Virus record (IMG/VR): IMGVR_UViG_3300024346_006511
Span: 32,001 to 96,000 of that record
Direction: 5' to 3' (one strand)
Source: a virus
DNA length: 64,000 bases
Part shown: positions 1 to 64,000 of the stretch, in pieces
Layout: each line of letters begins with the position of its first letter
How positions within the stretch are numbered: the first letter of the stretch is position 1
Notes under the pieces: generated by a model
The model's input: only the letters and a program-made list of their open reading frames with translations
Told to the model about the DNA's origin: nothing
The model's database searches: none
Position numbers and translations under genes: made by a program

Positions 1-356
1 TCTAAGGTATGATGAGTGATTACCATATCTTTATATCTAGTAGTCATAAACTCATGAGGGTATGTTGAACTCTCAATATAATGTATGTCTACATCTTTGA
101 ACTTATACAAGTGAGAAACATCTCCTATGAGAGCTGCTCTCTTTTTATTCTTAACTACTTCTAATGGTTCTCCGTAATACTCCAAGAGTCTCTCAAGGTC
201 TTTATGGTCATATGTAAATACATCTACATCGTTAATTACATTATCAGAGGAACCTAAAAGGAAATAATCTTCTATACTTCCTCCTATGTAAGCATCTTCC
301 GTGTAATAAAGAATAGTCTTGAGATGATATTCTAAATGAGCTGGAATATTATGCAT
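1..356 (-). CDS. partial gene running off the window edge; nucleotidyltransferase-like hypothetical protein
   Basis: Manual translation from ATG at 356: MHNIPAHLEYHLKTILYYTEDAYIGGS...NDVDVF. GGS...DxD resembles the Pol-beta NTase motif. Confidence 0.5.
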   Translation of the reverse strand, partial: MHNIPAHLEYHLKTILYYTEDAYIGGSIEDYFLLGSSDNVINDVDVFTYDHKDLERLLEYYGEPLEVVKNKKRAALIGDVSHLYKFKDVDIHYIESSTYPHEFMTTRYKDMVITHHTL

Positions 357-359
357 TAA

Positions 360-947
360 CTAAAATTCTGATCTACTTCTAGTAACTTTATTAGTAAGTG
401 TTTGAACCTTTTGTGTTTGTATTACTATGAATGTATCGTTAACTTCTATTGTCTTATATTTAGGAGAGTGTTTAATTAGAAACTCGTCTACTGCCTGTTT
501 AGTTCCATCGAATGTTTGATAGTCTGTAACTATAATTACGCTTCCTGGAGGCATATACTTTTCAAAGTTTTCTAATCCATGAAGTGTGCTTGAGTAACTA
601 ATCAAATGTGAATGCACAATAGAGACAGGAGTCTTATCATACCTTGTAGGTAACGTCTCTTCTATATAACCTTTAACTAACTCAACTTTGGTATTGATAG
701 TATTCTTAATATCATAAGCTGGTTGTGGAGGTCTTTTAAAGTCTCCTTTTTTAAACGCTTGATTATCTTCAGAGGTTGGTTCATTATATCCATCAAAGGA
801 TTCATAAATCCAAATGTTCCTTTTATTTATTTCTATATTATTCATGTAGGAAATAAATTCTTTCAAACTATTACCTCTACCGAATCCTAATTCAATCAGA
901 GACCCAGGTACTGCGTCTGCTAATTTAAGTGCGTCTTTATATTCCAT
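360..947 (-). CDS. TylF/MycF-like O-methyltransferase (divergent)
   Basis: GSLIELGFGRGNS, ESFDG, LVKGYIEETLP, PGSVIIVTDY...GTKQAVDEF follow the TylF motif order. Confidence 0.7.
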   Translation of the reverse strand: MEYKDALKLADAVPGSLIELGFGRGNSLKEFISYMNNIEINKRNIWIYESFDGYNEPTSEDNQAFKKGDFKRPPQPAYDIKNTINTKVELVKGYIEETLPTRYDKTPVSIVHSHLISYSSTLHGLENFEKYMPPGSVIIVTDYQTFDGTKQAVDEFLIKHSPKYKTIEVNDTFIVIQTQKVQTLTNKVTRSRSEF

Positions 948-961
948 ATTTATAAATAGGT

Positions 962-1120
962 TTATCTTGGATTAGGTACCAATCTAAAATTACAGCCAGG
1001 CTTTCCATTTATCATCGGCATTCCAAATTCATCATACTCTATAGTCTTAACCTTAACTCTTTTATTTTTAAATCTACCAACCATGATAGTATCTCCTACT
1101 TTGACATCTATCTTAATCAT
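962..1120 (-). CDS. small hypothetical protein (52 aa; not in ORF track)
   Basis: MIKIDVKVGDTIMVGRFKNKRVKVKTIEYDEFGMPMINGKPGCNFRLVPNPR; ATGA overlap with the upstream stop. Confidence 0.7.
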   Translation of the reverse strand: MIKIDVKVGDTIMVGRFKNKRVKVKTIEYDEFGMPMINGKPGCNFRLVPNPR

Positions 1121-1740
1121 AATGTATCGTAATATTCGTTTTGCTTTTCTTGCCTCTCTATGTCTTTAGGGTGGTAAAGTGCCATAGATTCTATTTGAGG
1201 CAATGGAGCATACGTCTTGAACCCTTCAAGCTTTTCATGCACCTTATTAACCCAGTTTATATCATCTGAGTTTTTATATATTCTCCATTGGTAATCAGGC
1301 CAGTTAACCCATCCTGAATCATTTACATTCCAACCCCATTTACTAATATGTTCATCTGTTAATCCATCAACAGTGTTAACTCTAGGAACTAAGTAAACTT
1401 CATTATCAGGATTAGATTCTAGTATGCCTGGAAGATTAGCTATCAAAGCTTCGTTAGGTATTTCATCTGCATCTATCTGAAAGATATAATCTCCACCGCA
1501 TAAGGAGGTAAGTTTATTTTTCCAATCAGCAAAGTGACCTTTAAACGTTTCTGGGAATGCTAGTACTAGTTGTTGGCTCTGTAGACCTACTAGGTAGTCC
1601 CATACTTCTGCTGTACCGTTACGCTTATCGAATAGAATTATAACTTCATCCTCTTCTCTAATATTAGACATTAGGGTAGATACGAGTTTTTGAATCTCTT
1701 TGTATTCGTTACAAACTGTTATGGCATAGCTTATTATCAT
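1117..1740 (-). CDS. glycosyltransferase family 2
   Basis: ISYAITVCNE start, DYIFQIDADE (DxD), WPDYQWRIY, VHE motifs. Confidence 0.85.
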   Translation of the reverse strand: MIISYAITVCNEYKEIQKLVSTLMSNIREEDEVIILFDKRNGTAEVWDYLVGLQSQQLVLAFPETFKGHFADWKNKLTSLCGGDYIFQIDADEIPNEALIANLPGILESNPDNEVYLVPRVNTVDGLTDEHISKWGWNVNDSGWVNWPDYQWRIYKNSDDINWVNKVHEKLEGFKTYAPLPQIESMALYHPKDIERQEKQNEYYDTL

Positions 1741-2207
1741 GCTTGTGGTGCTAAAGCAAAGAACCCTATATGATCCATAGCGTCCATAAAGTCATCTTTA
1801 CCGAATACTTTCTTCGCTGACATTTCCATCTTATAATCATTTCCTTCCGGAAACTTACCAGATGCTCTATCCTCTTTGGTTAACTTAACAGCTTTTACAG
1901 CAGTCCAGCTCCAGTTGTCTTTATCTGAACCGTCTAAGAAAACCATTCCTTTAGCAGGTAATGTAATCGTAGCAGGAAGCCATACTTTTTTATCCTTATC
2001 TGTATGTAATAAATCCTTATACAGTGAAGGAGCTGTTTCTAGCAAATTATTGACTGTTGTTGATCCTTCAGTCATTATTGTTGAAGTAGTAAAGCCACTA
2101 CCGAAACATAGCCACGTTGTTATTGTTTTTCCTTCTTGTTCAAATGATGTTTCATAACATGCATCACTTCCGAAAGGACCTTCTACTAATGAATCTTTAT
2201 CTATCAT
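1737..2207 (-). CDS. hypothetical protein
   Basis: ORF translationally coupled within the glycosyltransferase operon. Confidence 0.75.
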   Translation of the reverse strand: MIDKDSLVEGPFGSDACYETSFEQEGKTITTWLCFGSGFTTSTIMTEGSTTVNNLLETAPSLYKDLLHTDKDKKVWLPATITLPAKGMVFLDGSDKDNWSWTAVKAVKLTKEDRASGKFPEGNDYKMEMSAKKVFGKDDFMDAMDHIGFFALAPQA

Positions 2208-2210
2208 AAC

Positions 2211-3491
2211 TTATAATTTTGGTAAATCTAATTTAGGTAATGTTAATTGTATTTGTTTAGGAAATTCTGGAAGATTACTATCTAATAGTTCGACTATCCT
2301 TTCACTCATTTTCTCAAATGTAAACTCTTCTAAGATTACTCTTCTTTGCTTTCTAGCTCCTACTATGCAATCTTTATAATGTTTAAATGTTTTCTTATAT
2401 GCCTTAGATACATCTGAATCGCTAGGTGTAAACCAAGCAGCTTCTGTAATAATCATATCCTTAAGCACAGAAGAAGGATGTACTTTCTCAATTGTACCTC
2501 CGATCAGTATTGATAAATCTTTATCTAAGAAATCTGTTTGACCTGACCATCCTGAGGCAATAATAGGTTTGCCTGTAGTAGCAAATTCAGCTAACGGTCT
2601 ACCGTATCCTTCCCCTTTAGTATGGCTAACCATGACTTTAACTTTAGGGTGATTATATAGATCGTTCATTTCACCATCTGTTAATTCTCCATGTAGTAAG
2701 TATATGTTAGCTAACCTTCCTCCTTTTACTGTTTTTCTAATAGAGTCTATCTTGCTAAGTATCTTTTCTCTGTCTATAATAGAGGTAGAAGAGGTACTAC
2801 ATTTTAATATTAAAGCAGGTTGCTTCTGTTTTGTTTTAAACGTTTCTAAGAACGTCTTTACAGTGTAGCCTATATTCTTTCTATCGTGTCCAAAGTCTCC
2901 TTGCATCCAATGTCCTACACTAAGATAACAAAATGATTCTGGTATAGTATTAATATCTGAGGTAAACTCTGTCTTTGCTGATGTTTTAGTTTGAAAGTAT
3001 TTAGTAGTATCTACTCCTTCAAATAGAACCTCAATAGGCTTTTCTAATTTTAGTTCCTTAATCTTCTGATTTGTATTTTTATCTATTGCATCTACTACTG
3101 TATTAACAAATACATTCTTCGAGTGCTCAGAAGATGTTAGTATAAGATCCATCTTATTACATCCCTCTAACCAACCTCCATGGCATTGGTCAGTCTCAAT
3201 ACCAGCAGTAACGCCAATACTATACTTACCAACGTTTTGAAATTCATTCGGTACAGTAATCTGAATCCATATGTCAGGTTGAGTTTGAAGACCAGGTATA
3301 ATTAGAGACGATAATTCATCTTCTTTATGATCTTCTAGGTAACCAAATTTAGTATTACCCCAGCGTTGACTTATTATATTAACGTTGTATGTACCTGTAT
3401 TGACTATAGCTTTAACAAAGTCTCTTGACCTAGCTCCATATCCAGAGTAAGTATCTATAGGGCAACTTATAACTAGTGTTGATTTACTCAT
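2211..3491 (-). CDS. GT-B (GT4-like) glycosyltransferase
   Basis: SGYG N-terminal motif, RKN, and GEGYGRPLAE (E-x7-E). Confidence 0.85.
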   Translation of the reverse strand: MSKSTLVISCPIDTYSGYGARSRDFVKAIVNTGTYNVNIISQRWGNTKFGYLEDHKEDELSSLIIPGLQTQPDIWIQITVPNEFQNVGKYSIGVTAGIETDQCHGGWLEGCNKMDLILTSSEHSKNVFVNTVVDAIDKNTNQKIKELKLEKPIEVLFEGVDTTKYFQTKTSAKTEFTSDINTIPESFCYLSVGHWMQGDFGHDRKNIGYTVKTFLETFKTKQKQPALILKCSTSSTSIIDREKILSKIDSIRKTVKGGRLANIYLLHGELTDGEMNDLYNHPKVKVMVSHTKGEGYGRPLAEFATTGKPIIASGWSGQTDFLDKDLSILIGGTIEKVHPSSVLKDMIITEAAWFTPSDSDVSKAYKKTFKHYKDCIVGARKQRRVILEEFTFEKMSERIVELLDSNLPEFPKQIQLTLPKLDLPKL

Positions 3492-3492
3492 A

Positions 3493-4929
3493 TTAATAAC
3501 CTGTTAATTTATGTTTAATTAATTTACTTGGTTGATTTTCAACCTTAATAAGATCGTATCTAGGTCTAGGAACATAAGTCTCAAATGTTTCTTCTATAGC
3601 TTCTGCTATCCTATCACTCATTACTTTAGCTGTAAAGCCAGCTTCTTCTGACATAGCCCATTCTCTACCTTTAAGTCCTCTAGCATCTCTTTCTTCCTTA
3701 GGTAAGTTAAATACTTCTTCTAATCTATCTGCTACTGCTTCTGGAGAGCATCTATCGTCAAATATATACGGAGTAGGTACTGAACCTGCAAGAGAAATAT
3801 TATCTGGAAAGACTGGTAAGTTCCATTCTCCATGTTCTTTATACGTCCCTCTATGGTTAGAAGGTATATCAGCAGAAGGAGTATACCATTCTCCGTTCTC
3901 ATCTACGAATCTACTTTGATCTTGCATTCCACCGGTAACATTTGATATTGTCATCGTACCAGCAAGCATCGATTCAGTTAGAGATAATCCCCATCCTTCG
4001 TTTGATGATATCAACATTGTAACGTCTGCTAAGTTATACATACCGTTCATCTGGATAGGATTGATCTTAGTCGTAGAGAAGAATACATTAACGTACTCTG
4101 GATCACAGAGTGCATTCTTAACGGCGTTTAAGTCTGTACCGTGTTGGTCAACAGGAGCTGTATGCATTACTAACGCACACTTTTTAGCTTTTTCTTTTCC
4201 TATCTTATCACAGAATAGTTTAAAAGCTAGTATTACATCTGCTGGTCTCTTTCTCTGAATGTTTCTAGAGTTAAAGAAAGCAACAAATTCATACTCTTTA
4301 CCGTTGAATACGCCTTTTTTAAAGTTTAAAAACTCTTCATTCTCTTTTGCATTTTCAATAGGTCTAAAGATATCAGTATCTATTCCATGAGGAATATATT
4401 TTAATAGCTTATCATCTGCTTTGTTTCCTAATACTAATTGATTAATTAATTTAGTCTGCTTAGAAATACTAAGAAGAGTATCTACTGAATCGTAGTAGTT
4501 TTCATTGTACTTAGGTGCAGGAAACTCATCCCAGATGTTTAACCAGATGATAGGAATTTGGCTTCTAACTTCTCTTTCAATTTCAAATAACCAAATCCAA
4601 TATCTAGGATCAGTAAAGATAAAAATAGCATCAGGCTTTTCTCTCTTTAGAAGATCTCTAACTAATTGGGCATTACCGTATCCACTGTAAGGAAGTATCC
4701 TAACATCTGCATCCTCTATTTTAAGTTGCTTATTAATGTCAGCTGATAGGTCTAATACCTTTCCTTTATCAGCATGATCTACTGCTGCTCCTACGTTTAA
4801 CCAATTGTAACGGTGACCGTTATTGACTACAAACTCTCTAGCCATAGTAGCTATTCCTGAATGCATTCTGATATCATCACAGAGTAGTAGTATCTTCTTT
4901 CTATCTTCTTTTTTAATATAACCTTCCAT
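3493..4929 (-). CDS. GT-B (GT4-like) glycosyltransferase
   Basis: HSGIA, IPHGID, RNIQRK, NEGWGLSLTESM (E-x7-E). Confidence 0.88.
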   Translation of the reverse strand: MEGYIKKEDRKKILLLCDDIRMHSGIATMAREFVVNNGHRYNWLNVGAAVDHADKGKVLDLSADINKQLKIEDADVRILPYSGYGNAQLVRDLLKREKPDAIFIFTDPRYWIWLFEIEREVRSQIPIIWLNIWDEFPAPKYNENYYDSVDTLLSISKQTKLINQLVLGNKADDKLLKYIPHGIDTDIFRPIENAKENEEFLNFKKGVFNGKEYEFVAFFNSRNIQRKRPADVILAFKLFCDKIGKEKAKKCALVMHTAPVDQHGTDLNAVKNALCDPEYVNVFFSTTKINPIQMNGMYNLADVTMLISSNEGWGLSLTESMLAGTMTISNVTGGMQDQSRFVDENGEWYTPSADIPSNHRGTYKEHGEWNLPVFPDNISLAGSVPTPYIFDDRCSPEAVADRLEEVFNLPKEERDARGLKGREWAMSEEAGFTAKVMSDRIAEAIEETFETYVPRPRYDLIKVENQPSKLIKHKLTGY

Positions 4930-4934
4930 TAACC

Positions 4935-5120
4935 TTATTTTATTTTTATGTTGTTAATCTTATGTATTTTCTCTCGAAACTCATTATTAGTAAGATAGAG
5001 AAATATTGCCCGATCTGCAAGCTTTTTAAAAGAAAATTTATCTTCTAAACATGCATGCTTAAATTTATCGAATAAGGGTTTTGTAATTTTTACCGAAGTA
5101 AGGTGTTCATCGTGTTTCAT
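4935..5120 (-). CDS. small ribbon-helix-helix-like hypothetical protein
   Basis: LTSVKI strand followed by two predicted helices; TATTTATA motif upstream. Confidence 0.6.
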   Translation of the reverse strand: MKHDEHLTSVKITKPLFDKFKHACLEDKFSFKKLADRAIFLYLTNNEFREKIHKINNIKIK

Positions 5121-5154
5121 AACTTTAATATATCTTTATATAAATATATACTTT

Positions 5155-6066
5155 TTAGACAAAAGGCGAACAATGTTCACATTTTCCGAAAGGATTAGTA
5201 CATTTGTAGTCTTTATCTACATATTGACCTTTGTCATCTAGTACATCTTCTATAAACTTATCTACTGTTGCAATTACTTGTTTAGTTTTTCTAGGACCTG
5301 CATTAGGGCTAAACTCTTGAACTCGTCTTTGCATACTAGCAAACTCTGCTTCTGCTGGTACTCTACGTTTAACGATAAAGTACTGAACATCAATCTTTTC
5401 TTTAGGTATGTTAAACTGCTTAGAAAAGTATTCTTTATACATTACAACTTGAGCTGTAAGGTTAGGGTTCTTTTTTTGATAATCTCTCCAACCGGATGTA
5501 GAAGTTTTAATGTCCATAATCGTCCAAGTGTCTGAGTTAGGATGATAAAAGACTAAGTCTACTAACCCTTTAAACATTACTCCAGGTTTAATTTGTTGAT
5601 ATAGTAGAGTTTCTACTCCAGCTAACATCATAGTTTTGGTACTGAAGTAAGACGCTCTTTTCTTAGTAAGGTACTCTAATATATGTTTACCGTCAAGCCA
5701 GAACTCAGTCATTTGATCCATATTGGAATAATGCTCTCCGTTCATTTGTGCTCTACCTCTCTTATATGATTTCACCATATTAGCGTAAAGTAGCTTACCT
5801 AAGTCTATATCGTTAGCAGTCTTTACCTTATCGTGATACATAATTGTTAACCACTCTTGCATAGTTTCATGCATAGCAGTACCAAAGCATGTATAGATAT
5901 TTTGAACAAAAGGAATATCCTTTCTAAGGTATTGCATCTCCCATAACTTAGGGCACTTATTATAAGTACTTACTGAGCTATATGAGATATGCTTATTCTT
6001 AGAAGGGGACTGTTTAATCTTACTGTTCCAAACTTCTTTTACTAAACCTTTTAGCTTCTTAGCCAT
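5155..6066 (-). CDS. PD-(D/E)xK nuclease, Cas4/RecB-like
   Basis: ISYS..KCP, FGTAMHE, GLVDLV, IMDIKT, C-terminal Cys cluster CTNPFGKCEHC. Confidence 0.85.
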   Translation of the reverse strand: MAKKLKGLVKEVWNSKIKQSPSKNKHISYSSVSTYNKCPKLWEMQYLRKDIPFVQNIYTCFGTAMHETMQEWLTIMYHDKVKTANDIDLGKLLYANMVKSYKRGRAQMNGEHYSNMDQMTEFWLDGKHILEYLTKKRASYFSTKTMMLAGVETLLYQQIKPGVMFKGLVDLVFYHPNSDTWTIMDIKTSTSGWRDYQKKNPNLTAQVVMYKEYFSKQFNIPKEKIDVQYFIVKRRVPAEAEFASMQRRVQEFSPNAGPRKTKQVIATVDKFIEDVLDDKGQYVDKDYKCTNPFGKCEHCSPFV

Positions 6067-6438
6067 TTAATCATTTTTCCACATACCTCTAGATACTAAC
6101 TGAGCAATAATACCGTAGTTAGTTACATCTTGAAAAGTATCAATTAGTGTTTCGTTCTGTGCTTTACGACCTGATATAATCATATTCTTCCATCTATTAA
6201 TCTTATCTGAAAGTCTATACCATAATCCAGTCATAGCAAACTCTGTCTCATCTTGAGTATCAAGATTAGTACCTGCACTTACATTATGCATACCATAGTC
6301 TAAATGCTTCTTAGCAAATAGTTCGAACTGTTCGTCCATAATTTCTTGATATCCATTGTAGATAGTTGGGTACTCATCTTTCAAAATATCTCTTGCCGAA
6401 GGAGGTCTCTTAGCATTCATAATTTCTCTATCACTCAT
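6067..6438 (-). CDS. DUF1599 / nucleotide-modification-associated domain protein
   Basis: KHLDYG, RLSDKINR, ETLIDTFQDVTNYGII; start re-placed to MSDRE at 6438. Confidence 0.75.
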   Translation of the reverse strand: MSDREIMNAKRPPSARDILKDEYPTIYNGYQEIMDEQFELFAKKHLDYGMHNVSAGTNLDTQDETEFAMTGLWYRLSDKINRWKNMIISGRKAQNETLIDTFQDVTNYGIIAQLVSRGMWKND

Positions 6439-6649
6439 TGTCGCCAAAATATGTTTGAAGGGTTTGTAATACATCATCAGCTTCAGCTAGTGCTTTAGCT
6501 GCATCTTCTGCATTGTTGTAAAAATCTGTGGTGGAATGATCTCCTATACCAACGGGGTGGTGCATTAGTAGATCGAATGTCATTAGTGCCTTTTCTTTCT
6601 GTGCTTCAAAGGTCTTTCGAAGCATCTTAATAACTCTGTATTGTGCCAT
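6431..6649 (-). CDS. hypothetical protein
   Basis: ORF follows a promoter motif; contains PVGIGDH. Confidence 0.75.
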   Translation of the reverse strand: MAQYRVIKMLRKTFEAQKEKALMTFDLLMHHPVGIGDHSTTDFYNNAEDAAKALAEADDVLQTLQTYFGDNE

Positions 6650-6678
6650 AACGTGATTTTAATAATAACTTATATATA

Positions 6679-6708
6679 AAGATACGATAATTTATTTAGA
6701 CTACCTAC
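6679..6708 (-). promoter_or_regulatory. early/middle promoter motif
   Basis: GTAG-N18-CGTATCTT on the minus strand. Confidence 0.6.
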
Positions 6709-7811
6709 ATATATCTAATAATATTATCATCTTTACTCATTTTTTTTTCAGTACCATCACTGTAGAGAACTCTATGGATGGATGGTCCTTTTTGAAGTAT
6801 TTTAACCGGATAAGGTTCTTCATCGTAATGTTCTCCTTCATTGCCGTTCTGACCAATAATGTTCATTCTCCTTTCTTCATCTTCGTCGTAGTCGTCTAAA
6901 GGATCTTTATCCTCTTCTGTTGGCGGATAGTCCTCTTCTTCTAATTCATCCCAAGGATCATCTTCAAATAACTCATCTTCAAATTCATTATATAAGTTCT
7001 TTCTATTAGCTTGATCGAATGCAAAATTAGCTGCTACTACGAGTGAAATTGCTAATGGATCGAATACAAAGATGATTATAAGTAATAAAATGTTAATTAT
7101 CTTATCCATAGGAGTACCGGTAAGTCCGGAAAGGTACTGTAAGGGACCTAATTCTCCTGCTGTATCAGCATTGTTTTCTAATTGAAGTATTTCTAATTGA
7201 AACTTCTGTAGGCTATCAGCAGCCACCACTCTCTGTGTATTAACAGCTTTCCGATTATCTTCTTCGACTTTAATCCTAGTCTGTGCCAAGCGTAGTTCAG
7301 CAGTGGAAACTGTGGATCTAACACCGCCCACAGCCGATGTGTCCCGTACTTGGATTGAGGTTGCCTTAGCACCACTGAGAGTACTAATGTTGTTAGAAAT
7401 TCTTTGAAGTTCTTCATCATATCTTAAAACATCGTCTTTATAAAATTTAGCTTTACTTTCTAAGAAAGATATCTCATTTTCCTGTACTTTAAGTTTTTGA
7501 TAAGTTTCTTGGTATGCTGCACTTAAGAATCCATAAATACCCATACTAGTGATAATAACTAGAATTGTGGCAGCAATCGTTAGATAGGTTCTAAGGTACT
7601 TATTAATAGTAGACCAGTATTGATATAGAAGTGAAGCTATAACTAGCTTAGAGACTTCTAAAGAACCAGCCATAATAATCACTTCAAAGCTTGCCCCAGC
7701 AAATAACTTGCTTAACCCACTCACCGAATAAAATGCGGCAGATGCAGATACGGACAATGCTGAAAGAGCAATTATCGATGGAAAGAAATTACGTTTGATT
7801 CTGTTTATCAT
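6705..7811 (-). CDS. membrane protein with coiled coil and acidic C-terminus
   Basis: Three N-terminal hydrophobic segments, a coiled coil, and a further TM (IIIFVFDPLAI). Confidence 0.8.
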   Translation of the reverse strand: MINRIKRNFFPSIIALSALSVSASAAFYSVSGLSKLFAGASFEVIIMAGSLEVSKLVIASLLYQYWSTINKYLRTYLTIAATILVIITSMGIYGFLSAAYQETYQKLKVQENEISFLESKAKFYKDDVLRYDEELQRISNNISTLSGAKATSIQVRDTSAVGGVRSTVSTAELRLAQTRIKVEEDNRKAVNTQRVVAADSLQKFQLEILQLENNADTAGELGPLQYLSGLTGTPMDKIINILLLIIIFVFDPLAISLVVAANFAFDQANRKNLYNEFEDELFEDDPWDELEEEDYPPTEEDKDPLDDYDEDEERRMNIIGQNGNEGEHYDEEPYPVKILQKGPSIHRVLYSDGTEKKMSKDDNIIRYM

Positions 7812-8203
7812 TGTACTAGCAATAAAAGAGTTGCTACTGCTCCCACAGTAGTTCCTATCTTATAAATAGTTGATTGTCTCTTTTGTCGTTTAAGAGCCAC
7901 TTCAAAATCTTTAGTTAATGAAGATTGAGTTTCGTATTTTTTATTTAATTCCCTAATTACAGACTCTAAATTAGTGTTTTGTAGTTTAATATTAGTAACT
8001 AATTGGTTCTGAATTAGAAGTTTACTATTAGTTTCTGATAGAATAGATTGCATGGTCTGCATTTCAGTAGATAGACCATCGAATTGTATTAAGTCTTTTA
8101 TAACTAACTTAGCTATAGGCTTAGTTAATTGAATCTTTGTACTGTCTATAGCGTTCTGTGAAAAAGTGTTGAAGCTCATCATCGACAAGATTGTCAACAG
8201 CAT
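7808..8203 (-). CDS. secreted coiled-coil protein with C-terminal hydrophobic tail (spanin-like candidate)
   Basis: Signal peptide ending FS|Q, heptad region, C-terminal IGTTVGAVATLLLLVQ; overlaps the upstream gene. Confidence 0.6.
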   Translation of the reverse strand: MLLTILSMMSFNTFSQNAIDSTKIQLTKPIAKLVIKDLIQFDGLSTEMQTMQSILSETNSKLLIQNQLVTNIKLQNTNLESVIRELNKKYETQSSLTKDFEVALKRQKRQSTIYKIGTTVGAVATLLLLVQ

Positions 8204-8492
8204 CAAGTTTTTGTTTAGTCTCTCTTTTAATAACATAAATTCTTGAATTTAATTTTTTAATTTTACTATCGTATTCACCTATCTTAAGATTAAGAGAGTC
8301 AGCTTCTAATTTTAATCCTGAGTTCTCTACTCTGATAGAGTCTATTTTTCTCTCTAAGAGCTCAATTTTAAGCTCATAGGATTTAACGTCTACTTCTATT
8401 TTAGGTTGTCCCCATACCATCCATGCTACAAATCCTCCTAGGATAGCAAACAATAGGTAACCTTGTAAACCTTGTGGTCGTTGTACATTCAT
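8121..8492 (-). CDS. N-terminal TM plus coiled-coil protein (i-spanin-like candidate)
   Basis: TM YLLFAILGGFVAWMVWG followed by a long coiled coil; next to the endolysin candidate. Confidence 0.6.
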   Translation of the reverse strand: MNVQRPQGLQGYLLFAILGGFVAWMVWGQPKIEVDVKSYELKIELLERKIDSIRVENSGLKLEADSLNLKIGEYDSKIKKLNSRIYVIKRETKQKLDAVDNLVDDELQHFFTERYRQYKDSIN

Positions 8493-8497
8493 AACTA

Positions 8498-8528
8498 CAA
8501 TATATGAAATTTAATTTAAACTAGCAAC
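8498..8528 (-). promoter_or_regulatory. early/middle promoter motif
   Basis: GTTG-N18-CATATATTG. Confidence 0.7.
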
Positions 8529-8530
8529 TA

Positions 8531-9139
8531 TTAGACGATATCTTTCGATTCTAATAAGGTATAAGTAAATGAGTTTCCCCATATGTTCTTAGCTTCATGA
8601 CAGATTTCCATAAATTCTTTGAAATCAGAATTAGCTGCGATTACTTGACACCCTGCAGACCATTTGTCTACTCTAATAGATTTACCGCCTTCTTTGGCAG
8701 TAGCTCTATGAATGTTAATTCCGTAGATACCTTCCTTAACATTCTCTTCAATTAGGTCGTACTCATTATCTTTGTCACCATCTCTATATACTTTCAATGG
8801 TTTCTTCTGACCTAATGCTTCATACTTACCTGCGTGTAATCTAATCTTATGTGAACCTCTATACTGTCCAGGTTTAAGAATAGCTACTCCATCAGGGTTA
8901 AGTAAGTTTTCTGCCCAATGTGTTCCTGGGTCAGTAGTTGCTTCGTAGCATTTAAATTGCCAGTTGCCGTCAAAATCAACAAACGATAAAGTTACATGAT
9001 CGTCAAATCTATTTGTAATTCTATTATTAGTTGAAGAGTTTCTTACTCCTACGATATTTACATCGTACCCTTTTGCAGATTCAAACCAAACGTATCCTTT
9101 TGATCTAACTGCGTGTTTTATTTGTTCTAATGTATACAT
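8531..9139 (-). CDS. YkuD/L,D-transpeptidase-like peptidoglycan enzyme, candidate endolysin
   Basis: GINIH-x16-SAGC matches the His...Ser-x-Gly-Cys catalytic motif; follows a holin-like gene. Confidence 0.65.
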   Translation of the reverse strand: MYTLEQIKHAVRSKGYVWFESAKGYDVNIVGVRNSSTNNRITNRFDDHVTLSFVDFDGNWQFKCYEATTDPGTHWAENLLNPDGVAILKPGQYRGSHKIRLHAGKYEALGQKKPLKVYRDGDKDNEYDLIEENVKEGIYGINIHRATAKEGGKSIRVDKWSAGCQVIAANSDFKEFMEICHEAKNIWGNSFTYTLLESKDIV

Positions 9140-9141
9140 AC

Positions 9142-9399
9142 TTATTTGTTTCTTTGCCCGAATGCTTTACCAGCTTCAGCAATACCGAAAGCACCTAATA
9201 CTACCCATACAAAGGAGTTATAGATAAATTCGTTTATTACTAGGTCTTTGCCTAGGTAACCAGTTAATAAATCAGCACATGCGAATAATACCATTATTAC
9301 GAATGCTGCGAAACCAACTACTGATTTCTCGTTGATGTCATTTTCATCTTTGAATATGTCTTTAAAAGCCATCCATTTACGTTTTAAATTTTTAAACAT
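9142..9399 (-). CDS. holin-like two-TM membrane protein
   Basis: Two TM segments, basic C-terminus, upstream of the endolysin candidate; starts at 9399 or 9372. Confidence 0.55.
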   Translation of the reverse strand: MFKNLKRKWMAFKDIFKDENDINEKSVVGFAAFVIMVLFACADLLTGYLGKDLVINEFIYNSFVWVVLGAFGIAEAGKAFGQRNK

Positions 9400-9442
9400 A
9401 AAATAACAATTTAAGTGAAACGTTCTTTGATATAAATAGTAG

Positions 9443-10966
9443 TTAGAATTGGAATCGTGATCCAACAGTTATAGCATAAGATAGCGGAATACCTGGTCTA
9501 GTGTTACCAATTACTGTTCCTCCTATGTTTGCATTAAATCTCTGAGATAGTTTGAAGTCAAAATTACTACCTATAATATATGTACCGTATTCGGTCCAAG
9601 TTACTGATTTAGCTTTAACAGAATAAGTCATTGGAGAATGAGAATAAGCTAACATAGGTGAGATTACTACTCTATTCTTTACATTGAATGGCTTAGTAGC
9701 AAATCCAGTAAGAGACATAGTAGCTATTTTTTCTCCTCCATCTAAAAATACTCCCATGCTAGTAAGAGCAAATCCTCCTACGAATCCTTTCCAACGGTTT
9801 TCTTTTTGTCCTAAATAGACATTACTTATACCTGCTGTAACGACATGAGTAGAGTACATTTTCATATATCCAGCTGAAATCGATTGGACCATCATTATAG
9901 ATCCTTTATCCATGTAGCTTCCTAGTTTGTCTTGACCTCCTGTAAAAGGATTATTTATCATAACATCTACTTCTTTATCATAATTGAAGTATACGGTGCT
10001 CTGTGATAAGTTTAAACTAAATTGTTTAAGGTTAGACCATACCATTGCGTTAGCTGAGTATGTTTCTACTCCAGTTAAAGAAGATTGTGAGTATCCAAAT
10101 GAAGCTGCTTGTTGTAGCACACCATCCATCATTTGCATAGTAACTAAATTAGCAGTAACGATTGGCGGAGCTAGAGTCTGTTCTTCTTCCTTCTCTTCTT
10201 CTTCCTCTTTTTCTTTTTTCTTTTCTTCTTCTACTTCTTCTTCTTCTTTATCTTTCTCTTCAGATTTTTCATCAGACTTTTCATCCTTGCTTTCTTCATT
10301 TTTTGAATCGTCTTTATTTTCTTCGCTTTCACCACCCGTATCACTTCCTTCTTCTCCTGACGAATCACCATCGCTGCTATCTCCATTCCCAGAAGAGCTA
10401 TCCGAATCTGATGAACCACTGTCATCACCCGAGCTACTAGACCCACCTGAATCGTCACTCCCTCCTGAGCCGCTATTGCCTGAAGAGTCTCCTCCTCCAG
10501 AGTTATTTCCGCTGGAATTGCTTCCACTACTTCCTGAATTGCTTGATCCAGAAGAACTTCCTGTTCCTCCAGTTGATCCTGTATTTCCTGTGCTTCCATT
10601 TCCTGTGTTAGTATTATTAGTTGCTCCAGATGTGGCATTGTTAGCTGCATTTGTAGCATTACTGGTTGCCTGATTTGTTGTTTGTTGAGTTGTTTGAGAA
10701 TTAGCATTTCCAGAGGAACATGGTGACAATGCTTGATACCATGAATATGTTTCTTCTAGCCATGCTTGTAAAGTACCGTTAGTAAATTCAGTAGAAGTAA
10801 ATACTCTAGATTTATTATAATAAGCTACTACTGTTTGTCCTCCTATTTGAACAGAAAACACTTTTACCTCTCCGGTACATCTATCAGTATAGGTTTGAAC
10901 GAGGGCCTGACTATGACCCTCGAACATTCCCATCGCAGCAATTACTATGAATAGTAACCTTCTCAT
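9443..10966 (-). CDS. secreted protein with low-complexity Ser/Gly/Asp/Glu linker and C-terminal outer-membrane beta-barrel-like domain
   Basis: Signal peptide ending HS|Q; C-terminal alternating strands ending AITVGSRFQF. Confidence 0.7.
   Translation of the reverse strand: MRRLLFIVIAAMGMFEGHSQALVQTYTDRCTGEVKVFSVQIGGQTVVAYYNKSRVFTSTEFTNGTLQAWLEETYSWYQALSPCSSGNANSQTTQQTTNQATSNATNAANNATSGATNNTNTGNGSTGNTGSTGGTGSSSGSSNSGSSGSNSSGNNSGGGDSSGNSGSGGSDDSGGSSSSGDDSGSSDSDSSSGNGDSSDGDSSGEEGSDTGGESEENKDDSKNEESKDEKSDEKSEEKDKEEEEVEEEKKKEKEEEEEKEEEQTLAPPIVTANLVTMQMMDGVLQQAASFGYSQSSLTGVETYSANAMVWSNLKQFSLNLSQSTVYFNYDKEVDVMINNPFTGGQDKLGSYMDKGSIMMVQSISAGYMKMYSTHVVTAGISNVYLGQKENRWKGFVGGFALTSMGVFLDGGEKIATMSLTGFATKPFNVKNRVVISPMLAYSHSPMTYSVKAKSVTWTEYGTYIIGSNFDFKLSQRFNANIGGTVIGNTRPGIPLSYAITVGSRFQF
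10180..10690 (-). repeat. low-complexity coding tract (T/N/Q, then S/G/D, then E/K)
   Basis: Visible in the translation of 9443..10966. Confidence 0.85.
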
Positions 10967-10971
10967 AACCC

Positions 10972-11688
10972 TTAGTGATCAAATATTTTCTTGCGTATCA
11001 TACGCTTCACTATTTTAGCAACTGCGGTCTCTAATGCTTTTCGAGTACTAATTCCAATTGATGAGGAATTAAACTGAACTTCATCTAAGTTTTGATCATT
11101 AAGGAGAGTTACCTCTCTAGTAGTTGTTGCGATTCCTAATCCGGAGCCTGTCATATATAGTCCGGTTTGTGCATCGACCATTTTGACTTGAAGTCCAAGT
11201 CTGGTCACAAGAGTATTTTTTACTCCATCTTTGAGATTAATAGTTTCATCTTCAGATATAGAAAAATCATATACCTCTACATAAGCAAAATATGCTGCAA
11301 GAGTTATCTTTCCTCTAATCTCAATCTCATTAGCAGTAAACCCTTTCTGGGAAGCTTTGAATTGTACTATCATTCTTTCTTTGATAGCATCTTTAGTTTC
11401 AACAAATTCAAATCTGAATGTTTCATCTAAGAAAGCAACAGTTATATTTGTTAAACCTAGTCCAACTCTATAGTCTCCTAGTTCAGGATACTGTATTAAT
11501 ATGTCATCTGTAATACCTACGTTGAGTAGAGCTACTGGTACTGGATCACCAAAGTATTCTGGTATCGAAAATAACGAGGCTTGTCTTTCGAATTCCGCCT
11601 GATAATCCTCAGTAGTTGTCTTTCCTACGACTTGTCCATTTATAAATCCTGTACTTAGTAATAGTACAAGAAATATCTTTTTAACCAA
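10972..11688 (-). CDS. CsgG/FlgT-like secreted protein
   Basis: Signal peptide ending NG|Q; RFEFVE, YDFSISE, LQVKMVDAQTG, SGLGIA, ALETAV follow the CsgG-fold pattern. Confidence 0.7.
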   Translation of the reverse strand: MVKKIFLVLLLSTGFINGQVVGKTTTEDYQAEFERQASLFSIPEYFGDPVPVALLNVGITDDILIQYPELGDYRVGLGLTNITVAFLDETFRFEFVETKDAIKERMIVQFKASQKGFTANEIEIRGKITLAAYFAYVEVYDFSISEDETINLKDGVKNTLVTRLGLQVKMVDAQTGLYMTGSGLGIATTTREVTLLNDQNLDEVQFNSSSIGISTRKALETAVAKIVKRMIRKKIFDH

Positions 11689-11905
11689 GTGTATCGAAGA
11701 CCCCGAACGTAGCGTTTTCGAATGAACTAGGATTGGTTATTAAGTTAAATACCAAAAAAGTCCATCCTACAACGAATAGTAGAAATAAGCTACTTACCCA
11801 TAGTAGCAAAAAAGTTTGCCAAATTTTCCATAATAAAGTTGGCTGCTCAAAGATTTCTTCATATATTGTAATGAAGGGATGTGCGAAAAAGTTAATTACA
11901 TTCAT
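11681..11905 (-). CDS. small membrane protein
   Basis: Long hydrophobic stretch; in operon. Confidence 0.65.
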   Translation of the reverse strand: MNVINFFAHPFITIYEEIFEQPTLLWKIWQTFLLLWVSSLFLLFVVGWTFLVFNLITNPSSFENATFGVFDTLG

Positions 11906-11924
11906 AGTTTTTAATTTTTAAAGG

Positions 11925-12185
11925 TTACCACTCGTACTTTTCTTGTTTTACGGGAGCCTGAGGTTTTGCGACAATCTCAGGTTCCTTTTTTTGTATAACT
12001 ACGATAGTATCTTTGCTGCTTAATTTTATTGGTTCAGATACTACCTCTTGTTTTACATCGTCGTCTCCTCCGATGAATTTTTCCATATTAGCAATAAAAA
12101 GTCCACCTGCAGTAGTAATAGCTAAGGTTACGACCCCTATTATTGCTTTTTTTATTTCTCCAAATGTGCTGCTTTTATCTGCCAT
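11925..12185 (-). CDS. single-TM membrane protein
   Basis: TM segment AIIGVVTLAITTAGGLFIA. Confidence 0.7.
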   Translation of the reverse strand: MADKSSTFGEIKKAIIGVVTLAITTAGGLFIANMEKFIGGDDDVKQEVVSEPIKLSSKDTIVVIQKKEPEIVAKPQAPVKQEKYEW

Positions 12186-12187
12186 AG

Positions 12188-12562
12188 TTAGTTTATCATT
12201 GAAAAGGATTCTATTCCTAATACATTATTATATTCATCTGTAATATGAACTTGATATGAACTTGTTTCAAGTGCTGTAGTATAGATGTTAAGTAAGTTAT
12301 CACCAGCTTCAGCAGTAATCTTATCTTGAGATACTACTCTTCCTGCTATATTGATAATCTTTATTTTATAGGTTCCGTCTACATCAAACTTAGCATTGAT
12401 TGCAACTTTGTTAGTTACAATAGCGCTTTCTAGTTTTAGTCCAATTGGATCTAATATTTGTAATGCTTCCGGAATTTCAGCAAATGGTGCTTCAAATTCT
12501 AATTCGTCTTTAGCACATCCTAATAGGACAAGTAATGCTAGTAATGTTGTTATTTTTTTCAT
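12188..12562 (-). CDS. lipoprotein with T9SS C-terminal-domain-like Ig fold
   Basis: Lipobox LLGC; YKIKIINIAGRVV...GDNLLNIYTTALETSSYQVHI resembles the Por/T9SS CTD. Confidence 0.65.
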   Translation of the reverse strand: MKKITTLLALLVLLGCAKDELEFEAPFAEIPEALQILDPIGLKLESAIVTNKVAINAKFDVDGTYKIKIINIAGRVVSQDKITAEAGDNLLNIYTTALETSSYQVHITDEYNNVLGIESFSMIN

Positions 12563-12567
12563 ATTAT

Positions 12568-14253
12568 TTAGTATTGGAATTTAACTTTAGTTCCGTCTGC
12601 TTTAACTCCTTCTATGATTTTAAAGCTTATCAGTCCTGCTGTGTTTGTTATATTTTCGTTTGGTGTAAAGACTAACCTATAAGGTCTTCCTGTATTTACA
12701 GATATACCACCTGCATAATCTAATGAACCAAATGATACTACGTTACCTTTTACTGTACCGAAATTAGTCATATTAGATCCTGTATCAAATACTATATCAT
12801 CTAATGTTAGAATATTATTGTCGAATACAATTTTAAACTGAGATCCTACTAATCCAGCAGTATCTAAATTTACATCTACAATTACTTTACCGTCTACTAA
12901 AGATGAAGATAAATCGATAGTTTCTGTTTCTACTGATCTATTAGCAATAATAGAATAAGCTTGTGCATTTCTAGCTGAAGATGATTGAGCGTCAGATGAG
13001 TTAAAAGTAGGAACTGTTGAGTGAGAGAAATCTAAATCTCCTCGTAATCCATGTCCTATAGTAAATGTCTTATTATTATCTGTAGCAGTAAAAGTACGAG
13101 CACTCATAAATTCAGATATATCTCCGTACTTATCCATCAGTGATGAAAAGTTAAATGCTCCATTAGCTTTAGAACTAACATTAGCACTAGTTTCTACTCC
13201 ATTTACATGAGCAAGTAATTCATAAGAATCATCAAAGTTTACTACATTATCGTTAGTTACTTCTCCTAATATACCTTGTACTTCATGCTCCCAGTTAGCA
13301 GCTCCTCCTCCAGGTCCGTCAGTAGAACCTAATGAGAATTGAAATGCTTTATAAACATCTGTTACTGTCACTACATCATCTAACCAATCTGGTGTTCCGT
13401 TTACATAAGTATGTACCCATACTTCCTCGTCTAATGTTAATGTAGCAAGAGAAGTAGTTCCATTGGCATTGAAGTTACCTACAGCAAAAGGCTGCTCTCC
13501 TTCTTTAGGCTCTAATCCATCGTTAGTTCCATCACCATCATAATCTGCTTCCTCTACTTGACTTGCAAGATATATATTGTATGTGTAATCTGCCTTATAC
13601 TCTGTAGGTATATTTAGATTTAAAGTAATATCTCCTGCTCCAACTCCTCCAGGATCTAATCCTATTTGAGCGTTACTAGATTGTACTTCGTATGTTGTAT
13701 CTGTTCTATTATCTTTAAATTGAGTCCAGTTAATCTGAAAAGCTCCGCTATAATTCTGATAGTTAGTTCCTTGTCTATCTAGTATTTTAAACTTCATATG
13801 TAATACAGCATCATATAAATTGATATCTTCTGATGCTTGAATAGTATATCTATCAACTGAGAAGTCAGTATTTGAAGGGTACGAAGATGAACCAGCAGCT
13901 TCTGCTCCTCCGTTCCACCAAAGGAACTGCTCATATAGTTTAGATTGACTGTAGTCCATATCCTGGTTAAATTTATATCCATCCCAGTGAATTCTTGCTG
14001 ATTGTTCGTTTGTTAGCTTATTTAAAGGGTCTAATGTATGGCTAACATATTCAATTAGCTTATTGTTCCATTGAACATCAAACTGTAAAAATGTACCAGT
14101 TACTGATTGATCAGCAGCAGGAAATATTTCAAATTTAAGTTCAATTTCTTCACCGACATTTGCGTCAGCTCCGGAGTTCATACCAACTTTAAAGTCCTGT
14201 GCAAAGGAAATCATTGGTATTGTTAATAATAAAAATAATAGTTTTTTCATCAT
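12568..14253 (-). CDS. secreted protein with cohesin-like and dockerin-like domains
   Basis: Signal peptide ending FA|Q; cohesin-like LQFDVQWNNKLIEY and SQFKIVFDNNILTL; paired Ca-loop-like DDVVTVTD and EVTNDNVVNFDD. Confidence 0.6.
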   Translation of the reverse strand: MMKKLLFLLLTIPMISFAQDFKVGMNSGADANVGEEIELKFEIFPAADQSVTGTFLQFDVQWNNKLIEYVSHTLDPLNKLTNEQSARIHWDGYKFNQDMDYSQSKLYEQFLWWNGGAEAAGSSSYPSNTDFSVDRYTIQASEDINLYDAVLHMKFKILDRQGTNYQNYSGAFQINWTQFKDNRTDTTYEVQSSNAQIGLDPGGVGAGDITLNLNIPTEYKADYTYNIYLASQVEEADYDGDGTNDGLEPKEGEQPFAVGNFNANGTTSLATLTLDEEVWVHTYVNGTPDWLDDVVTVTDVYKAFQFSLGSTDGPGGGAANWEHEVQGILGEVTNDNVVNFDDSYELLAHVNGVETSANVSSKANGAFNFSSLMDKYGDISEFMSARTFTATDNNKTFTIGHGLRGDLDFSHSTVPTFNSSDAQSSSARNAQAYSIIANRSVETETIDLSSSLVDGKVIVDVNLDTAGLVGSQFKIVFDNNILTLDDIVFDTGSNMTNFGTVKGNVVSFGSLDYAGGISVNTGRPYRLVFTPNENITNTAGLISFKIIEGVKADGTKVKFQY

Positions 14254-14720
14254 AATTTTAGTTTACGTATTAAATCTTCACAGAGTTTTTTTATTGCTGT
14301 CGAGACGTTAGCCTGTGAAAACTTACCTCCCTTATCAATTATTAATGTAGCTGTAGAAATAGATTTCGCTGTTCCTTTAGCCACTGCTTTTTTCTTCTTT
14401 TTACCGTCTATATAATATACGCCTCTGGCGATTATCTGATAGACATCGATATTTTTTCCGTAGGCTCCTAATTGTAAGCTGCTCTGCTGAACATCAAAGT
14501 ATAGTAGCTCTACTTCCAGTAAATTATTTGAGTTTGGGTTTAGGTCATACCCGTAGTCTTGGATGACTTCTTCTAGTACATTCTTGACACCAAATGCCAA
14601 GTCTCTGTTACCAGATAGGTTACCTAATTGGATATTATTACGTACATCACCTATTTTTATCTCTTGTCCAAAGATGGAGAAACTGAATAGGAGACCTAAT
14701 AAAAATAATAGTAGTCTCAT
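14250..14720 (-). CDS. secreted CsgG/LptE-like alpha-beta protein
   Basis: Signal peptide MRLLLFLLG...FG|Q; FGVKNVLEE; terminal helix STAIKKLCEDLI parallels the 10972 protein. Confidence 0.6.
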   Translation of the reverse strand: MRLLLFLLGLLFSFSIFGQEIKIGDVRNNIQLGNLSGNRDLAFGVKNVLEEVIQDYGYDLNPNSNNLLEVELLYFDVQQSSLQLGAYGKNIDVYQIIARGVYYIDGKKKKKAVAKGTAKSISTATLIIDKGGKFSQANVSTAIKKLCEDLIRKLKL

Positions 14721-14906
14721 ATAATTACTGCTTTGCGACTGCAACAATTATAAAACGATTAACGCTAGAAAATTTGTGTAGAACGGTTACTATAACGATG
14801 AAATGGATACGTCGACTTATTAGTCACCTTAATCGAGTATTCTGCACTTCTAATAATAAATATACAACTTTGACTAAAAGCTATATAAAAGTGGTGAGAA
14901 AAGAAC

Positions 14907-14935
14907 AAAAAAAAAGGACCCTTATTTGGGCCCTT
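14907..14935 (-). terminator. intrinsic terminator
   Basis: AGGGCCC-AAATAA-GGGTCCT followed by a T run. Confidence 0.75.
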
Positions 14936-14973
14936 CTGTATCATAGATCTCTTCTTGTAATCCTGAGTATTGT

Positions 14974-15195
14974 CTACTCCAAACGTTTTTCTTCTTTAGG
15001 TTTAAAGGCTTCGTTGACGTGTCCACACTTTGTGCAGGCGAAGACGGGTATCGGGATATATGAGGCTTCTCGCTGTCCAGTGAGTAATCCGGGGACTTTT
15101 CTGATAACGAGGTTCTGGACGAAGTGAGGGTTCCCACACTCATCACAAGTGACTGGAGTAGTTTGATTAAAGTCGACATTCGGTTGATGCTGCAT
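14974..15195 (-). CDS. zinc-ribbon protein
   Basis: CDECG...CTKCGH. Confidence 0.8.
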   Translation of the reverse strand: MQHQPNVDFNQTTPVTCDECGNPHFVQNLVIRKVPGLLTGQREASYIPIPVFACTKCGHVNEAFKPKEEKRLE

Positions 15196-15198
15196 AGC

Positions 15199-15480
15199 TT
15201 ATTTTTTAGCTTTAGGCTTTCTACCTCTACGAGGCTTACCTTTGATAGCTCCTTTAACATCCTTAACTTGTTCCACTACATCTGCAGCCGCTTCTTTAAC
15301 GTCTTTAAGCTCTTCCTTAACTCTCTTAGCTCTACGTTTTACGACTTTTACAGTATCCTCTACTTTGTCAGGAATACCGTCTTTGTCTTCATCTTTGGTG
15401 AGTCCGAAATATTTCGTTCCTACCCATACTACTGCTCCAGCAACTGCTAAAACTAGTACGATAATTAAAATTGTTTTCAT
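15199..15480 (-). CDS. membrane-anchored small basic protein
   Basis: N-terminal TM, DEDKDGIPD loop, Lys/Arg-rich tail. Confidence 0.75.
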   Translation of the reverse strand: MKTILIIVLVLAVAGAVVWVGTKYFGLTKDEDKDGIPDKVEDTVKVVKRRAKRVKEELKDVKEAAADVVEQVKDVKGAIKGKPRRGRKPKAKK

Positions 15481-15521
15481 TTGTTTTTAGATTTGATTAA
15501 CACTCTGTTTATATAAATATA

Positions 15522-16037
15522 CTAGGATTTCTTCTTCGGGTACTTAAGAGGTTTCCAATACGTACCGTACTTTGCTTCCATCTTATCATAGAAACTAAGA
15601 AGGTTAACAGCCCTAGTGTTTACTACTTCTTTTTCGTATTGCTCTTTAGTCATTTTTAGCTTGAGTATGAAAGCTTTTTTGAGTTCTGTTAAACGTCTAG
15701 CCTCTTCTTTCTCATAGTCTTCTAATAGTCTTTTACGTCTAGCTTTATCTACTTGAGTCTTTTCTCTGTAAGTATCTTCATATCCTCTACACTCTACAAA
15801 TACTTCGTTCATTCTATGCTCTACTAACTGTGCTTCAAATGCATAAGGAGCAACATCGAAGTCCCCATTGAGAATACGTTCTCTTAGGTCATGACGATTA
15901 GTTAAAGGTTTCTGTTTAGGTGTATAGCTTCTCCACCACATGAATCTATCATAAGGTTTCTTGTAGTAGTCTTTCTTAAAGAAGTTAATTAACCACTTTT
16001 GCTCGAGGCTTGGATTGTAGGGTAATGATGTAACCAT
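15522..16037 (-). CDS. hypothetical protein
   Basis: ORF directly after a promoter motif. Confidence 0.75.
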   Translation of the reverse strand: MVTSLPYNPSLEQKWLINFFKKDYYKKPYDRFMWWRSYTPKQKPLTNRHDLRERILNGDFDVAPYAFEAQLVEHRMNEVFVECRGYEDTYREKTQVDKARRKRLLEDYEKEEARRLTELKKAFILKLKMTKEQYEKEVVNTRAVNLLSFYDKMEAKYGTYWKPLKYPKKKS

Positions 16038-16042
16038 ATCTT

Positions 16043-16072
16043 AATATAAGAAAATAATCTTATATACGCAAC
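16043..16072 (-). promoter_or_regulatory. early/middle promoter motif
   Basis: GTTG-N18-CTTATATT. Confidence 0.7.
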
Positions 16073-16088
16073 TAATTAGTAATATATT

Positions 16089-16256
16089 TTAAGAATGTTT
16101 TGCAACAATCAACTCTAGTATCTTAGATGATATTGCATTCATTTCTTGAGTTTGTTCAAAAGTGACAACAGAGTGTCCAGTTTCCTGAGCACCTGTTGAT
16201 TCAGTTTGTGTTTGTTTACTTCTATAAATTAATGAAGCATCTAATGGCTTATTCAT
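16089..16256 (-). CDS. small hypothetical protein (55 aa; not in ORF track)
   Basis: MNKPLDASLIYRSKQTQ...LIVAKHS; fills the gap after the 16266 gene. Confidence 0.6.
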   Translation of the reverse strand: MNKPLDASLIYRSKQTQTESTGAQETGHSVVTFEQTQEMNAISSKILELIVAKHS

Positions 16257-16265
16257 AATCTTCTA

Positions 16266-17675
16266 TTATTTAGGTGGTTCAAGTTTTTGTGGTGGGTTGT
16301 GAAATGAAATTACTACTTCATTATTAGCATCTTCCGTATCAACAACAAGGTTATCATTTGTTTCAATATCCACTGTAAAGAAACTTCCTGTTGGTGAATG
16401 TAAAATTATATGTCTTGAATCTAGTATTGGTACTAATTCATTATCAGTATTGAATACGTAATCTAGATCTTTGTTGATTTGATGTGGCTGCCTGTAAGCC
16501 CATGTATTAGACCCTGAGTTATAAGTAATAACAGCAGAATCTACGCCCAAGTAAACTGGTGTGGTAGACCCTGAAGGGTGAATCATAAATACATCGTTAT
16601 GTAAATTGTTATGTACTGCTGCATTTGATACGGCAATAGAAGAAGTTACTCCAGAATTAGCAGGTAATGCCTTTCCTACATGTCTCCATGCTGAATAGTC
16701 AGCTATGTTTTCTGTATCTGGTGCTCCTTCTATATGGAAACCTTTCATTGCTTGTCCAGTGTTTATTTCACTAGCCTGTAAAGCTCCGTTATCTGCGGCT
16801 AAAAGTCTTTCTGTTACAAATACACCATTGTAGGTCATCTTACTCTTTATAGTACTAGTTGAATACTCATAGTAGTGTTTGTTATCTAGTACTTTATTCA
16901 TTCCATCATCAGCAAGATCAAGAACCTCTGGAATAGAGAATTGACTATATTGCTGGAAAGAACCTACGTTACACATATTTAGTCCACCACCATAAGCAAT
17001 TGCATATTGTCTAAATGAACTAACAGCTTGTTGTGTATCTTCACTTGAAGAGTGAATCAGGTAATTAGTAAGGTAGTAATCTCCTTTTAATTCACCTTTT
17101 ACTGTACTCCAGTCTCTTACTTTAACAAACTTTAATGCATCCCAAGTATCTCTTTTAGTTTTAGCTGCAAGGTCGGGGATGTTAGAGCTGTTTGAACTAG
17201 ATGTTAAATTGTCTATTTCTCCTTCACTACCACTGTAGTAAAAAGGAACTGCTAAGCTAGAGGAATTATACTCGTTTAATAATCTTAACGGTGAGTGTCC
17301 AGTAGCACAGTATGTATTGTCTAATATAGCGTTATCATCATAAGCTAACCTTAGTATAAATTTATCTGCTTCGTCTGTTACTGCTGCAGGAAATATACTG
17401 TGGTAATCTTCTTTATGATGAGTGAAATCTGTAATAAAAGATTCTCCTTGTGCAGATGCAGATAATGCATTTACAATCTCTTGGTGAATCTGTGGTTTAT
17501 AGATAACGTCAAGTTTAGTTGCGTTTACTTCTTGCATAACTGTGAACAGTGAAGACCATTCCAGGGCAGTGTTTACCTCTGAGGCAGGGATCGTAGTGTC
17601 GGTGTTCATTTCAACAAACTTTAAATCTCCTTCTGGGGACTTAACGTAATCGAATGATAGTAGTGTTCCTTTCAT
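16266..17675 (-). CDS. hypothetical protein with degenerate C-terminal Hint-like domain
   Basis: GVFVTERLLAADNGALQASEINTG resembles Hint block A; FTVDIETNDNLVV...ISFHN resembles blocks F/G. Confidence 0.6.
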   Translation of the reverse strand: MKGTLLSFDYVKSPEGDLKFVEMNTDTTIPASEVNTALEWSSLFTVMQEVNATKLDVIYKPQIHQEIVNALSASAQGESFITDFTHHKEDYHSIFPAAVTDEADKFILRLAYDDNAILDNTYCATGHSPLRLLNEYNSSSLAVPFYYSGSEGEIDNLTSSSNSSNIPDLAAKTKRDTWDALKFVKVRDWSTVKGELKGDYYLTNYLIHSSSEDTQQAVSSFRQYAIAYGGGLNMCNVGSFQQYSQFSIPEVLDLADDGMNKVLDNKHYYEYSTSTIKSKMTYNGVFVTERLLAADNGALQASEINTGQAMKGFHIEGAPDTENIADYSAWRHVGKALPANSGVTSSIAVSNAAVHNNLHNDVFMIHPSGSTTPVYLGVDSAVITYNSGSNTWAYRQPHQINKDLDYVFNTDNELVPILDSRHIILHSPTGSFFTVDIETNDNLVVDTEDANNEVVISFHNPPQKLEPPK

Positions 17676-17728
17676 AATGTTAGATAATTATTCTCTTATG
17701 TTTATAAATATCGGTGATTTAGCATTTA

Positions 17729-18460
17729 CTAGATTAAGGTCCTATTTCCTTTTCTAGAAAGCCATCCTTTATTTGAATAGTGTTTTATTAATTTATTTCT
17801 GATGTTCTTATGTTGTGATTGTCTCCATTGGGCTTGATCGTCAGCGCCTCTTTCTCCTAGAGTAAGATCTTGCCATGTCTGTGGGTCTTCCTTATCCTTG
17901 TCTATAATATAAATAGGTATATTGTTCTTGAATAAACAGTAAGAAAAATGTAAATCTTCTCCTGAGCCTTCTTCTTTTAATTTATCGTAGAGAAAATGTT
18001 GTAAAAGTTCAGTTTTCATAAACCATCCTTGACCGCCCATATCTACTTTTGTTGGTTCTGTTAGAAAATGTTTTGGACCAATTCTCTCTTTTACATCATA
18101 CAGAGTAGAGTTTGATTTAAAATTAACTCCGTATGTAGCTACTACAACTTTATCATTGTGCTCCTTACTAAAGTTAATACATCTCTCTATGTACTTCTCA
18201 CCAGGTAGTATATCATCATCTACTATAAAAGTATATGGTGTCTTTATATGTAAGGAATTATAGAATCTACCGTAGAGAGAATTAAAATGTTCTGAGTCAT
18301 TTTGATAAATTATTGCTGGGTAATTTAAATTGTATCTCCAATTAGATCTCCATATAATCATAATGTCAGAATCTACGGTTTGGTTTTCAATAGATTCTAT
18401 CTGTGAAGGTAGGTAGTCTAGTCTATTTACAACTGATAATACTGTTGTTACTTCTTTCAT
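17729..18460 (-). CDS. GT-A (GT2-like) glycosyltransferase
   Basis: YTFIVDDDILPG, GEDLHFS. Confidence 0.8.
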   Translation of the reverse strand: MKEVTTVLSVVNRLDYLPSQIESIENQTVDSDIMIIWRSNWRYNLNYPAIIYQNDSEHFNSLYGRFYNSLHIKTPYTFIVDDDILPGEKYIERCINFSKEHNDKVVVATYGVNFKSNSTLYDVKERIGPKHFLTEPTKVDMGGQGWFMKTELLQHFLYDKLKEEGSGEDLHFSYCLFKNNIPIYIIDKDKEDPQTWQDLTLGERGADDQAQWRQSQHKNIRNKLIKHYSNKGWLSRKGNRTLI

Positions 18461-19185
18461 ATTAGTTTACCTGGTTTGTACATTCTTAATATATAGTCTC
18501 CTTCCCAATTTGGTATCGTATCCCAAGGTGAGTCTTCTAAATGGTAACCTGTTTTATTAAGTTCAGTATAATGCTCTTTTCTCTCTTTTGTTTTTTCTAA
18601 CCTACCTTTTATCCATCTATAGTGATCAATCTCTATTATATCTTTTTTATTATTAGTATTAACTTTTAAATGGTGAGGACTAGTCAATCTATCATGAGAA
18701 GGGAATATACATGGTTTATATAAATCGGTCCAAACTGTCCTGTTAGTAACTAAAGGAAATTGTTCCAAGAGTGGCTTGTCAGTTATTTCAATAAGCTCTT
18801 TCTTAGCAGATTCTCTATCTTGAAGTTTACCCCATCTGAAGTTATTATCTTTTAGGTACTCTCTAATTGGACTGTCCCATACCTGATGTTCATCTACATC
18901 AGCCATCATAATGTAATCCTCTAGTGAGCTTTCTATAATTTTATTAAGTTTATGAGTTTTAGTTACACCGTCAAATAATCCAACCCATTTTACCAAAGTG
19001 AGATTTGTATCTCCTATTATCTCTTTAATCTCATTATAAACCTCTTTACATTTAAAGTCTGTTTTCTTGTGTATAATAAGGTGTATATGATCTATATGTA
19101 ATGCTCTATAATGCTTAAGAAAGTGGGACAGTAACGGTCTATCGTAGTCTAACCCAATGCAACTAATCAGTTTAATACTTATCAT
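18457..19185 (-). CDS. GT-A glycosyltransferase-like protein
   Basis: FLKHYRALHIDHI, MADVDE. Confidence 0.7.
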   Translation of the reverse strand: MISIKLISCIGLDYDRPLLSHFLKHYRALHIDHIHLIIHKKTDFKCKEVYNEIKEIIGDTNLTLVKWVGLFDGVTKTHKLNKIIESSLEDYIMMADVDEHQVWDSPIREYLKDNNFRWGKLQDRESAKKELIEITDKPLLEQFPLVTNRTVWTDLYKPCIFPSHDRLTSPHHLKVNTNNKKDIIEIDHYRWIKGRLEKTKERKEHYTELNKTGYHLEDSPWDTIPNWEGDYILRMYKPGKLI

Positions 19186-19673
19186 TTTTTATCTGCGTAC
19201 CATACTACCAGTACTTTTCTTGAACCTTTCAAAATCTTAGTGACTCTATGTGGAGCATCCATTCCCATATAGTATGCAACTTGACCTCTCTTCTTAAAAT
19301 TGGTAAGTTCTCCTCTAAGGTAAAAATCTCCGCCTTCGAAATCATCCTCTAACATAATAACATAAGTATGAAGAGAATTTTCATCTTTATGCTCTAATGC
19401 CTGTCCTCCTATATTGTAATTTACTCTATGAATAGTAATAGGGTCGTGCCTGTTTATTTGTAATGCTGCTGATAATGCTACATTTAATGATTCATTCTCT
19501 ACTGAGTAGAAATCTATATTGGTTTCATTAGATGCTTCTGTAAACCTATCAAAATGTACTAAGCCAGGAGCTAATCTCTCTAGTCTTTCCATCTGTTTTG
19601 GTTCAGCTTTAGGAACTATATCTAGAAACTCTTCTAATAAGGTTACAATGTCTTGTTCTATCTCAAATATCAT
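19182..19673 (-). CDS. 2OG-Fe(II) oxygenase
   Basis: HKD, FEGGDF, PHRVTKILKGSRKVLVVW. Confidence 0.85.
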   Translation of the reverse strand: MIFEIEQDIVTLLEEFLDIVPKAEPKQMERLERLAPGLVHFDRFTEASNETNIDFYSVENESLNVALSAALQINRHDPITIHRVNYNIGGQALEHKDENSLHTYVIMLEDDFEGGDFYLRGELTNFKKRGQVAYYMGMDAPHRVTKILKGSRKVLVVWYADKK

Positions 19674-20188
19674 TTTATAAACTTAAATTCACGTCCTCCT
19701 ATTTTGTGACATATTTTTATAGGTGCTTTATTCCATCCGTCCATGTACCCGTACATATAGTCACTATAACTTAGAAATAACTTAAACCCATGGTTGTACA
19801 TCTGTAAGCCTGTATTCTTAGGAATATCCAGGTCCTTACGTATATATGTACCTCCCCAGTATGTTGAGTTTTCAGTTGGTAGTGGATGTACTTCATTTAT
19901 CCAGTCATATGTAAAGACGTTAGAGAACCATCCCCAACCTATAGCCTCTTTTACGTCCTCGTGGAAAAACAAAGTACATTTAGACACTCCTTGTAATCTT
20001 AATTCGACATTAGTTATTGTTGGTCTTCCATCCCAATCACTTAAGTTAGTATCTATCGAACTAACAAATGCTTTAAAATGTTCTTCACCATCTTCAAACT
20101 TATCGATGACTTTGATAGAAAATGAATTATCGATTCTTAGAGGTTTAAACTCACTCTTATGAATCTGCATTTCATACCTACTACTCAT
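19670..20188 (-). CDS. GNAT-fold-like hypothetical protein
   Basis: YIRKDL...GLQMY, DGWNKAPIKICHKIG (acetyl-CoA-binding-like C-terminus). Confidence 0.55.
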   Translation of the reverse strand: MSSRYEMQIHKSEFKPLRIDNSFSIKVIDKFEDGEEHFKAFVSSIDTNLSDWDGRPTITNVELRLQGVSKCTLFFHEDVKEAIGWGWFSNVFTYDWINEVHPLPTENSTYWGGTYIRKDLDIPKNTGLQMYNHGFKLFLSYSDYMYGYMDGWNKAPIKICHKIGGREFKFIK

Positions 20189-20420
20189 CTTTAACTAACT
20201 CATCAACTGCTATCTCTAATCCGAGTAACAGACTTGTTGTACCAAACTCTTTTCTAACTTCTTCCGCTCGCATCTCTACCTGTGCTAATACATTTGCTTT
20301 AGTAGCCTTAGCAAGTAAAGCCATAATTTTATATTCTCTAGATTGCTCTGGAGACATATAGTCTGTTTGGATTATTCCATCCTCTACTAACTCGTTGTAT
20401 TTTTTAATTGAATCGCTCAT
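20181..20420 (-). CDS. hypothetical protein
   Basis: ORF overlaps both neighbours in the operon. Confidence 0.7.
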   Translation of the reverse strand: MSDSIKKYNELVEDGIIQTDYMSPEQSREYKIMALLAKATKANVLAQVEMRAEEVRKEFGTTSLLLGLEIAVDELVKDE

Positions 20421-20937
20421 TGAAAACCTTTTTAAAGTTATTATATCCTATTGAAGCATTAGCTCTCCAATCTGTACTGTCTCCAGAGTCGCTAATCCAT
20501 TTAAATAAAGATAAGGAAATATTTTCAGACAAGCAAACTTTTGCTATAGAATATCCCTCCATATCTACTAAATCACATTTTCGAAGATTCTCAACATACG
20601 AATTACTATAAGTTGCTGTAGAGTCATAAAATGTATCTGTGGTAAATAATTTAACTTTAGTATCACTTACTTTAATACTCGAATGTTCTGGAACTACACA
20701 TCCATAAAAGTCGTCGTATACTTCTCCTACTTCAATAACATCTCCTATTCTAGCAGAACAAAGACTGCCACATGAACCAAAATTTACTACATGGTCAGGT
20801 TTATACTTCTGTATAAGTTTATAAGTATTAAGAGCTGCTTCTACTTTTCCTATACCAATTATATGTATAGGTACTCCATTTATTTCTGTATCGTGATGTT
20901 CAAGCTTTGTAGCTGATACTAATAAGATATTAGGCAT
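20404..20937 (-). CDS. mtnN: MTA/SAH nucleosidase (PNP/UDP family)
   Basis: GIGKVEAA, VVNFGSCG, TTDTF, VDMEG, KWISD. Confidence 0.8.
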   Translation of the reverse strand: MPNILLVSATKLEHHDTEINGVPIHIIGIGKVEAALNTYKLIQKYKPDHVVNFGSCGSLCSARIGDVIEVGEVYDDFYGCVVPEHSSIKVSDTKVKLFTTDTFYDSTATYSNSYVENLRKCDLVDMEGYSIAKVCLSENISLSLFKWISDSGDSTDWRANASIGYNNFKKVFNERFN

Positions 20938-21407
20938 TTTGTATTATGTGTTTTGTTAATTCCTATATCGAGTAAGCAAACAGTATCTGCTACTTCATAA
21001 CCCGCAAGTTCACAAAGTAGTTTTGCTGCTGCCATTGTTCCACCGGTCGCGAATACATCATCAACAATTATAACCGTACCAGAACCTTTTTGCATTTCTA
21101 CCGTATCTCTTCCATACTCCAATCCATACTCTAATGATACTAAGTCATTATTAGGTAGCTTGCCAGCTTTTCTAATCAACTTAAGACCAGCATGACAGTG
21201 ATCTGCCATAGCGGCCGCGAATATAAATCCTCTTGATTCTATACCTACCCAGTAATCAACACCTACTACATCAAAATTAGTAATGCGCTTCATCTCTGCT
21301 ACTGCTTGATGGAACGCGAATGGATCTGCAAGCAACGGTTGAATGTCTTTGTAATTTATCCCTTTTTTTGGAAAGTCGGGCACTTCAGTTATATAGTCTT
21401 TTAACAT
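20919..21407 (-). CDS. apt: adenine phosphoribosyltransferase
   Basis: PDFPKKGINYKDI, GIESRGF, IRKAGKLP, YGLEYG, IVDDVFATGGT. Confidence 0.93.
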   Translation of the reverse strand: MLKDYITEVPDFPKKGINYKDIQPLLADPFAFHQAVAEMKRITNFDVVGVDYWVGIESRGFIFAAAMADHCHAGLKLIRKAGKLPNNDLVSLEYGLEYGRDTVEMQKGSGTVIIVDDVFATGGTMAAAKLLCELAGYEVADTVCLLDIGINKTHNTKCLISY

Positions 21408-21703
21408 AATTCACATTCAGGCATAAACCACCATATTACCAATATCACTATTACAGCAACTACTGTCACTATGAGTTGAATTGGTTTATTTTGTTTTTCT
21501 TTCCAAGCTTTGAGTTTTAATCCCCATCTATATCCAATTCCTGCAGACCAGTCCATTGCTCTACCTATCCAATCAAATGGCGGCACCTTTAACAACGTTA
21601 CTAATCCTATAAGAAATCCTGTAAAGTATTCTCCTCCAAGCATAAGAATAATCGATGCTGCGATGAAGTAATACCCTATATACTTTTTAAGGTGTTCTCT
21701 CAT
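21401..21703 (-). CDS. membrane protein with C-terminal CxxC
   Basis: Three hydrophobic segments; ends MPECELC. Confidence 0.7.
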   Translation of the reverse strand: MREHLKKYIGYYFIAASIILMLGGEYFTGFLIGLVTLLKVPPFDWIGRAMDWSAGIGYRWGLKLKAWKEKQNKPIQLIVTVVAVIVILVIWWFMPECELC

Positions 21704-21864
21704 TTCTGTGTTTTGTTTTTCTGGTATATTTCTTCTTGTTCTTCACTGGCGATGGCATGCGCAGAGCATGGACCCACTCTTGGTAGGTCAACACCACTTC
21801 CTCCAACTTTACCTCTTTTTTCTCTCTTTTCGTTCCACTCATCACTAAAGTAAATAAATTCCAT
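21700..21864 (-). CDS. small hypothetical protein (54 aa)
   Basis: Start MEFIYF at 21864 lies just after a promoter; the longer 21924 start lies inside a terminator. Confidence 0.6.
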   Translation of the reverse strand: MEFIYFSDEWNEKREKRGKVGGSGVDLPRVGPCSAHAIASEEQEEIYQKNKTQK

Positions 21865-21868
21865 ACTA

Positions 21869-21899
21869 CAATATACGATTTTTATTATAAATATCCAAA
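21869..21899 (-). promoter_or_regulatory. early/middle promoter motif
   Basis: TTTG-N18-CGTATATTG. Confidence 0.7.
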
Positions 21900-21910
21900 G
21901 AATAAACAAT

Positions 21911-21934
21911 AAAAAACCCGGCACGTCTGCCGGG
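21911..21934 (-). terminator. intrinsic terminator
   Basis: CCCGGCA-GACG-TGCCGGG followed by TTTTTT. Confidence 0.85.
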
Positions 21935-22055
21935 CTATTGATGTTAAGAAGTGTACTGCAACCGGATGCAATTAAGATTACCGGAAATTTCTTTTACGCT
22001 CACGGGGTACTTGACGCCGGACTACTCCATACCGACTTTCTTACCTTAACTAACT
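21911..22055 (-). ncRNA. candidate stand-alone structured small RNA
   Basis: Own promoter (22061-22091) and terminator, GC-enriched, no ORF, complementary ends. Confidence 0.6.
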
Positions 22056-22060
22056 TACTA

Positions 22061-22091
22061 CAATATATGAATAATAAAGTTCATATGCAAC
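22061..22091 (-). promoter_or_regulatory. early/middle promoter motif
   Basis: GTTG-N18-CATATATTG. Confidence 0.75.
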
Positions 22092-22111
22092 TATATCACC
22101 ATATATTTCCC

Positions 22112-22139
22112 AAAAAAAACCCCTCCGTTTCCGGAAGGG
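22112..22139 (-). terminator. intrinsic terminator
   Basis: CCCTTCCG-GAAA-CGGAGGGG followed by T8. Confidence 0.88.
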
Positions 22140-22186
22140 CTTGTCAAATTCGCGCGTGGCGACTTCGTCGGAGAGAGAAACGCCCC

Positions 22187-22357
22187 CTACCCCTTCGTTG
22201 CCTCCATATTCGCTTTCTTGTAAGGTGTAATTAATTTTTTAATCTCACCTGCTGCTTTACGAGCTCTTGCTTGTGAAGTCTTTGTACTTCCGCTATTATT
22301 TTCAGCTAGTACATTAAATTGCTCTGCAATTTGTTCGAATAATTCTTCTTTGTTCAT
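22187..22357 (-). CDS. Hc1-like histone H1-like protein (56 aa; not in ORF track)
   Basis: MNKEELFEQI...TKTSQARARKAAGEIKKLITPYKKANMEATKG; ARARKA is the Bacteroidota Hc1-like motif. Confidence 0.75.
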   Translation of the reverse strand: MNKEELFEQIAEQFNVLAENNSGSTKTSQARARKAAGEIKKLITPYKKANMEATKG

Positions 22358-22839
22358 AATTGTTTAATTAATTTATATTTAGTGAATGAATAACTATACT
22401 TTAAGATATAGCTGAAAAATAAATCTCCTGCTATTGCATTAATAAAGAAAGGAATTGCTAAAGTATAACAAAGTACAAATCCTTCTATAGTTTTTGGATA
22501 ACCAGTCAACCATACTCCAAAGTTAGTAACAATGAAGAATATTAAACTGCTCATCAGTATATTTTTAGTTTTAACGGTCTTCCAATAGTGACCAAGTAAA
22601 CTGATAGCTAAGAAGGAACCGTAAACCCAAATCGATATTGAGTAAAACCCTAAGTAGATATCTGATATCGCCATAGCTATTAATGGAAGAAGAGTTCCTA
22701 ACACTCTATTACTAAAAGTAGTTGCTCCAAATAATGCTAAGGCAACTATAGGAGTAAAGTTAGGAGGATGAGGTGCTAATCTTACAAAGACAGCCAACAC
22801 TACAAACATTAACGTTATAAGTTCTTTATGTTTAAGCAT
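22354..22839 (-). CDS. DUF6580-family putative transporter (S-component-like)
   Basis: RLAPHPPNFTPIVALALF, FFIVTNFGVW, CYTLAIPFF. Confidence 0.8.
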   Translation of the reverse strand: MLKHKELITLMFVVLAVFVRLAPHPPNFTPIVALALFGATTFSNRVLGTLLPLIAMAISDIYLGFYSISIWVYGSFLAISLLGHYWKTVKTKNILMSSLIFFIVTNFGVWLTGYPKTIEGFVLCYTLAIPFFINAIAGDLFFSYILKYSYSFTKYKLIKQL

Positions 22840-23581
22840 CTTTAGTATTTGGACAAATTGGTATAGGTACCATCTTATGATTATTTCTATACTGGAAGCT
22901 ATAAAAGATTTTTAGTACTTCTTTTTGCCTTTTAGTAAGTTTTCTCTTATCACCTCCAAAAGTCATAGCCCATTCGAGTTCATCGTATGTACATCCTATT
23001 TGATCTTCATCTGTGCGATCGTCTCCCCAAAGTCCATCTGTTGGGGCAGCGTCAATAATCTCTAAGAGAATTCCTAATTCACAAGCAGCTTCTTTTACTT
23101 CAGATTTCATTAAATCTGCTATTGGACTAATATCAACTCCTCCGTCTCCATATTTAGTATAGAACCCAATTCCGAAGTCTTCTACTTTATTACCAGTTCC
23201 TACTACTAATCCGTTGACCATTGCAGCAGCGTGATATAAAGTAGTCATTCTTAGTCTTGATCTAGAATTAGCTAATGCTAACTTATCCTCTTTCTCAAAT
23301 ACGTTCTTGAAAGCCCAAAAAACCTCGTCTAAATTAAACTGTAAAGGAATTACATTCTCATACTTATTACAAAGCCATTCAATGTGAGATTCTGCTCTGC
23401 TGAGCTCTTCTTTGTTTTGTTCAATTGGAAGAGAGACTACATAAGTCAGTGCCCCAGTTTCTGCACATAAGGTAGAAGTAACGGCGGAGTCTATTCCGCC
23501 GCTTACTCCAATAACAAAGGTTTTATCATTTGCCTCCTTACTGTAATCACGTAACCAATTTGTAATAAAAGTATATTTCAT
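22832..23581 (-). CDS. nadE: NH3-dependent NAD+ synthetase
   Basis: GVSGGIDS, ANSRSRLRM, GTGNKVE, FYTKYGDGGVD, PTDGLW, DEDQIG. Confidence 0.95.
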   Translation of the reverse strand: MKYTFITNWLRDYSKEANDKTFVIGVSGGIDSAVTSTLCAETGALTYVVSLPIEQNKEELSRAESHIEWLCNKYENVIPLQFNLDEVFWAFKNVFEKEDKLALANSRSRLRMTTLYHAAAMVNGLVVGTGNKVEDFGIGFYTKYGDGGVDISPIADLMKSEVKEAACELGILLEIIDAAPTDGLWGDDRTDEDQIGCTYDELEWAMTFGGDKRKLTKRQKEVLKIFYSFQYRNNHKMVPIPICPNTKDA

Positions 23582-25236
23582 TATCCTAATAACATTTGTT
23601 GAGCTGGATCTACTGGTGTTTTAGAATCTACAGTCTTATCTATCGATACTACTGCTTCAGTAATTAACATCGTTCCGGCTACAGATACTGCATTCTCTAA
23701 TGCTAGTCTAGTAACTTTAGTTGGATCGATAATACCTTCTTTAAACATATTAGCAAAGTCCTCTGCTCTTGAATTATAACCGTACCATTGATCTTTCTTT
23801 TTAAGGTCAATTTTCGTTTTGATATCCTCTATTTCTTTTTCTGAATAACCAGCATTGTAGAGTATCTGATAGAAAGGTCTTTCAATTGATTCAAGTAATA
23901 TTTGAATACCTACTTGTTCACTTGAAGATAGCTTTTTAAACTTACCTTTATCTTTATATTCTCTAAGTAGAGTTGCTGCATTAAGTAGTGCTACTCCTCC
24001 TCCAGGTAGAATTCCTTCCTCTAGAGCTGCCTTAGTGGCGTGAAGAGCATCATCTACTCGATCTTTCTTCTCTTTCATTTCTATTTCTGTATGTCCACCT
24101 ACATGAACTATAGCAACTCCTCCTATAAGTTTACCTAATCTATCTTGAAGGTTTTCTTTCTCAAAAGGTGAATTCGATTCATCGATTTGAGTTCTAATCT
24201 CTTGAACTCTCTCTTCGATTCTATCTTCAGCTCCTTTCGCATCAATAATAGTACAAGTATCTTTAGATACAGTAGCCTTAACTGCTTTACCTAGCCATTC
24301 AGGTTTAAATTTATCTAATCTCATACCTTTCTCTGATGAAATTACTGTACCTCCGGTTAAGATAGCGATATCTTCTAGAGTTGCTTTTTTCCTATCTCCA
24401 AAGTCTGGTGCTTTTACAGCTGCTACGGGAAGGATACCTCTCATCTTATTAACTACCATAGTAGATAACGCCTCTCCATCGATATCGTCAGCTATTACTA
24501 ATAGCGACTTATTTTGTTGAGAGACTGCTTCTAAGACAGGAAGTAACTCCTTGACTTGATTTAGTCTTTTATCGGTAATAAGTATAAACGGATCACGAAG
24601 GACAGCAGTCATGGTATTGTTGTCTGTAACGAAGTATGGAGACTTATAACCTCTGTTGAATTGCATTCCTTCAACTGTTTCTAAATATGTTTCCCCAGTC
24701 TTTGACTCTTCGATTGCAACTACACCATCCTGTCCTACTTTTTCCATAGCAGTAGAAATTAATTCACCAACTTCTGTATCGTTATTGGCAGAGATAGTAG
24801 CGACTTGCTTTAGCTGTCCTTCGTCCGTTATATCTTTACTTACTGATTCTAAATACTCTACAGCTACTTTAGTAGCTTGTTCAATTCCTTTCTTTACCTG
24901 CACTGCAGTATGATCACCAATGGTACCTAAACCTTTTTGGAATATTTCTCTTGCTAGTAACGTAGACGTAGTAGTTCCATCACCAGCTTCTTCTGCTGTT
25001 TTAATTGATGCTTGTTTAACTAACTGTGCACCTACATTTTGTAACGGGTCTTTAAGTTCAATAGACTTAGCTACTGTTACACCGTCTTTGGTTGATATAG
25101 GGTTACCCTGTTGTTGTTCTATAATAACATTTCTACCTGCTGGTCCTAATGTACACACAACGGTCTTTGCTAATTTTTCGATACCTTCTGAAAGTCCTAC
25201 TCTAGCTTTGTGGTTAAATTCTAATTCTTTGCTCAT
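23581..25236 (-). CDS. groL: chaperonin GroEL
   Basis: [42 protein letters not shown]. Confidence 0.98.
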
Positions 25237-25238
25237 GC

Positions 25239-25547
25239 TTATGCTTCTTTAATAACTGCTAAAATTTCTCTATCTTGCGCTACGTAGTACTCATCTCCTT
25301 CGAAATCAATACGTAATGTACCGATTTTAGGAACTAGTACAACATCTCCTACTTTGCAGGATCTAACACTAATAATTTTACTTGGATCTAATTCGGACTG
25401 TCTTCCAGGACCGACGGCAAGTACTTCACCCATTTCAGGCTTCTCTTTACCCATATCGGGGATAACTATATTTCCGTAAGTTTGTTCTCCTTCGTCTATT
25501 GGTTTGAGGAGAATCCTATCATTTGTTGGTAATAACTGTTTTGACAT
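25239..25547 (-). CDS. groS: co-chaperonin GroES
   Basis: PTNDRILLK, GNIVIPD, GEVLAVGPG, KVGDVV. Confidence 0.96.
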   Translation of the reverse strand: MSKQLLPTNDRILLKPIDEGEQTYGNIVIPDMGKEKPEMGEVLAVGPGRQSELDPSKIISVRSCKVGDVVLVPKIGTLRIDFEGDEYYVAQDREILAVIKEA

Positions 25548-25570
25548 ATGTAACTTTGTTTATTTATATT

Positions 25571-25599
25571 AATATAAGAATAAAAATTGGAAGAACAAA
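25571..25599 (-). promoter_or_regulatory. early/middle promoter motif
   Basis: TTTG-N17-CTTATATT. Confidence 0.6.
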
Positions 25600-25615
25600 C
25601 CCAGAGCTGGTTTAT

Positions 25616-26035
25616 TTAGCTAATTTTCAAAGTTCTTGGCTCTGATCCTTTAGCAAAAGGGATAATAACTTGCAATAGTCCATTTTTAAACTCAGCTGTT
25701 GCTTTGCCTAAATTAAACTGACTATCTATTTTCCAACCTAAGTTAAATGATCTTTTAGCAATACCTCTATGGATATATTCGCCTAAGTCATCTTCTTTTG
25801 GTTTATCGTAATTTACTCTGATTATATTACCCTCAACGAGAATTTGGATATCATCCTTAGAAATTCCGGTACAAGCAATGTCTAGTCCTAGACCGTTGTC
25901 TCTTTCGTAAATATCTACTGGGTGGGGTAATTTGGAATCTGCTAAAGGTTGATACCTGTTAGCTGTTTGCAGGAAGTTCCTGACTAAGATGTCGAACGGA
26001 TTACGCTCATATATTACATTTCTTAATGTACTCAT
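25616..26035 (-). CDS. small heat-shock protein (Hsp20)
   Basis: PVDIYE, YIHRGIAKRSF, AEFKNGLL. Confidence 0.92.
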   Translation of the reverse strand: MSTLRNVIYERNPFDILVRNFLQTANRYQPLADSKLPHPVDIYERDNGLGLDIACTGISKDDIQILVEGNIIRVNYDKPKEDDLGEYIHRGIAKRSFNLGWKIDSQFNLGKATAEFKNGLLQVIIPFAKGSEPRTLKIS

Positions 26036-26109
26036 ATCATTTGTATTTGTGATGCCCTAAGGTCATCGGTTAATTAAAATTTAAAGCGCTCTGGGCTGCC
26101 TTCCATTTG

Positions 26110-26640
26110 TTATAAATATCGTTGTTTTTTCTTTTTCTGTTCTTGTCTAAGTCTCTTGCTTAGATCTGGTTTAAAAATTAAATCGTAAGGTACTTTACCT
26201 TCATAGTATATATCCTCATAAAATGAGATTGGTATATTTAATTTTTTTGATAGCCATTCTATTTTTTCATCTAAGTACTTTATTTTATCAACATAAAACT
26301 CTAAAGGGTATTTAGGTTCTATAGTTCCTGCTTGCCATTTCAAATGATCTCCTTGTTTTAGGTATTTCATTCCGTGTAGCGCTTGCCAAGATTCTGCTTG
26401 AGCAATTTTATCTTTACGTTGTAGTAAAATAATATTACTAAACCGCTTACTAAAATCTACTATATCATCTAACGTATAATCAACAGTTTTGAAAGGTATT
26501 AATTTAATACATTTAGCCTTCTTTAAATGTTTTATCTCTCTTGGTTCACTAATGAACTTAAAGTCATAATTTTTACTTAATTCGTTACCGAGATAAGTAC
26601 TGCCAGTTCTAGGACCTGATATGATAAGTATACCTTCCAT
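26110..26640 (-). CDS. sulfotransferase-like (Stf0-type)
   Basis: PRTGSTYL PAPS loop, EP, RKDKIAQAES, YED. Confidence 0.75.
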   Translation of the reverse strand: MEGILIISGPRTGSTYLGNELSKNYDFKFISEPREIKHLKKAKCIKLIPFKTVDYTLDDIVDFSKRFSNIILLQRKDKIAQAESWQALHGMKYLKQGDHLKWQAGTIEPKYPLEFYVDKIKYLDEKIEWLSKKLNIPISFYEDIYYEGKVPYDLIFKPDLSKRLRQEQKKKKQRYL

Positions 26641-29027
26641 TAATGTCCTTCTGACCAGTTATTAGCTATCTCTGGAGGTGCTTTTAAAGTTACTCCAGGT
26701 AGTTTAGTCGTATTCTCCATAATCTCTTGAACGTAAGGAGCAAACATTGCAGCATCTTTCTCAGCTACGTTAATTATCAATTGATCATGAACCTGTGCTT
26801 GACATACAGCATCGATACCTAGCTCTTTAGCTTTACGGTTGATAACAAGAGCAGCTCTATTTACTACTGCTGCTGCTAATGACTGCAATTGAAAGTTTAA
26901 ACAGTTGTTAAGTCCGTTACGGTAATCTCTATAGGCTTGAGTAACTTGATCTCTAGCAGATATCATTTTACCAGTCTTTGGATTAGTCTTAGTAGGTATC
27001 TGAGTTTCTAGTTGCTTTCTATATCTCCAGTCCATCATACGGTCCCCAACTTGCTCATAGATACGTTTAACTTTAGGTAAGTGACGTACACGTCCTACAT
27101 AGTTTTCTATCTTACCGTAAGCCTTAACCATTTCTCTTGATCTTTCTCTCCATGCTGCTAGTTCAGGAAAACCATCTAAGTAACCTTTTATAAGTCCTTC
27201 AGCAGTCTTTTGATCTACATCTAAAGTCATCTTAAGAGCATATGCTTCCATACCGTATGCAATACCTAATGAGTATGCTTTAGCTTTATTACGAGCAACT
27301 GGTTCTAACTTCTTAAGGTAGTTATCAGCTTTTTTATCAGCTGAGACTCCGTTAGGGAATCTATCTCTTTGATCGTTTAGCTTCTCAGTTTTTATAGCTA
27401 CAGTAGAATAGAAGTCCCATCCTTTATTAAAGATCTCTTGAAGAGCTTTATCTCCTGTAACACTAGCAAAGCAGTGAGGTTCTAGAGATTCGTAATCCGC
27501 ATCAATAACCTTTCTACCAGGTCCGGCAATTAAGAACTCTCTAACTATATTTACATACTTCATGATTACAGGAGCATCTTCTCCTTCTTCTAGGGGCTTC
27601 GGTAACTGTTGAGCATCAGAACCATATCGACCAGATACAGTACCATTTTGTTTAAAGTAGAAATAATATCTACCGTCTTCCTGACGGTCTCTAAACCTGT
27701 CTACGTAAGTAGATTTGATCTTAAGTAACTTATTATATATACGTAAATTCTCAGCCCAAGGGTACGTCTTTGCTAGCTCTTCTACCATAGACATATCAAA
27801 TTTATCTCTACCAGATTTAGTATTCGCTCCTGATACTTTAGGTTTAATACCCATGTATTTAAACACAATCTCACCTAAGTGTTTCTTAGACTGTATATTA
27901 AGGTATTCACCATCATTAGACTCTTTCCATAGCGACATAGATATTCTAGCTCTTTCTACTTCGTCGATTAACTCTAGATCACCGGTAAGTAAGAACTCCT
28001 TAATCTTAGAGTCTTCTAGTTCCTCTATATTCTTTTGAGTAAGAGAGTATTTACCAGTTTTCTCGCTTTTAGGTAAAGGAAGAGAGTAACGTTGTACTAG
28101 TCTCTGAGCGAAGTTACCTTTATGAGAAGGAGGGTAAGCATCTGTAGCAGTATCTACTATCCATGCTTTTACTTCTGATACTTCTAATAAAGATTTCATA
28201 ACAATCTCTTTATTCTTTGCTTGATCTTCTGTAATCTCTTTATGAATTCTATCAATCAGTTCTACATCTAAGTCTACTCCTTTCGCTTCCATAGGAACTG
28301 TTACCTCCCTATAGATTGGCATTACTTCGTCTTCGAAGAAGAACTTCTCCAAGCCTTCCTTTCGTAACTTATCCAAATATAAATTGCAAATACGAAGGGT
28401 GAGATCAGTATCAGCACTAGCATATCTGCTAAGAATGTCAAGATCTGCTTTATATATTTCGTATAACTCTTTTGTAACTGATCCTCCATTTTTTTTAATG
28501 CTTTCTTTTAGTATTACTTGTTCTTCGTTAGCAGCTTTTTCTACATCAAGCCCTAACTCCTTTTGGTTCATAATTGCAATAGACTTAAGCCCAAAGGGAT
28601 TACCAAAACCAAATGCACCTTCTTCGTACACAGTATGTACTAGAAGTCCTGTATCGACCCAAACATCGGGAAGTAAATCTACACCAAAGTAGTTCTTTAT
28701 AAACTGAACATCAAAGGAAGCATTGTGAAATACTAGTTTCTTACCTTTAAGAAGTTTAAGTAAATTTTTACTAATAACTTCAGTAGATTGATCGTTAATA
28801 GTCTGAAGTACTAATTCGTTTTTCTCATAGTCAAATACTAATGTAGGTAAGTAGAAACCTATACCTTCGTCACCAGATACTGACCAACCAATAATCTTAT
28901 TCTTACGAGGATTAAGACCGGTAGTTTCCGTATCGACTGCGATAACGTCTGAGTCTATAATATGTTGATGTAATAGTTTAAGAGTCTTTTCATCTTGGAC
29001 CGTGTAATACTTTTTTTCTAATTGCAT
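26640..29027 (-). CDS. polA: DNA polymerase family A with 3'-5' exonuclease
   Basis: DTETTG, HNASFD, TVSGR, DADYESLE, KAYSLGIAYG, QVHDQ. Confidence 0.95.
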   Translation of the reverse strand: MQLEKKYYTVQDEKTLKLLHQHIIDSDVIAVDTETTGLNPRKNKIIGWSVSGDEGIGFYLPTLVFDYEKNELVLQTINDQSTEVISKNLLKLLKGKKLVFHNASFDVQFIKNYFGVDLLPDVWVDTGLLVHTVYEEGAFGFGNPFGLKSIAIMNQKELGLDVEKAANEEQVILKESIKKNGGSVTKELYEIYKADLDILSRYASADTDLTLRICNLYLDKLRKEGLEKFFFEDEVMPIYREVTVPMEAKGVDLDVELIDRIHKEITEDQAKNKEIVMKSLLEVSEVKAWIVDTATDAYPPSHKGNFAQRLVQRYSLPLPKSEKTGKYSLTQKNIEELEDSKIKEFLLTGDLELIDEVERARISMSLWKESNDGEYLNIQSKKHLGEIVFKYMGIKPKVSGANTKSGRDKFDMSMVEELAKTYPWAENLRIYNKLLKIKSTYVDRFRDRQEDGRYYFYFKQNGTVSGRYGSDAQQLPKPLEEGEDAPVIMKYVNIVREFLIAGPGRKVIDADYESLEPHCFASVTGDKALQEIFNKGWDFYSTVAIKTEKLNDQRDRFPNGVSADKKADNYLKKLEPVARNKAKAYSLGIAYGMEAYALKMTLDVDQKTAEGLIKGYLDGFPELAAWRERSREMVKAYGKIENYVGRVRHLPKVKRIYEQVGDRMMDWRYRKQLETQIPTKTNPKTGKMISARDQVTQAYRDYRNGLNNCLNFQLQSLAAAVVNRAALVINRKAKELGIDAVCQAQVHDQLIINVAEKDAAMFAPYVQEIMENTTKLPGVTLKAPPEIANNWSEGH

Positions 29028-29040
29028 ATATAACCTTTTA

Positions 29041-29475
29041 TTAATTTCGTTGTAAGTTAAGAACAGGAGTATCTCCTATCTGTTTATAGTAATCTTGAAG
29101 CATAGCTTCTTCTAAGCCTTTCTGATAATTAATATAGAAAGAATAATCCAATAAAGTATACTGTTGCTTAGGAGTTTTTAAAACATAGAAGAAGACCTTC
29201 TTATATTTCCTTTTAATCTCATCTCTAATTCTATCATTCCCTGAATTAGATATACATTTATACTGTGTATTGATTCGATGAAAAACATTAGCTGATTGAC
29301 CAATTTTAAGAATCTCACCTTCTTCAGAGACTACTAAATATACACCAGGTTGTTTTTTATAATCGTCTTTATCTAAATTAAAGCTGACATCTACACCCTG
29401 CTTTAATCTATCGCTAACAAATAAGTCAGCAACTTTAACAAATCCTTTTTTACCCCAATATTTAATATTGTTCAT
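29041..29475 (-). CDS. GIY-YIG nuclease family protein
   Basis: PGVY-x9-KIGQS...HR, later E and LN. Confidence 0.7.
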   Translation of the reverse strand: MNNIKYWGKKGFVKVADLFVSDRLKQGVDVSFNLDKDDYKKQPGVYLVVSEEGEILKIGQSANVFHRINTQYKCISNSGNDRIRDEIKRKYKKVFFYVLKTPKQQYTLLDYSFYINYQKGLEEAMLQDYYKQIGDTPVLNLQRN

Positions 29476-29505
29476 AACCTTTATTTTACTAATTATTTAT
29501 ACATA

Positions 29506-29535
29506 AATATAAGAAAAATTATACAGGGAGGCAAC
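29506..29535 (-). promoter_or_regulatory. early/middle promoter motif
   Basis: GTTG-N18-CTTATATT. Confidence 0.7.
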
Positions 29536-30114
29536 TTATTTACTAGAAAGTTCCTTAAGAATTTTTTCTGAATCTATCTTGATTTTATGTTCTATTTCTA
29601 ATTGAGCTATTACTCTAGTTTTCATTTGAACATCACCATTGAAGAAATTCCAAATTAAAGAAGTACGAAGTTTTCTTATATCTCCTTGAACTGATTTACA
29701 GCTCAATTCAAACAATTGCTCATCTTCTTCTTCTACCTCGAAAGGAATATCTTTTTCAGAAGCATAAGAAATAAGTCCTATTAAGTCATTACTTTCATAG
29801 CAACTTTTTAAATTATTAAACTCCTCTTCAGTTCCACCTCTATCTGGATGAGCAATTTTAGAAGCCGAACGATATAGTTTCTTTACTTTAGATGCTTTCT
29901 CTTTCGACTTCTTTTTTTCTTCTTCACCGGGAGGTTTATCTCGCATCTCTCCAGTTTCTTGATTAACCCACATTTCAGTTTTAATGTTATTGAAGTACTT
30001 TCCGAATATCTCTTTCCACTCTACTTCTTGTGAGTCATACTCTTCTTGAGTATCCTCTAATTCAAGTTGTAAGTATTGGTATTTAAGTGAGTACTTCTTT
30101 AACAGTCTGGACAT
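29536..30114 (-). CDS. J-domain protein
   Basis: VKKLYRSASKIAHPDRGG...F..L...YE. Confidence 0.8.
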   Translation of the reverse strand: MSRLLKKYSLKYQYLQLELEDTQEEYDSQEVEWKEIFGKYFNNIKTEMWVNQETGEMRDKPPGEEEKKKSKEKASKVKKLYRSASKIAHPDRGGTEEEFNNLKSCYESNDLIGLISYASEKDIPFEVEEEDEQLFELSCKSVQGDIRKLRTSLIWNFFNGDVQMKTRVIAQLEIEHKIKIDSEKILKELSSK

Positions 30115-30374
30115 TAGTATTCCCCGTATAGGTCAAATTTCATTGGTTCTTTTTCTTCGATCTCAACTTCATGTGTTTTGATAGCATAGAGTTTACCCTC
30201 TAATGGAGCTAATCTATACTCACCTTTGAACTTAGTTGCTCTCATATACATCGTCAGTGCCATAACCAATCCTTCAACAACAGTTGATTGATCTCTTTCC
30301 AGAATCCAATTATCTCCGGGAGCTTTTCTCTTAGCAATTAGCTCTCTTTCTTCTTCGATTATAATATCAGCCAT
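30114..30374 (-). CDS. hypothetical protein
   Basis: ORF coupled within the operon. Confidence 0.75.
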   Translation of the reverse strand: MADIIIEEERELIAKRKAPGDNWILERDQSTVVEGLVMALTMYMRATKFKGEYRLAPLEGKLYAIKTHEVEIEEKEPMKFDLYGEY

Positions 30375-30375
30375 A

Positions 30376-31287
30376 TTACTGTCTTAAAGTTTTTTCTATT
30401 CTGTAATCAGTATTAGTGAAAAAATCAGGAATAAACCTTGAATGAGTAGCTCTAATAGGGTTAATATCTAATCCTCCTCTTCTAGTATATAAACAAGATA
30501 CCATTAAATCTTCTGGTTGATATGCATCTGTTAAATGTTTAAATACCATTTCACAAATCTCTTCATGGAAGTGACTTACAGTTCTATGAGATACAATATA
30601 CTTCGCTACTGATTCAGGAGAAGGAATATTCTTTCCTTTCATTCTAATAAAGACATCTCCCCAGTCTGGTTGATTAGTTACTCTACAATTAGATCTTAAT
30701 AGGTTAGATCTTAACTTTACTTCTTTAGCCTCTTCTGATACAGTTTCTATTTCTAATTGAGAAGCATCTGAAGAGAAAGCAGTGAAGTCTATTTGATCTA
30801 AATCTGCAATCTCAGCTAAATCTTGATAACCTTCAAAAGATAATGCTTTACCGTCTTCTGAATCTGTGTAAAAACTTACTGTTGTATCTGTTTCAAGTAA
30901 CTTATCTAAATCACTTTTTACCTTCTCTTCAATCTGTATAATACAATCCACAGAAGTAGCTCCTAATCTAGTCATATTAAAAGAATTTAAGTATAACTTA
31001 ATAGATTTAGATTCTACGTGATATTGAGAGTTTGAAGGACATACAATTTTTAACATTCCTGCAACAGGTAAGCCTTTATCTGTAATTGCTGATACTTCAT
31101 AACAGTTCCAAGTATCTACTCCTACAAAGTCCTTATCAGTTAATCCATAGCCTTCTCTATTCAAATAGCGAGGTACTTTAACTAATAGCTCTGGTGCGTA
31201 GGTATCTTTATACCCGTCTCCACCTACTTTTCCTAAATGTTTAGACGCAATGTCTACTACTTCTTGATAATTTTTAACTTCTGCCAT
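30376..31287 (-). CDS. queF: preQ0 reductase QueF (bimodular type)
   Basis: ESKSIKLYLNSF, SNCRVTNQPDWG, FHEE, YTRRGGLDINP; start re-placed to MAEVK. Confidence 0.93.
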   Translation of the reverse strand: MAEVKNYQEVVDIASKHLGKVGGDGYKDTYAPELLVKVPRYLNREGYGLTDKDFVGVDTWNCYEVSAITDKGLPVAGMLKIVCPSNSQYHVESKSIKLYLNSFNMTRLGATSVDCIIQIEEKVKSDLDKLLETDTTVSFYTDSEDGKALSFEGYQDLAEIADLDQIDFTAFSSDASQLEIETVSEEAKEVKLRSNLLRSNCRVTNQPDWGDVFIRMKGKNIPSPESVAKYIVSHRTVSHFHEEICEMVFKHLTDAYQPEDLMVSCLYTRRGGLDINPIRATHSRFIPDFFTNTDYRIEKTLRQ

Positions 31288-31288
31288 A

Positions 31289-31654
31289 TTAACCTTTAAA
31301 TAATTGTTTTTTACCACCCTCATAAACATAAGCGTGTCCGTTTTCTATTAATAAATCATTAAGAGATTTTTCTTCTCCTTTGATGAATATTTCTGCAAGT
31401 ACTCTACCGTACTTACCTTTACCGTAAGATTGTATTTCAAACTTACCATCATTCATCTCTAAATATTTTTTCGTAAAATCAGAAGCAAGAAGACCTTTAG
31501 CTTTTTCTTCTAAGTTTCTTGTTCTCTTTTCCCAGGTATCTACACCTTTAAATCTAAGTCTTGCTTTAACCCAAGTACTGAATCCTAAGTCGATCATAAC
31601 ATCTGCTGTGTCACCATCAACTACTCTTAATAATTTTGCTCCGTATCTAAACAT
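31289..31654 (-). CDS. thermonuclease (SNase-like)
   Basis: RVVDGDT, RFKGVDTWE, GKYGRVLA, NGHA. Confidence 0.9.
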   Translation of the reverse strand: MFRYGAKLLRVVDGDTADVMIDLGFSTWVKARLRFKGVDTWEKRTRNLEEKAKGLLASDFTKKYLEMNDGKFEIQSYGKGKYGRVLAEIFIKGEEKSLNDLLIENGHAYVYEGGKKQLFKG

Positions 31655-32168
31655 TTATAAAATCTAAAATTTGTTCTACCCTTTGCATAGGGGAACCAGT
31701 TATCGTCAAATAAGGTTGACGTACACCTTCAAGAACAGCTTTAAACTCACTATCTATTTCCTTTCTCCATTGTTCATCTACACTTCTAACTCCATCGTCT
31801 ACTGAATCGAATTCAATAGGGAAATAAACATAATGAGTATATTCGCTCTTTATTCTATTCCAAGTATCTTCTATATAATCGTTCGTATATGTAGTTACTC
31901 CTTTCATAAATCTAGAGTAAACTAAAACATCCATATAACATCTATCTAATACTAAGTTATAAGGTTGAAGTAAAGCTTCCAAATGAAAACTACTAATAGC
32001 TAATTGAGTAGCATCGGTACCTTTTTCATTAATAGGAAATCCGTAACTACCTACTGTTCTAGTAGATTCATTAACAAACTCATACTTAGGTAATTTATTT
32101 TTAAGTAATTCGTAAACAGTAGTCTTACCTGTACTACTTGCTCCTACTAATGCTATTCTTTTTATCAT
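31647..32168 (-). CDS. P-loop nucleotide kinase (AAA_28/NadR-like)
   Basis: GASSTGKTT, LDRCYMD, DDGVR. Confidence 0.85.
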   Translation of the reverse strand: MIKRIALVGASSTGKTTVYELLKNKLPKYEFVNESTRTVGSYGFPINEKGTDATQLAISSFHLEALLQPYNLVLDRCYMDVLVYSRFMKGVTTYTNDYIEDTWNRIKSEYTHYVYFPIEFDSVDDGVRSVDEQWRKEIDSEFKAVLEGVRQPYLTITGSPMQRVEQILDFINV

Positions 32169-32713
32169 AAAGCTTCTCTTAAAAAGTTACACCACATATA
32201 TAACCCTCTGTCTCTTAAGATACGAAATAAATCTTCAAGCTCCACCTGAAAAGTATTAAATCTTTCTTCCATTATAATTTTACCTTCATCTACTCCAGCG
32301 GTAACTCTATGCAGAACAGTTCCTGCTATAGGGTACTTACCTTCGTTAATACCTTCGAAAGCTCTAATCTGAGGATCTTTACCTTTAAGTTCAGGGTACT
32401 CAGTTATTAAACCTGGATGCCCGTTAATTATAATATATTTTTCACATATAGAAGGAGGCATTATTCTTAACCAACCATGTAGAGTTATTAATGCTTCCGG
32501 AAAGTATACTAATAAGTCTTCATACTCTTCTTCATCAGGTTTATTACTAAAGGTAAAGTAACCTTGTTTTTCAATCCTAGGGTCTATAGTTCTAAGATGC
32601 TCAGGTCTATCGTTTGTAATAATCCGATCTGGCCATCTACCTAACGATTCAGCTATATCAGCTATTTCAGCTCCAGTCTGACTAAAAAATGCTATCCAAG
32701 TCTTAGTTGCCAT
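32165..32713 (-). CDS. PurN-like formyltransferase (DpdN-like preQ1 formyltransferase)
   Basis: FFSQTG, LHGWLRI, INGHPG, HRVTAGVDEG; lies in the deazaguanine operon. Confidence 0.8.
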   Translation of the reverse strand: MATKTWIAFFSQTGAEIADIAESLGRWPDRIITNDRPEHLRTIDPRIEKQGYFTFSNKPDEEEYEDLLVYFPEALITLHGWLRIMPPSICEKYIIINGHPGLITEYPELKGKDPQIRAFEGINEGKYPIAGTVLHRVTAGVDEGKIIMEERFNTFQVELEDLFRILRDRGLYMWCNFLREAL

Positions 32714-33506
32714 TAGTATACCATTTAAATTTCTGAATATTATTTTTAATTGTGCCTAACTGAATATCATCAATCTCAGAATTAATCAGTTCATGAAGTT
32801 TCTGTCTTTCTTTAGACCATAACCCATCTGATCCATATGATATACCTTTAATACCGTGAACTACAGGATTAGAAGTATCAAGTGAATATATCCAATCATA
32901 ATCGGAATGCTTATAAAAACTAAATTCTTGAGGTAATCCACATCCTAGTAAGTGATGAGGTTTAGCTGTATTGATCACACCGTCTCTAAGTAAATCTCCC
33001 AGTAGCTTAACACGTCCTAGCATCCAGCTAACATACTTGTTAGCATGAGGAACTGATTGTGTATAATACGAGTAATCAAATGATATAGCTATCATATCTA
33101 CATCTGCTGTCTTGTTCATATAGTTGTAGCAATCTACAATTTCATCATATGTCCTACCTTGAACAACTCCTATTTTACCACTACCTTCGTAACCGTATCC
33201 TTTATTAATCCAGTCTTCCATCTGGTCGCAAGTTTTACCAGCGTCTTCTAAAGCATCTGGGACTATATACCAAGTTGGTTTAAGTTCGTTAACCCATTTA
33301 TTAAATTTATCTGCATCGAAAGCCTCTTCTAATTCAAATATAGAGTTATCTAAAATAATCTCCCTACCTTTTACTGCTGCCTTTTTAAACTGATCTAAGT
33401 ACCCTTTATCTTCTTCAAATAAATGTACTAACGCATAGTCGTAGTCAGTATATCTCTGTACCTCTTCGAATATTTCTTTAGGACTTTCGTGTGCTATCTT
33501 TATCAT
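32703..33506 (-). CDS. dpdA: TGT-fold 7-deazaguanine transglycosylase (DpdA-like)
   Basis: ILDNS, PD, GVVQG, HHLLG, SLDTSNP; que gene context. Confidence 0.75.
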   Translation of the reverse strand: MIKIAHESPKEIFEEVQRYTDYDYALVHLFEEDKGYLDQFKKAAVKGREIILDNSIFELEEAFDADKFNKWVNELKPTWYIVPDALEDAGKTCDQMEDWINKGYGYEGSGKIGVVQGRTYDEIVDCYNYMNKTADVDMIAISFDYSYYTQSVPHANKYVSWMLGRVKLLGDLLRDGVINTAKPHHLLGCGLPQEFSFYKHSDYDWIYSLDTSNPVVHGIKGISYGSDGLWSKERQKLHELINSEIDDIQLGTIKNNIQKFKWYTNGN

Positions 33507-33693
33507 CTATATTTGTAGTATTTAATAGTGTTGACATAGTTCTTACTGAGTTATCGATAAGTTCTAATGCATGGTCAAGTTTAGTTTGATTCTTATCATA
33601 TTCATAAATTTCAGAATATGCTTTCTTTACAATATCGAATGGTAAGTAATCCTCACCGTCAATTGTAACTTTATGTTTCTCTAAATTAATCAT
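33478..33693 (-). CDS. hypothetical protein
   Basis: ORF overlapping its neighbours. Confidence 0.65.
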   Translation of the reverse strand: MINLEKHKVTIDGEDYLPFDIVKKAYSEIYEYDKNQTKLDHALELIDNSVRTMSTLLNTTNIDDKDSTRKS

Positions 33694-34228
33694 TAAAGAA
33701 CTGTTTTAAGTCAGGTCTGAAGTAATTAATCGATTTCATTACTTTTCTATCTCTTGTTCTATAGACAATGTACCGTCCTTCCGCAATCTTCTCAAAATGA
33801 CAGGCCTCACCTTGTTCCTTACTTCTTTGGCTGACACTCTGTATGGCTTCTTCTTCAGTTTTACAAGCTTTTGACATATTAGAAGCCTGTACCTCTTGAT
33901 ATGCTGGCCATATCTTATCTTTAAGGCCATGTAACATAGTACCGTTCCCAAGGGAAACATAAGTAATGTCGCACAAAGCGTCCAGAACTTCCACAATGTC
34001 CCCTCTTTCGCAAGCTTCTCTATATTCTTCGAGTTCTTCGAGGATAAAGTCATAAACGAATTGCCACTCTTTTTTACTTGGTATAGTTGGTTCATAGTTA
34101 TTAGGTTTTCCGAATGTTTTATTAAACGTTTCTACTTCATCTACGAAAGGAACTCCGTTAACCCAAACTGGTAGTGGTTCCATGTCTTTCATCTCATTCT
34201 CTGAGAATAAATTTAATTGTTTACTCAT
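33686..34228 (-). CDS. MazG-like (PRA-PH) NTP pyrophosphohydrolase
   Basis: EELEEY...EVLDALCDITYV, EVQASNMSK, KVMKS. Confidence 0.88.
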   Translation of the reverse strand: MSKQLNLFSENEMKDMEPLPVWVNGVPFVDEVETFNKTFGKPNNYEPTIPSKKEWQFVYDFILEELEEYREACERGDIVEVLDALCDITYVSLGNGTMLHGLKDKIWPAYQEVQASNMSKACKTEEEAIQSVSQRSKEQGEACHFEKIAEGRYIVYRTRDRKVMKSINYFRPDLKQFFND

Positions 34229-34664
34229 CTTTATTTAATTTATTTGTATTCTCTATCGGCATTGTTAATCCTCCAATGTAATTACCATCGGCTAGATGGA
34301 AGTATGGATCGTCTTGTGCTCTATCGTAATCATCTTCTAATCTTATGATATCGTCTTCTCCAAAATAAGTACCAGTTTGAACTTCTATAAATTGTACTAC
34401 TTCGTCAGTTTTATTCCAAGCTCTATGTTTAGCTTCTAATGGAATATGTATAGAACCTCCTGTTTTAACTGTATAGATTTCATCATCCAATACAACAGTT
34501 AGGACTCCTTCAACAACTGTCCACTGCTCACGTCTATTAGTATGATACTGGTAAGAAAGTCTTTGTCCAGGAGCTACAGTTATTAGTTTAACTTTAGTAA
34601 AGTCAGTATCTAATAATACATCATAACAACCCCAAGGTCTTTCATCGTGTTCTAATGCTTGCAT
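34221..34664 (-). CDS. mannose-6-phosphate isomerase type II C-terminal cupin
   Basis: RPWG, LSYQYH..RREQW, IEVQTG.YFGEDDIIRLEDDY. Confidence 0.88.
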   Translation of the reverse strand: MQALEHDERPWGCYDVLLDTDFTKVKLITVAPGQRLSYQYHTNRREQWTVVEGVLTVVLDDEIYTVKTGGSIHIPLEAKHRAWNKTDEVVQFIEVQTGTYFGEDDIIRLEDDYDRAQDDPYFHLADGNYIGGLTMPIENTNKLNKDE

Positions 34665-35365
34665 ATGCTTGCTAATTCTATGTTCTTATAAAACTCTGCT
34701 TTTGCTGAATCCTCATTTAAAAATGCTCCTGTTAACTTAGCAGTCTGCATTGAAGCTCCTCCATGCTTTACTCCTCTACATGATACACATGCATGAGTTG
34801 CATTTACCTGAACTGCTACTCCTAAATTACCTTCACATATCTTATCTACTGCATTATGAATAGCTACCGTTAACTGCTCTTGAATAGCTCCTCTTCTACC
34901 GAATTGCTCTACAATTCTATTAAGCTTAGACAGTCCTACTACCTTACCATCTTCTGATGCTATATAAGCAATACTTACTGTACCTCTAATAGCTTGATGG
35001 TGGTGAGAACACATAGACGTTACTGGTATATTACTCTCCTGTACAATGCCGTCATATCCATCAGAAGGAAATGCTGTAATACGGTCTAAAGGGCTATATC
35101 TTCCAGCCCACAAGTCATTAACATAAGCTTTAGCTACTCTCATTGGAGTATCTGCAGAGTTAGGATCGTCTTTATAGTCACATCCTAATGCAGTTAAAAA
35201 GTTTGCATATGCTTCTGATGCTCTTTTTATAATAACTTGCTTTTCATGATCAGTAAGTCTAGCTTCTGGTCCTTCTGTCTTTTGTTTTTCCGCTAGTTGA
35301 GTTGAAATACCGTTAGCGAATCCGGCTCTTACTAATTCTGTTCCTTCTATAAACTTTTTAGGCAT
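34652..35365 (-). CDS. folE: GTP cyclohydrolase I
   Basis: TPMRVAK, SMCSHH, GLSKLNR, IQEQLT, HACVSCRGV. Confidence 0.95.
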   Translation of the reverse strand: MPKKFIEGTELVRAGFANGISTQLAEKQKTEGPEARLTDHEKQVIIKRASEAYANFLTALGCDYKDDPNSADTPMRVAKAYVNDLWAGRYSPLDRITAFPSDGYDGIVQESNIPVTSMCSHHHQAIRGTVSIAYIASEDGKVVGLSKLNRIVEQFGRRGAIQEQLTVAIHNAVDKICEGNLGVAVQVNATHACVSCRGVKHGGASMQTAKLTGAFLNEDSAKAEFYKNIELASICKH

Positions 35366-35374
35366 AATATATAA

Positions 35375-35403
35375 TTTGTTTTTACTGAGGTTCTACGACT
35401 CAT
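35375..35403 (-). promoter_or_regulatory. preQ1 class I riboswitch-like aptamer (folE leader)
   Basis: UGAG-UCGUAGAAC-CUCA-GU-AAAAACAAA between promoter and ATG. Confidence 0.75.
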
Positions 35404-35412
35404 TCTTAATTA

Positions 35413-35442
35413 AAGATAAGAAATTTATTTTAAACATCCAAA
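35413..35442 (-). promoter_or_regulatory. early/middle promoter motif
   Basis: TTTG-N18-CTTATCTT. Confidence 0.7.
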
Positions 35443-35834
35443 TAATCTTGAATAGTTTTGGAAGTTTCTTTTTCCCAAGGGTATACAATCCAACCGTAAT
35501 CATCAGGTATCTCTTTTGCGAAATATTCTGGTTTTGCTTTCGAGGATGTTTTGTAATGTAGAGTAGCAAACTTAGGATTAAACATTTCTTCTCTCCATTT
35601 TAATATTGTCTCTCCACTATCTGCTATATCATCTATAATTAACAGTCTAGGGTAGTGATTACTTTTATATTCAAAGTAAGGAATATCAAAACGATGTGAA
35701 TACATTATTGCTAAGATAGTACCTCCTCTAGGAATTCCTGTTACGTAATCTATTTTTCCTTTTGTTTGTGCGTGTATGTTATCGAGGAGTTTATAAACAT
35801 CCTCCCAACTATAATAAACTCTTTTTACTCCCAT
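35430..35834 (-). CDS. type I phosphoribosyltransferase (Gpt-like)
   Basis: GIPRGG, LIIDDIADSGET, WIVYPWE. Confidence 0.88.
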   Translation of the reverse strand: MGVKRVYYSWEDVYKLLDNIHAQTKGKIDYVTGIPRGGTILAIMYSHRFDIPYFEYKSNHYPRLLIIDDIADSGETILKWREEMFNPKFATLHYKTSSKAKPEYFAKEIPDDYGWIVYPWEKETSKTIQDYLDV

Positions 35835-35998
35835 GTATTATTCGTTACCCAGTTGCCAGTAGAATAGTTTGCTATAGAGGTATTACCTACTGATTGTAAT
35901 TTCTCTTTTAAATGGTCAAATTGAGCTGGAGTAATATTATAGTGGTGTACTCCTTCTATGAATCCTTTTAACCACTGTACAAATTCTTTTTCATTCAT
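35825..35998 (-). CDS. small hypothetical protein (57 aa; not in ORF track)
   Basis: [16 protein letters not shown]...NNTWE; overlaps both neighbours. Confidence 0.65.
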
Positions 35999-36299
35999 AA
36001 TCTAAACCGAAAAATTTATAGTTGTTAATAACTGCCTCTTTTTCTCCTGCTTCGATTGCTTCTTCTTCACTATCGAAAATTGCTTCTACAGGGCATTCCG
36101 GAACACAAGCTCCACAGTCGATACATTCTTCTGGGTTTATGTATAGGCTTTTACCGATTAAGTCTTCTTTGGACATTCCTGCTACTTCTGCTCCTGCTCC
36201 TGTAATATCTATAGGACCGTGAATACAGTCTACAGGGCAAACTGCTACACAGGCTGTATCGCAAGTACTAACGCAAGGTGATCCAATTATAAAACTCAT
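35991..36299 (-). CDS. dicluster Fe-S ferredoxin
   Basis: [17 protein letters not shown] and [12 protein letters not shown]. Confidence 0.92.
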
Positions 36300-37078
36300 T
36301 ATACTTCTCTTTGATCTTCAAACGCAATAATATGCGGTCTCCAGGTTAATCTATATCCATTATCTCTAACCCAATCAAACATGACTGGATAAGACTTTTG
36401 TAATGCTGCTCGAGTATCCCCAGCAGGCATAAACCATACTTTATCCTTAGGTGCATCCAATTGCTCTATACAGTCCATAATCTCTTCTAATGCTCCTTCG
36501 TCTTTCCCGTCCCATACAGGCTTTAAATGGTAGTCTGAATGGTATGCAATGCTTTCTTTTATAGCAGGGTAATTAAGTCTAAACTTATTATGCTGCTTTA
36601 TCATTTTCTCATCTGTAATCTTTCCTTCAGGAGTTTCGACACCGAGTACAGGTACCGAATTGCTGAACTTCGGACTGATTGAAAGTAGATTAATAGGATA
36701 ATCAGTAGGTAGAAAATGGCTACCTTCATTCTCCATAGTAATGAAGATATTTCTTTCATTTGCTAAATGTGTTAATTCGTTTACTAGTTTCTTATGCATA
36801 GAAGGACTTCCTCCTGTTAACATCATTTCTGATATATGAGGATTATCGTCATATGCTTTTATAATATCATTAAATGAGTATTTTCCTTTTTCTGGATGTA
36901 TAGAAGTATACCAGCTATCACACCATCCACCTTCTCCGAAATAACACCTATGAGTACAGCCAGTAGTCCTAATAACCACTGTAGGATAACCTGCTCTGGA
37001 TCCTTCTGATTGTACTGCCGTGTATATTTCAACGATCGGTAAGTTTTTATCGTAATCTTCTATTCTACCTAGGCTCAT
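36299..37078 (-). CDS. queE: 7-carboxy-7-deazaguanine synthase (radical SAM)
   Basis: [38 protein letters not shown]. Confidence 0.9.
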
Positions 37079-37535
37079 ATAATGCTGTGTTTTTACCGTG
37101 TTCTCTAAATTCAACTTTAGCTAGCTTTACCCTGCCGTCTGTCTCTTCTAACAAAAATGGATTAATTTTATTGTAGAGGTACTCTGCAAATTTCTCTGCT
37201 CCTACTGCTTCAATTACTCTTAGCTGAATAGTGCCGTTTCTATCTAATTTTTTGAAGTACCCGGCAAGTTGAGGATCATCTTCCGCAATTATAACCGTAT
37301 GATCAAACATATAGTCCATCCATGCTTTAGGAGACATTCCGTCTATCGTAGCTTTAGCTCTTTTCATGCCTCCAAAGTCCCATACCCAGTTCCTATCATC
37401 TAATTCTCCTTCAAACCATAGTTTAAAAGATACTCCGTACCCATGTAAGAATCTACAGTGAGTAGTTTCTGCTTTCCATTGTCTAAAACAAGTACTAAAC
37501 CCGTCAAAGACTTTTGTTGATTGAAATTTTCCCAT
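37065..37535 (-). CDS. queD: 6-carboxytetrahydropterin synthase
   Basis: HCRFLHGY, WVWDFG, FDH, GAE, EFREHGKN. Confidence 0.9.
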   Translation of the reverse strand: MGKFQSTKVFDGFSTCFRQWKAETTHCRFLHGYGVSFKLWFEGELDDRNWVWDFGGMKRAKATIDGMSPKAWMDYMFDHTVIIAEDDPQLAGYFKKLDRNGTIQLRVIEAVGAEKFAEYLYNKINPFLLEETDGRVKLAKVEFREHGKNTALYEPR

Positions 37536-37545
37536 AACTTATTTT

Positions 37546-37785
37546 TTAAACTAATTCTTCTATAATTCCTATTCCTTCACTTAATATAAGTAAACCTACT
37601 GCTAAATCTAAACTATAGCATAATGCAGCATAACCTAAAATACGGATAGCTGATTTAATAAATGAAATTGTTTGGTGTAATTTTGGATCTGGTACTTTCT
37701 GACCATTGATCTCAAGAGAGGCATTATTCTCTCTTTCTTCTCTATTATAGAGTTCTTGCATAACCTTTTTTTCTAATTTTTTCAT
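37546..37785 (-). CDS. small hypothetical membrane-associated protein
   Basis: HQTISFIKSAIRILGY...EGIGIIEELV; first gene of the queD operon. Confidence 0.75.
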   Translation of the reverse strand: MKKLEKKVMQELYNREERENNASLEINGQKVPDPKLHQTISFIKSAIRILGYAALCYSLDLAVGLLILSEGIGIIEELV

Positions 37786-37814
37786 AAGTGTTTTTAAAGT
37801 GGTACTACGACACT
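37786..37814 (-). promoter_or_regulatory. preQ1 class I riboswitch-like aptamer (leader of hyp-queD-queE operon)
   Basis: AGUG-UCGUAGUAC-CACU-UU-AAAAACAC directly before ATG. Confidence 0.75.
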
Positions 37815-37830
37815 ATAGTCATATATATAT

Positions 37831-37860
37831 AATATAAGAACTTTTTATTTCATAAGCAAC
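37831..37860 (-). promoter_or_regulatory. early/middle promoter motif
   Basis: GTTG-N18-CTTATATT. Confidence 0.7.
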
Positions 37861-37861
37861 T

Positions 37862-39157
37862 CTATAATGGTAAAGTTGAACCTGTAATTACTACTTTCCA
37901 GTTATTTCCGTCATAGAAAGCTAATGTACTTCCAGTTACTGCTAATGATCCGGTATTTACATTAGTCGGTAAAGTTGCACTAGGAGTTAAATTAAGTAAT
38001 GCTGAAGAGCTTACTACTGTCTCTAATGAATCTATTCTGCTTGATTCTATAGCAAAGGAACCTGTTATACTATTAATATTAGCATATCTAGCATCATAAG
38101 GAGTAAAGCCATATCTAGGATCACAGATACTAAATAACTGCACACTACTACTTATAATAATTTTTCCCTGTTTAGTTAAATACGTATTAGCTGCTGAGGA
38201 TGAAAAATTTGTTAATTCAACATCTGAGGTATAATCAGTCAATAAGCCGTCTACTGTACTTTGTATTGAACTAGTAAAGGTTTCTATACTTGTTAACCTT
38301 TCACCATGTAAATACCTCTGTAGTTCATGGTCTTGAAGAATAATATTGGCAGAACCCGTATAATTATTTAATGCAGTAATATCAGATTGCAAGGAAGAGC
38401 TTAAGACTGCAAAAGAACTACTTAATACATAATCTGTCTGTAATGATGCGCTTAATTCTGTAAAAGAACCACTATTAGCATATCTAGCATCATAAGGAGT
38501 AAAACCGTATCTAGGATCACATACCTCAAATAACTGTGCACTACTACTAAGAATAATTTTTCCTGCTTTAGACAAGTAGGTATTAGCTGCTGAAGATGAT
38601 AAATTTGTTAATTGTATATCAGATGCATATTCAGAGTCTAAGGAAGCAATTTGGCTAGCTAAAGAAGCTGAGGTAATTGAAAAAGCACCGGATATTGCAT
38701 TCTTATGTGCTAAAGAACTAGTTGATGCATTAAGAGCTTCTACTGCTGTTGTTAATTGAGCATCGGTTGCAAATGTAGCATCTAACGAAGCACTAAAGTC
38801 TAAAAGTTGAGCGGTTTCTAAAGAAAGAGATTGTGATACTATATCGAGCTGTTCATCTGTAGCGTATGTAGCATCTAAAGAACTAGAAAAGTTTTCTAAG
38901 CTAGTTACTCTAGAAGATACTGCAGTTACATCAACGTCTGTTGCATATATATCATCTATTGAAGAACTAAAAGAATTTAACCTGCTTAATGAAGCAGATA
39001 CATTGGTATGACCAATGATATTTAAAGACCCACTTATTGTTAAGTCTCCCATTGATCCGGAAATTACATTTCCTTTACCGTCTTGTAAGATTGCACCGTC
39101 TACCTGTACAAGTCGTTGGTAGGTTTGATTTATTCTCGTGTCCTTGAAATTCGCCAT
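37862..39157 (-). CDS. Ser-rich repetitive virion fibre-like protein
   Basis: SSLDATYATD-type repeats, SGS motifs, duplicated block; TATTTATA upstream. Confidence 0.7.
   Translation of the reverse strand: MANFKDTRINQTYQRLVQVDGAILQDGKGNVISGSMGDLTISGSLNIIGHTNVSASLSRLNSFSSSIDDIYATDVDVTAVSSRVTSLENFSSSLDATYATDEQLDIVSQSLSLETAQLLDFSASLDATFATDAQLTTAVEALNASTSSLAHKNAISGAFSITSASLASQIASLDSEYASDIQLTNLSSSAANTYLSKAGKIILSSSAQLFEVCDPRYGFTPYDARYANSGSFTELSASLQTDYVLSSSFAVLSSSLQSDITALNNYTGSANIILQDHELQRYLHGERLTSIETFTSSIQSTVDGLLTDYTSDVELTNFSSSAANTYLTKQGKIIISSSVQLFSICDPRYGFTPYDARYANINSITGSFAIESSRIDSLETVVSSSALLNLTPSATLPTNVNTGSLAVTGSTLAFYDGNNWKVVITGSTLPL
38078..38626. repeat. imperfect direct repeat (~150 bp, copies about 38078-38230 and 38474-38626)
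   Basis: Encodes SSSAANTYL.K.GKII.SSS.QLF..CDPRYGFTPYDARYAN twice. Confidence 0.85.
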
Positions 39158-39183
39158 AGTAAGAGTATATTATATAAATAGTA

Positions 39184-39300
39184 CTAGAAATTCTTATAAC
39201 TAAACGGATCCCTTTTTTTCAACTCCTTAATTTTCTTATTGTAGAGTTTATTCTTTTTATAGGTAGTATACCAGTTCTTTATGTAGTTGAATATTTTCAT
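39184..39300 (-). CDS. small basic protein (38 aa; not in ORF track)
   Basis: MKIFNYIKNW...KELKKRDPFSYKNF; ATGA-coupled to the carbamoyltransferase. Confidence 0.6.
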   Translation of the reverse strand: MKIFNYIKNWYTTYKKNKLYNKKIKELKKRDPFSYKNF

Positions 39301-40955
39301 TTTTTTAATACTAAATAATTTCCTAATACCAAGTAATCTATATCACTGTTGAGAAATCTTTTGATTGCTTGGTTAGGTGTTCTTGTTATTGTTTCGTCTT
39401 TTAAGTTAAAAGAGGTATTCAGTAGAACTCCATGTCCTGATAGTCTCTTAAAAGCATCTAACAATAAATAGTACCTTTCATTTTGTTTCTTACTAACAGA
39501 CTGTACTCTTGCTGTACCATCTATATGAGTAGCTGATGGAAATTTATTTAAAGAGCCATTCTTTACCTTTACTACCTGGTTCATATACGGTATTTTGTCT
39601 TTAGTAAGAAAGTATTTAGTTGTATCTTCTTCAATGACAGAAGGAGCGAAAGGTCTAAAACCTTCTCTTTTTTTAATTACTAAATTTAACTTTTCACGCA
39701 TTTTAGGGTTATAAGGTGAAGCTAAAATACTCCTATTACCTAATGCTCTAGCGCCAAATTCCATTCTATCTTGGAACCATGCTACTATCTTATCTGAGTA
39801 CAGTAATTTAGCAACTCTATTCATTAGTTTTTCTTCAGCAAATTCTATAAAATCTACTTTGTCTGAATTAGCTAAAATCTGGTCTAGATATTCCTCTTTT
39901 GTGTAACTATTACCTAAGTAAGGAGAAACATTATCTTTAATCGGGCCTCTGTAATTATTTAAACATGCTCCTATTGCAGAACCAGCATCAGAAGGGGCAA
40001 ATGGTATGTGTATATTATTATAGTGTTTATATGCTTTGTAATTAGCAACACCGTTATAAGCACATCCTCCTCCTAAACATAAATTATCGCTTTTACCTAT
40101 CAGTTTCATTTTATGTACAAACTCTAAGAAAAAATATTCATACACTGCTTGAATTGAAGCTGCTAAGTCCTTATGATCTTGAGTAACCTCTTCTTCTGGA
40201 AGTCTAGGTGATAGGTTTAAAAGTTTTGCAAGCTTAGAATTAAACATTATCTTATCTGTATATTCCCAAGTGTAAAACTTCTGGTTTACTTTAAAACCTG
40301 TTAACTCTATCGTGCTTTTAAGTAAATCAAAATATTTTCCAGGGTTACCATAAGGTGCTAATCCCATCACTTTATATTCCCCTTCATTAGGTTTAAACCC
40401 AAGAAATGCAGTCATAGTTGAATAAAACATACCTAGTGAATTTGGAAACTTATAAGAATGTTTTAATTTTAGTTCTTTTCCTTCACCTTTCCAGAAAGAT
40501 ACTGTTTGCCATTCTCCTACTCCGTCTACTACTAGTATATCTGCTGATTTATATGGGGAAGTAAAGAACGAAAAAGCAGCATGAGATTCATGATGAGGGG
40601 TATAGCTAATTTTACCCTTATACCCTAAATCAAAAAGTAACCTTTTAGGTTTATTTTTTGCGAACTCTTTTCTAAATCTTTTCTTAGTAAAAAAGGTACG
40701 TAATGGGTGTTTGCTAAATATCTTCTCTACCCTATCTCTTTTTAAAGCAGGATCTTCGTACCAGCATACTTCAGAAATATCATCTATACTAGTATTAGTG
40801 CTTTCTAAACAGTATTTAATAGCGTTTAAAGGAAACGAACTATCGTGCTTTAATTCAGTAAATCTTTCTTCTTCTGCTGCTGCTATTACTTTACCATTTT
40901 CAACTATACAAGCTGCAGAATCATGGTAAAATGCTGATATACCTAATTGTATCAT
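39297..40955 (-). CDS. carbamoyltransferase (NodU/CmcH family)
   Basis: YHDSAA, AAEEERF, HHESHA, DGVGE, EYKVMGLAPYG, EFGARALGNRSI, FRPFAP, LNTSFN. Confidence 0.95.
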   Translation of the reverse strand: MIQLGISAFYHDSAACIVENGKVIAAAEEERFTELKHDSSFPLNAIKYCLESTNTSIDDISEVCWYEDPALKRDRVEKIFSKHPLRTFFTKKRFRKEFAKNKPKRLLFDLGYKGKISYTPHHESHAAFSFFTSPYKSADILVVDGVGEWQTVSFWKGEGKELKLKHSYKFPNSLGMFYSTMTAFLGFKPNEGEYKVMGLAPYGNPGKYFDLLKSTIELTGFKVNQKFYTWEYTDKIMFNSKLAKLLNLSPRLPEEEVTQDHKDLAASIQAVYEYFFLEFVHKMKLIGKSDNLCLGGGCAYNGVANYKAYKHYNNIHIPFAPSDAGSAIGACLNNYRGPIKDNVSPYLGNSYTKEEYLDQILANSDKVDFIEFAEEKLMNRVAKLLYSDKIVAWFQDRMEFGARALGNRSILASPYNPKMREKLNLVIKKREGFRPFAPSVIEEDTTKYFLTKDKIPYMNQVVKVKNGSLNKFPSATHIDGTARVQSVSKKQNERYYLLLDAFKRLSGHGVLLNTSFNLKDETITRTPNQAIKRFLNSDIDYLVLGNYLVLKK

Positions 40956-41599
40956 ATTATGCTTCTATTGTTTGTGTCTTTTCTCAATCTATTATTAGGA
41001 TTAGTACGTTCTACGTAAAGTTTCTCATTAAATCCATTTATATCTCTTATTTCGCCAAGTTGTTTTAATCTTATTGAACTATAAGAACTGAACACATCTT
41101 CATACCAAGTAATATCAGTATTTAAATCTAACGATAAAAGTTCTATTTTAGTTTTTTCATTAACGTAAAAATTTATTTTAGCATCGATTTCTTCTTGAGA
41201 AACTTTATAATCAGAACTATACTGTGTCTGAAAATCATTCTTTCCGGATAGTTTAGATCTTTTTTGTGCTATAGCATAGCTCATTGCTTGTGCATTTACA
41301 TCTCTTCTGCTTAAAATTATAACGTGTTTAAACTGCTTTGCAAAATTAAGAAAATAGCTATAAGCATCAGTTGTCTCAGGGTATTGGTGAGTCATACATT
41401 TTACTACCAACTTATCGTCTTTTCCTATATTATCAAAATCTATATCTGAGTAATCTAAGTGAGGAGGAGATAGGAATAGAGGATGCTTAAAAATAGGATT
41501 TAAAGGTTCATGTACTCCTCTATACCCTATACATCTAGCTAAGGTAGTCAATAATGCTGTTGATCCTGATCTTGGATTTGTAATTATAAGTATACTCAT
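40952..41599 (-). CDS. sulfotransferase-like (Stf0-type)
   Basis: PRSGST, HEP, RRDVNAQAMS, YED. Confidence 0.75.
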   Translation of the reverse strand: MSILIITNPRSGSTALLTTLARCIGYRGVHEPLNPIFKHPLFLSPPHLDYSDIDFDNIGKDDKLVVKCMTHQYPETTDAYSYFLNFAKQFKHVIILSRRDVNAQAMSYAIAQKRSKLSGKNDFQTQYSSDYKVSQEEIDAKINFYVNEKTKIELLSLDLNTDITWYEDVFSSYSSIRLKQLGEIRDINGFNEKLYVERTNPNNRLRKDTNNRSII

Positions 41600-41615
41600 A
41601 CCTTATTATATATTG

Positions 41616-41689
41616 TGGAGAATATCGGAGTCGAACCGATGACCTCCTGCGTGCAAGGCAGGCGCTCTAGCCAGCTGAGCTAATCCCCC
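41616..41689 (-). tRNA. tRNA-Ala(UGC)
   Basis: GGGGGATTAGCTCAGCTGGCTAGAGCGCCTGCCTTGCACGCAGGAGGTCATCGGTTCGACTCCGATATTCTCCA; cloverleaf with G3:U70; no encoded CCA. Confidence 0.96.
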
Positions 41690-41695
41690 TACCTG

Positions 41696-41842
41696 CTAAA
41701 TAGTGCGGTTTCTTCTTACTCCGTCCCACTTAGCTTTCCTAGAATTACCCAGCATAGCGTATCTACTTATTCTCTGATTGACATTTGATCTTTCAGAATT
41801 TAACTGGGTATTCCCGTTAGTTGATTGGTCTCGATTATGCAT
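41696..41842 (-). CDS. small hypothetical protein (48 aa; not in ORF track)
   Basis: MHNRDQSTNGNTQLNSER...KWDGVRRNRTI; overlaps the queC stop and exactly fills the gap to the tRNA. Confidence 0.55.
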   Translation of the reverse strand: MHNRDQSTNGNTQLNSERSNVNQRISRYAMLGNSRKAKWDGVRRNRTI

Positions 41843-42653
41843 ATTCTGCTAGTAATTTTGCTACATGTGTTTTCGCAACTTCATAATCAACTGGTCCAGT
41901 TTCGTCTTCATATTGAACGGGATCATTAACACCCAAATCAATGAATGCTTCAATACGTTCAACTGATGAAGCGCTTTTGTAGTCAGAGTTTCCACTTGGA
42001 TATGGTTTGTACGAGGTATTCGTTCTTTTGTATACTTCGTTAAAATCCAATTCCAATTCTTTAATGAGTTTCTGTCCATCTTTTAAGATTCCTAGTTTAT
42101 CTGTATCTAAATAAGGAGTAAAATACCCTACTTTCTCAGCTTCCCAATTACCTAATCTAAAGGCATTATCGTCAGCATCTCTAAACTCTTGTCTACAGTC
42201 AGGATAGATTGCATGATCACCAGCATGAATTCCTAATGCGATATCTGTATCGTTACCATTAGATGTAGCTGCTGATAATGCTACTGCTTGTACTAAAGAA
42301 GCAAATATCTTGTTCCTATTAGGTACTACTGTAGCTTTCATGTTATCTTCTTCATAATGACCTTCCGGTACATCTTCTCCTCCTTCAGTTAGTGCTGAAT
42401 TTAGTAAGTTAACTAAACCGTCTAGTTTAATAACTTGATAGTTAATCTTGCAACCTCCGAAACATTCGTTATCAGAAGGGCAAGTCTCATTAATATAATT
42501 TACTAATGATTGTGCTCTTTCTAGCTCAACTCTATGCTTCTGACCGTAATCAAAAGATATAGCAGTTACTTGATCGTACTCTTTTAAACATCTGAGTAAT
42601 AATGTAGAGGAGTCCATCCCTCCGCTTAGACTTACAACAACATTTTTTGCCAT
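41835..42653 (-). CDS. queC: 7-cyano-7-deazaguanine synthase (Cys-less zinc-site variant)
   Basis: SLSGGMDS, FDYGQKH, TVVPNRN, HAGDHAIYPDCR. Confidence 0.92.
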   Translation of the reverse strand: MAKNVVVSLSGGMDSSTLLLRCLKEYDQVTAISFDYGQKHRVELERAQSLVNYINETCPSDNECFGGCKINYQVIKLDGLVNLLNSALTEGGEDVPEGHYEEDNMKATVVPNRNKIFASLVQAVALSAATSNGNDTDIALGIHAGDHAIYPDCRQEFRDADDNAFRLGNWEAEKVGYFTPYLDTDKLGILKDGQKLIKELELDFNEVYKRTNTSYKPYPSGNSDYKSASSVERIEAFIDLGVNDPVQYEDETGPVDYEVAKTHVAKLLAEYA

Positions 42654-42702
42654 CTTAATTATATTTAAAAATTGCCAGGTATTAAAAACGTATAGGCGAA
42701 CG

Positions 42703-43005
42703 TTATTCTAATATAGAAGATAAGGAATTTCCTATTGTCTTCCAACGGTCTGCATATTCTTTTAATGAATATACTTTTTTATTAGGGTCTCCATTAAGTA
42801 ATTCTCTTGCAACTGTTTTCAGTGCTGCTCCAAAATTACCTGGGTAAGAGACTGTCTTAATGTAAGGAGTATCGTTGTCTCCTTTAATAACTCTTTCATA
42901 AACTGTAAATCCACCACTAGCAGATTTAGAGATGAAAAATGGTTCCATAACAGGATCTTTTACGATCGTATCTGTAGAGGGTATTGAATCTGGTTTTCGT
43001 AACAT
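42703..43005 (-). CDS. hypothetical protein
   Basis: ORF in operon. Confidence 0.75.
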   Translation of the reverse strand: MLRKPDSIPSTDTIVKDPVMEPFFISKSASGGFTVYERVIKGDNDTPYIKTVSYPGNFGAALKTVARELLNGDPNKKVYSLKEYADRWKTIGNSLSSILE

Positions 43006-43006
43006 A

Positions 43007-43270
43007 TTAAAATAAAATTAATTCTTTAAGGTTTTGTGAAGTCTGAAGTCCTACATGTTTCGATGTATCTCCGTTTTCTTGAATAATGACTGTAGTAGGT
43101 ACAGATCTAACTTGATACTCAGCTGCTAAGCCTTTTGTATCACTATCAATATCTACTTCAATGTATTCTACTCCGTCTGTGATTTCTTCTTTGACCTTGT
43201 TCCATACCGGAGCGTAAGATCTACATGGTCCGCACCATGAAGCACTAAACTTAATTGCTTTTTTTGCCAT
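43007..43270 (-). CDS. trxA: thioredoxin
   Basis: FSASWCGPC, VRSVPT; start re-placed to MAKKA. Confidence 0.92.
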   Translation of the reverse strand: MAKKAIKFSASWCGPCRSYAPVWNKVKEEITDGVEYIEVDIDSDTKGLAAEYQVRSVPTTVIIQENGDTSKHVGLQTSQNLKELILF

Positions 43271-43409
43271 ATCTATTTTTCTTTTTGTAATGATCTGCTT
43301 TAGAAAATTTAGAAGTACGTTTACCTTCTTGTACAGGAGCACCTTTCTTAAAGGTTACTAACCATTCTTTTAATTGTGTAATTCTTTGCTTTGCGCTGTT
43401 TTTTGACAT
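43251..43409 (-). CDS. small basic protein (52 aa; not in ORF track)
   Basis: MSKNSAKQRITQLKEWL...RYGKKSN; directly after a promoter motif. Confidence 0.65.
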   Translation of the reverse strand: MSKNSAKQRITQLKEWLVTFKKGAPVQEGKRTSKFSKADHYKKKNRYGKKSN

Positions 43410-43429
43410 ATAACTATTTGTTTTATTAT

Positions 43430-43459
43430 AAGATACGAAAATCCTTTCGTAAAACCAAC
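43430..43459 (-). promoter_or_regulatory. early/middle promoter motif
   Basis: GTTG-N18-CGTATCTT. Confidence 0.7.
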
Positions 43460-43460
43460 T

Positions 43461-44000
43461 TTAGTAGTAATTATCTCCCAGTTGAGTCTGTACATACCAA
43501 GTGGTGGTATCATCAAAATCATTGATAGAAATAGTAACAGGATTATTATTAGATAAAGCAGATCCTGTAAAAGCGGCATTTGAGTACCAAGCGGAGAATT
43601 CGTAAGGATAATTCACAGTTGCCGTAAGGGTCAGTGTCGGATGAAGAGCAAAGTTCTGTCTGTTAGTAGTAGGTATTGCAGAAGTTCTTTCAATTGTTCC
43701 TAACACATTAACGGTACTATAATCTCCAGGATATACATCGTAGAATCGTACATTACTAGTAGCTTCCCCTAGAGATCCTGAACCTATATTTGTACATAAG
43801 GTAAGGTTTTTGATAAAAAACTGATTAATATCATCTTCTACTTGAAATTGTAGTCCCTTAAATAAATCTACTCCAGTAAATATACCACTTGATGAAACAC
43901 TACTAGTAAGTAAGTTACTAGCGGTAATAGCAGTGTGGTATATTTCTAATTCATGCATATCTGCAGAATTGACCGTATTTTGAAGTTTAACTGTTTTCAT
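43461..44000 (-). CDS. hypothetical beta-rich protein, possibly virion-associated
   Basis: S/T/N-rich; TATTTATA upstream. Confidence 0.7.
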   Translation of the reverse strand: MKTVKLQNTVNSADMHELEIYHTAITASNLLTSSVSSSGIFTGVDLFKGLQFQVEDDINQFFIKNLTLCTNIGSGSLGEATSNVRFYDVYPGDYSTVNVLGTIERTSAIPTTNRQNFALHPTLTLTATVNYPYEFSAWYSNAAFTGSALSNNNPVTISINDFDDTTTWYVQTQLGDNYY

Positions 44001-44013
44001 TACTTATAAATAG

Positions 44014-45729
44014 TTAGCCATCACAACTTAAGCAATCTAAAGATGTTCTAGAACCTATATCTCCATTAATCACAGAATCTGTTCTTAAATAATATAGTGT
44101 TTTTACTCCAAATCTCCATGCTGCTTGATGGACTTCATTAATAAATTTAGGTGAATCTGTAGGATCAAAAGCTAAATTTAGTGATTGTGTTTGATCAATA
44201 TATTTCTGTCTAGCACCTGCTTGTTCAACCAAAGCTAATTGGTTAATTTCTGCAAATGTTAAAAATATTGGTTTATCGTCCGCTGGCATAACATCTTCAG
44301 GTAGATTAGCGATGCTTCCTCTATCTTTCATGATCTGATCCCATACTTCTTCAGTATTAGCTCCTTTATCTGCAAGGTACGTTTCTAAAGCAGGGTTTTT
44401 TCTGATAAATGTGCCTTTAGCAGAGTTAAATGTATATACGTTAGCTGGTACAGGTTCAATGCCGGCAGATACTCCTCCAGCTATTGTACTATTTGATACT
44501 GTTGGAGCAATAGCCATTACGTGAGTGTTTCTCATTCCTGTTCCTTTACACCAAACTGGTTCTCCATACTCTATAGCTAATTGTCTTGAAGCTGCTTCAG
44601 CTTTAGTTCTAATATCCGAAAATATTTGGTGAGTAAGTGATGTTGCTGCAATAGAAGTGAATGGAATCTTTTCGTTTTGTAGTAGTGTATGCCATCCTAA
44701 AACTCCTAATCCAATTGCTCTACCTTTTTTAGCAGATCTATGAGCTCTAATTAAAGAATCTCTACCAGAAGTTTTAGCTAAGAACTCTTCTAATACTCCG
44801 TCTAGAAAATAAATTGAAGTTTCAATTAAATCGCTATTTTTCCATTCGTGCCATTTACTTAAATTAACAGAAGAAAGACAGCAAATAAAACTATGTTCTT
44901 CGTCTGTATGTAAAGTAATCTCAGAACAGATATTAGTCATACTAACATCCAGGTTGTTCTTTTTATATGCAGGTGGATTAGCATTATTAACTGTATCCTT
45001 ATACATGATATAAGGCTCTCCAGTCTCCACTCTAGACTTTAGTATTTTAACCCATAATCCCATTGCATCAGCGTCTCTATGCTCTAGTTTTTGCATAAAG
45101 TTATCATCCACTACAACGCATTGATGTAGGTTTAGACACTGTCTATTTGGGTCTCCTTTAGGTCTACGTATCTCCAGGTATTCTTCTATATCTGGGTGAT
45201 TAATATCGAGATTAACAGAGGCTGCTCCTCTTCTTACTGCTCCTTGATTAGTAGCAATAATAGTTGAGTCATAAATCTTAGCCCATGGCACAACTCCTTC
45301 AGAGCTTCCCATAGAACCGTCTCCTATTTTCTCTTCTCTTCCTCTTATCTTAGAAAGCCCGATTCCTACTCCTCCACCTAAAGAGGTCAATCTCATGAGT
45401 TCAGCATTGGTTAACCCAATTCCTCGTATACTGTCGGGGGTATCGATTCCGAAACATGAGATTGGTAATCCTCTGTCAGTTCCTGTGTTTGAAAGTACAG
45501 GAGAGGCTAAGTTCAACCATCCTTTCCAAATGTACCTAAAGAATTTATTCTCTAGATCCGGACGGTCTAATCTTTTAGCTATTGTAGAAGCGACTCTTCT
45601 ATATGCTTTTTTTGGTGTTTCACCCGGGAGCATATATCCTTTTGAGATAGTTGCAAGTGAAACATCATTCATCCATTCTGGGTAATCTTTTCCAGCTTCC
45701 CAATTGCTGGTATCTACTATTATGCTCAT
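44014..45729 (-). CDS. nrdA: ribonucleotide reductase class Ia alpha subunit
   Basis: ASPVLSN, PISCF, TNICSEI, AIAPT, KTLYY, C-terminal CLSCDG. Confidence 0.96.
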   Translation of the reverse strand: MSIIVDTSNWEAGKDYPEWMNDVSLATISKGYMLPGETPKKAYRRVASTIAKRLDRPDLENKFFRYIWKGWLNLASPVLSNTGTDRGLPISCFGIDTPDSIRGIGLTNAELMRLTSLGGGVGIGLSKIRGREEKIGDGSMGSSEGVVPWAKIYDSTIIATNQGAVRRGAASVNLDINHPDIEEYLEIRRPKGDPNRQCLNLHQCVVVDDNFMQKLEHRDADAMGLWVKILKSRVETGEPYIMYKDTVNNANPPAYKKNNLDVSMTNICSEITLHTDEEHSFICCLSSVNLSKWHEWKNSDLIETSIYFLDGVLEEFLAKTSGRDSLIRAHRSAKKGRAIGLGVLGWHTLLQNEKIPFTSIAATSLTHQIFSDIRTKAEAASRQLAIEYGEPVWCKGTGMRNTHVMAIAPTVSNSTIAGGVSAGIEPVPANVYTFNSAKGTFIRKNPALETYLADKGANTEEVWDQIMKDRGSIANLPEDVMPADDKPIFLTFAEINQLALVEQAGARQKYIDQTQSLNLAFDPTDSPKFINEVHQAAWRFGVKTLYYLRTDSVINGDIGSRTSLDCLSCDG

Positions 45730-45739
45730 AACTTATATA

Positions 45740-46717
45740 TTAAAATGCTGCTGACCAGTCTAAATGTCCTTTACTATAATTTGTAACTCTACTTGCAAAG
45801 AAATCTGTTTGTTGTTTACCTGCAATAACTGCGTCAAACCATTTCATAGTCTTCAATGCTCCTTTATCTATATCTTCTGATGCTACTATAGGTGAAAGAC
45901 CTAAATCTGCCATCTTAGTATTTACTCTATGCTTAATAAAGTTTTTTAATTCGTTTTTAGTTAGGTTCTCTAAATCACCCATTTCGAATATCTTATCAAT
46001 AAAATCAAACTCTAATTGTAAAGCATTTTTTGCTGCTTCTTCAATATCCTGTATTAAAGCATCAGTTTTAAACTCAGGATGTTCCTTCATTAATGTCCTG
46101 AATAACCAACATCCTGCTTCAGAGTGTAGAGACTCATCTCGTACAGACCATTCAACGATCTGCCCTACTCCTTTAAGTTTGTTTCTCATCTTAAACGACA
46201 AAAGAACTGCGAAGGAACTAAATAAGTTAACACCTTCCGTAAACGCGGAAAAAATTGCAAGAGACTTAGCTCTATCGTGCCAATTAGGTTCTCCATTATG
46301 ACCATCTCTGACATTCATAAGGTTTTCAATCTTAGCCATTGTAGCTTCATCCTCCATAAACTCAGCAAAGTTATCTAAACCTAGTTGTTCATTTAATAGT
46401 GAGTAAGCTTCTGCATGGATAGTTTCACTAGACCCAAGAGTCGTTCCCATCATGATAATCTCCGGTTTTCTAAACCATTTAGTGACTAGTGTTGACCAAT
46501 AGTCATTAACAACAGTCTCAGTTTGTGCAAATCCTTTAAGTATCCCACCTACAACATTTTTTTCATGTGCTTTTAGGTTAGATTTCCAGTCAGTAACATC
46601 TTGCGACATTGGTACTTCAGTATGAAGCCAGTGTGCTTGTTGTTGCTTTAACCAGTAATCGTATGCTTTAGGGTATTCAAAAGGCTTGTACACAACTCTT
46701 TCTTCTAGTAAACTCAT
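45740..46717 (-). CDS. nrdB: ribonucleotide reductase class Ia beta subunit
   Basis: ETIHAEAY, EGVNLFSSF, RDESLH, DFF..RVTNY. Confidence 0.96.
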   Translation of the reverse strand: MSLLEERVVYKPFEYPKAYDYWLKQQQAHWLHTEVPMSQDVTDWKSNLKAHEKNVVGGILKGFAQTETVVNDYWSTLVTKWFRKPEIIMMGTTLGSSETIHAEAYSLLNEQLGLDNFAEFMEDEATMAKIENLMNVRDGHNGEPNWHDRAKSLAIFSAFTEGVNLFSSFAVLLSFKMRNKLKGVGQIVEWSVRDESLHSEAGCWLFRTLMKEHPEFKTDALIQDIEEAAKNALQLEFDFIDKIFEMGDLENLTKNELKNFIKHRVNTKMADLGLSPIVASEDIDKGALKTMKWFDAVIAGKQQTDFFASRVTNYSKGHLDWSAAF

Positions 46718-46748
46718 ATATCTTTATATATTATTGGTATTGTTAGAC

Positions 46749-46781
46749 AAAAACACCCGGCGGACTATGTCTTTCGGGCAT
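46749..46781 (-). terminator. terminator-like or leader hairpin between helicase and nrdB
   Basis: ATGCCCG...GAC-ATA-GTC...CGGGTGT followed by TTTT. Confidence 0.5.
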
Positions 46782-46824
46782 GGTAATAAATAGAATATAT
46801 ATTTACTATTCATCACCAAATTAG

Positions 46825-48174
46825 TTAAATTTTATCAAAAATTTTATTTACAGTAGCTCTATCAACTGTGAAGTTACTATCTCCTCCTGGCTCAATTAAA
46901 TCTGAAGGATCTACTTTACCTTCAAACTCTATATGACCATTATTCGTATCCATTTTAACATTATAGGTCATTCCGTCTTGACCGTATCTGTTTTTCATAA
47001 CATGGACTCTCCCGGTACCGAGTACCTTATCTTCTTTTTGCCTAGATAAAGATAAACAAATATCTGCTACCATCATCTTATCATACGAACCAGCTGCTTT
47101 ATCACCTTCGATTACTGAATCTTTAGCTCCCATTCTGTTTACCTGTGAAGGTGTAATGATTGGTATCTTTAATTCTTTAGCTAATCCTTTAGTAGCAATA
47201 AATACGTCGTCTATTTCATCTTTACGTTCAGCAAACTTAGAACCTCTAGAAGGTGCTCTTAAGTAATCAACATAATCAATTATGACTAGGTCTGGTTTAT
47301 GATCCATATCAGCACACTTCTGTATATGTGATCTTATACTACCTACTGAAGCTGATTTCGGTGCATACTCTTTAACAATTAACGCTCCTTTAAGGCCGTC
47401 AACGTGTGTCTGAACTTCTTTACGGTGGTTATTAACTTCATCAATAGAGTGCCCTGTAAAATAACAGTCAAATCTCTTACCGACGTAATCTTCTCCGAGT
47501 TCCAAAGTATAATAGTTGACTTTATAGCCCATCTTAACAGCATGAGCAGCCATAGCAACACAAGTCCAAGACTTACCACCTCCCGGATTACCAAATATAA
47601 TAGCCAAGTCACCAGGTCCAAATCCTCCCTGTAGTCCATCATTAAGGATAGGCCAAGGACTAGGAATAGTAGGACGATAGTCAGTTCTGTAACGAGTTTC
47701 AACGTCTTTATTGTATTCATGTCCGATATTTTTATCCATACCAGCTTTCATAGCTTTCTCAATCATGTTTCTGATACCATCAAAATCATGTTCTTTAAGC
47801 AAGTCGGCTGAGTTAAGTATTGCAGATTTCATTTCTTGATTCTTACAGAACGTTTGAAACTCTTCTTGTACATACTCTAAATCATCTTGAGAAGCCTCGT
47901 ATGAGTTTCTTAATTCTTCTTTAAGAGCTACTTGAAGTACTTCGTTTTCTAATTTCTGAAGTTCTACTTTAAGTACATCCATTGTAATGTTAGTATGATA
48001 CTTATCGAAATATTTAACAATTTCGTTAATTATCCATTTATGGGAATCTGCATCAAAATAAAAATCGTGAAGTACGTCTCTAACGTTAAGTAGAAAACTT
48101 TTGTCTGTAAGTAATGATCCAAGTACTTTTAATTGGAACCCCTTCCCGTATTGTTGTAAGCTCTTTAATGTCAT
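46825..48174 (-). CDS. DnaB-like replicative helicase
   Basis: GNPGGGKS, TLE, IIDYVD, SQVNR, KNRYG. Confidence 0.93.
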   Translation of the reverse strand: MTLKSLQQYGKGFQLKVLGSLLTDKSFLLNVRDVLHDFYFDADSHKWIINEIVKYFDKYHTNITMDVLKVELQKLENEVLQVALKEELRNSYEASQDDLEYVQEEFQTFCKNQEMKSAILNSADLLKEHDFDGIRNMIEKAMKAGMDKNIGHEYNKDVETRYRTDYRPTIPSPWPILNDGLQGGFGPGDLAIIFGNPGGGKSWTCVAMAAHAVKMGYKVNYYTLELGEDYVGKRFDCYFTGHSIDEVNNHRKEVQTHVDGLKGALIVKEYAPKSASVGSIRSHIQKCADMDHKPDLVIIDYVDYLRAPSRGSKFAERKDEIDDVFIATKGLAKELKIPIITPSQVNRMGAKDSVIEGDKAAGSYDKMMVADICLSLSRQKEDKVLGTGRVHVMKNRYGQDGMTYNVKMDTNNGHIEFEGKVDPSDLIEPGGDSNFTVDRATVNKIFDKI

Positions 48175-48206
48175 CTATAACCTTGTTTGTTTAATTAATA
48201 TATGAT

Positions 48207-48626
48207 TTATTTGTTTAATAACCAACTACTAGATTGAATTTTATCACCTAATCCGTCAATTAATTCTATACCGTATTGTTCACAGATTTTTCTTTCTGGA
48301 ATAGTACTATTATTTTGATCTCCTCCGTTTGCAAATGCTAGTTTATACGTTTCGTGAAACTTGCTGAACATAAGTTTTAAGGTATCGTTTTGAGTACTGT
48401 CTTCGTCCACTGAAATCCAAGCCATATCTACTACTGTAAGAGCTCTTATGATCTGTACTCTTTCTGCTTCATCCATAAAAAACGATGAACCTTTTATTTC
48501 CCTCTGTTTATCATTATTAACGATAACTATTAAAGCGTCACCAGCTTCTTTAGCTTTATCAAATAACTCTAAGTGTCCTTTATGTAAGGGATTGAAATAT
48601 CCGCTGACTATTATTGCTTTCTTCAT
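48207..48626 (-). CDS. cytidylyltransferase-like (HxGH) nucleotidyltransferase
   Basis: SGYFNPLHKGH, FANGGD, KIQSSSWL. Confidence 0.88.
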   Translation of the reverse strand: MKKAIIVSGYFNPLHKGHLELFDKAKEAGDALIVIVNNDKQREIKGSSFFMDEAERVQIIRALTVVDMAWISVDEDSTQNDTLKLMFSKFHETYKLAFANGGDQNNSTIPERKICEQYGIELIDGLGDKIQSSSWLLNK

Positions 48627-49651
48627 GACCTAACTGTTAACCCTCTAAAATTCTCTAACCAACCTTCTGTATTTTTAGTAATACCTTCAATTTTATCCTT
48701 TTCTAATAGTCTAAGAAATGCTCCAGTCTGCAAGTCAGGTACAGGGCTCTTAATAGTATCTACTACGAATGATTTTTCTTTCTCGTCTAAGTCAGATACA
48801 TTTAGATCCATTAGTTTATAGTTTGTTTCGACTCTATCCCACTCAGTAATGATTTTAGGAAATATCTTTTTAAACTTTTTCTCTTCTAATTTAGCAGCGC
48901 ATACATTATATACGTACTCCAAAGTAGTTCCGGGCTTATTTACCAGGTCTGGAAATTCAGATATAATAGTTTTTATACCTAATCCTTTAACTCCTGCTAA
49001 ATTATCTGAATTGTCTCCTAGTAATGCTTTAACTACGTTGTAATTCTCTGGTAATACCTTAAGTTCATCGAATATATTACTCTCTGTAAAGGTTTTCTTT
49101 TTAACCGGTGCATACACTTCGATTGTATCGTCTACTAGTTGTAAGAAGTCTTTATCAGAAGAAATAATAGTACATTTCTTAACATCACTCATAGATGCTC
49201 TCTTTGCAATGTATGCTATAATATCATCCGCTTCTAACTTCTCCATCTGCAATTGCTGTACTGGTAAGCATTCTAGATAATCTTGAGTCCTATAAAGTTG
49301 CCCTATTAAAGCTTCCATTTCTTCAGCCTTACTATCGTAAAGTCCCCAGTGAGTAATTCTAGATGTTGCCCTCTGAGCTTTATAATTAGGATCTATATTT
49401 TTTCTATTAGCTGAACCTCCTTTACCGTCCCATACTATCATAACTCTAGTAGGATCGAATATCCTAGTTACGTAGCCTAAAGAACGAAGAAACCCTACCA
49501 AGCCACCTACATGGTGACCTGATGGGTTCATCGCTTTGAGCAATGAGAAACTACGAATAAGCATATTCATAGCATCTATGACCAGGATATGGTCATTCAA
49601 CGCTCGGGGTGGGGTCTCTTTTAAATTGTTGAGTATGTTTTCGTATGCCAT
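48623..49651 (-). CDS. 5'-3' exonuclease / flap endonuclease (T4 RNase H-like)
   Basis: IDAMN, YKAQR, EADDII, SSDKDFLQ, GDNSDNLAGVKGLG. Confidence 0.93.
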   Translation of the reverse strand: MAYENILNNLKETPPRALNDHILVIDAMNMLIRSFSLLKAMNPSGHHVGGLVGFLRSLGYVTRIFDPTRVMIVWDGKGGSANRKNIDPNYKAQRATSRITHWGLYDSKAEEMEALIGQLYRTQDYLECLPVQQLQMEKLEADDIIAYIAKRASMSDVKKCTIISSDKDFLQLVDDTIEVYAPVKKKTFTESNIFDELKVLPENYNVVKALLGDNSDNLAGVKGLGIKTIISEFPDLVNKPGTTLEYVYNVCAAKLEEKKFKKIFPKIITEWDRVETNYKLMDLNVSDLDEKEKSFVVDTIKSPVPDLQTGAFLRLLEKDKIEGITKNTEGWLENFRGLTVRS

Positions 49652-50721
49652 TAATCGAGTAAGTTAGGAGAGATTGGTGTTTCTTCTAAATCTCCTTCCT
49701 CGATCAGGTCAAAGTCTACGGAACCGACTAGTTTTAACCAGTGTTCTTTATGAGCATCTCTATACTTATCAATAGCTTTTTTATCGTCTTCGATAAATCC
49801 ATGCGATGTCATTACAACTCTACCTCTAGACTGCACTCCTCCAATATGGTTCTTCTCTATCTGAATATTAGTTCTTTTAGCGAATTCTACTTGAAGTCCG
49901 TTCTTTACAGCTTTAATCTTAGAAGTACCCGGGTTAGTAATATTACCAAAAGTAACAACTAATGTAGCATCATACCACATTGACATTCCTCCTTTATTCT
50001 GTAATTTAGGTTGACCCATAGGGTGTTCTGGTTTCATAGTCCATACCTTATTAATAGCAACTAACGTGTTAGTATAAGGTGAGTTCTCTTTTCTAGATAA
50101 TAGTATCTTTTGATTAAGATTATTACCAAATTGAGTAGACATAGCCCCTGCATTCCATTCGTTATTATTCTTATTAGAACGAACTGATAAATCACAAGGT
50201 ATAGAGCCGATAGAATCCCAGAAGAAGCACATATCATAAGGTAGGTTACCTTTCGCTTGTTCGTCCATTAGGTCAGCCATATAAACTGCTACTTCTTCAA
50301 TAGTATTTAATGAACCTCTGTCAGCATATAAAAAGTGACCTTCATAATCTACTACTGTACCATTAGCGTCTTTGATTTCTTCAATCTGTAATCCCATCTC
50401 TTTAGCGTGATCCCATGACCATTTCATCTCTGATATAATAAACACAGGCAGTATGCCCTTTTTCTGGGCATTAACTGCAGCTTCTAATAGGGCAGTTGTT
50501 TTGCCCGTATCACTGTGTCCTCTTAGTAGAGTTATATGTCCGGTTGGAATACCGGGTAGAGATGTTATGTCTTGGAACGCTTTCGACAGTGGAATCCATC
50601 CCTGTTCCTTGAATTTAACAGAAGCATTTGAGAATCCTTTCTTTTTCTTAAAGTTTCCTAAGTTAAACCCTTTCTTGACTGCCGCAGATGCGGCTTCTTG
50701 TACTGCTTTTTTCTTTGCCAT
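49651..50721 (-). CDS. RecA/UvsX-like recombinase
   Basis: GHSDTGKTT, FFWDSIG, NKGG, KNHI. Confidence 0.88.
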   Translation of the reverse strand: MAKKKAVQEAASAAVKKGFNLGNFKKKKGFSNASVKFKEQGWIPLSKAFQDITSLPGIPTGHITLLRGHSDTGKTTALLEAAVNAQKKGILPVFIISEMKWSWDHAKEMGLQIEEIKDANGTVVDYEGHFLYADRGSLNTIEEVAVYMADLMDEQAKGNLPYDMCFFWDSIGSIPCDLSVRSNKNNNEWNAGAMSTQFGNNLNQKILLSRKENSPYTNTLVAINKVWTMKPEHPMGQPKLQNKGGMSMWYDATLVVTFGNITNPGTSKIKAVKNGLQVEFAKRTNIQIEKNHIGGVQSRGRVVMTSHGFIEDDKKAIDKYRDAHKEHWLKLVGSVDFDLIEEGDLEETPISPNLLD

Positions 50722-50726
50722 AAATA

Positions 50727-51524
50727 TTACTCGTTAAATAGGTCGTCAAATTTACTAACTGTATCTTTATTGCCAGCAGTAGCTGTTTCTAAAGTAAAGT
50801 CAGTCTTTTGAGGACTAGAGCTTTCTGGCGGTGTTTCAGATCCTGCAGCTGGAGCATTCTCCTCTACTGAACCTGGGTTTAAGTAGTTTTGTAGTTGTTT
50901 CTTAATAAAGTCGTAATCATACTGAGTATGTACTTCGACCGGATTAGGTTGTTCTTTCAACCACGTATCTACTTGTACATTATCATTAGATAACGGTGTT
51001 TGTTTAGGTTTAATTCTTACTGAAGTAGTAGGGTAAGGATTTCCAGGTTGTTGTTCAACTACCATATCCCATCCGTTAATAACGTCTGTAAAATCTCCTA
51101 CGTCTTCATCTTCGGCTAAAGCAAGTAACGCTTTATAGATAGTAACTCCGAAGCCCCATAGTCTAACTCCTTTGTCTTCTTCTCCTCTTACAATTACAGG
51201 AGCGAATACTCTAGTCTTAGGGTTAATTTTACCAGATAATGACCAATTGTCTTTATCATTTGTTTTTCTAAGTTCTTTTACGAACTCTTCAATTGGATCT
51301 TGTTTACCGAAGTTAGATAAAGCTACCATTGGATACTTACCAATACCATAGTGGAATTTTAATTCCTTAAATGGAAAAGTAGGATCGAAATGAGACGGTA
51401 CAATACGTACAGTCTGTTTACCTTGTTCAGGTTTCCAAAAGATTTTTGAATAGTCAGTTTTTTCTCTTTCCTGACCGTTGTTGTTTAAGGCAGATAGTTT
51501 AGCCTTGATTGCATTGATGTCCAT
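50727..51524 (-). CDS. single-stranded DNA-binding protein (T4 gp32-like)
   Basis: FWKP..GKQTVRIVP, acidic C-terminus FDDLFNE; adjacent to the recombinase. Confidence 0.8.
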   Translation of the reverse strand: MDINAIKAKLSALNNNGQEREKTDYSKIFWKPEQGKQTVRIVPSHFDPTFPFKELKFHYGIGKYPMVALSNFGKQDPIEEFVKELRKTNDKDNWSLSGKINPKTRVFAPVIVRGEEDKGVRLWGFGVTIYKALLALAEDEDVGDFTDVINGWDMVVEQQPGNPYPTTSVRIKPKQTPLSNDNVQVDTWLKEQPNPVEVHTQYDYDFIKKQLQNYLNPGSVEENAPAAGSETPPESSSPQKTDFTLETATAGNKDTVSKFDDLFNE

Positions 51525-51561
51525 ATAACTAATTTATTAAATTTATAACTCTATATATACC

Positions 51562-51591
51562 AATATAAGAACTTATTTTTAGTTCTCCAAC
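51562..51591 (-). promoter_or_regulatory. early/middle promoter motif
   Basis: GTTG-N18-CTTATATT. Confidence 0.7.
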
Positions 51592-52037
51592 TCTATTATA
51601 CGAAAAAGTTTGGTATTTACTCTTTTTAATTCTGGACCTTTGGTTAACAGTATGCAATTTCTGTAATCCGTCCAGTTAACTCTAAAACTTTTATCTAATA
51701 CTCCGTCATTTAACTCCTTAACTAGAGTATTCAGTGCATTGATTGTGTAAAGTGTGTTTGATTCTTTCTTTCTATGTACTAGTATTGTATTCTCTAGAAA
51801 TGTAGACACATTGCCGTAGTCGACGTTATAGGTACATATGTACTCATCCTGGCTTTTTGAATATAGGACAAAGATCTTGTTATAGATGATTTTATACCTT
51901 TCCTGTATTTCTTTTAATGTGCTCTCTAATTCTCCTTCTGTAGAAAAAGTACAAAATAATTTGTTGCTCATATCTTCGTTTAAACTAATTTCGTCAATAT
52001 CGTAGTCGAATTGACGCTCCTCTGTAACATTTGTCAT
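51579..52037 (-). CDS. conserved phage hypothetical protein
   Basis: NKLFCTF, HRKKESNTLYTINALN. Confidence 0.8.
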   Translation of the reverse strand: MTNVTEERQFDYDIDEISLNEDMSNKLFCTFSTEGELESTLKEIQERYKIIYNKIFVLYSKSQDEYICTYNVDYGNVSTFLENTILVHRKKESNTLYTINALNTLVKELNDGVLDKSFRVNWTDYRNCILLTKGPELKRVNTKLFRIIELEN

Positions 52038-52059
52038 TTTATATAAATATAAGTTAGTA

Positions 52060-53385
52060 TCATAAAACCAGATTCTTTGAGAACTTGAATTTTACTGGGT
52101 ATTTCCCGTTTTCAGATAGTATTTGTTCTAAGTCGTTTAATAGGTCCTTTCCGTCTTCCTTAGAAAAGTCGAAAAGAATTGAATCGTATGTATAAAGTAC
52201 AGCTTTAGATTTTTTACCCTGTAGGTATTTAAAGACTGCTTTAAGTATATTAATATTTCTAGAAGTTTCTAATGATTGCATAACATAATTCATTAACTTC
52301 TGTGGGTTCATTCCCTTGAGCGAGCTTGTGAAAGGCTTTCCACTAATTGGTGCCAGGACTTCTCCGTCATCTTTGTATCGTTTCCATAACTCTTTGATAT
52401 AATCATCAATTCTTGTAAAGATTTCAAGGAAAGCATACTTTTCTGGTATCTTTCCATAAATTGCGTGAAAGTTAATTTGTTTAGCTTGGTCATATTCTTC
52501 TTCTGTTATATGTTCTTTATTAAAGTATTGGGTAGCTAGTTGCTTATGAGCTGATGCTTCGGTAAGTTTATACCCAATTTGCTCACAAAGTAAGCGCAAA
52601 TGATAACCGTCAAAATCAAACTCAACAAAGTAATCACCGGTCGGTCGAAAGGTCTTTCTATGCTCGGGAGTCTTAGGTATAGCAGCAAAATTAACAGAAT
52701 TAAAAGCATTAGTAGGTCTAGAAGTAGCATTGTATAAATTGTATGAAGTTAGTACTGTGTTATTATCTGTGTTGTATAGTGGGTTTCTAGGGGTAAATAT
52801 TTTATTAAACTCATCATAATATACTCCTAAACCTCCGTGCTCTAGTAAATAGAAAACATTAGTAGCAGTTTTATTATAAAAATCAAAGCCATTAGGTATT
52901 GCAATATTCAATACTGGTTTAATTTGCTTATATATATTTTCATTAGCTTCGTAAAGCTTAGAAATAGGAATTAACTTATTTACCTCTTTATGTTTCTGAA
53001 ATTTATTATAAAAGTAGTTTAGTGAGCTATTCTCTTTAGTGTACTCTAACTTATCGTATTTTGTCATAGCATAAAGCAATGAAATATCTATAGCTTCCTG
53101 TAGATTAAAGTGATAGAGCAGCTCTTTCTTATTTAATGTATACAGTGTGTTTGCTTTCAGAAGAAGTTGGTAGACCCGTTCTTTATCTACGTTTAATCCT
53201 TCTGGGTGATCTATAGGAATGATGTATCCGTAATCGGATTTCAGTAATCTTATGTAGACTGCTATTGATGAAGTAAGCTTTGGATGGTATAAGTCATTAG
53301 TTGATACTACATTTACGTAGCAACCTAATCTAACTAGATTCTCTATTGACTGTAATTTACTCTCTTCTTCTACTATATAAAACAC
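52060..53385 (-). CDS. second, compact family A DNA-polymerase-like protein
   Basis: TSRP, motif A EFDFDGYHLRL, motif B AKQINFHAIYG, NYVMQSLE, motif C YTYDSILFD. Confidence 0.8.
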   Translation of the reverse strand: MFYIVEEESKLQSIENLVRLGCYVNVVSTNDLYHPKLTSSIAVYIRLLKSDYGYIIPIDHPEGLNVDKERVYQLLLKANTLYTLNKKELLYHFNLQEAIDISLLYAMTKYDKLEYTKENSSLNYFYNKFQKHKEVNKLIPISKLYEANENIYKQIKPVLNIAIPNGFDFYNKTATNVFYLLEHGGLGVYYDEFNKIFTPRNPLYNTDNNTVLTSYNLYNATSRPTNAFNSVNFAAIPKTPEHRKTFRPTGDYFVEFDFDGYHLRLLCEQIGYKLTEASAHKQLATQYFNKEHITEEEYDQAKQINFHAIYGKIPEKYAFLEIFTRIDDYIKELWKRYKDDGEVLAPISGKPFTSSLKGMNPQKLMNYVMQSLETSRNINILKAVFKYLQGKKSKAVLYTYDSILFDFSKEDGKDLLNDLEQILSENGKYPVKFKFSKNLVL

Positions 53386-53411
53386 TTGTGTATAACCTTT
53401 AATTATACTTA

Positions 53412-53441
53412 AATATAAGCATTTAAAAGGTAAGAGACAAC
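53412..53441 (-). promoter_or_regulatory. early/middle promoter motif
   Basis: GTTG-N18-CTTATATT. Confidence 0.7.
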
Positions 53442-53443
53442 TT

Positions 53444-53977
53444 TTACTTAACGAATTTACCTAAATCTTTGATATACTTATCTAAACCTTTAATAGTATT
53501 GGTAGCTGCTGCTACTGATTTAGCATTTCTATGTTTAGCACCAAGGTACATATACCCTCTATATTCTGTATTTTCTGAGGGACCTTCTAAGTACCATTCT
53601 AAAGATACTGTAATACTTCCTGGTATTTTTTTAAGTCTGTTAACTTCTTCTGAAGTGATTTCCATAATCCTTTCAGACCTTAAATCTTTAGCAAAATGTC
53701 GAGTAAAAAATTTATTCTTATAATCTGCTTCTTTAGGTTCAATAAATGCTTGTAACGGTCCTATATGTTTATTTTTATTCTCTTCTTTTTCTAAATGAAC
53801 TTTTTTAAGAATTAACTCATACTTAGCCTCTTGAGGTGTTGCACCGTTGAAGTATTGATTCTTGTACGTAATTATATATTCCCCTCTATACGGCTTTAGA
53901 GTAGACTTGACCAAAAGTTCTTCATCTCCTCCTGTTGCTGTAAATGGTCCTTTATATTTTGATTTTGGTAAAAACAT
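53444..53977 (-). CDS. hypothetical protein (tail/baseplate operon)
   Basis: Last gene of the tail operon. Confidence 0.75.
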   Translation of the reverse strand: MFLPKSKYKGPFTATGGDEELLVKSTLKPYRGEYIITYKNQYFNGATPQEAKYELILKKVHLEKEENKNKHIGPLQAFIEPKEADYKNKFFTRHFAKDLRSERIMEITSEEVNRLKKIPGSITVSLEWYLEGPSENTEYRGYMYLGAKHRNAKSVAAATNTIKGLDKYIKDLGKFVK

Positions 53978-56127
53978 TATATTATCTGTACTTGTGCTTC
54001 TAAGCTAGTTATCCATGATCCTCCGTCTATAGAGTGGCTTATATTTGTTACCATAAAAACTACTTCTGCGTCTTTATATGAATCAGGTAAATTATCATAT
54101 GGTAATTTAAAAAATTGAAGCATTTTTACTCCTCCAATTCCTTTCATTACTAAACTGATATTGCCGGGTATTGCGAAGCCGGTGTGTTTCTCTTCGCTAT
54201 GTAGTTTCTCTGATATTTTAATCTGTTGGTCATCAGAGGCTGCGTATTTTATTTTTTCAACCGTATCCCTTATATAGGATTTTTTGCTGAATAATTGATC
54301 ATACTGTTCTTCAACAGATTTCTTTTGTGCTGGTGCATCTGAAGTTTGTCCACTTATTGTTTCTAGCGGTTTATCTTCTCCGAATCTATCTGTTATGCCT
54401 TTATTGTACGCTGAGACTCCTCTATGTAAGCTTTCAGCAGCATCTGTTCCGGAAAGAACAGCTTGAGTAGTCATTGCGTTTAAAGTAGCTTGATCGATAC
54501 TTGTGTTAAAACTAAATGACTGAACATAAGACTTTTTTCCTAAAGCTTGTAATATTGTTTCTTGATCTTTTATAGAAGAATCTATTGGTAATTGTCTGTC
54601 TCTTACTGACGTAGGTCCTAATTCTTTATCTAAATAAAAATCGTTATATAGAGTAAAATCATTTACACCTCCCATTGCAGTTCGAAGACCAAGTAATAAT
54701 ACATCTAAAAAAGTAGCGATTGTGGGTTTAGCATCAGGATCTTTTTGGATATCTTTTGCTACGTTGTATACGTATTCTGTATTAATCCATACATCTAGTA
54801 AGTCCCCTTTAAAAGCTGATGTATCTCTAAATCCACTCAGTGCAGCAGTTTCTATAGGAGTAGAAGCGCTCTGTCCTGGTAGTAAACATACATGAGGATC
54901 TACGCTGTAGTGATTATCATATGTTACGTATAGGTTTCTTTCGCTTTTTACACAAAACTTTCCTTCTGGATCTTTCTCTCCTTCGTACTTTGGTAAGAAA
55001 AAATAATTCATACATCCAAAAATAAATCTAAAAGGAATATAAGTAAATTTTAAATTTTCAGATTGCTTGAAATCTAATTTATATACTTCTAATTTAAATC
55101 CATCTCCAATCTGTGAGCATATATCATCAACAAATTTTTTGACTTTTCTTTTCTTTAAACCTTTATCTATTCTTTCTTGGTCTGCTTTTATAGGGATTAG
55201 TTTGTCTTCTGACTGTCTTCCTCTACCAGCTGTTTCTGTAATAGTTTTTAATATGGTAGTAAAAGAACCTTCTAATTTATCTGCATTATCAAATTCTAGT
55301 CCTTTATCTGCTTCGCCGTCAGGATTTGTATCTTTATCTGTACCTACTTTAAACATACGAGCTTGGGTTTCTGATAATCCTCCCATTCCCAATGCTTGAA
55401 CAGTTATATTGTACTCTCCATTGTCATACCCCCATTCATAGTTCATTATAGTCCCAATCATATAATCGTAGTTATGTTGAGAGTCATATATTAACTGTCC
55501 TCCTGCTTCTTTTATTTTAGCTATTGGTTTTTCTTTGCCGAATACAATATCATCTGAAATAGTTTTTGGGGTATATACTTTACCCCCGCTATTGTCAACA
55601 TAAACTGAATGTCCCCATTCAAAAAGAAGTTTGAACCCTGGTCTCATATATAGTTTTTCTAATACACTAAAATGTTCCACAGAGAAACATTTAATATTTA
55701 AATCAACCATTCTTAATAAACCTTCTGCTCCTTGAGTTTGAATATCAAAGGAAGTAATACCGGGTTGAGGTACTATTCCCTCTTTTTGAAATGTGTATGC
55801 ATTGTCTGAAGTTTCAAAGTCTTCTCCTTTGAAGTTAATACCTTTACGGGCTTTTCCTGCTGATAATTTATCGTCTGCTCCTTTTGTTCTGACTAAAGTT
55901 CCACCTAAAAGTTGGTATTGTTTTGCAGCATCGGATTTTTTAGTTATATCTATACCGGATGATACTTTTATGAAAGCGTAATTGGTATGGATGTAATGTT
56001 GAGTAAAATCTGGGTCCTCAAAAGTTTTACCGTGTAGTTCACCTCTGACTTTTAACTGGTCTCTAACAGTTCCGTCAACCGGTGTTAATCCTGTTATAGG
56101 GGTTTTATTAAAAACACTATCTGACAT
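53977..56127 (-). CDS. putative baseplate hub protein
   Basis: PQPGITS, LYMRPG..L.EWG, C-terminal VTNISHSIDGGSWITSLE; position after tape measure and wedge genes. Confidence 0.65.
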   Translation of the reverse strand: MSDSVFNKTPITGLTPVDGTVRDQLKVRGELHGKTFEDPDFTQHYIHTNYAFIKVSSGIDITKKSDAAKQYQLLGGTLVRTKGADDKLSAGKARKGINFKGEDFETSDNAYTFQKEGIVPQPGITSFDIQTQGAEGLLRMVDLNIKCFSVEHFSVLEKLYMRPGFKLLFEWGHSVYVDNSGGKVYTPKTISDDIVFGKEKPIAKIKEAGGQLIYDSQHNYDYMIGTIMNYEWGYDNGEYNITVQALGMGGLSETQARMFKVGTDKDTNPDGEADKGLEFDNADKLEGSFTTILKTITETAGRGRQSEDKLIPIKADQERIDKGLKKRKVKKFVDDICSQIGDGFKLEVYKLDFKQSENLKFTYIPFRFIFGCMNYFFLPKYEGEKDPEGKFCVKSERNLYVTYDNHYSVDPHVCLLPGQSASTPIETAALSGFRDTSAFKGDLLDVWINTEYVYNVAKDIQKDPDAKPTIATFLDVLLLGLRTAMGGVNDFTLYNDFYLDKELGPTSVRDRQLPIDSSIKDQETILQALGKKSYVQSFSFNTSIDQATLNAMTTQAVLSGTDAAESLHRGVSAYNKGITDRFGEDKPLETISGQTSDAPAQKKSVEEQYDQLFSKKSYIRDTVEKIKYAASDDQQIKISEKLHSEEKHTGFAIPGNISLVMKGIGGVKMLQFFKLPYDNLPDSYKDAEVVFMVTNISHSIDGGSWITSLEAQVQII

Positions 56128-56130
56128 AAC

Positions 56131-56436
56131 TTATCTTTTTTTATTTAGCTGCTCATATTTTGATATAATCTCATTTGGATTTGCTGGTATTCTTAACTGT
56201 TCTCCTGGGGTTGGTACTAAAGAATCTGATGTGTTTATAGGATTAGCAGAAGCTATTATCCACCATAGTGATGCATCTCTATAAAATTGTTTTGCTAATA
56301 TATCATATCGATCTCCGACAGTAGTAATAACGTAAATATCATCTACAGTTTCAGGTATATCTGGGTAAATAGAGTTTTGTATATATCTCGTACCTTCAGA
56401 TGTCTTAGATTGTTCTATTGTCGTGTATCTGTTCAT
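56131..56436 (-). CDS. LysM-like baseplate wedge / tail protein X-like
   Basis: GDRYDILAKQFY.D.SLWWIIASAN...GEQLRIP. Confidence 0.8.
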   Translation of the reverse strand: MNRYTTIEQSKTSEGTRYIQNSIYPDIPETVDDIYVITTVGDRYDILAKQFYRDASLWWIIASANPINTSDSLVPTPGEQLRIPANPNEIISKYEQLNKKR

Positions 56437-56446
56437 TAGAGATTAA

Positions 56447-57691
56447 TTAAAAGCCGCTTTCTGGTTGCCCATCTTCTGAGTTAATAAAGTCTTTATTTGT
56501 ATGATCACCTATAAACGGTATTACACCGGCTTGAGGGATAAAGTTATGTTCTAATACAGCAGATAGATTAACATCTAATACGTGAGGTACTATCATAACA
56601 TCATCCTCGTCTTTATCTTGTTTTATCTCCCAAGGATAATCTTGCTGCCAACTCAGACCGACAGATGATATAGTACAAGGAGTCTGTTTTAGGTAGTCCC
56701 CAACAGTTATCTTACACCAAGTACCTCTCATAAATAACCCATCGATGTCATAATTAGGAGCTGTAGTAGATACAAGTACATTAAGTTTCCTGTAAATAGG
56801 TATTAGCTCTTCTCTAGTTAATGCAGCTATTTTGAATCCCATAGAAAGTTGACGATCAAATCCGTCGTATGTTCTAAATTGTTGAGGATTACCTAAGTAC
56901 CTTGTACTATTCCAATTACCTGTAAAGGTATCTGAAAAGCTATCTAAGAAAGCTCTAAATCTAATATTAATAGGAGTTTCTTGGTCATATACTGAAAATC
57001 CGAAAGGAATTAAATCCATTTGGTCATCAAAAACAGAAGGTATTGATTCTCCTCTGCTAATTTTGAGAGCATTAATTGGATCTGCAGTATTAACAGAATT
57101 ACCTATTTCACTTGTATAGTTTATTCTACCATATTTAGCTTTATCGGAATCGGTTTCAGATAAGGGTAACTTTTTACTTTTTTTAATACCTGCTGAAAGT
57201 GCATTGGAATGACCTGATTGTATTATTCGTTTTCCAGCTTTACTATTATACTCATTTGTATAAGTTCTTTTTATGTAGTCTCTAACATCAACTCCTCCAA
57301 ACTCTTTACTTCCTTTATATAGATGTAAACCTAAACCATTTAAAGGTGTTTGTCCTATATTTGTTAAAGCAGTTAAAAGTATGTCTTTACCTTCGTCTAA
57401 AAGTTCCTTACCTAATGCGGCAGTTCCTTTATATAATGCTTTTTTATCTACAGCACTAATAAATCCAGTTAAGGCTTGTTTTACTACGTGGGTTATCCCG
57501 GGTTTAGCAATAACAAGTTTAGCCATACGTATAGTATCGTCTAATCGCTTTGCAGCGAGGATACCTTGTACAGCTAAGCCGGAATTTCTTCCGCCTTCTT
57601 TATCTATATCTTTTACAATAAGAGGTTTACGATTTAAACCGCTCTCAAATTTTAAAGACTTTAGATCAGTTTTTAGATCTGTTAATGCCAT
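56447..57691 (-). CDS. putative baseplate / tail-tube initiator protein
   Basis: FRAFLDSFSD...WN...YLG, YDGFDR; follows the tape measure. Confidence 0.65.
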   Translation of the reverse strand: MALTDLKTDLKSLKFESGLNRKPLIVKDIDKEGGRNSGLAVQGILAAKRLDDTIRMAKLVIAKPGITHVVKQALTGFISAVDKKALYKGTAALGKELLDEGKDILLTALTNIGQTPLNGLGLHLYKGSKEFGGVDVRDYIKRTYTNEYNSKAGKRIIQSGHSNALSAGIKKSKKLPLSETDSDKAKYGRINYTSEIGNSVNTADPINALKISRGESIPSVFDDQMDLIPFGFSVYDQETPINIRFRAFLDSFSDTFTGNWNSTRYLGNPQQFRTYDGFDRQLSMGFKIAALTREELIPIYRKLNVLVSTTAPNYDIDGLFMRGTWCKITVGDYLKQTPCTISSVGLSWQQDYPWEIKQDKDEDDVMIVPHVLDVNLSAVLEHNFIPQAGVIPFIGDHTNKDFINSEDGQPESGF

Positions 57692-57696
57692 AAATA

Positions 57697-57885
57697 TTAC
57701 GTAGGAGGATTATCCAAGTACTTTGCTGGTGTTGCTCCATCTAAATCGATAGCTGAAGAACCTGCAGCGATATTTCCTCCGTCAACATGTACTTTAGTTG
57801 TATCAGCGGATGCTCCTGCTCTTAATGCTGGTTGTGCTCCTCCAAGACCTAAAGTTGTTGTTGCTAATGAATCAATAAGTGCCAT
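57697..57885 (-). CDS. small virion-associated protein
   Basis: DLDGATPAKYLDNPP; TATTTATA upstream. Confidence 0.65.
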   Translation of the reverse strand: MALIDSLATTTLGLGGAQPALRAGASADTTKVHVDGGNIAAGSSAIDLDGATPAKYLDNPPT

Positions 57886-57924
57886 AGTTGTTTAGTTTTA
57901 ATTGTTAATATACTTATAAATAGT

Positions 57925-60900
57925 TTATACTCTTGTTAATGATTGACCGACTTTGAAAGTGTTCATTTTTATTATATTTTTCTGCGGTGATTTTATGTAT
58001 TGATATAGTAGTAATGTTTGATTTCTAAGTTCTAGTAATTCTTTTGAATGTTGCTTATCACTTGATTCTTTTAATTTCTTTAGCTCTACTAATTGATTGT
58101 TTGCTGCTTTTGCATTTTCTCCTAAAGGATTTTCTAATACATCTCCTAAACTATCCATCGCTTTAACAGTACCTTTAGTACTCTTTTCTATCGCAGTATT
58201 AATAGCTGTAGTGAATGTCTTAGCTTGATCTTTAGACATTTGCATTAACGGTGCAGTAACCTTTTTAATTTCTTTCTGTTTGATCTCTGGGGATGCTGAT
58301 TTAGTTTTATCACCCATTCCGACAAAGTTTTTAACACCTTTCCATGCACTACCTAGCATATCTTTAGCTTTAGAAGCTAATCCACGAGCGGCTGCTCCGA
58401 CTGCATTTGCAAAACCTCCACTTTCTGATATGAAGTCTCCTATCTTACTAGCAACTTTAGATGCGCCTTCTCCTATAGATGAAGCAAAACCTGCGATTTT
58501 GTCTCTAGCAGTACTAGCAAAATTAGCTACTCCTGCACCTACAGTACTGGCAAATGCTCCAATCTTTTCTTTTGCTGAAGTTGCAAAGTTAGATATACCT
58601 TCACCTACTGCACTGGCTAATTCGACTGCTTTGTCTTTTGCTGAAGTTGCAAAGTTAGATATACCTTCTCCGACAGATGAGGCAAATGCAAATGCTTTAT
58701 CTTTTACTCCGACCGCAAAGTCTTTCATTCTACCTGCTACTTCAACAGCTTTGTCTTTAACACCTACAGCAAAGTCTTTAATTTTGGCGCCTACCATAAT
58801 GGCACCTTCTTTAACTTTATTACCTATCTCCTTAGCTTTATCCCAAGTAGCAGTTGCAAACTCGCTTACTCCTTTTCTAAGTGTAGAATTAGGGTCTGAG
58901 AATACTTTAAACCCTTCTGATATTAACCCTATTGCTCCACCAACAGCTGCGCCTACAGCTGTACCTACCACAGGAATAACTGAACCAATAGCTGCTCCTG
59001 TCATTGCACCTCTAGCACCTGCAGAAGCAATACCTAATGCTTCATCTCCTGCACCGCCTTTCTCTATACCTAATTTTTCACTAAACATCGAGCCTTTTTC
59101 AGCTCCTCCAGTTAAAGCACCTAAGACGCCGGCTTCAACTACGCCCATATCCTCTCGGATACCTTGTTCTTTCTTTTGTTCAGCAGTTAAATCTTTAACT
59201 TGATTAACACCTTTAAAAGCACCCATTGCTAATTCTAATGGTGCTAATATCTTACCCCCTACGGTTTTTAATATACCACTAGCTGCTCCTGAAGGAAATT
59301 TAAGTTTAGAGAAAATGTTACCTAAATTAGGTAATTTTATTTTAGAGAATATCTTAGTAAGATTTGGAAGTTTCATTTTAGAGAACATCGTTCCAAATCT
59401 ACCTATTTGTTTACCTAAGAAGCCACCTTTCATTTTCAATGCTCTAAAGAACACTTGAGGCTTTTTAAATAAAGTTTTTACCTGTTTAAAGAACCCCGCT
59501 TTACCTAAAGATTGGGTAAGATCTCCGGCATTCATTCCTCCACTTACGGTATGAATAGGATCCATTGCGCTACCTGTAGGTTTATTAGAACCTAGTCCTA
59601 AGAAACTTTTAATCCCGCTAAAAACACCTTTTGCAGCTTTAAATGTTATTGCTGCTCCTCCTCCAACTGCTAAAACTCCTAAAAATCTTCCTACGTTTGA
59701 ACCAGATTTAAAATAGTCAAAGCCTTCTTCAAAAGCTTTAGATATTTCATCCCACATCATACTCCCGATATTTGACATACCAGCCATGAATCCATCGTCA
59801 AAACCGTCAATTATATCTGAGGCAAAACTATTTGCTCCAAGAGCCATGTTTTCTTGGAACTTTGCAATTTTGTCTCCTAAAGAAGTTAACTTGCCGGTTG
59901 TTTTTTCTACAGATTTAGCAATATCTTCTTGAGACATTTTTCTAGCTTTGCCGTTTGCTTCTTCTGCTGCTCCTGATTTTTCAGTTAAAGTAGATAGGGC
60001 CTCACCGTTTTTTATAATATCATTATATTGGTCTCTTGTGATACCTAATGTAGCAGCAAACTGTTCTTGAAGTTTTACGTTATTACCAATTCTTCCTTGG
60101 TTCTCCATAACAAGCCTTTTCATTTCTTCGGCCTGTGTAGTTACATTTCCTGTTAAAGCTGCTTCTCTTAATTTATTTAAGTTTAACTGTTTACCGAGCA
60201 TCATCTCAGTAGTCATTTCATCAGTTAAACTTTTCTGGAAGTCTGTTGTTGATTCAGATGCAGCTCTTATGTCCTCCATTGACATACCTAACGATCTTGC
60301 TGCTGCAGCGGCTGCTGCTAATGCTCCAGGTTGTTTCCCTATGCCTCTTAAAGTTGTGGCAGAGGCTTTACCTATATCTTCAAAAATAGCTTTAGTACTT
60401 ATAGAGACGTTATTCATCTCATTAAACCTAGCTACTCCTGCTGTGACTGCATCAACAGTCTCAGTCATTGTCTTTTTATTCGCTGCTGAATTTTTAACTA
60501 TATGAGCTACGGCATCAACAGATACTCCGTATTTATTTGCTAACTTAATAGCTTGTTCTGTAGTTTCTTTGGTAAAGTCTAAAGACGTACCAAGAGAATC
60601 ATTTATTCCTGCTATTGTAGCGGCAGCTTCATTTAAAGGTACACTAAATTTTCCGGCTGCTGCAGAAACTCGACTCATCTGAGCTTGCATATTTACCATC
60701 GATCCAGCAACGCTCTTATTTAATGTTACTACAGCTTCAGAAGACTTTTTGGCTCCATCAACTGCTAAAGAAATGAATGCTGTTAATGCAGCTGTAAGTC
60801 CTGCAAATACAAATCCTCCAAAAGCTTTTCTAACCGCTTCTCCTGCTCCTTTTCCTTCTGCTTTTAGTGTTTTAAACTTCTTAGAAGCCTCCGATATACC

Positions 60901-61959
60901 ACCAGTTAAGAAGCTAATTGCGCTACCTATAATAGGTATACCAGATGCAGCAGCTCCAAATTTCTCAAATGCTTCTATAAATTTTGGAGTGGCATTATTT
61001 ACTTTTTCTATTTCAGTAGATAATCCTTGAGCATAGTTTAAACCATTTTCTATCTCTTGAGCTGCTTTGCTAAGGTTTTCAACCATCATATCAGTGGTAA
61101 TTACCTGAGCTGATAAGTCTTCTTGCTGTTCTTCTAATGCTTCTGCTACTGCTTTTTCTACCTTAAGCTTATCTTCTGCCGATTTTACTACGTTGGAAGC
61201 GTCAGTTTTCATTTTTTCAGCAGCTTCCATTTGCTCCGATTGAGCTTTTATATTATCTTGTTCAGCAGCTAGCTGTGCTTTTTTCTGATTTATTATTTTA
61301 ACTAACTCACCTTGTGTTGCTTTTGCCCCTTTTGATTGTTCAAAAGCTTTTAATCCTTCCTTGCTGGATAGTAAAGCTATTTGCTTTGATAAGTCTTCAC
61401 TCTTCTTTTGAGATTCAAATGCTGCATCAGAAGCTGTTTTTCGTTGAGCCTCCGCATCTTTAGATATGTCTTTTTGTTGTTGTTTAGCAGCTATAACTTG
61501 TTCTTCAGCTAAAACAACTTGTTTAATCTGTTCTAAAAGAGATACCTCATTCGCGTATAATTCTCGACCGAGTACTTCTGCTCTTTCTGCTAGCTCGGCT
61601 TTTTGTGCCTGTACTGATGCTTGTTCTGCTTCAGCTTTGAGTACCTGTTTTTCAAAAGCATTACGTGTTTTTGTATCTTTTAGCTGGTTCGTAGTAAAAC
61701 CAGAAAGTTTTTTAGCAAGATCAATATTATCTTTATATGATTTACTAAAGTTTTTTACTTGTCCTGCTATCTCATTACTAGACTTAACTGCGCGTTCGGC
61801 GAAGACAGCATCGGCTGCTCCAAGATTCTTAAAGGCACCAGCTAACCCTTCAAGAGCTGCTTTAGCTTGCGCTCCTTCCCTATTGATCATTTTTAATTGA
61901 TCTATACGTGCTTGTGTAGCTCCTTCGTTACCTTGTAGGGGATCTTTTTCTTCCGCCAT
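57925..61959 (-). CDS. tail tape measure protein
   Basis: 1344 aa, Ala/Gly-rich helical protein with 11/22-aa periodicity; after tube and chaperone. Confidence 0.88.
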   Translation of the reverse strand: MAEEKDPLQGNEGATQARIDQLKMINREGAQAKAALEGLAGAFKNLGAADAVFAERAVKSSNEIAGQVKNFSKSYKDNIDLAKKLSGFTTNQLKDTKTRNAFEKQVLKAEAEQASVQAQKAELAERAEVLGRELYANEVSLLEQIKQVVLAEEQVIAAKQQQKDISKDAEAQRKTASDAAFESQKKSEDLSKQIALLSSKEGLKAFEQSKGAKATQGELVKIINQKKAQLAAEQDNIKAQSEQMEAAEKMKTDASNVVKSAEDKLKVEKAVAEALEEQQEDLSAQVITTDMMVENLSKAAQEIENGLNYAQGLSTEIEKVNNATPKFIEAFEKFGAAASGIPIIGSAISFLTGGISEASKKFKTLKAEGKGAGEAVRKAFGGFVFAGLTAALTAFISLAVDGAKKSSEAVVTLNKSVAGSMVNMQAQMSRVSAAAGKFSVPLNEAAATIAGINDSLGTSLDFTKETTEQAIKLANKYGVSVDAVAHIVKNSAANKKTMTETVDAVTAGVARFNEMNNVSISTKAIFEDIGKASATTLRGIGKQPGALAAAAAAARSLGMSMEDIRAASESTTDFQKSLTDEMTTEMMLGKQLNLNKLREAALTGNVTTQAEEMKRLVMENQGRIGNNVKLQEQFAATLGITRDQYNDIIKNGEALSTLTEKSGAAEEANGKARKMSQEDIAKSVEKTTGKLTSLGDKIAKFQENMALGANSFASDIIDGFDDGFMAGMSNIGSMMWDEISKAFEEGFDYFKSGSNVGRFLGVLAVGGGAAITFKAAKGVFSGIKSFLGLGSNKPTGSAMDPIHTVSGGMNAGDLTQSLGKAGFFKQVKTLFKKPQVFFRALKMKGGFLGKQIGRFGTMFSKMKLPNLTKIFSKIKLPNLGNIFSKLKFPSGAASGILKTVGGKILAPLELAMGAFKGVNQVKDLTAEQKKEQGIREDMGVVEAGVLGALTGGAEKGSMFSEKLGIEKGGAGDEALGIASAGARGAMTGAAIGSVIPVVGTAVGAAVGGAIGLISEGFKVFSDPNSTLRKGVSEFATATWDKAKEIGNKVKEGAIMVGAKIKDFAVGVKDKAVEVAGRMKDFAVGVKDKAFAFASSVGEGISNFATSAKDKAVELASAVGEGISNFATSAKEKIGAFASTVGAGVANFASTARDKIAGFASSIGEGASKVASKIGDFISESGGFANAVGAAARGLASKAKDMLGSAWKGVKNFVGMGDKTKSASPEIKQKEIKKVTAPLMQMSKDQAKTFTTAINTAIEKSTKGTVKAMDSLGDVLENPLGENAKAANNQLVELKKLKESSDKQHSKELLELRNQTLLLYQYIKSPQKNIIKMNTFKVGQSLTRV
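58568..58668. repeat. 35-bp direct repeat with 66-bp period inside the tape measure gene
   Basis: TCTTTTGCTGAAGTTGCAAAGTTAGATATACCTTC at 58568 and 58634. Confidence 0.85.
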
Positions 61960-61997
61960 TTACCTATGAGTTTAATATAAATAGCAAAGGCTCCTAA

Positions 61998-62261
61998 TTA
62001 TTTAGAAGCCGTTGTGCTATAGGATGGAGAAATATCCGGTCCTTTTGGTCTATTATCTGTGGTTTGTTGTTGAGCGCTTTCGTTTTCTTCGTTTTGCTCT
62101 TTATACCACTCGTTAATATAGTTGAAAGTTAATCTTCTTAACCATATCGGCATGTTATACACAGTATGCCAGTCATAGCCACCTTTACCATGAAATACTA
62201 TGTCGTGTATTTGCCGAAATAATCTGCTTCGCGTTTCCGCAGCAGCGTTAGGCGTCAGGCC
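61998..62261 (-). CDS. frameshift extension (gpT-like) of the tail assembly chaperone
   Basis: Open alternative frame from the T7 slip site: GLTPNAAAETRSRLFRQIHDIVFHGKGGYDWHTVYNMPIWLRR...TASK. Confidence 0.7.
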   Translation of the reverse strand, partial: GLTPNAAAETRSRLFRQIHDIVFHGKGGYDWHTVYNMPIWLRRLTFNYINEWYKEQNEENESAQQQTTDNRPKGPDISPSYSTTASK

Positions 62262-63012
62262 AAAAAAAGTTGATCGTCACAGGGACGTCGATGTCCTCCC
62301 CAACACCGTCTTCATCCACATGGTAGACTTTAAATTCAACATCTGGTTGTACTCTTGCGTATTCTTCTCTCAATGCTCTTGCATCTTGAGCTAATAGCCC
62401 TTGGTCAACAAACTGTCTTATTGTAGATACCTCTCTATCTCCATTTACTGAAGTAATAATGTACTTCATTCTAGTTGATAGTGTAGCGCTACTTTCTCTG
62501 TTGATTTTCTTTAGTCCTTCTACTTCTCTGTCAATGTTTTTATCATCTCCATGAGTAAGAAGTTTAAAAGTTACTTCATTACCACTTTTAGGTAGTCCAA
62601 AAGTAAACTCTCTCTGTCCTTGTTCAAGACTATCGAAATCTAACTCTTTATCTTTGATTTCAGTTAAATCAACTGTAATATCTTTACCGTTATATTGAAT
62701 ATCGTAATCTTTACCGTAAGATAATATACGTGCTGCAACCATAATTGCATTTTTGTCTCCAATAAGTAAATCGTTGTAGTTGAAATCTGATACGATTAGT
62801 GATTGTAATAACTTATCAATTACTACTCCTTTTTCAATGTAGTTTTGATTCGTTAAGATATCTTCCTCTTTGGCAGTCATATACTTCATTTCGACTTTAC
62901 CACTGGCCAGAGGGTGATCGGATGGGTATAACTTACCTTTAGATGGAATGTCTACCTGTTCGGTAGGGATTTGAAATTTAGGCTTTTCTGCCTTTTTTAC
63001 TTGATTTTCCAT
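62248..63012 (-). CDS. tail assembly chaperone / T4 gp26-like baseplate assembly protein
   Basis: IPSKG..Y, MTAKEEDIL, GDKNAIM..ARILSYG, ends NFFWPDA; lies between tube and tape measure. Confidence 0.75.
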   Translation of the reverse strand: MENQVKKAEKPKFQIPTEQVDIPSKGKLYPSDHPLASGKVEMKYMTAKEEDILTNQNYIEKGVVIDKLLQSLIVSDFNYNDLLIGDKNAIMVAARILSYGKDYDIQYNGKDITVDLTEIKDKELDFDSLEQGQREFTFGLPKSGNEVTFKLLTHGDDKNIDREVEGLKKINRESSATLSTRMKYIITSVNGDREVSTIRQFVDQGLLAQDARALREEYARVQPDVEFKVYHVDEDGVGEDIDVPVTINFFWPDA

Positions 63013-63045
63013 AAATTATTAATAATTAGAACTAGTTTATATATA

Positions 63046-63075
63046 AATATACGAATATAAACTTTTAGAAACAAC
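63046..63075 (-). promoter_or_regulatory. early/middle promoter motif overlapping a TATTTATA motif
   Basis: GTTG-N18-CGTATATT. Confidence 0.65.
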
Positions 63076-63083
63076 TATAAACT

Positions 63084-63108
63084 AAAAAAAAGCCCCACAA
63101 GGGGGCTT
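63084..63108 (-). terminator. intrinsic terminator after the tail tube gene
   Basis: AAGCCCC-CTTGT-GGGGCTT followed by a T run. Confidence 0.85.
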
Positions 63109-63135
63109 CTTAATATATAATAAAGTATTTTATTC

Positions 63136-63621
63136 CTAGTAATTCAATATACAGTAATCCATGTTGATTGTAATTCCTAAATCAACTACTGCATCAGAAG
63201 ACCAGTCAAATTGACCAAAGTCTCCGTTTGTAACGAATGCACCTTTAATGATCCATTCTCCAATTACGTCCCCTACAGGACCTAATACGTTAAGAGTTAA
63301 ATCTTTTTTGTAGAAATCTGAATATCCAGCTCTACCAGTTACTGATTCGTATCCTAGTCTTGCCCATTCCATTACGGCTTGTGCTCCACTTGGAGTTATC
63401 GGATCGTATAGAGTCATAGTCATCTCTGCCCATTCTCTCTTTCCTCTAATTTTTCTGTATGAATTTATATGGTCTAGCTTTACTACGTTGTCTGTAAACG
63501 TAGGTGCTTTGACGTTTTTTATCATGAATGATGGAATTGCATCAATATACATGATAAATCTGTTTTGGACTTTCGGTTCGAAAGCTCTGAACATTATTTC
63601 GTTAGGATCTAATACTGCCAT
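63136..63621 (-). CDS. tail tube protein (T4 gp19-like)
   Basis: FEPKVQNRF, LYDPITPSGAQAVMEW, GPVGD..EW.IKGAF; follows the sheath. Confidence 0.88.
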   Translation of the reverse strand: MAVLDPNEIMFRAFEPKVQNRFIMYIDAIPSFMIKNVKAPTFTDNVVKLDHINSYRKIRGKREWAEMTMTLYDPITPSGAQAVMEWARLGYESVTGRAGYSDFYKKDLTLNVLGPVGDVIGEWIIKGAFVTNGDFGQFDWSSDAVVDLGITINMDYCILNY

Positions 63622-63659
63622 TTTATGTTATCTTTATTATAAATATTCAACTTTTAAAT

Positions 63660-64000
63660 TTATTCACCTAATGTTGCACCTGTTGGTAAGATTACGAAAT
63701 CAAGTGTAATGAATTCCGCTGTTTTTGCAGGCTGAATAAATATCTGCCCTACCAATTGGTTTCTGTCAATTACGTCTGCGGTGTTATTCGTGTCGTCCAT
63801 TACTACTCTGTAAGCATAAAGACCTTGTCTCTGTACCACTGATTCTAAGTAAGGATTAACGTTAGACAAGAATGTATTTCTTGTTGCAATTGTATTTTGT
63901 TCGAATACTAATGATTTAGCTTGATCTCCTAAGAATTTCTTAAGGTCAATTAATAGTCTTCTAACATTTACTCTATCTAGTGCTGATTTTTTCTTCTGTA
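63660..64000 (-). CDS. tail sheath protein, C-terminal part (extends beyond the window)
   Basis: SALDRVNVRRLLI, VFEQN, NNT..VIDRNQL.GQI.IQP.KTAEFI.LDF. Confidence 0.92.
   Translation of the reverse strand, partial: QKKKSALDRVNVRRLLIDLKKFLGDQAKSLVFEQNTIATRNTFLSNVNPYLESVVQRQGLYAYRVVMDDTNNTADVIDRNQLVGQIFIQPAKTAEFITLDFVILPTGATLGE

Follow-up and report, generated by a model that had tools for sequence, protein, structure and literature searches.

Does a phage that is predicted to carry a modified base in place of guanine exchange that base in finished DNA, or already in the nucleotide pool before replication? The question is raised by a gene cluster on the minus strand at positions 30376-42653 of a 64,000-nt stretch of DNA, which is the window to which all coordinates refer. 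The DNA comes from an uncultured phage related to Flavobacterium phage immuto, and the cluster is very probably a formyl-preQ1 system of the DpdA3 and DpdN kind in an immuto-like phage of Flavobacteriia. An earlier note had read it as such a pathway with signs of replacement before replication. All genes that it named were recovered in this span on the minus strand by Pfam, NCBIfam, identity to immuto proteins or AF2 models and Foldseek searches, and Pfam confirmed that the phage has its own PolA and ribonucleotide reductase (RNR). The features are listed below. The SNase-like nuclease, the cupin, the ferredoxin, the 431-aa ORF, the carbamoyltransferase, the sulfotransferase-like gene and the tRNA-Ala were not mentioned in that note.

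26640-29027, minus: PolA, family A DNA polymerase with a 3'-5' exonuclease domain, just downstream of the cluster and in the same position in immuto (Pfam DNA_pol_A, E 5e-52; DNA_pol_A_exo1, E 4e-11)
30376-31329, minus: QueF, two-domain NADPH-dependent reductase of preQ0 to preQ1 (Pfam QueF_N, E 1e-27, and QueF, E 6e-17; NCBIfam QueF, E 9e-71; 63% identical to immuto QueF)
31289-31654, minus: SNase-like protein (Pfam SNase, E 1e-10)
31647-32168, minus: P-loop kinase of the AAA_28 family with a dNK/TMPK fold (Pfam AAA_28, E 1e-18; AF2 pLDDT 95.6)
32165-32713, minus: DpdN, PurN-like formyltransferase, predicted to convert preQ1 to formyl-preQ1 (Pfam Formyl_trans_N; 51% identical to immuto DpdN)
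32703-33506, minus: DpdA3, minimal TGT-fold transglycosylase (identity to immuto and CP220 proteins; AF2 model)
33478-33693, minus: 71-aa ORF between MazG and DpdA3, in the same place in four mapped relatives
33686-34228, minus: MazG-like nucleoside triphosphate pyrophosphohydrolase of the PRA-PH family (Pfam PRA-PH, E 1e-10; 79% identical to the immuto NTP pyrophosphohydrolase)
34221-34664, minus: cupin of the mannose-6-phosphate isomerase C-terminal type (Pfam MannoseP_isomer, E 4e-29)
34652-35365, minus: FolE, GTP cyclohydrolase I, first step of the pathway (Pfam GTP_cyclohydroI, E 2e-42; 76% identical to immuto FolE)
35377-35398, minus: first copy of a 22-nt leader motif, upstream of folE
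35430-35834, minus: Gpt-like purine phosphoribosyltransferase, PRTase (Pfam Pribosyltran; NCBIfam xanthine PRTase, E 3e-10)
35991-36299, minus: 4Fe-4S dicluster ferredoxin, directly after queE (Pfam Fer4 families)
36299-37114, minus: QueE, radical-SAM 7-carboxy-7-deazaguanine (CDG) synthase (weak Radical_SAM and NCBIfam QueE matches; 81% identical to immuto QueE)
37065-37535, minus: QueD, 6-carboxytetrahydropterin synthase (Pfam PTPS, E 2e-13; 68% identical to immuto QueD)
37546-37785, minus: 79-aa ORF at the head of the queD operon, conserved upstream of queD in relatives
37789-37810, minus: second, near-identical copy of the leader motif, upstream of the operon of the 79-aa ORF and queD
37862-41599, minus: variable cargo block between queC and queD
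37862-39157, minus: 431-aa acidic ORF in the cargo block
39297-40955, minus: NodU/TobZ-type carbamoyltransferase (Pfam Carbam_trans_N, E 2e-59; Carbam_trans_C, E 8e-65)
40952-41599, minus: Stf0-like sulfotransferase (weak Pfam Sulphotransf match)
41615-41689, minus: tRNA-Ala (UGC) (ARAGORN; Rfam tRNA, 66.8 bits)
41835-42653, minus: QueC, preQ0 synthase (Pfam QueC, E 4e-39; NCBIfam QueC, E 3e-38)
42703-43342, minus: 100-aa ORF and thioredoxin, upstream of queC (Pfam Thioredoxin, E 6e-18)
44014-46717, minus: class I RNR, large (44014-45729) and small (45740-46717) subunits (Pfam Ribonuc_red_lgC, E 3e-99; Ribonuc_red_sm, E 4e-63)

[quoted passage not shown] The ferredoxin, which is kept after QueE in a subset of relatives, is a plausible reductant for the radical-SAM enzyme. 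In phage immuto_2-6A, the genes for QueF, kinase, DpdN, DpdA3, MazG, FolE, PRTase, QueE and QueD follow in the same order next to PolA, with amino-acid identities of 42-81%. The assignment of the pathway to the formyl-preQ1 (DpdN) type is well supported by this orthology and synteny. Measurement of immuto_2-6A DNA revealed that fdPreQ1 replaces all dG (PMC10516641), and the same is predicted for the virion DNA of the present phage. The gene set is thus already known in kind, and the phage is a further carrier of it. The immuto paper contains neither the word kinase nor PRTase and discusses neither enzyme (PMC10516641).

The present phage differs from immuto in the additional SNase-like gene, the cupin, the ferredoxin and the cargo. 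Many IMG/VR relatives carry, at this position, a copy of the SNase-like gene with 79-92% identity, and the cupin occurs in many, though not all, of them; both are absent from immuto. The carbamoyltransferase, the sulfotransferase-like gene and the 431-aa ORF are classed by gene content as variable cargo, because the interval is filled differently in different relatives and immuto has none of the three. Searches of Pfam and PHROG gave no lead for the 431-aa protein and no match for the 71-aa and 79-aa ORFs. The leader pattern occurs twice in the window, where 0.07 occurrences would be expected, and had no match in Rfam. Upstream of the cargo, the order thioredoxin, 100-aa ORF and QueC is conserved in relatives.

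DpdA3 has 74% identity to the DpdA of immuto, 42% to its homologue in phage CP220 and 26% to that in phiST, and gave no sequence match in Pfam, NCBIfam or a PDB profile search. Its AlphaFold (AF2) model (pLDDT 89) matches TGT in Foldseek (E 8e-9) and has the TIM-barrel fold (VIA Z 18.7, rmsd 2.9 A, 234 residues aligned). An alignment of 16 sequences shows D53, D84 and D210 without variation, and the model places all three at the ends of strands. DpdA3 shares the fold with bacterial DpdA and TGT, and its three invariant Asp residues may correspond to the catalytic ones of TGT. However, the phage protein is ~100 to 130 residues shorter and lacks both the structural Zn site CxCx2Cx22H and the insertion pinned by it; there are only three Cys residues, of which only C126 is invariant in the 16-sequence alignment. 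The Zn site and insertions are described as conserved features of the DpdA family and of structurally known TGTs (PMC10164549). [quoted passage not shown]

CP220, whose DNA contains dADG, and phiST, with dDG, resemble the present phage in carrying a DpdA3 homologue, a PRTase of the same family and a dNTP hydrolase beside DpdA3, but they have other final bases and neither QueF nor DpdN. The hydrolase next to DpdA3 is MazG here and in immuto, a MazG-like protein in phiST and an HD plus P-loop protein in CP220. In the present phage, the MazG-like translation shows an E-x-x-E ... D metal motif, and a sequence search gave no relative in the PDB. Its gene remains in the DpdA3 block even in relatives with shuffled gene order. 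Many phages with unmodified DNA have MazG-like genes too, and a phage MazG preferring dGTP and dCTP has been documented (PMC6850273).

The best PDB relative of DpdN is PurN (E 6e-13). The catalytic N-x-H and D of PurN correspond to N97, H99 and D142, which do not vary among 13 homologues, and where PurN has its phosphate-binding loop, DpdN has an N-terminal S-Q-T-G-x-E loop. The kinase gene overlaps its neighbours at start and stop, on one side with DpdN. The best Foldseek matches of the kinase are deoxyadenosine, deoxyguanosine and deoxycytidine kinases, dNK and TMPK (E ~1e-7, TMq ~0.7), and the Walker A motif G-x4-GKT and D75-R76 are conserved. In the unrelated Campylobacter phage CP220, the gene immediately following DpdA3 encodes a homologue (E 4e-13), and a natural fusion of kinase and QueF sits just upstream of an overlapping DpdA3 gene (hhalign E 4e-65). 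Streptomyces phages that have no que genes also carry members of the family, within their replication modules. No orthologue was found in the complete phiST genome, where a small Walker-A protein adjoins DpdA3 (a weak match), or in a second DpdA3 group that is represented by fragmentary contigs.

The PRTase has Sulfolobus GpT-1/2 and E. coli XGPRT as its best PDB matches. Three motifs, i.e., PRGG of the PPi loop, the PRPP-binding acidic DD..D and the C-terminal aromatic, purine-stacking WIVYPWE, are invariant in 32 sequences. The last motif is invariant across phages making DG, ADG or preQ1-type bases and is common to the phage enzymes and cellular salvage homologues, a conservation that suggests the use of guanine, xanthine or hypoxanthine. 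The gene adjoins folE here and is fused to it in one phage. It is also the last gene of the queD-queE-ferredoxin unit, follows CDG-forming genes in other lineages and lies near RNR in phiST, whereas in CP220 it is located ~110 kb away from the pair of DpdA3 and kinase. Within 10 kb of the PRTase gene, que genes are present in 60 of 63 viral loci versus 3 of 80 cellular loci. This cellular control, the conserved neighbourhood and the gene fusions support the assignment of kinase, MazG and PRTase to the system. In this respect, the earlier pre-replicative reading is supported in part; its proposal that the PRTase might load the new base does not fare as well. Recycling of guanine appears to fit better than loading of preQ1, because of the linkage and fusion to FolE and the single salvage-type pocket motif despite three different bases.

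The reading that we favor, tentatively and as somewhat less than an even bet, is that guanine is swapped on the pool of deoxyguanosine nucleotides and not on finished DNA. FolE, QueD, QueE with its ferredoxin, QueC and QueF would produce free preQ1 from GTP. MazG would hydrolyze dGTP to dGMP, thereby both clearing dGTP and supplying the acceptor, and DpdA3 would then exchange guanine for preQ1 on a free deoxynucleotide or deoxynucleoside. After formylation of the aminomethyl group by the PurN-like DpdN, the kinase of the dNK/TMPK fold would re-phosphorylate the product, a host NDP kinase would generate the triphosphate, and the adjacent PolA would incorporate it. The PRTase would not load the new base; it would return the expelled guanine via GMP to GTP for use by FolE. 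Such a scheme brings to mind the dZ (2-aminoadenine) phages, which use PurZ, MazZ and DatZ. If it holds, the two would have in common a MazG- or HD-type dNTP hydrolase beside the enzyme for the replacement purine and a dedicated polymerase nearby; in contrast to the dZ phages, no PurZ homologue is present, and the base would be made free and attached by exchange.

Nearly as likely is an exchange after replication, as in the published model. There, DpdA3 is a highly efficient DNA transglycosylase that replaces every G by preQ1, DpdN formylates the base within DNA, PRTase and kinase salvage the expelled guanine as GDP and so feed it back to FolE, and MazG and the nuclease serve general nucleotide housekeeping. 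The model agrees with the TGT fold and the three invariant Asp residues of DpdA3, with the conclusion of the immuto authors that insertion is post-replicative, and with the Gpt-like nature of the PRTase and its link to FolE. All known members of the TGT/DpdA family act on nucleic acid, the characterized ones on polynucleotides, and we know of no member that acts on a mononucleotide, which argues against a swap in the pool. Moreover, complete modification after replication is possible in principle, as is exemplified by the glucosylation of T4 DNA. Also counted against the swap in the pool are the kinase genes of the Streptomyces phages that lack que genes, the lack of a kinase orthologue in phiST and in the contigs of the second DpdA3 group, and the MazG-like genes of ordinary phages; homologues of both enzymes in phages without que genes also count in favor of the published model. 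On the other side, the fold of the kinase is that of a deoxynucleoside or thymidylate kinase, unlike guanylate kinase, and its gene tracks DpdA3 and QueF and not the PRTase, as the distance in CP220 illustrates. Hosts already possess an essential GMP kinase. DpdA3 has neither the Zn site nor the insertions of its DNA- and tRNA-acting relatives, its activity on DNA has never been demonstrated in the literature, and dNTP hydrolases of differing folds recur beside it. The kinase fold, the overlap of its gene with DpdN, its position in CP220, its fusion to QueF, these recurrent hydrolases, the persistence of MazG in shuffled blocks, the documented phage MazG with a preference for dGTP and dCTP, the missing Zn site, the PurN-like site and loop of DpdN, and the published negative result in E. 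coli together with the cytoplasmic ADG were all counted in favor of a module acting at the nucleotide level.

The route via the PRTase, one of two options in the earlier note, appears unlikely. Worked out in full, it would have the PRTase, like TubE, put CDG, preQ0 or preQ1 onto PRPP, with the later steps proceeding on the ribonucleotide; it further holds that the kinase forms the diphosphate, which is reduced by the phage RNR, and that PolA incorporates the triphosphate, leaving DpdA3 only to patch residual G. PurN-type enzymes act on ribonucleotides, which would suit this order of events. TubE of the tubercidin pathway was experimentally shown to be a CDG-specific PRPP transferase, and the gene context is alike, with a purine-type PRTase inside a FolE/QueD/QueE gene set (PMC6112128). 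Also consistent with this route are the position of the PRTase gene at the end of its unit, after CDG-forming genes elsewhere and near RNR in phiST, and its near confinement, among viruses, to que clusters. Unlike TubE, however, the phage enzyme is accompanied by a transglycosylase, and its fusion to FolE in one phage suggests a place at the end of the pathway where GTP is supplied. The invariance of WIVYPWE despite differing 7-substituents, and its presence in the cellular salvage homologues, likewise speak against base loading. The route would leave DpdA3, the sole universal signature gene, nearly redundant, and a pool of 7-deaza ribonucleotides would presumably enter RNA as well.

For the swap in the nucleotide pool, the boldest element is that DpdA3 would not be a DNA-modifying enzyme at all and would act on free deoxyguanosine nucleotides, in the company of a hydrolase for dGTP, a kinase of its own and a PRTase that recycles guanine. 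This we regard as a real but minority prospect. If true, DpdA3 would be the first transglycosylase of the TGT family to act on free deoxyguanosine nucleotides, and nature would have, besides dZ and deoxyinosine, a third way to a purine genome with full substitution. It would also mean, in conflict with the model now in print, that the 'complete' 7-deazaguanine genomes (immuto, phiST and CP220) are all built pre-replicatively.

The predicted guanine-replacement cluster lies on a virus record of 156,126 bp, of which the window is a part, and every gene of the region is on the minus strand. In order of transcription, the region and its flanks read as follows.

46717-44014, minus: class I ribonucleotide reductase (RNR), small then large subunit, heading the order
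After RNR, minus: thioredoxin and a 100-aa ORF
42653-41835, minus: QueC
After QueC, minus: tRNA-Ala
39297-41599, minus: Stf0-like sulfotransferase, then NodU/TobZ-type carbamoyltransferase (552 aa)
37862-39157, minus: 431-aa acidic ORF
Between the 431-aa ORF and QueD, minus: 79-aa ORF
Next, minus: QueD, then QueE
35991-36299, minus: 4Fe-4S dicluster ferredoxin
After the ferredoxin, minus: Gpt-like purine phosphoribosyltransferase (PRTase), then FolE
34221-34664, minus: cupin of the mannose-6-phosphate isomerase C-terminal type
After the cupin, minus: MazG-like NTP pyrophosphohydrolase, then a 71-aa ORF
After the 71-aa ORF, minus: DpdA3 (TGT-fold transglycosylase), DpdN (PurN-like formyltransferase), P-loop kinase and SNase-like nuclease
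31329-30376, minus: QueF
Between QueF and PolA, minus: three small ORFs
29027-26640, minus: PolA, last in the order

Overlaps of a few bases are common among these genes, including DpdA3/DpdN/kinase and MazG/cupin/FolE. All genes named in the earlier note were found, and its list is thus correct; it had missed the nuclease, the cupin, the ferredoxin, the carbamoyltransferase, the sulfotransferase-like gene, the 431-aa ORF and the tRNA. Besides the full PolA, the window holds a second, short family-A-polymerase-like gene (52060-53385, minus; 441 aa), which matches Pfam DNA_pol_A weakly (E 5e-8) and under the curated cut-off.

The folE gene and the operon of the 79-aa ORF and queD are each directly preceded by one of two near-identical leader motifs (35377-35398 and 37789-37810, respectively; minus), TCGTAG.ACC....TAAAAACA. 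The pattern occurs only twice in the window, where chance alone would give 0.07 occurrences. Visually, the motifs resemble small hairpins of the preQ1-I type. Since Rfam cmscan found no preQ1 riboswitch in 29000-44000 (E <= 1) or 35340-37880 (E <= 10), they are recorded here as a repeated motif only.

Gene by gene, the region shows synteny to Flavobacterium phage immuto_2-6A (immuto). Identities to the immuto proteins are 81% for QueE, 79% for MazG, 76% for FolE, 74% for DpdA3, 68% for QueD, 66% for the kinase, 63% for QueF, 51% for DpdN and 42% for PRTase. The DNA of immuto contains 345,000 formylated dPreQ1 (fdPreQ1) per million nucleotides and gives no dG peak (Cui, Hutinet et al., PMC10516641), and its PurN paralogue was named DpdN (PMC10516641). 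The DpdN studied here retains the catalytic Asn, His and Asp of PurN, which is also its best solved relative (E 6e-13). By orthology, fdPreQ1 in place of G is predicted for this phage as well, and the gene set is a further example of an already described system.

An identically ordered block is found in ~35 IMG/VR contigs, and what lies between QueC and the QueD operon varies among them. Only some contigs carry the carbamoyltransferase, the sulfotransferase-like gene and the 431-aa ORF, and immuto has none of the three; because of this patchy distribution, they are regarded as cargo outside the DNA pathway. For the same reason, the carbamoyltransferase was set aside as an extra DNA-modifying enzyme producing carbamoyl-preQ1. 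Its gene and the sulfotransferase-like gene overlap by 4 nt, a pair that recalls sugar decoration of the Nod-factor type. The 431-aa protein is very acidic (pI 4.3); it belongs to no family in Pfam or PHROG, the ESM Atlas offered no useful neighbour, and homologues of 40-71% identity occupy the same position in some relatives. The ferredoxin, located immediately after the radical-SAM enzyme QueE, keeps this position in some relatives, not in immuto, and is a plausible candidate for a dedicated reductant of QueE. The cupin, encoded between MazG and FolE, has counterparts close to que genes in several lineages of viruses; a second DpdA3 group is among these (47-73% identity).

DpdA3 represents a transglycosylase subfamily shared by all three phage groups in which G is completely replaced (PMC10516641). 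The protein (267 aa) has no match in Pfam, NCBIfam or PDB sequences, even as a 16-sequence profile. The profile retrieved no TGT from the PDB sequences, so that modelling was needed to reveal the fold. The AlphaFold model on the 16-sequence alignment (pLDDT 89, pTM 0.88) resembles tRNA-guanine transglycosylases (Foldseek E 8e-9; VIA Z 18.7, rmsd 2.9 A over 234 residues), and D53, D84 and D210 are invariant aspartates in that alignment. Whereas a CxCx2Cx22H zinc site is conserved across the DpdA family and the TGTs of known structure (PMC10164549), DpdA3 lacks both this site and the zinc-pinned insertion; it has three Cys, one of them invariant. Charge does not discriminate as a test of DNA binding: DpdA3 has a pI of 5.0, and a conventional phage DpdA is acidic, too.

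The kinase is an AAA_28 P-loop protein, the model of which (pLDDT 95.6) is similar to thymidylate kinases and to the kinases of deoxyadenosine, deoxyguanosine and deoxycytidine. The T4-like Campylobacter phage CP220 is not related to immuto; its DpdA3 gene, gp056, is located between gp055, encoding an HD-domain and P-loop protein, and gp057, encoding a homologue of the kinase (27% identity, E 4e-13). Among the 150 best representatives of the kinase family are a fusion to QueF (P0184, 487 aa) and a fusion to dUTPase (P0217, 329 aa). The kinase-QueF gene lies on a 3.8-kb metagenome contig (L088, 180-1643), where it is overlapped by the next gene, which encodes a homologue of DpdA3 (47% identity, hhalign E 4e-65). 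The long kinase homologues P0153 and P0260 contain no DpdA3 domain. The kinase profile gave no match in four fragmentary contigs or in Cellulophaga phage phiST, in which the Walker-A match of a 159-aa protein beside DpdA3 is weak at best; nor was a kinase detectable in the 170-aa ORF that precedes DpdA3 in the second DpdA3 group. Members of the kinase family are also encoded in 89 records of Streptomyces phages; in Jay2Jay, the one inspected, the gene is part of a replication module and que genes are absent nearby. Both this occurrence and the lack of an orthologue in phiST count against a strict link.

Close MazG homologues are found inside the block in all immuto-like contigs, although in three of them the gene has switched sides relative to the kinase. 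In phiST, a MazG-like gene is located between FolE and DpdL/DpdA3, and in CP220 the HD-domain protein takes its place. The gene order in the second DpdA3 group is DpdA3-QueC-...-QueD-QueE-FolE-PRT-MazG-PolB. On one contig of this group (L058, 11072-14327), the que cluster ends with PRT-MazG and leads directly into a family B DNA polymerase, apparently in two ORFs with a cupin gene in between. MazG-like genes are common in phages with ordinary DNA, and a phage MazG preferring dGTP and dCTP is on record (PMC6850273). A phmmer search of the PDB with MazG yielded no matches.

PRTase homologues were found in 26 of 50,697 phage records, belonging to the immuto, phiST and CP220 groups, i.e., exactly the three groups with complete replacement, and to a few others. 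Stenotrophomonas phage Bhz54 encodes the domain as a fusion with FolE, in the cluster QueE-QueC-QueD-[PRT-FolE]-DpdA-clamp-PolA. A search of the word-indexed database for longer (fused) forms of PRTase and kinase gave no hits. FolE, QueD, QueE or QueC was encoded within 10 kb of the PRTase homologue (27-99% identity) in 60 of 63 IMG/VR loci, with PRTase frequently immediately after FolE or QueE. In contrast, any que gene was nearby in only 3 of 80 control loci from cellular genomes (26-43% identity; candidate-phyla bacteria, DPANN archaea, Actinomarina and Sphingomonadales), and at least one of these three resembles phage DNA. Thus, the association is specific to viruses. On L092, a contig binned as Lachnospiraceae, a PRTase homologue (43% identity) adjoins FolE, QueE, QueC and a conventional DpdA-like gene; this contig may represent a prophage or a bacterial Dpd-like island. 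The purine-pocket motif of PRTase is invariant in phages making three different 7-deazaguanines and is shared with cellular salvage enzymes.

The steps from GTP to the free base preQ1 are those of established queuosine biochemistry. Beyond them, a guanine swap at the nucleotide level is narrowly favored. MazG would hydrolyze dGTP to dGMP, DpdA3 would then exchange the base, DpdN would formylate the product and the kinase would re-phosphorylate it; the order of the genes MazG, DpdA3, DpdN and kinase in the window is that of these putative reactions. We lean to this reading because a deoxynucleotide-type kinase tracks DpdA3 and QueF, because differently folded dNTP hydrolases recur beside DpdA3, and because DpdA3 has lost the zinc-pinned insertion of its polynucleotide-acting relatives. 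Also attempts to modify DNA with DpdA3 in E. coli, which failed (PMC10516641), and the ADG nucleoside, which the same paper records in CP220-infected cells, point in this direction. The associations of PRTase, kinase and MazG are guilt by neighborhood, drawn mostly from related marine phages and two distant lineages, with several contigs fragmentary.

The published model, in which the exchange is post-replicative and PRTase and kinase would form a guanine-to-GDP loop, accounts for most of the same data and is considered only slightly less probable than the nucleotide-level swap. PMC10516641 mentions neither a phosphoribosyltransferase nor a kinase, and no explanation for the roles of PRTase, kinase and MazG in such clusters was found in the literature searched. 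In the earlier note, PRTase or DpdA was proposed to load the base onto a (deoxy)nucleotide. TubE, which acts on 7-carboxy-7-deazaguanine (CDG) and PRPP (PMC6112128), offers a precedent for the PRTase route, which is retained as a minority reading. Under the favored nucleotide-level swap, PRTase would recycle the expelled guanine rather than load preQ1, since it is associated with, and sometimes fused to, FolE, which consumes GTP in the first step of the pathway, since it is encoded ~110 kb away from the DpdA3-kinase pair in CP220, and since its pocket motif stays constant over three 7-deazaguanines and is that of salvage enzymes.

All known phages with 100% 7-deazaguanine DNA use DpdA3, the activity of which on DNA has never been demonstrated. 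In this phage and in others unrelated to it, DpdA3 is accompanied by a deoxynucleotide-type kinase, a dNTP hydrolase and a purine PRTase. Hence, the value of the cluster lies in the question it sharpens rather than in the gene set itself; if the nucleotide-level swap is true, a transglycosylase producing modified deoxynucleotides would be a useful enzyme.

Follow-up and report, generated by a model that had tools for sequence, protein, structure and literature searches.

The positions that make up the ligand pocket (alpha-site) of preQ1-I riboswitches have been described (PMC11625349, PMC10622847). The closing G-C pair of P1 serves as the pocket floor and is accompanied by a U directly after the 5' strand of P1, and in types II and III an AC directly precedes the 3' strand, its C being the specificity base (PMC11625349); the O6 of the floor G contacts the aminomethyl group of preQ1. 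In the E. coli type III 30-mer (PDB 8fza), where G5 is the floor and C14 the specificity base, the loop would be 9 nt by residue numbering, and a type III construct whose P1 is one pair shorter still binds preQ1, at about 52 nM (PMC10622847).

The genome studied here is that of a Flavobacterium-type phage that makes modified guanine for its own DNA. It resembles the immuto phages (Cui et al. 2023, PMC10516641), with which it shares FolE, QueD, QueE, QueC, QueF, DpdA3-like and DpdN-like proteins and about 74% DNA identity. That paper covers the enzymes and the modification only, and the words riboswitch and regulat- are absent from it. Our literature search found no paper on riboswitch control of a phage DNA-hypermodification pathway, and the original prediction had likewise known of none.

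Two hairpins in the leaders of 7-deazaguanine genes

A hairpin of 4 bp with the 9-nt loop UCGUAGNAC, followed by an AAAAAC-A tail, is present at exactly two sites of the 156-kb phage genome, both times on the minus strand and just 5' of the start codons of deazaguanine genes (Table 1). Indeed, a pattern scan of the window (the whole 64-kb stretch of DNA analyzed) with the motif TCGTAG-N-AC-N6-AAAAAC gave two matches, both with zero mismatches, and a covariance model built on the element (R1) scored element 1 at 45.3 bits and element 2 at 41.6 bits over the whole 156-kb genome, where the next-best match reached 12.5 bits and the two elements were the only R1 sites. The original prediction had placed element 1 at 35403-35375; the minus strand is correct, but the stem starts at 35402, while the start of element 2 at 37814, also on the minus strand, holds. 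It was equally right that the stems differ in sequence and both pair, whereas loop and tail are near-identical.

Element 1 lies in the 64 nt between the stop of the phosphoribosyltransferase gene and the folE start, with the AUG 12 nt 3' of the tail C; element 2 lies in a gap of 76 nt upstream of the 79-aa ORF, with the AUG 4 nt 3' of the C. In element 1, P1 is the MFE fold (-1.5 kcal/mol). P1 alone is weak, at -1.5 to -3.9 kcal/mol, which is not better than shuffles.

Table 1. Features around the two elements, in window coordinates
Feature	Position	Strand	Description or evidence
queF-like domain matches	30442..31026	-	Window coordinates converted from G000 62442-63026
PurN-like formyltransferase (DpdN-like)	32165..32713	-	Pfam PF00551; Cui et al. 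2023, PMC10516641
DpdA-like DNA transglycosylase, downstream in folE block	32703..33506	-	Homology to annotated immuto DpdA; phrog_19058
folE (GTP cyclohydrolase I), first gene after element 1	34652..35365	-	Pfam PF01227, E 2.4e-42
Element 1, folE leader	35375..35402	-	P1 UGAG/CUCA, 9-nt loop UCGUAGAAC, L3 GUAAAAA, then C-A
Promoter-like box AATAAA, 4 nt, TTATCTT	35413..35429	-	10 nt upstream of element 1; putative function
Phosphoribosyltransferase (Pribosyltran), last gene of element-2 block	35430..35834	-	Pfam PF00156, phrog_8995
4Fe-4S ferredoxin (Fer4)	35991..36299	-	Pfam
queE (radical SAM)	36299..37078	-	Pfam PF04055; homology to immuto QueE
queD (PTPS)	37065..37535	-	Pfam PF01242
79-aa ORF, first gene after element 2	37546..37785	-	Hydrophobic C-terminus, no known family
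Element 2, leader of 79-aa ORF-queD-queE-ferredoxin-PRTase block	37788..37814	-	P1 AGUG/CACU, loop UCGUAGUAC, L3 UUAAAAA, then C-A
Promoter-like box AATAAA, 6 nt, TTATATT	37831..37849	-	16 nt upstream of element 2
queC	41835..42653	-	Not preceded by preQ1-I-like element

Pfam agrees with the gene names first given around both elements (GTP_cyclohydroI, PTPS, Radical_SAM, Fer4 and Pribosyltran), and queE likely starts at the ATG at 37078, overlapping the end of queD. The elements had been said to lie between a promoter motif and the ATG. Their position agrees with this, since a box of the form AATAAA, 3-7 nt, TTAT-N-TT is common to both leaders, but the box itself is only promoter-like; a sigma-70 scan, which is uninformative for Bacteroidota-type promoters, gave nothing at either leader. 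In relatives without the hairpin the box before folE is kept, with a short leader, and the hairpin is thus modular relative to the leader. We also note that queC is headed by a different conserved pseudoknot, which is uncatalogued and unrelated to the preQ1-I-like element.

Conservation and gene context in IMG/VR

A gene-blind pattern scan of IMG/VR returned 137 matches, with a fully paired stem in 134. The gene downstream was FolE in 65 cases, a homologue of the small 79-aa ORF of the queD operon in 60, QueD in 3, QueE in 3 and FolE2 (PF02649), a non-homologous isozyme of FolE, in 2, which together account for 133 of the 137; the other matches are contig ends or due to chance. Among 34 distinct sequences P1 is 99.3% paired, compared with at most 54% in slid controls, and when the stem was left free in the pattern, 47 of the 50 unique loop-plus-tail matches still paired. 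The alignment of folE and queD leaders, proposed as a check for covariation, bore out the prediction, with compensatory changes in three of the four P1 pairs (pair 1 UA/AU/GC, pair 2 GC/AU, pair 3 AU/UA). The element is a conserved structured RNA hairpin, exclusive to 7-deazaguanine biosynthesis genes; at more distant FolE loci it is mostly absent.

Within the same 34 sequences (alignment A1), the closing G-C of P1 (G8, C18), the U after P1 (T9) and the AC before the P1 3' strand (A16, C17) are invariant, as are G-A-G in the loop, AAAA and the following C-A. In 46 of 47 unique sequences the tail consists of four or more A's followed by C and A. L3 measures 4-9 nt (mode 7, with a 4-bp P1), the length of the A-run tracks that of P1, and the AUG lies 2-13 nt 3' of the tail C across matches. 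The invariant bases map onto G5-C16, U6, G11, the type II/III AC with its specificity C, A29 and C30 of the preQ1-I aptamer. Thus, the G-C floor, U6, the specificity C, the loop G and tail C corresponding to G11 and C30, and the A-rich tail, all predicted to be kept, are indeed invariant in relatives. The U-A pair proposed to replace C9-G33 of the T. tengcongensis (Tte) aptamer in the folE copy fared otherwise: it is not conserved, the counterpart at tail position +3 being A, U, G or C, and nothing conserved in the phage element corresponds to the second P2 pair of Tte. Since loop G and tail C do not vary, there is no covariation for the pseudoknot pair. The sole variant, with A and U at these positions, is a singleton (L306/L371), and a scan for the A/U form of the ceiling pair returned its own contig only. 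Because all positions that contact the ligand in bacterial preQ1-I riboswitches are retained in the hairpin, it is probably a phage-borne metabolite sensor.

Two readings that dispense with a ligand have to be weighed against these data. The hairpin could be the operator of an RNA-binding protein from phage or host, for instance a translational repressor or processing factor, with no small molecule involved; it is small, has an invariant loop and adjoins the start codon, as phage translational operators do, and shows no homology to riboswitches at the level of covariance models. We nevertheless consider this quite improbable: each invariant position has its counterpart in a known small-molecule pocket, the A-run changes with P1 in length, the element stands before two non-homologous GTP cyclohydrolases as well as three further lead genes of a single pathway, and no candidate gene for a binding protein was identified. 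Alternatively, the leader could act independently of any ligand, by stabilising the mRNA, as a stand-by or enhancer site for ribosomes or as a structure that responds to cold, in keeping with the marginal stability of the hairpin and with an A-rich single strand beside it that could favour SD-independent initiation. A generic stabiliser would not need strict invariance at nine loop and tail positions, nor would it be expected to be confined, in a genome of 156 kb, to just two leaders of the same pathway, and this explanation appears very improbable to us.

Comparison with catalogued RNAs

The Rfam PreQ1 model (RF00522; gathering threshold 39 bits) gave nothing at gathering or at E<=10 in the window, in a 2.6-kb slice or in two 101-nt slices. 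The cmsearch with this model that had been put forward as a check therefore recognised neither copy. Both score below about 9 bits, and over the whole phage genome the model yields two weak, unrelated matches only; the threshold should be read with the caveat that it is also missed, at 29.7-37.5 bits, by four Tte-like bacterial aptamers that look bona fide. Two type II models, R2 and R3, the latter made from 11 bacterial Tte-like type II aptamers, found nothing significant in the window, with no R3 match at either element; on the 101-nt folE leader R3 gave 4.3 bits in the expected register, which is not significant window-wide. In the reverse test, the phage model R1 scored one bacterial aptamer at 14.5 bits (E 0.5). 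The proposed match to the Tte aptamer, which by current nomenclature is of type II and not type I, is hence sustained by the pocket positions but not by the RF00522 and bacterial Tte-like covariance models.

No bacterial copy was found, and with it no independent lineage: the pattern, scanned against 185,579 species genomes, matched 19 times, by chance in every case but one, a mis-binned phage contig, and R1 found nothing in 151 Bacteroidota genomes, in which RF00522 had no match over its cut-off and its best match inside an ORF. The que operon leader of Streptococcus phage Dp-1 had no Rfam match.

When compared with type II preQ1-I aptamers (T. tengcongensis, B. subtilis queC; RF00522), the phage element likewise has a short P1 closed by G-C, a loop that begins with U-C-G and contains A-G, the AC with the specificity C before the P1 3' strand, and an A-rich L3 that ends in A's and is followed by C-A; it also lies in leaders of 7-deazaguanine biosynthesis genes, and its predicted translational control without a terminator is that of Tte. 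It differs in a P1 of 4 rather than 5 bp, an L2 of 2 rather than 3-5 nt, and an L3 of mostly 7 nt, compared with 8-10 nt for the 5-bp bacterial set, and it occurs in phages only, not in bacteria. The bacterial Tte-like loops compared read UCGCAG, 2-4 nt, AC; in the phage element U (or A/G) replaces C at loop position 4 and the tail partner of this position is not conserved, which leaves P2 with one candidate G-C pair. One phage variant (L288) has the loop UCGCAG-U-AC. The phage tail also lacks the AGG Shine-Dalgarno (SD) sequence.

Type III shares the AC motif and the two residues between ceiling base and specificity C. The type III loop is rich in pyrimidines; UU follows P1, the ceiling is U-A and a complete AAGG SD is buried. 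In the phage element, by contrast, the loop is rich in purines, the candidate ceiling is G-C and there is no SD. The only Rfam match to copy 2, and a weak one, was the DUF805 RNA (RF03081), at 14.4 bits against a threshold of 51 and with stem and tail alone aligned. This motif, common in Bacteroidota, has a first hairpin GUG...CAC followed by U-U-A-AAAAAC, but is 68 nt long, with a different 10-nt loop, an obligatory second hairpin, a conserved 3' block and another gene context; identity with it was dropped after inspection of its true members.

The ways in which the element departs from known preQ1-I aptamers bear on the nature of the ligand. The same fold could naturally bind preQ0, formylated preQ1, another pathway intermediate or guanine, in which case it would be a specificity variant and not a preQ1 sensor. 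The failure of both covariance models, the shorter L2 and P1 and the absent second P2 pair are compatible with this, as are the end product of the cultured relative, formyl-preQ1 in DNA with no dPreQ1 detected, and the different leader RNA on queC, which hints at more than one signal. We regard it as unlikely, given that no described preQ1 alpha-site position is lost, among them the floor G, which touches the aminomethyl group through its O6, and that QueF, the preQ1-forming enzyme, is encoded by all five aptamer-bearing contigs tested. QueF was tried as a discriminator and rejected, as its presence or absence did not separate aptamer-bearing from other contigs.

A proposed SD-independent translational switch

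Judging from sequence and comparison, we think it probable that the elements are miniature, SD-independent, preQ1-I-like aptamers of the H-type pseudoknot kind in phage mRNA 5' leaders, acting as a translational OFF switch. The trigger would be a build-up of the 7-deazaguanine that the phage itself makes, either preQ1 or the preQ0 that precedes it. The last C of the loop would form a base pair with this ligand, which would lie against the G-C pair that closes the 4-bp P1; a pair between loop G and tail C would cap it, and the A-run would dock into the P1 minor groove. Such a fold would lock the single-stranded A-rich stretch 2-13 nt 5' of the AUG. Bacteroidota ribosomes, being SD-blind, depend on an unstructured stretch here, so that both folE and the queD-queE block would be translated less, giving feedback OFF control of the entry steps of the pathway. 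A phage that replaces all G (PMC10516641) might seemingly have little need for such repression.

The expression platform differs from those by which preQ1-I riboswitches are recognised, as the elements present neither an SD sequestered in P2 nor a terminator: no SD-like sequence was found in the tail of either copy and no terminator after it, which makes control through the A-rich initiation region the natural reading. Initiation in Bacteroidota is SD-independent and tuned by leader structure (PMC6847099), and with an SD-blind host a tail without an SD is to be expected. An alternative hairpin in the copy 2 leader (-5.7 kcal/mol) was rejected as expression platform, being conserved in close relatives only.

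If binding holds true, a viral DNA-hypermodification pathway would for the first time be known to be under riboswitch control, and phages would regulate the synthesis of an anti-restriction base by metabolite feedback and not by timing alone. It would also represent a preQ1-I architecture shorter than any catalogued type (4-bp P1, 9-nt loop, single ceiling pair) and a natural case of riboswitch control of translation where ribosomes ignore Shine-Dalgarno sequences, and would reveal that the Rfam PreQ1 model has a gap where type II-like aptamers are concerned. A broader version, which we put forward tentatively and hold to be somewhat unlikely, is a virus-only RNA circuit with two sensors, in which the 27-28-nt aptamer gates folE and queD-queE by a 7-deazaguanine, possibly not preQ1, and the queC-leader pseudoknot senses a second signal. 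Were this so, the aptamer would rank with the smallest riboswitches in nature, and it would be the first for which function in a Bacteroidota system has been shown to need neither an SD nor a terminator.

The proposed aptamer function is directly testable, because a cultured pair, the immuto phages and Flavobacterium sp. LMO8, carries the element. Unlike the present genome, the immuto phages have no second copy before the queD block; their folE leader contains the hairpin with the stem GGAG/CUCC.

Two aptamer-like elements in leaders of 7-deazaguanine genes

Across the 64 kb window, the combined loop and tail motif is matched perfectly at just two sites, one in the leader of folE (element 1) and the other in the leader of a 79-aa ORF (element 2; see Table). 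The tail opens with GU in element 1 and with UU in element 2, and continues in both with five A's and then C-A; the ATG of folE follows 12 nt later, and that of the 79-aa ORF 4 nt later. The genes behind element 2 follow in the order 79-aa ORF, queD, queE, ferredoxin, 57-aa ORF and PRTase. The original prediction had started the elements at 37814, which stands, and at 35403, which the sequence moves by one to 35402; its gene names at both blocks were upheld by Pfam. When a covariance model built from 34 distinct copies of the element (R1) was run over the whole 156-kb genome, it retrieved both sites only (45.3 and 41.6 bits; next match 12.5 bits), and so the element is no generic promoter or terminator motif of the phage.

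The source genome is a 156-kb IMG/VR virus record, of which the window represents bases 32001-96000. The region is approximately 74% identical to Flavobacterium immuto phages, in which formyl-preQ1 replaces every G in DNA (PMC10516641), and the same genome codes for QueC, QueF, a DpdA-like protein and a PurN-like formyltransferase. In the immuto reference phage the folE copy is present (stem GGAG/CUCC) and the queD copy is absent. The blocks behind the elements include a PRTase, a MazG-like pyrophosphohydrolase, a cupin and a P-loop kinase-like protein, a content compatible with nucleotide-level handling of the modified base. queC is separated from a sulfotransferase-like and carbamoyltransferase gene pair by a tRNA gene (Rfam, 66.8 bits).

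Table. Coordinates of RNA elements and associated features in the window
Feature	Position	Strand	Description
Element 1	35402-35375	-	folE leader; stem UGAG/CUCA, loop UCGUAGAAC
Element 2	37814-37788	-	leader of 79-aa ORF; stem AGUG/CACU, loop UCGUAGUAC
Competing hairpin	37795-37823	-	element 2 leader
Gene blocks	31647-35834	-	behind the elements
queC-leader RNA	about 42668-42714	-	H-type pseudoknot candidate; leader of queC (41835-42653)
tRNA gene	41616-41689	-
Promoter-like box	953, 5027, 20316, 23937, 51562, 53941, 55036 and the two element leaders		TAAA, 4-9 nt, YTTATMTT

Stem covariation and gene context

Covariation in the leaders of related phages, which the original prediction had put forward as a check, was indeed observed. 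In 34 distinct sequences the 4-bp stem (P1) was 99.3% paired, with compensatory changes at three of its four pairs: pair 1 occurs as U-A, A-U or G-C, pair 2 as G-C or A-U, and pair 3 as A-U or U-A. Controls in which the partner was slid by one to three columns paired at no more than 54%. Since the initial collection of copies had demanded at least three of four stem pairs, it was repeated with the stem unconstrained, and pairing was seen in 47 of the 50 unique matches to loop plus tail. The three others are chance matches, out of context, and one more match, paired at three of four positions and 69 nt from its ATG, is also chance-like. P1 is weak by itself, as expected of an aptamer that depends on tertiary contacts.

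The positions that never vary are the closing G-C of P1 with the U next to it, the G, A and G of the loop, the AC that adjoins the 3' strand, and four A's with a C after them; of 47 unique sequences, 46 have an A behind this C. The A-rich tail segment (L3) measures 4-9 nt (mode 7), and 2-13 nt separate the tail C from the AUG. In the element 2 leader, a hairpin that competes with P1 (UAUGAC with GUCGUA of the aptamer-like 5' half, -5.7 kcal/mol) is conserved in the closest relatives only.

The hairpin was present at the same place in approximately 60 of 80 FolE loci fetched from IMG/VR blind to the motif. A gene-blind pattern scan of IMG/VR, with stem position 1 and the complementarity of position 3 unconstrained, gave at least 137 matches, and the stem was fully paired in 134 of the 137 listed. 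Among these 137, the first ORF downstream was FolE (65), a homologue of the 79-aa ORF (60), QueD (3), QueE (3) or, in two contigs, FolE2 (PF02649; L200:8333-8942 and L238, minus strand, about 3067-4110), the other four being contig ends or a chance match. FolE2 is a non-homologous GTP cyclohydrolase I that replaces FolE. The association with two unrelated enzymes of one step argues that the RNA tracks the pathway rather than one particular gene.

In 185,579 prokaryotic species, represented by one genome each, the exact motif was absent apart from chance matches and one 5.9-kb contig of a 'Verrucomicrobiales' MAG (L098; NYWG01000135.1). This contig carries both element copies, 2.3 kb apart, plus folE; it almost certainly comes from a phage and was mis-binned with a bacterial MAG. 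R1 found nothing on 151 Bacteroidota genomes. A literature search that covered few subscription-journal papers revealed none in which 7-deazaguanine modification of phage DNA is tied to a riboswitch, and regulation is unmentioned in Cui et al. (PMC10516641).

Relation to class I preQ1 aptamers

The class I alpha-site includes a floor, the G-C pair closing P1, whose G O6 touches the aminomethyl group; U6; a specificity C adjoining the P1 3' strand, with an A before it in types II and III; and the final A of the A-rich L3, while the Tte ceiling is C7-G11-C30 (PMC11625349, PMC10622847). All five features have an invariant or near-invariant counterpart in the phage element. Tte-like aptamers from Bacillota genomes display the loop UCGCAG, 2-4 nt and AC, with tails of 8-10 nt followed by C-A-A-G-G. 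By comparison, the phage loop has U for C at position 4 and a loop segment (L2) shorter by one nucleotide, and its shorter L3 accompanies a shorter P1; one phage variant (L288) has UCGCAG in its loop. By residue numbering (G5 as floor, C14 as specificity base), the E. coli type III 30-mer would have a 9-nt loop, and a construct with P1 one pair shorter still binds preQ1 (PMC10622847).

The Rfam PreQ1 model (RF00522), by which the original prediction was to be checked, reported neither copy, from gathering to E<=10. Its consensus resembles type I and has a loop of 12 nt, and Tte-like aptamers located upstream of SD-AUG in Bacillota (L128, L129, L131 and L132, ~1504-1541) scored 29.7-37.5 bits against a gathering score of 39. 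Type II preQ1-I aptamers are thus under-detected by this model, which makes the miss on the phage copies explicable, yet it is still a miss. With a covariance model from 11 bacterial Tte-like aptamers, the folE copy reached a non-significant 4.3 bits in the expected register, and R1, applied in turn to bacterial aptamers, gave 14.5 bits at one true site.

Both partners of the loop G-tail C pair in the candidate loop-tail pseudoknot (P2) are invariant, so that this pair yields no covariation signal. A candidate compensatory change, loop G to A with tail C to U, is seen in one sequence only, a folE leader (L306:340-400, the L371 contig; loop UUUUAACAC), and this singleton may be a decaying copy. 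The U-A pair proposed to substitute for C9-G33 is not conserved in relatives. Since the models miss the element, the invariant P2 partners give no covariation signal and the C9-G33 counterpart is unconserved, we file it as a candidate variant, predicted from its sequence to work like a type II preQ1-I aptamer, and not as a demonstrated member.

The DUF805 RNA motif of Bacteroidota (L109-L120) begins with a hairpin, GUGG, 10 nt and CCAC, followed by U-U-A and an A-run ending in C, a layout that recalls H-type aptamers. It scored above cut-off in 18 of 151 sampled Bacteroidota genomes, often in several copies.

Candidate control mechanism and other leader features

The element carries no SD and ends a few nucleotides before the AUG, and no terminator was found after either copy. 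In Bacteroidota, the host phylum, SD sequences are unused, and leader structure and upstream A's tune initiation (PMC6847099). In what we infer to be the most economical model, ligand would induce docking of the A-run and tail C, and the docked fold would remove the unstructured landing zone and sterically block the 30S subunit; in this way the entry enzyme FolE, and QueD-QueE, would come under feedback repression. Since no terminator precedes the folE copy in its 64-nt intercistronic gap, this copy could act on read-through transcripts as well as on its own transcript.

Relatives without the hairpin retain the promoter-like box and a short leader before folE, which indicates that the element is a modular insertion. 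The box occurs nine times versus 2.9 expected, and may represent a phage promoter class.

The queC leader harbors a separate RNA that differs from the preQ1-I-like element, with a 5-bp P1 and a loop GCC that can pair with a GGC further downstream. Rfam gave no match to it, and in 401 Bacteroidota genomes it did not rise above chance, as set by a reversed-pattern control. It was identified in approximately 45 distinct QueC leaders, where P1 is AACGU/ACGUU in the window and AGCGU/ACGCU, AGGAU/AUCCU or CGGAU/AUCCG elsewhere; overall pairing is 95.6%, and three P1 pairs covary. Two variants also compensate in the pseudoknot, pairing UCCC with GGGA and GGCCC with GGGUC.
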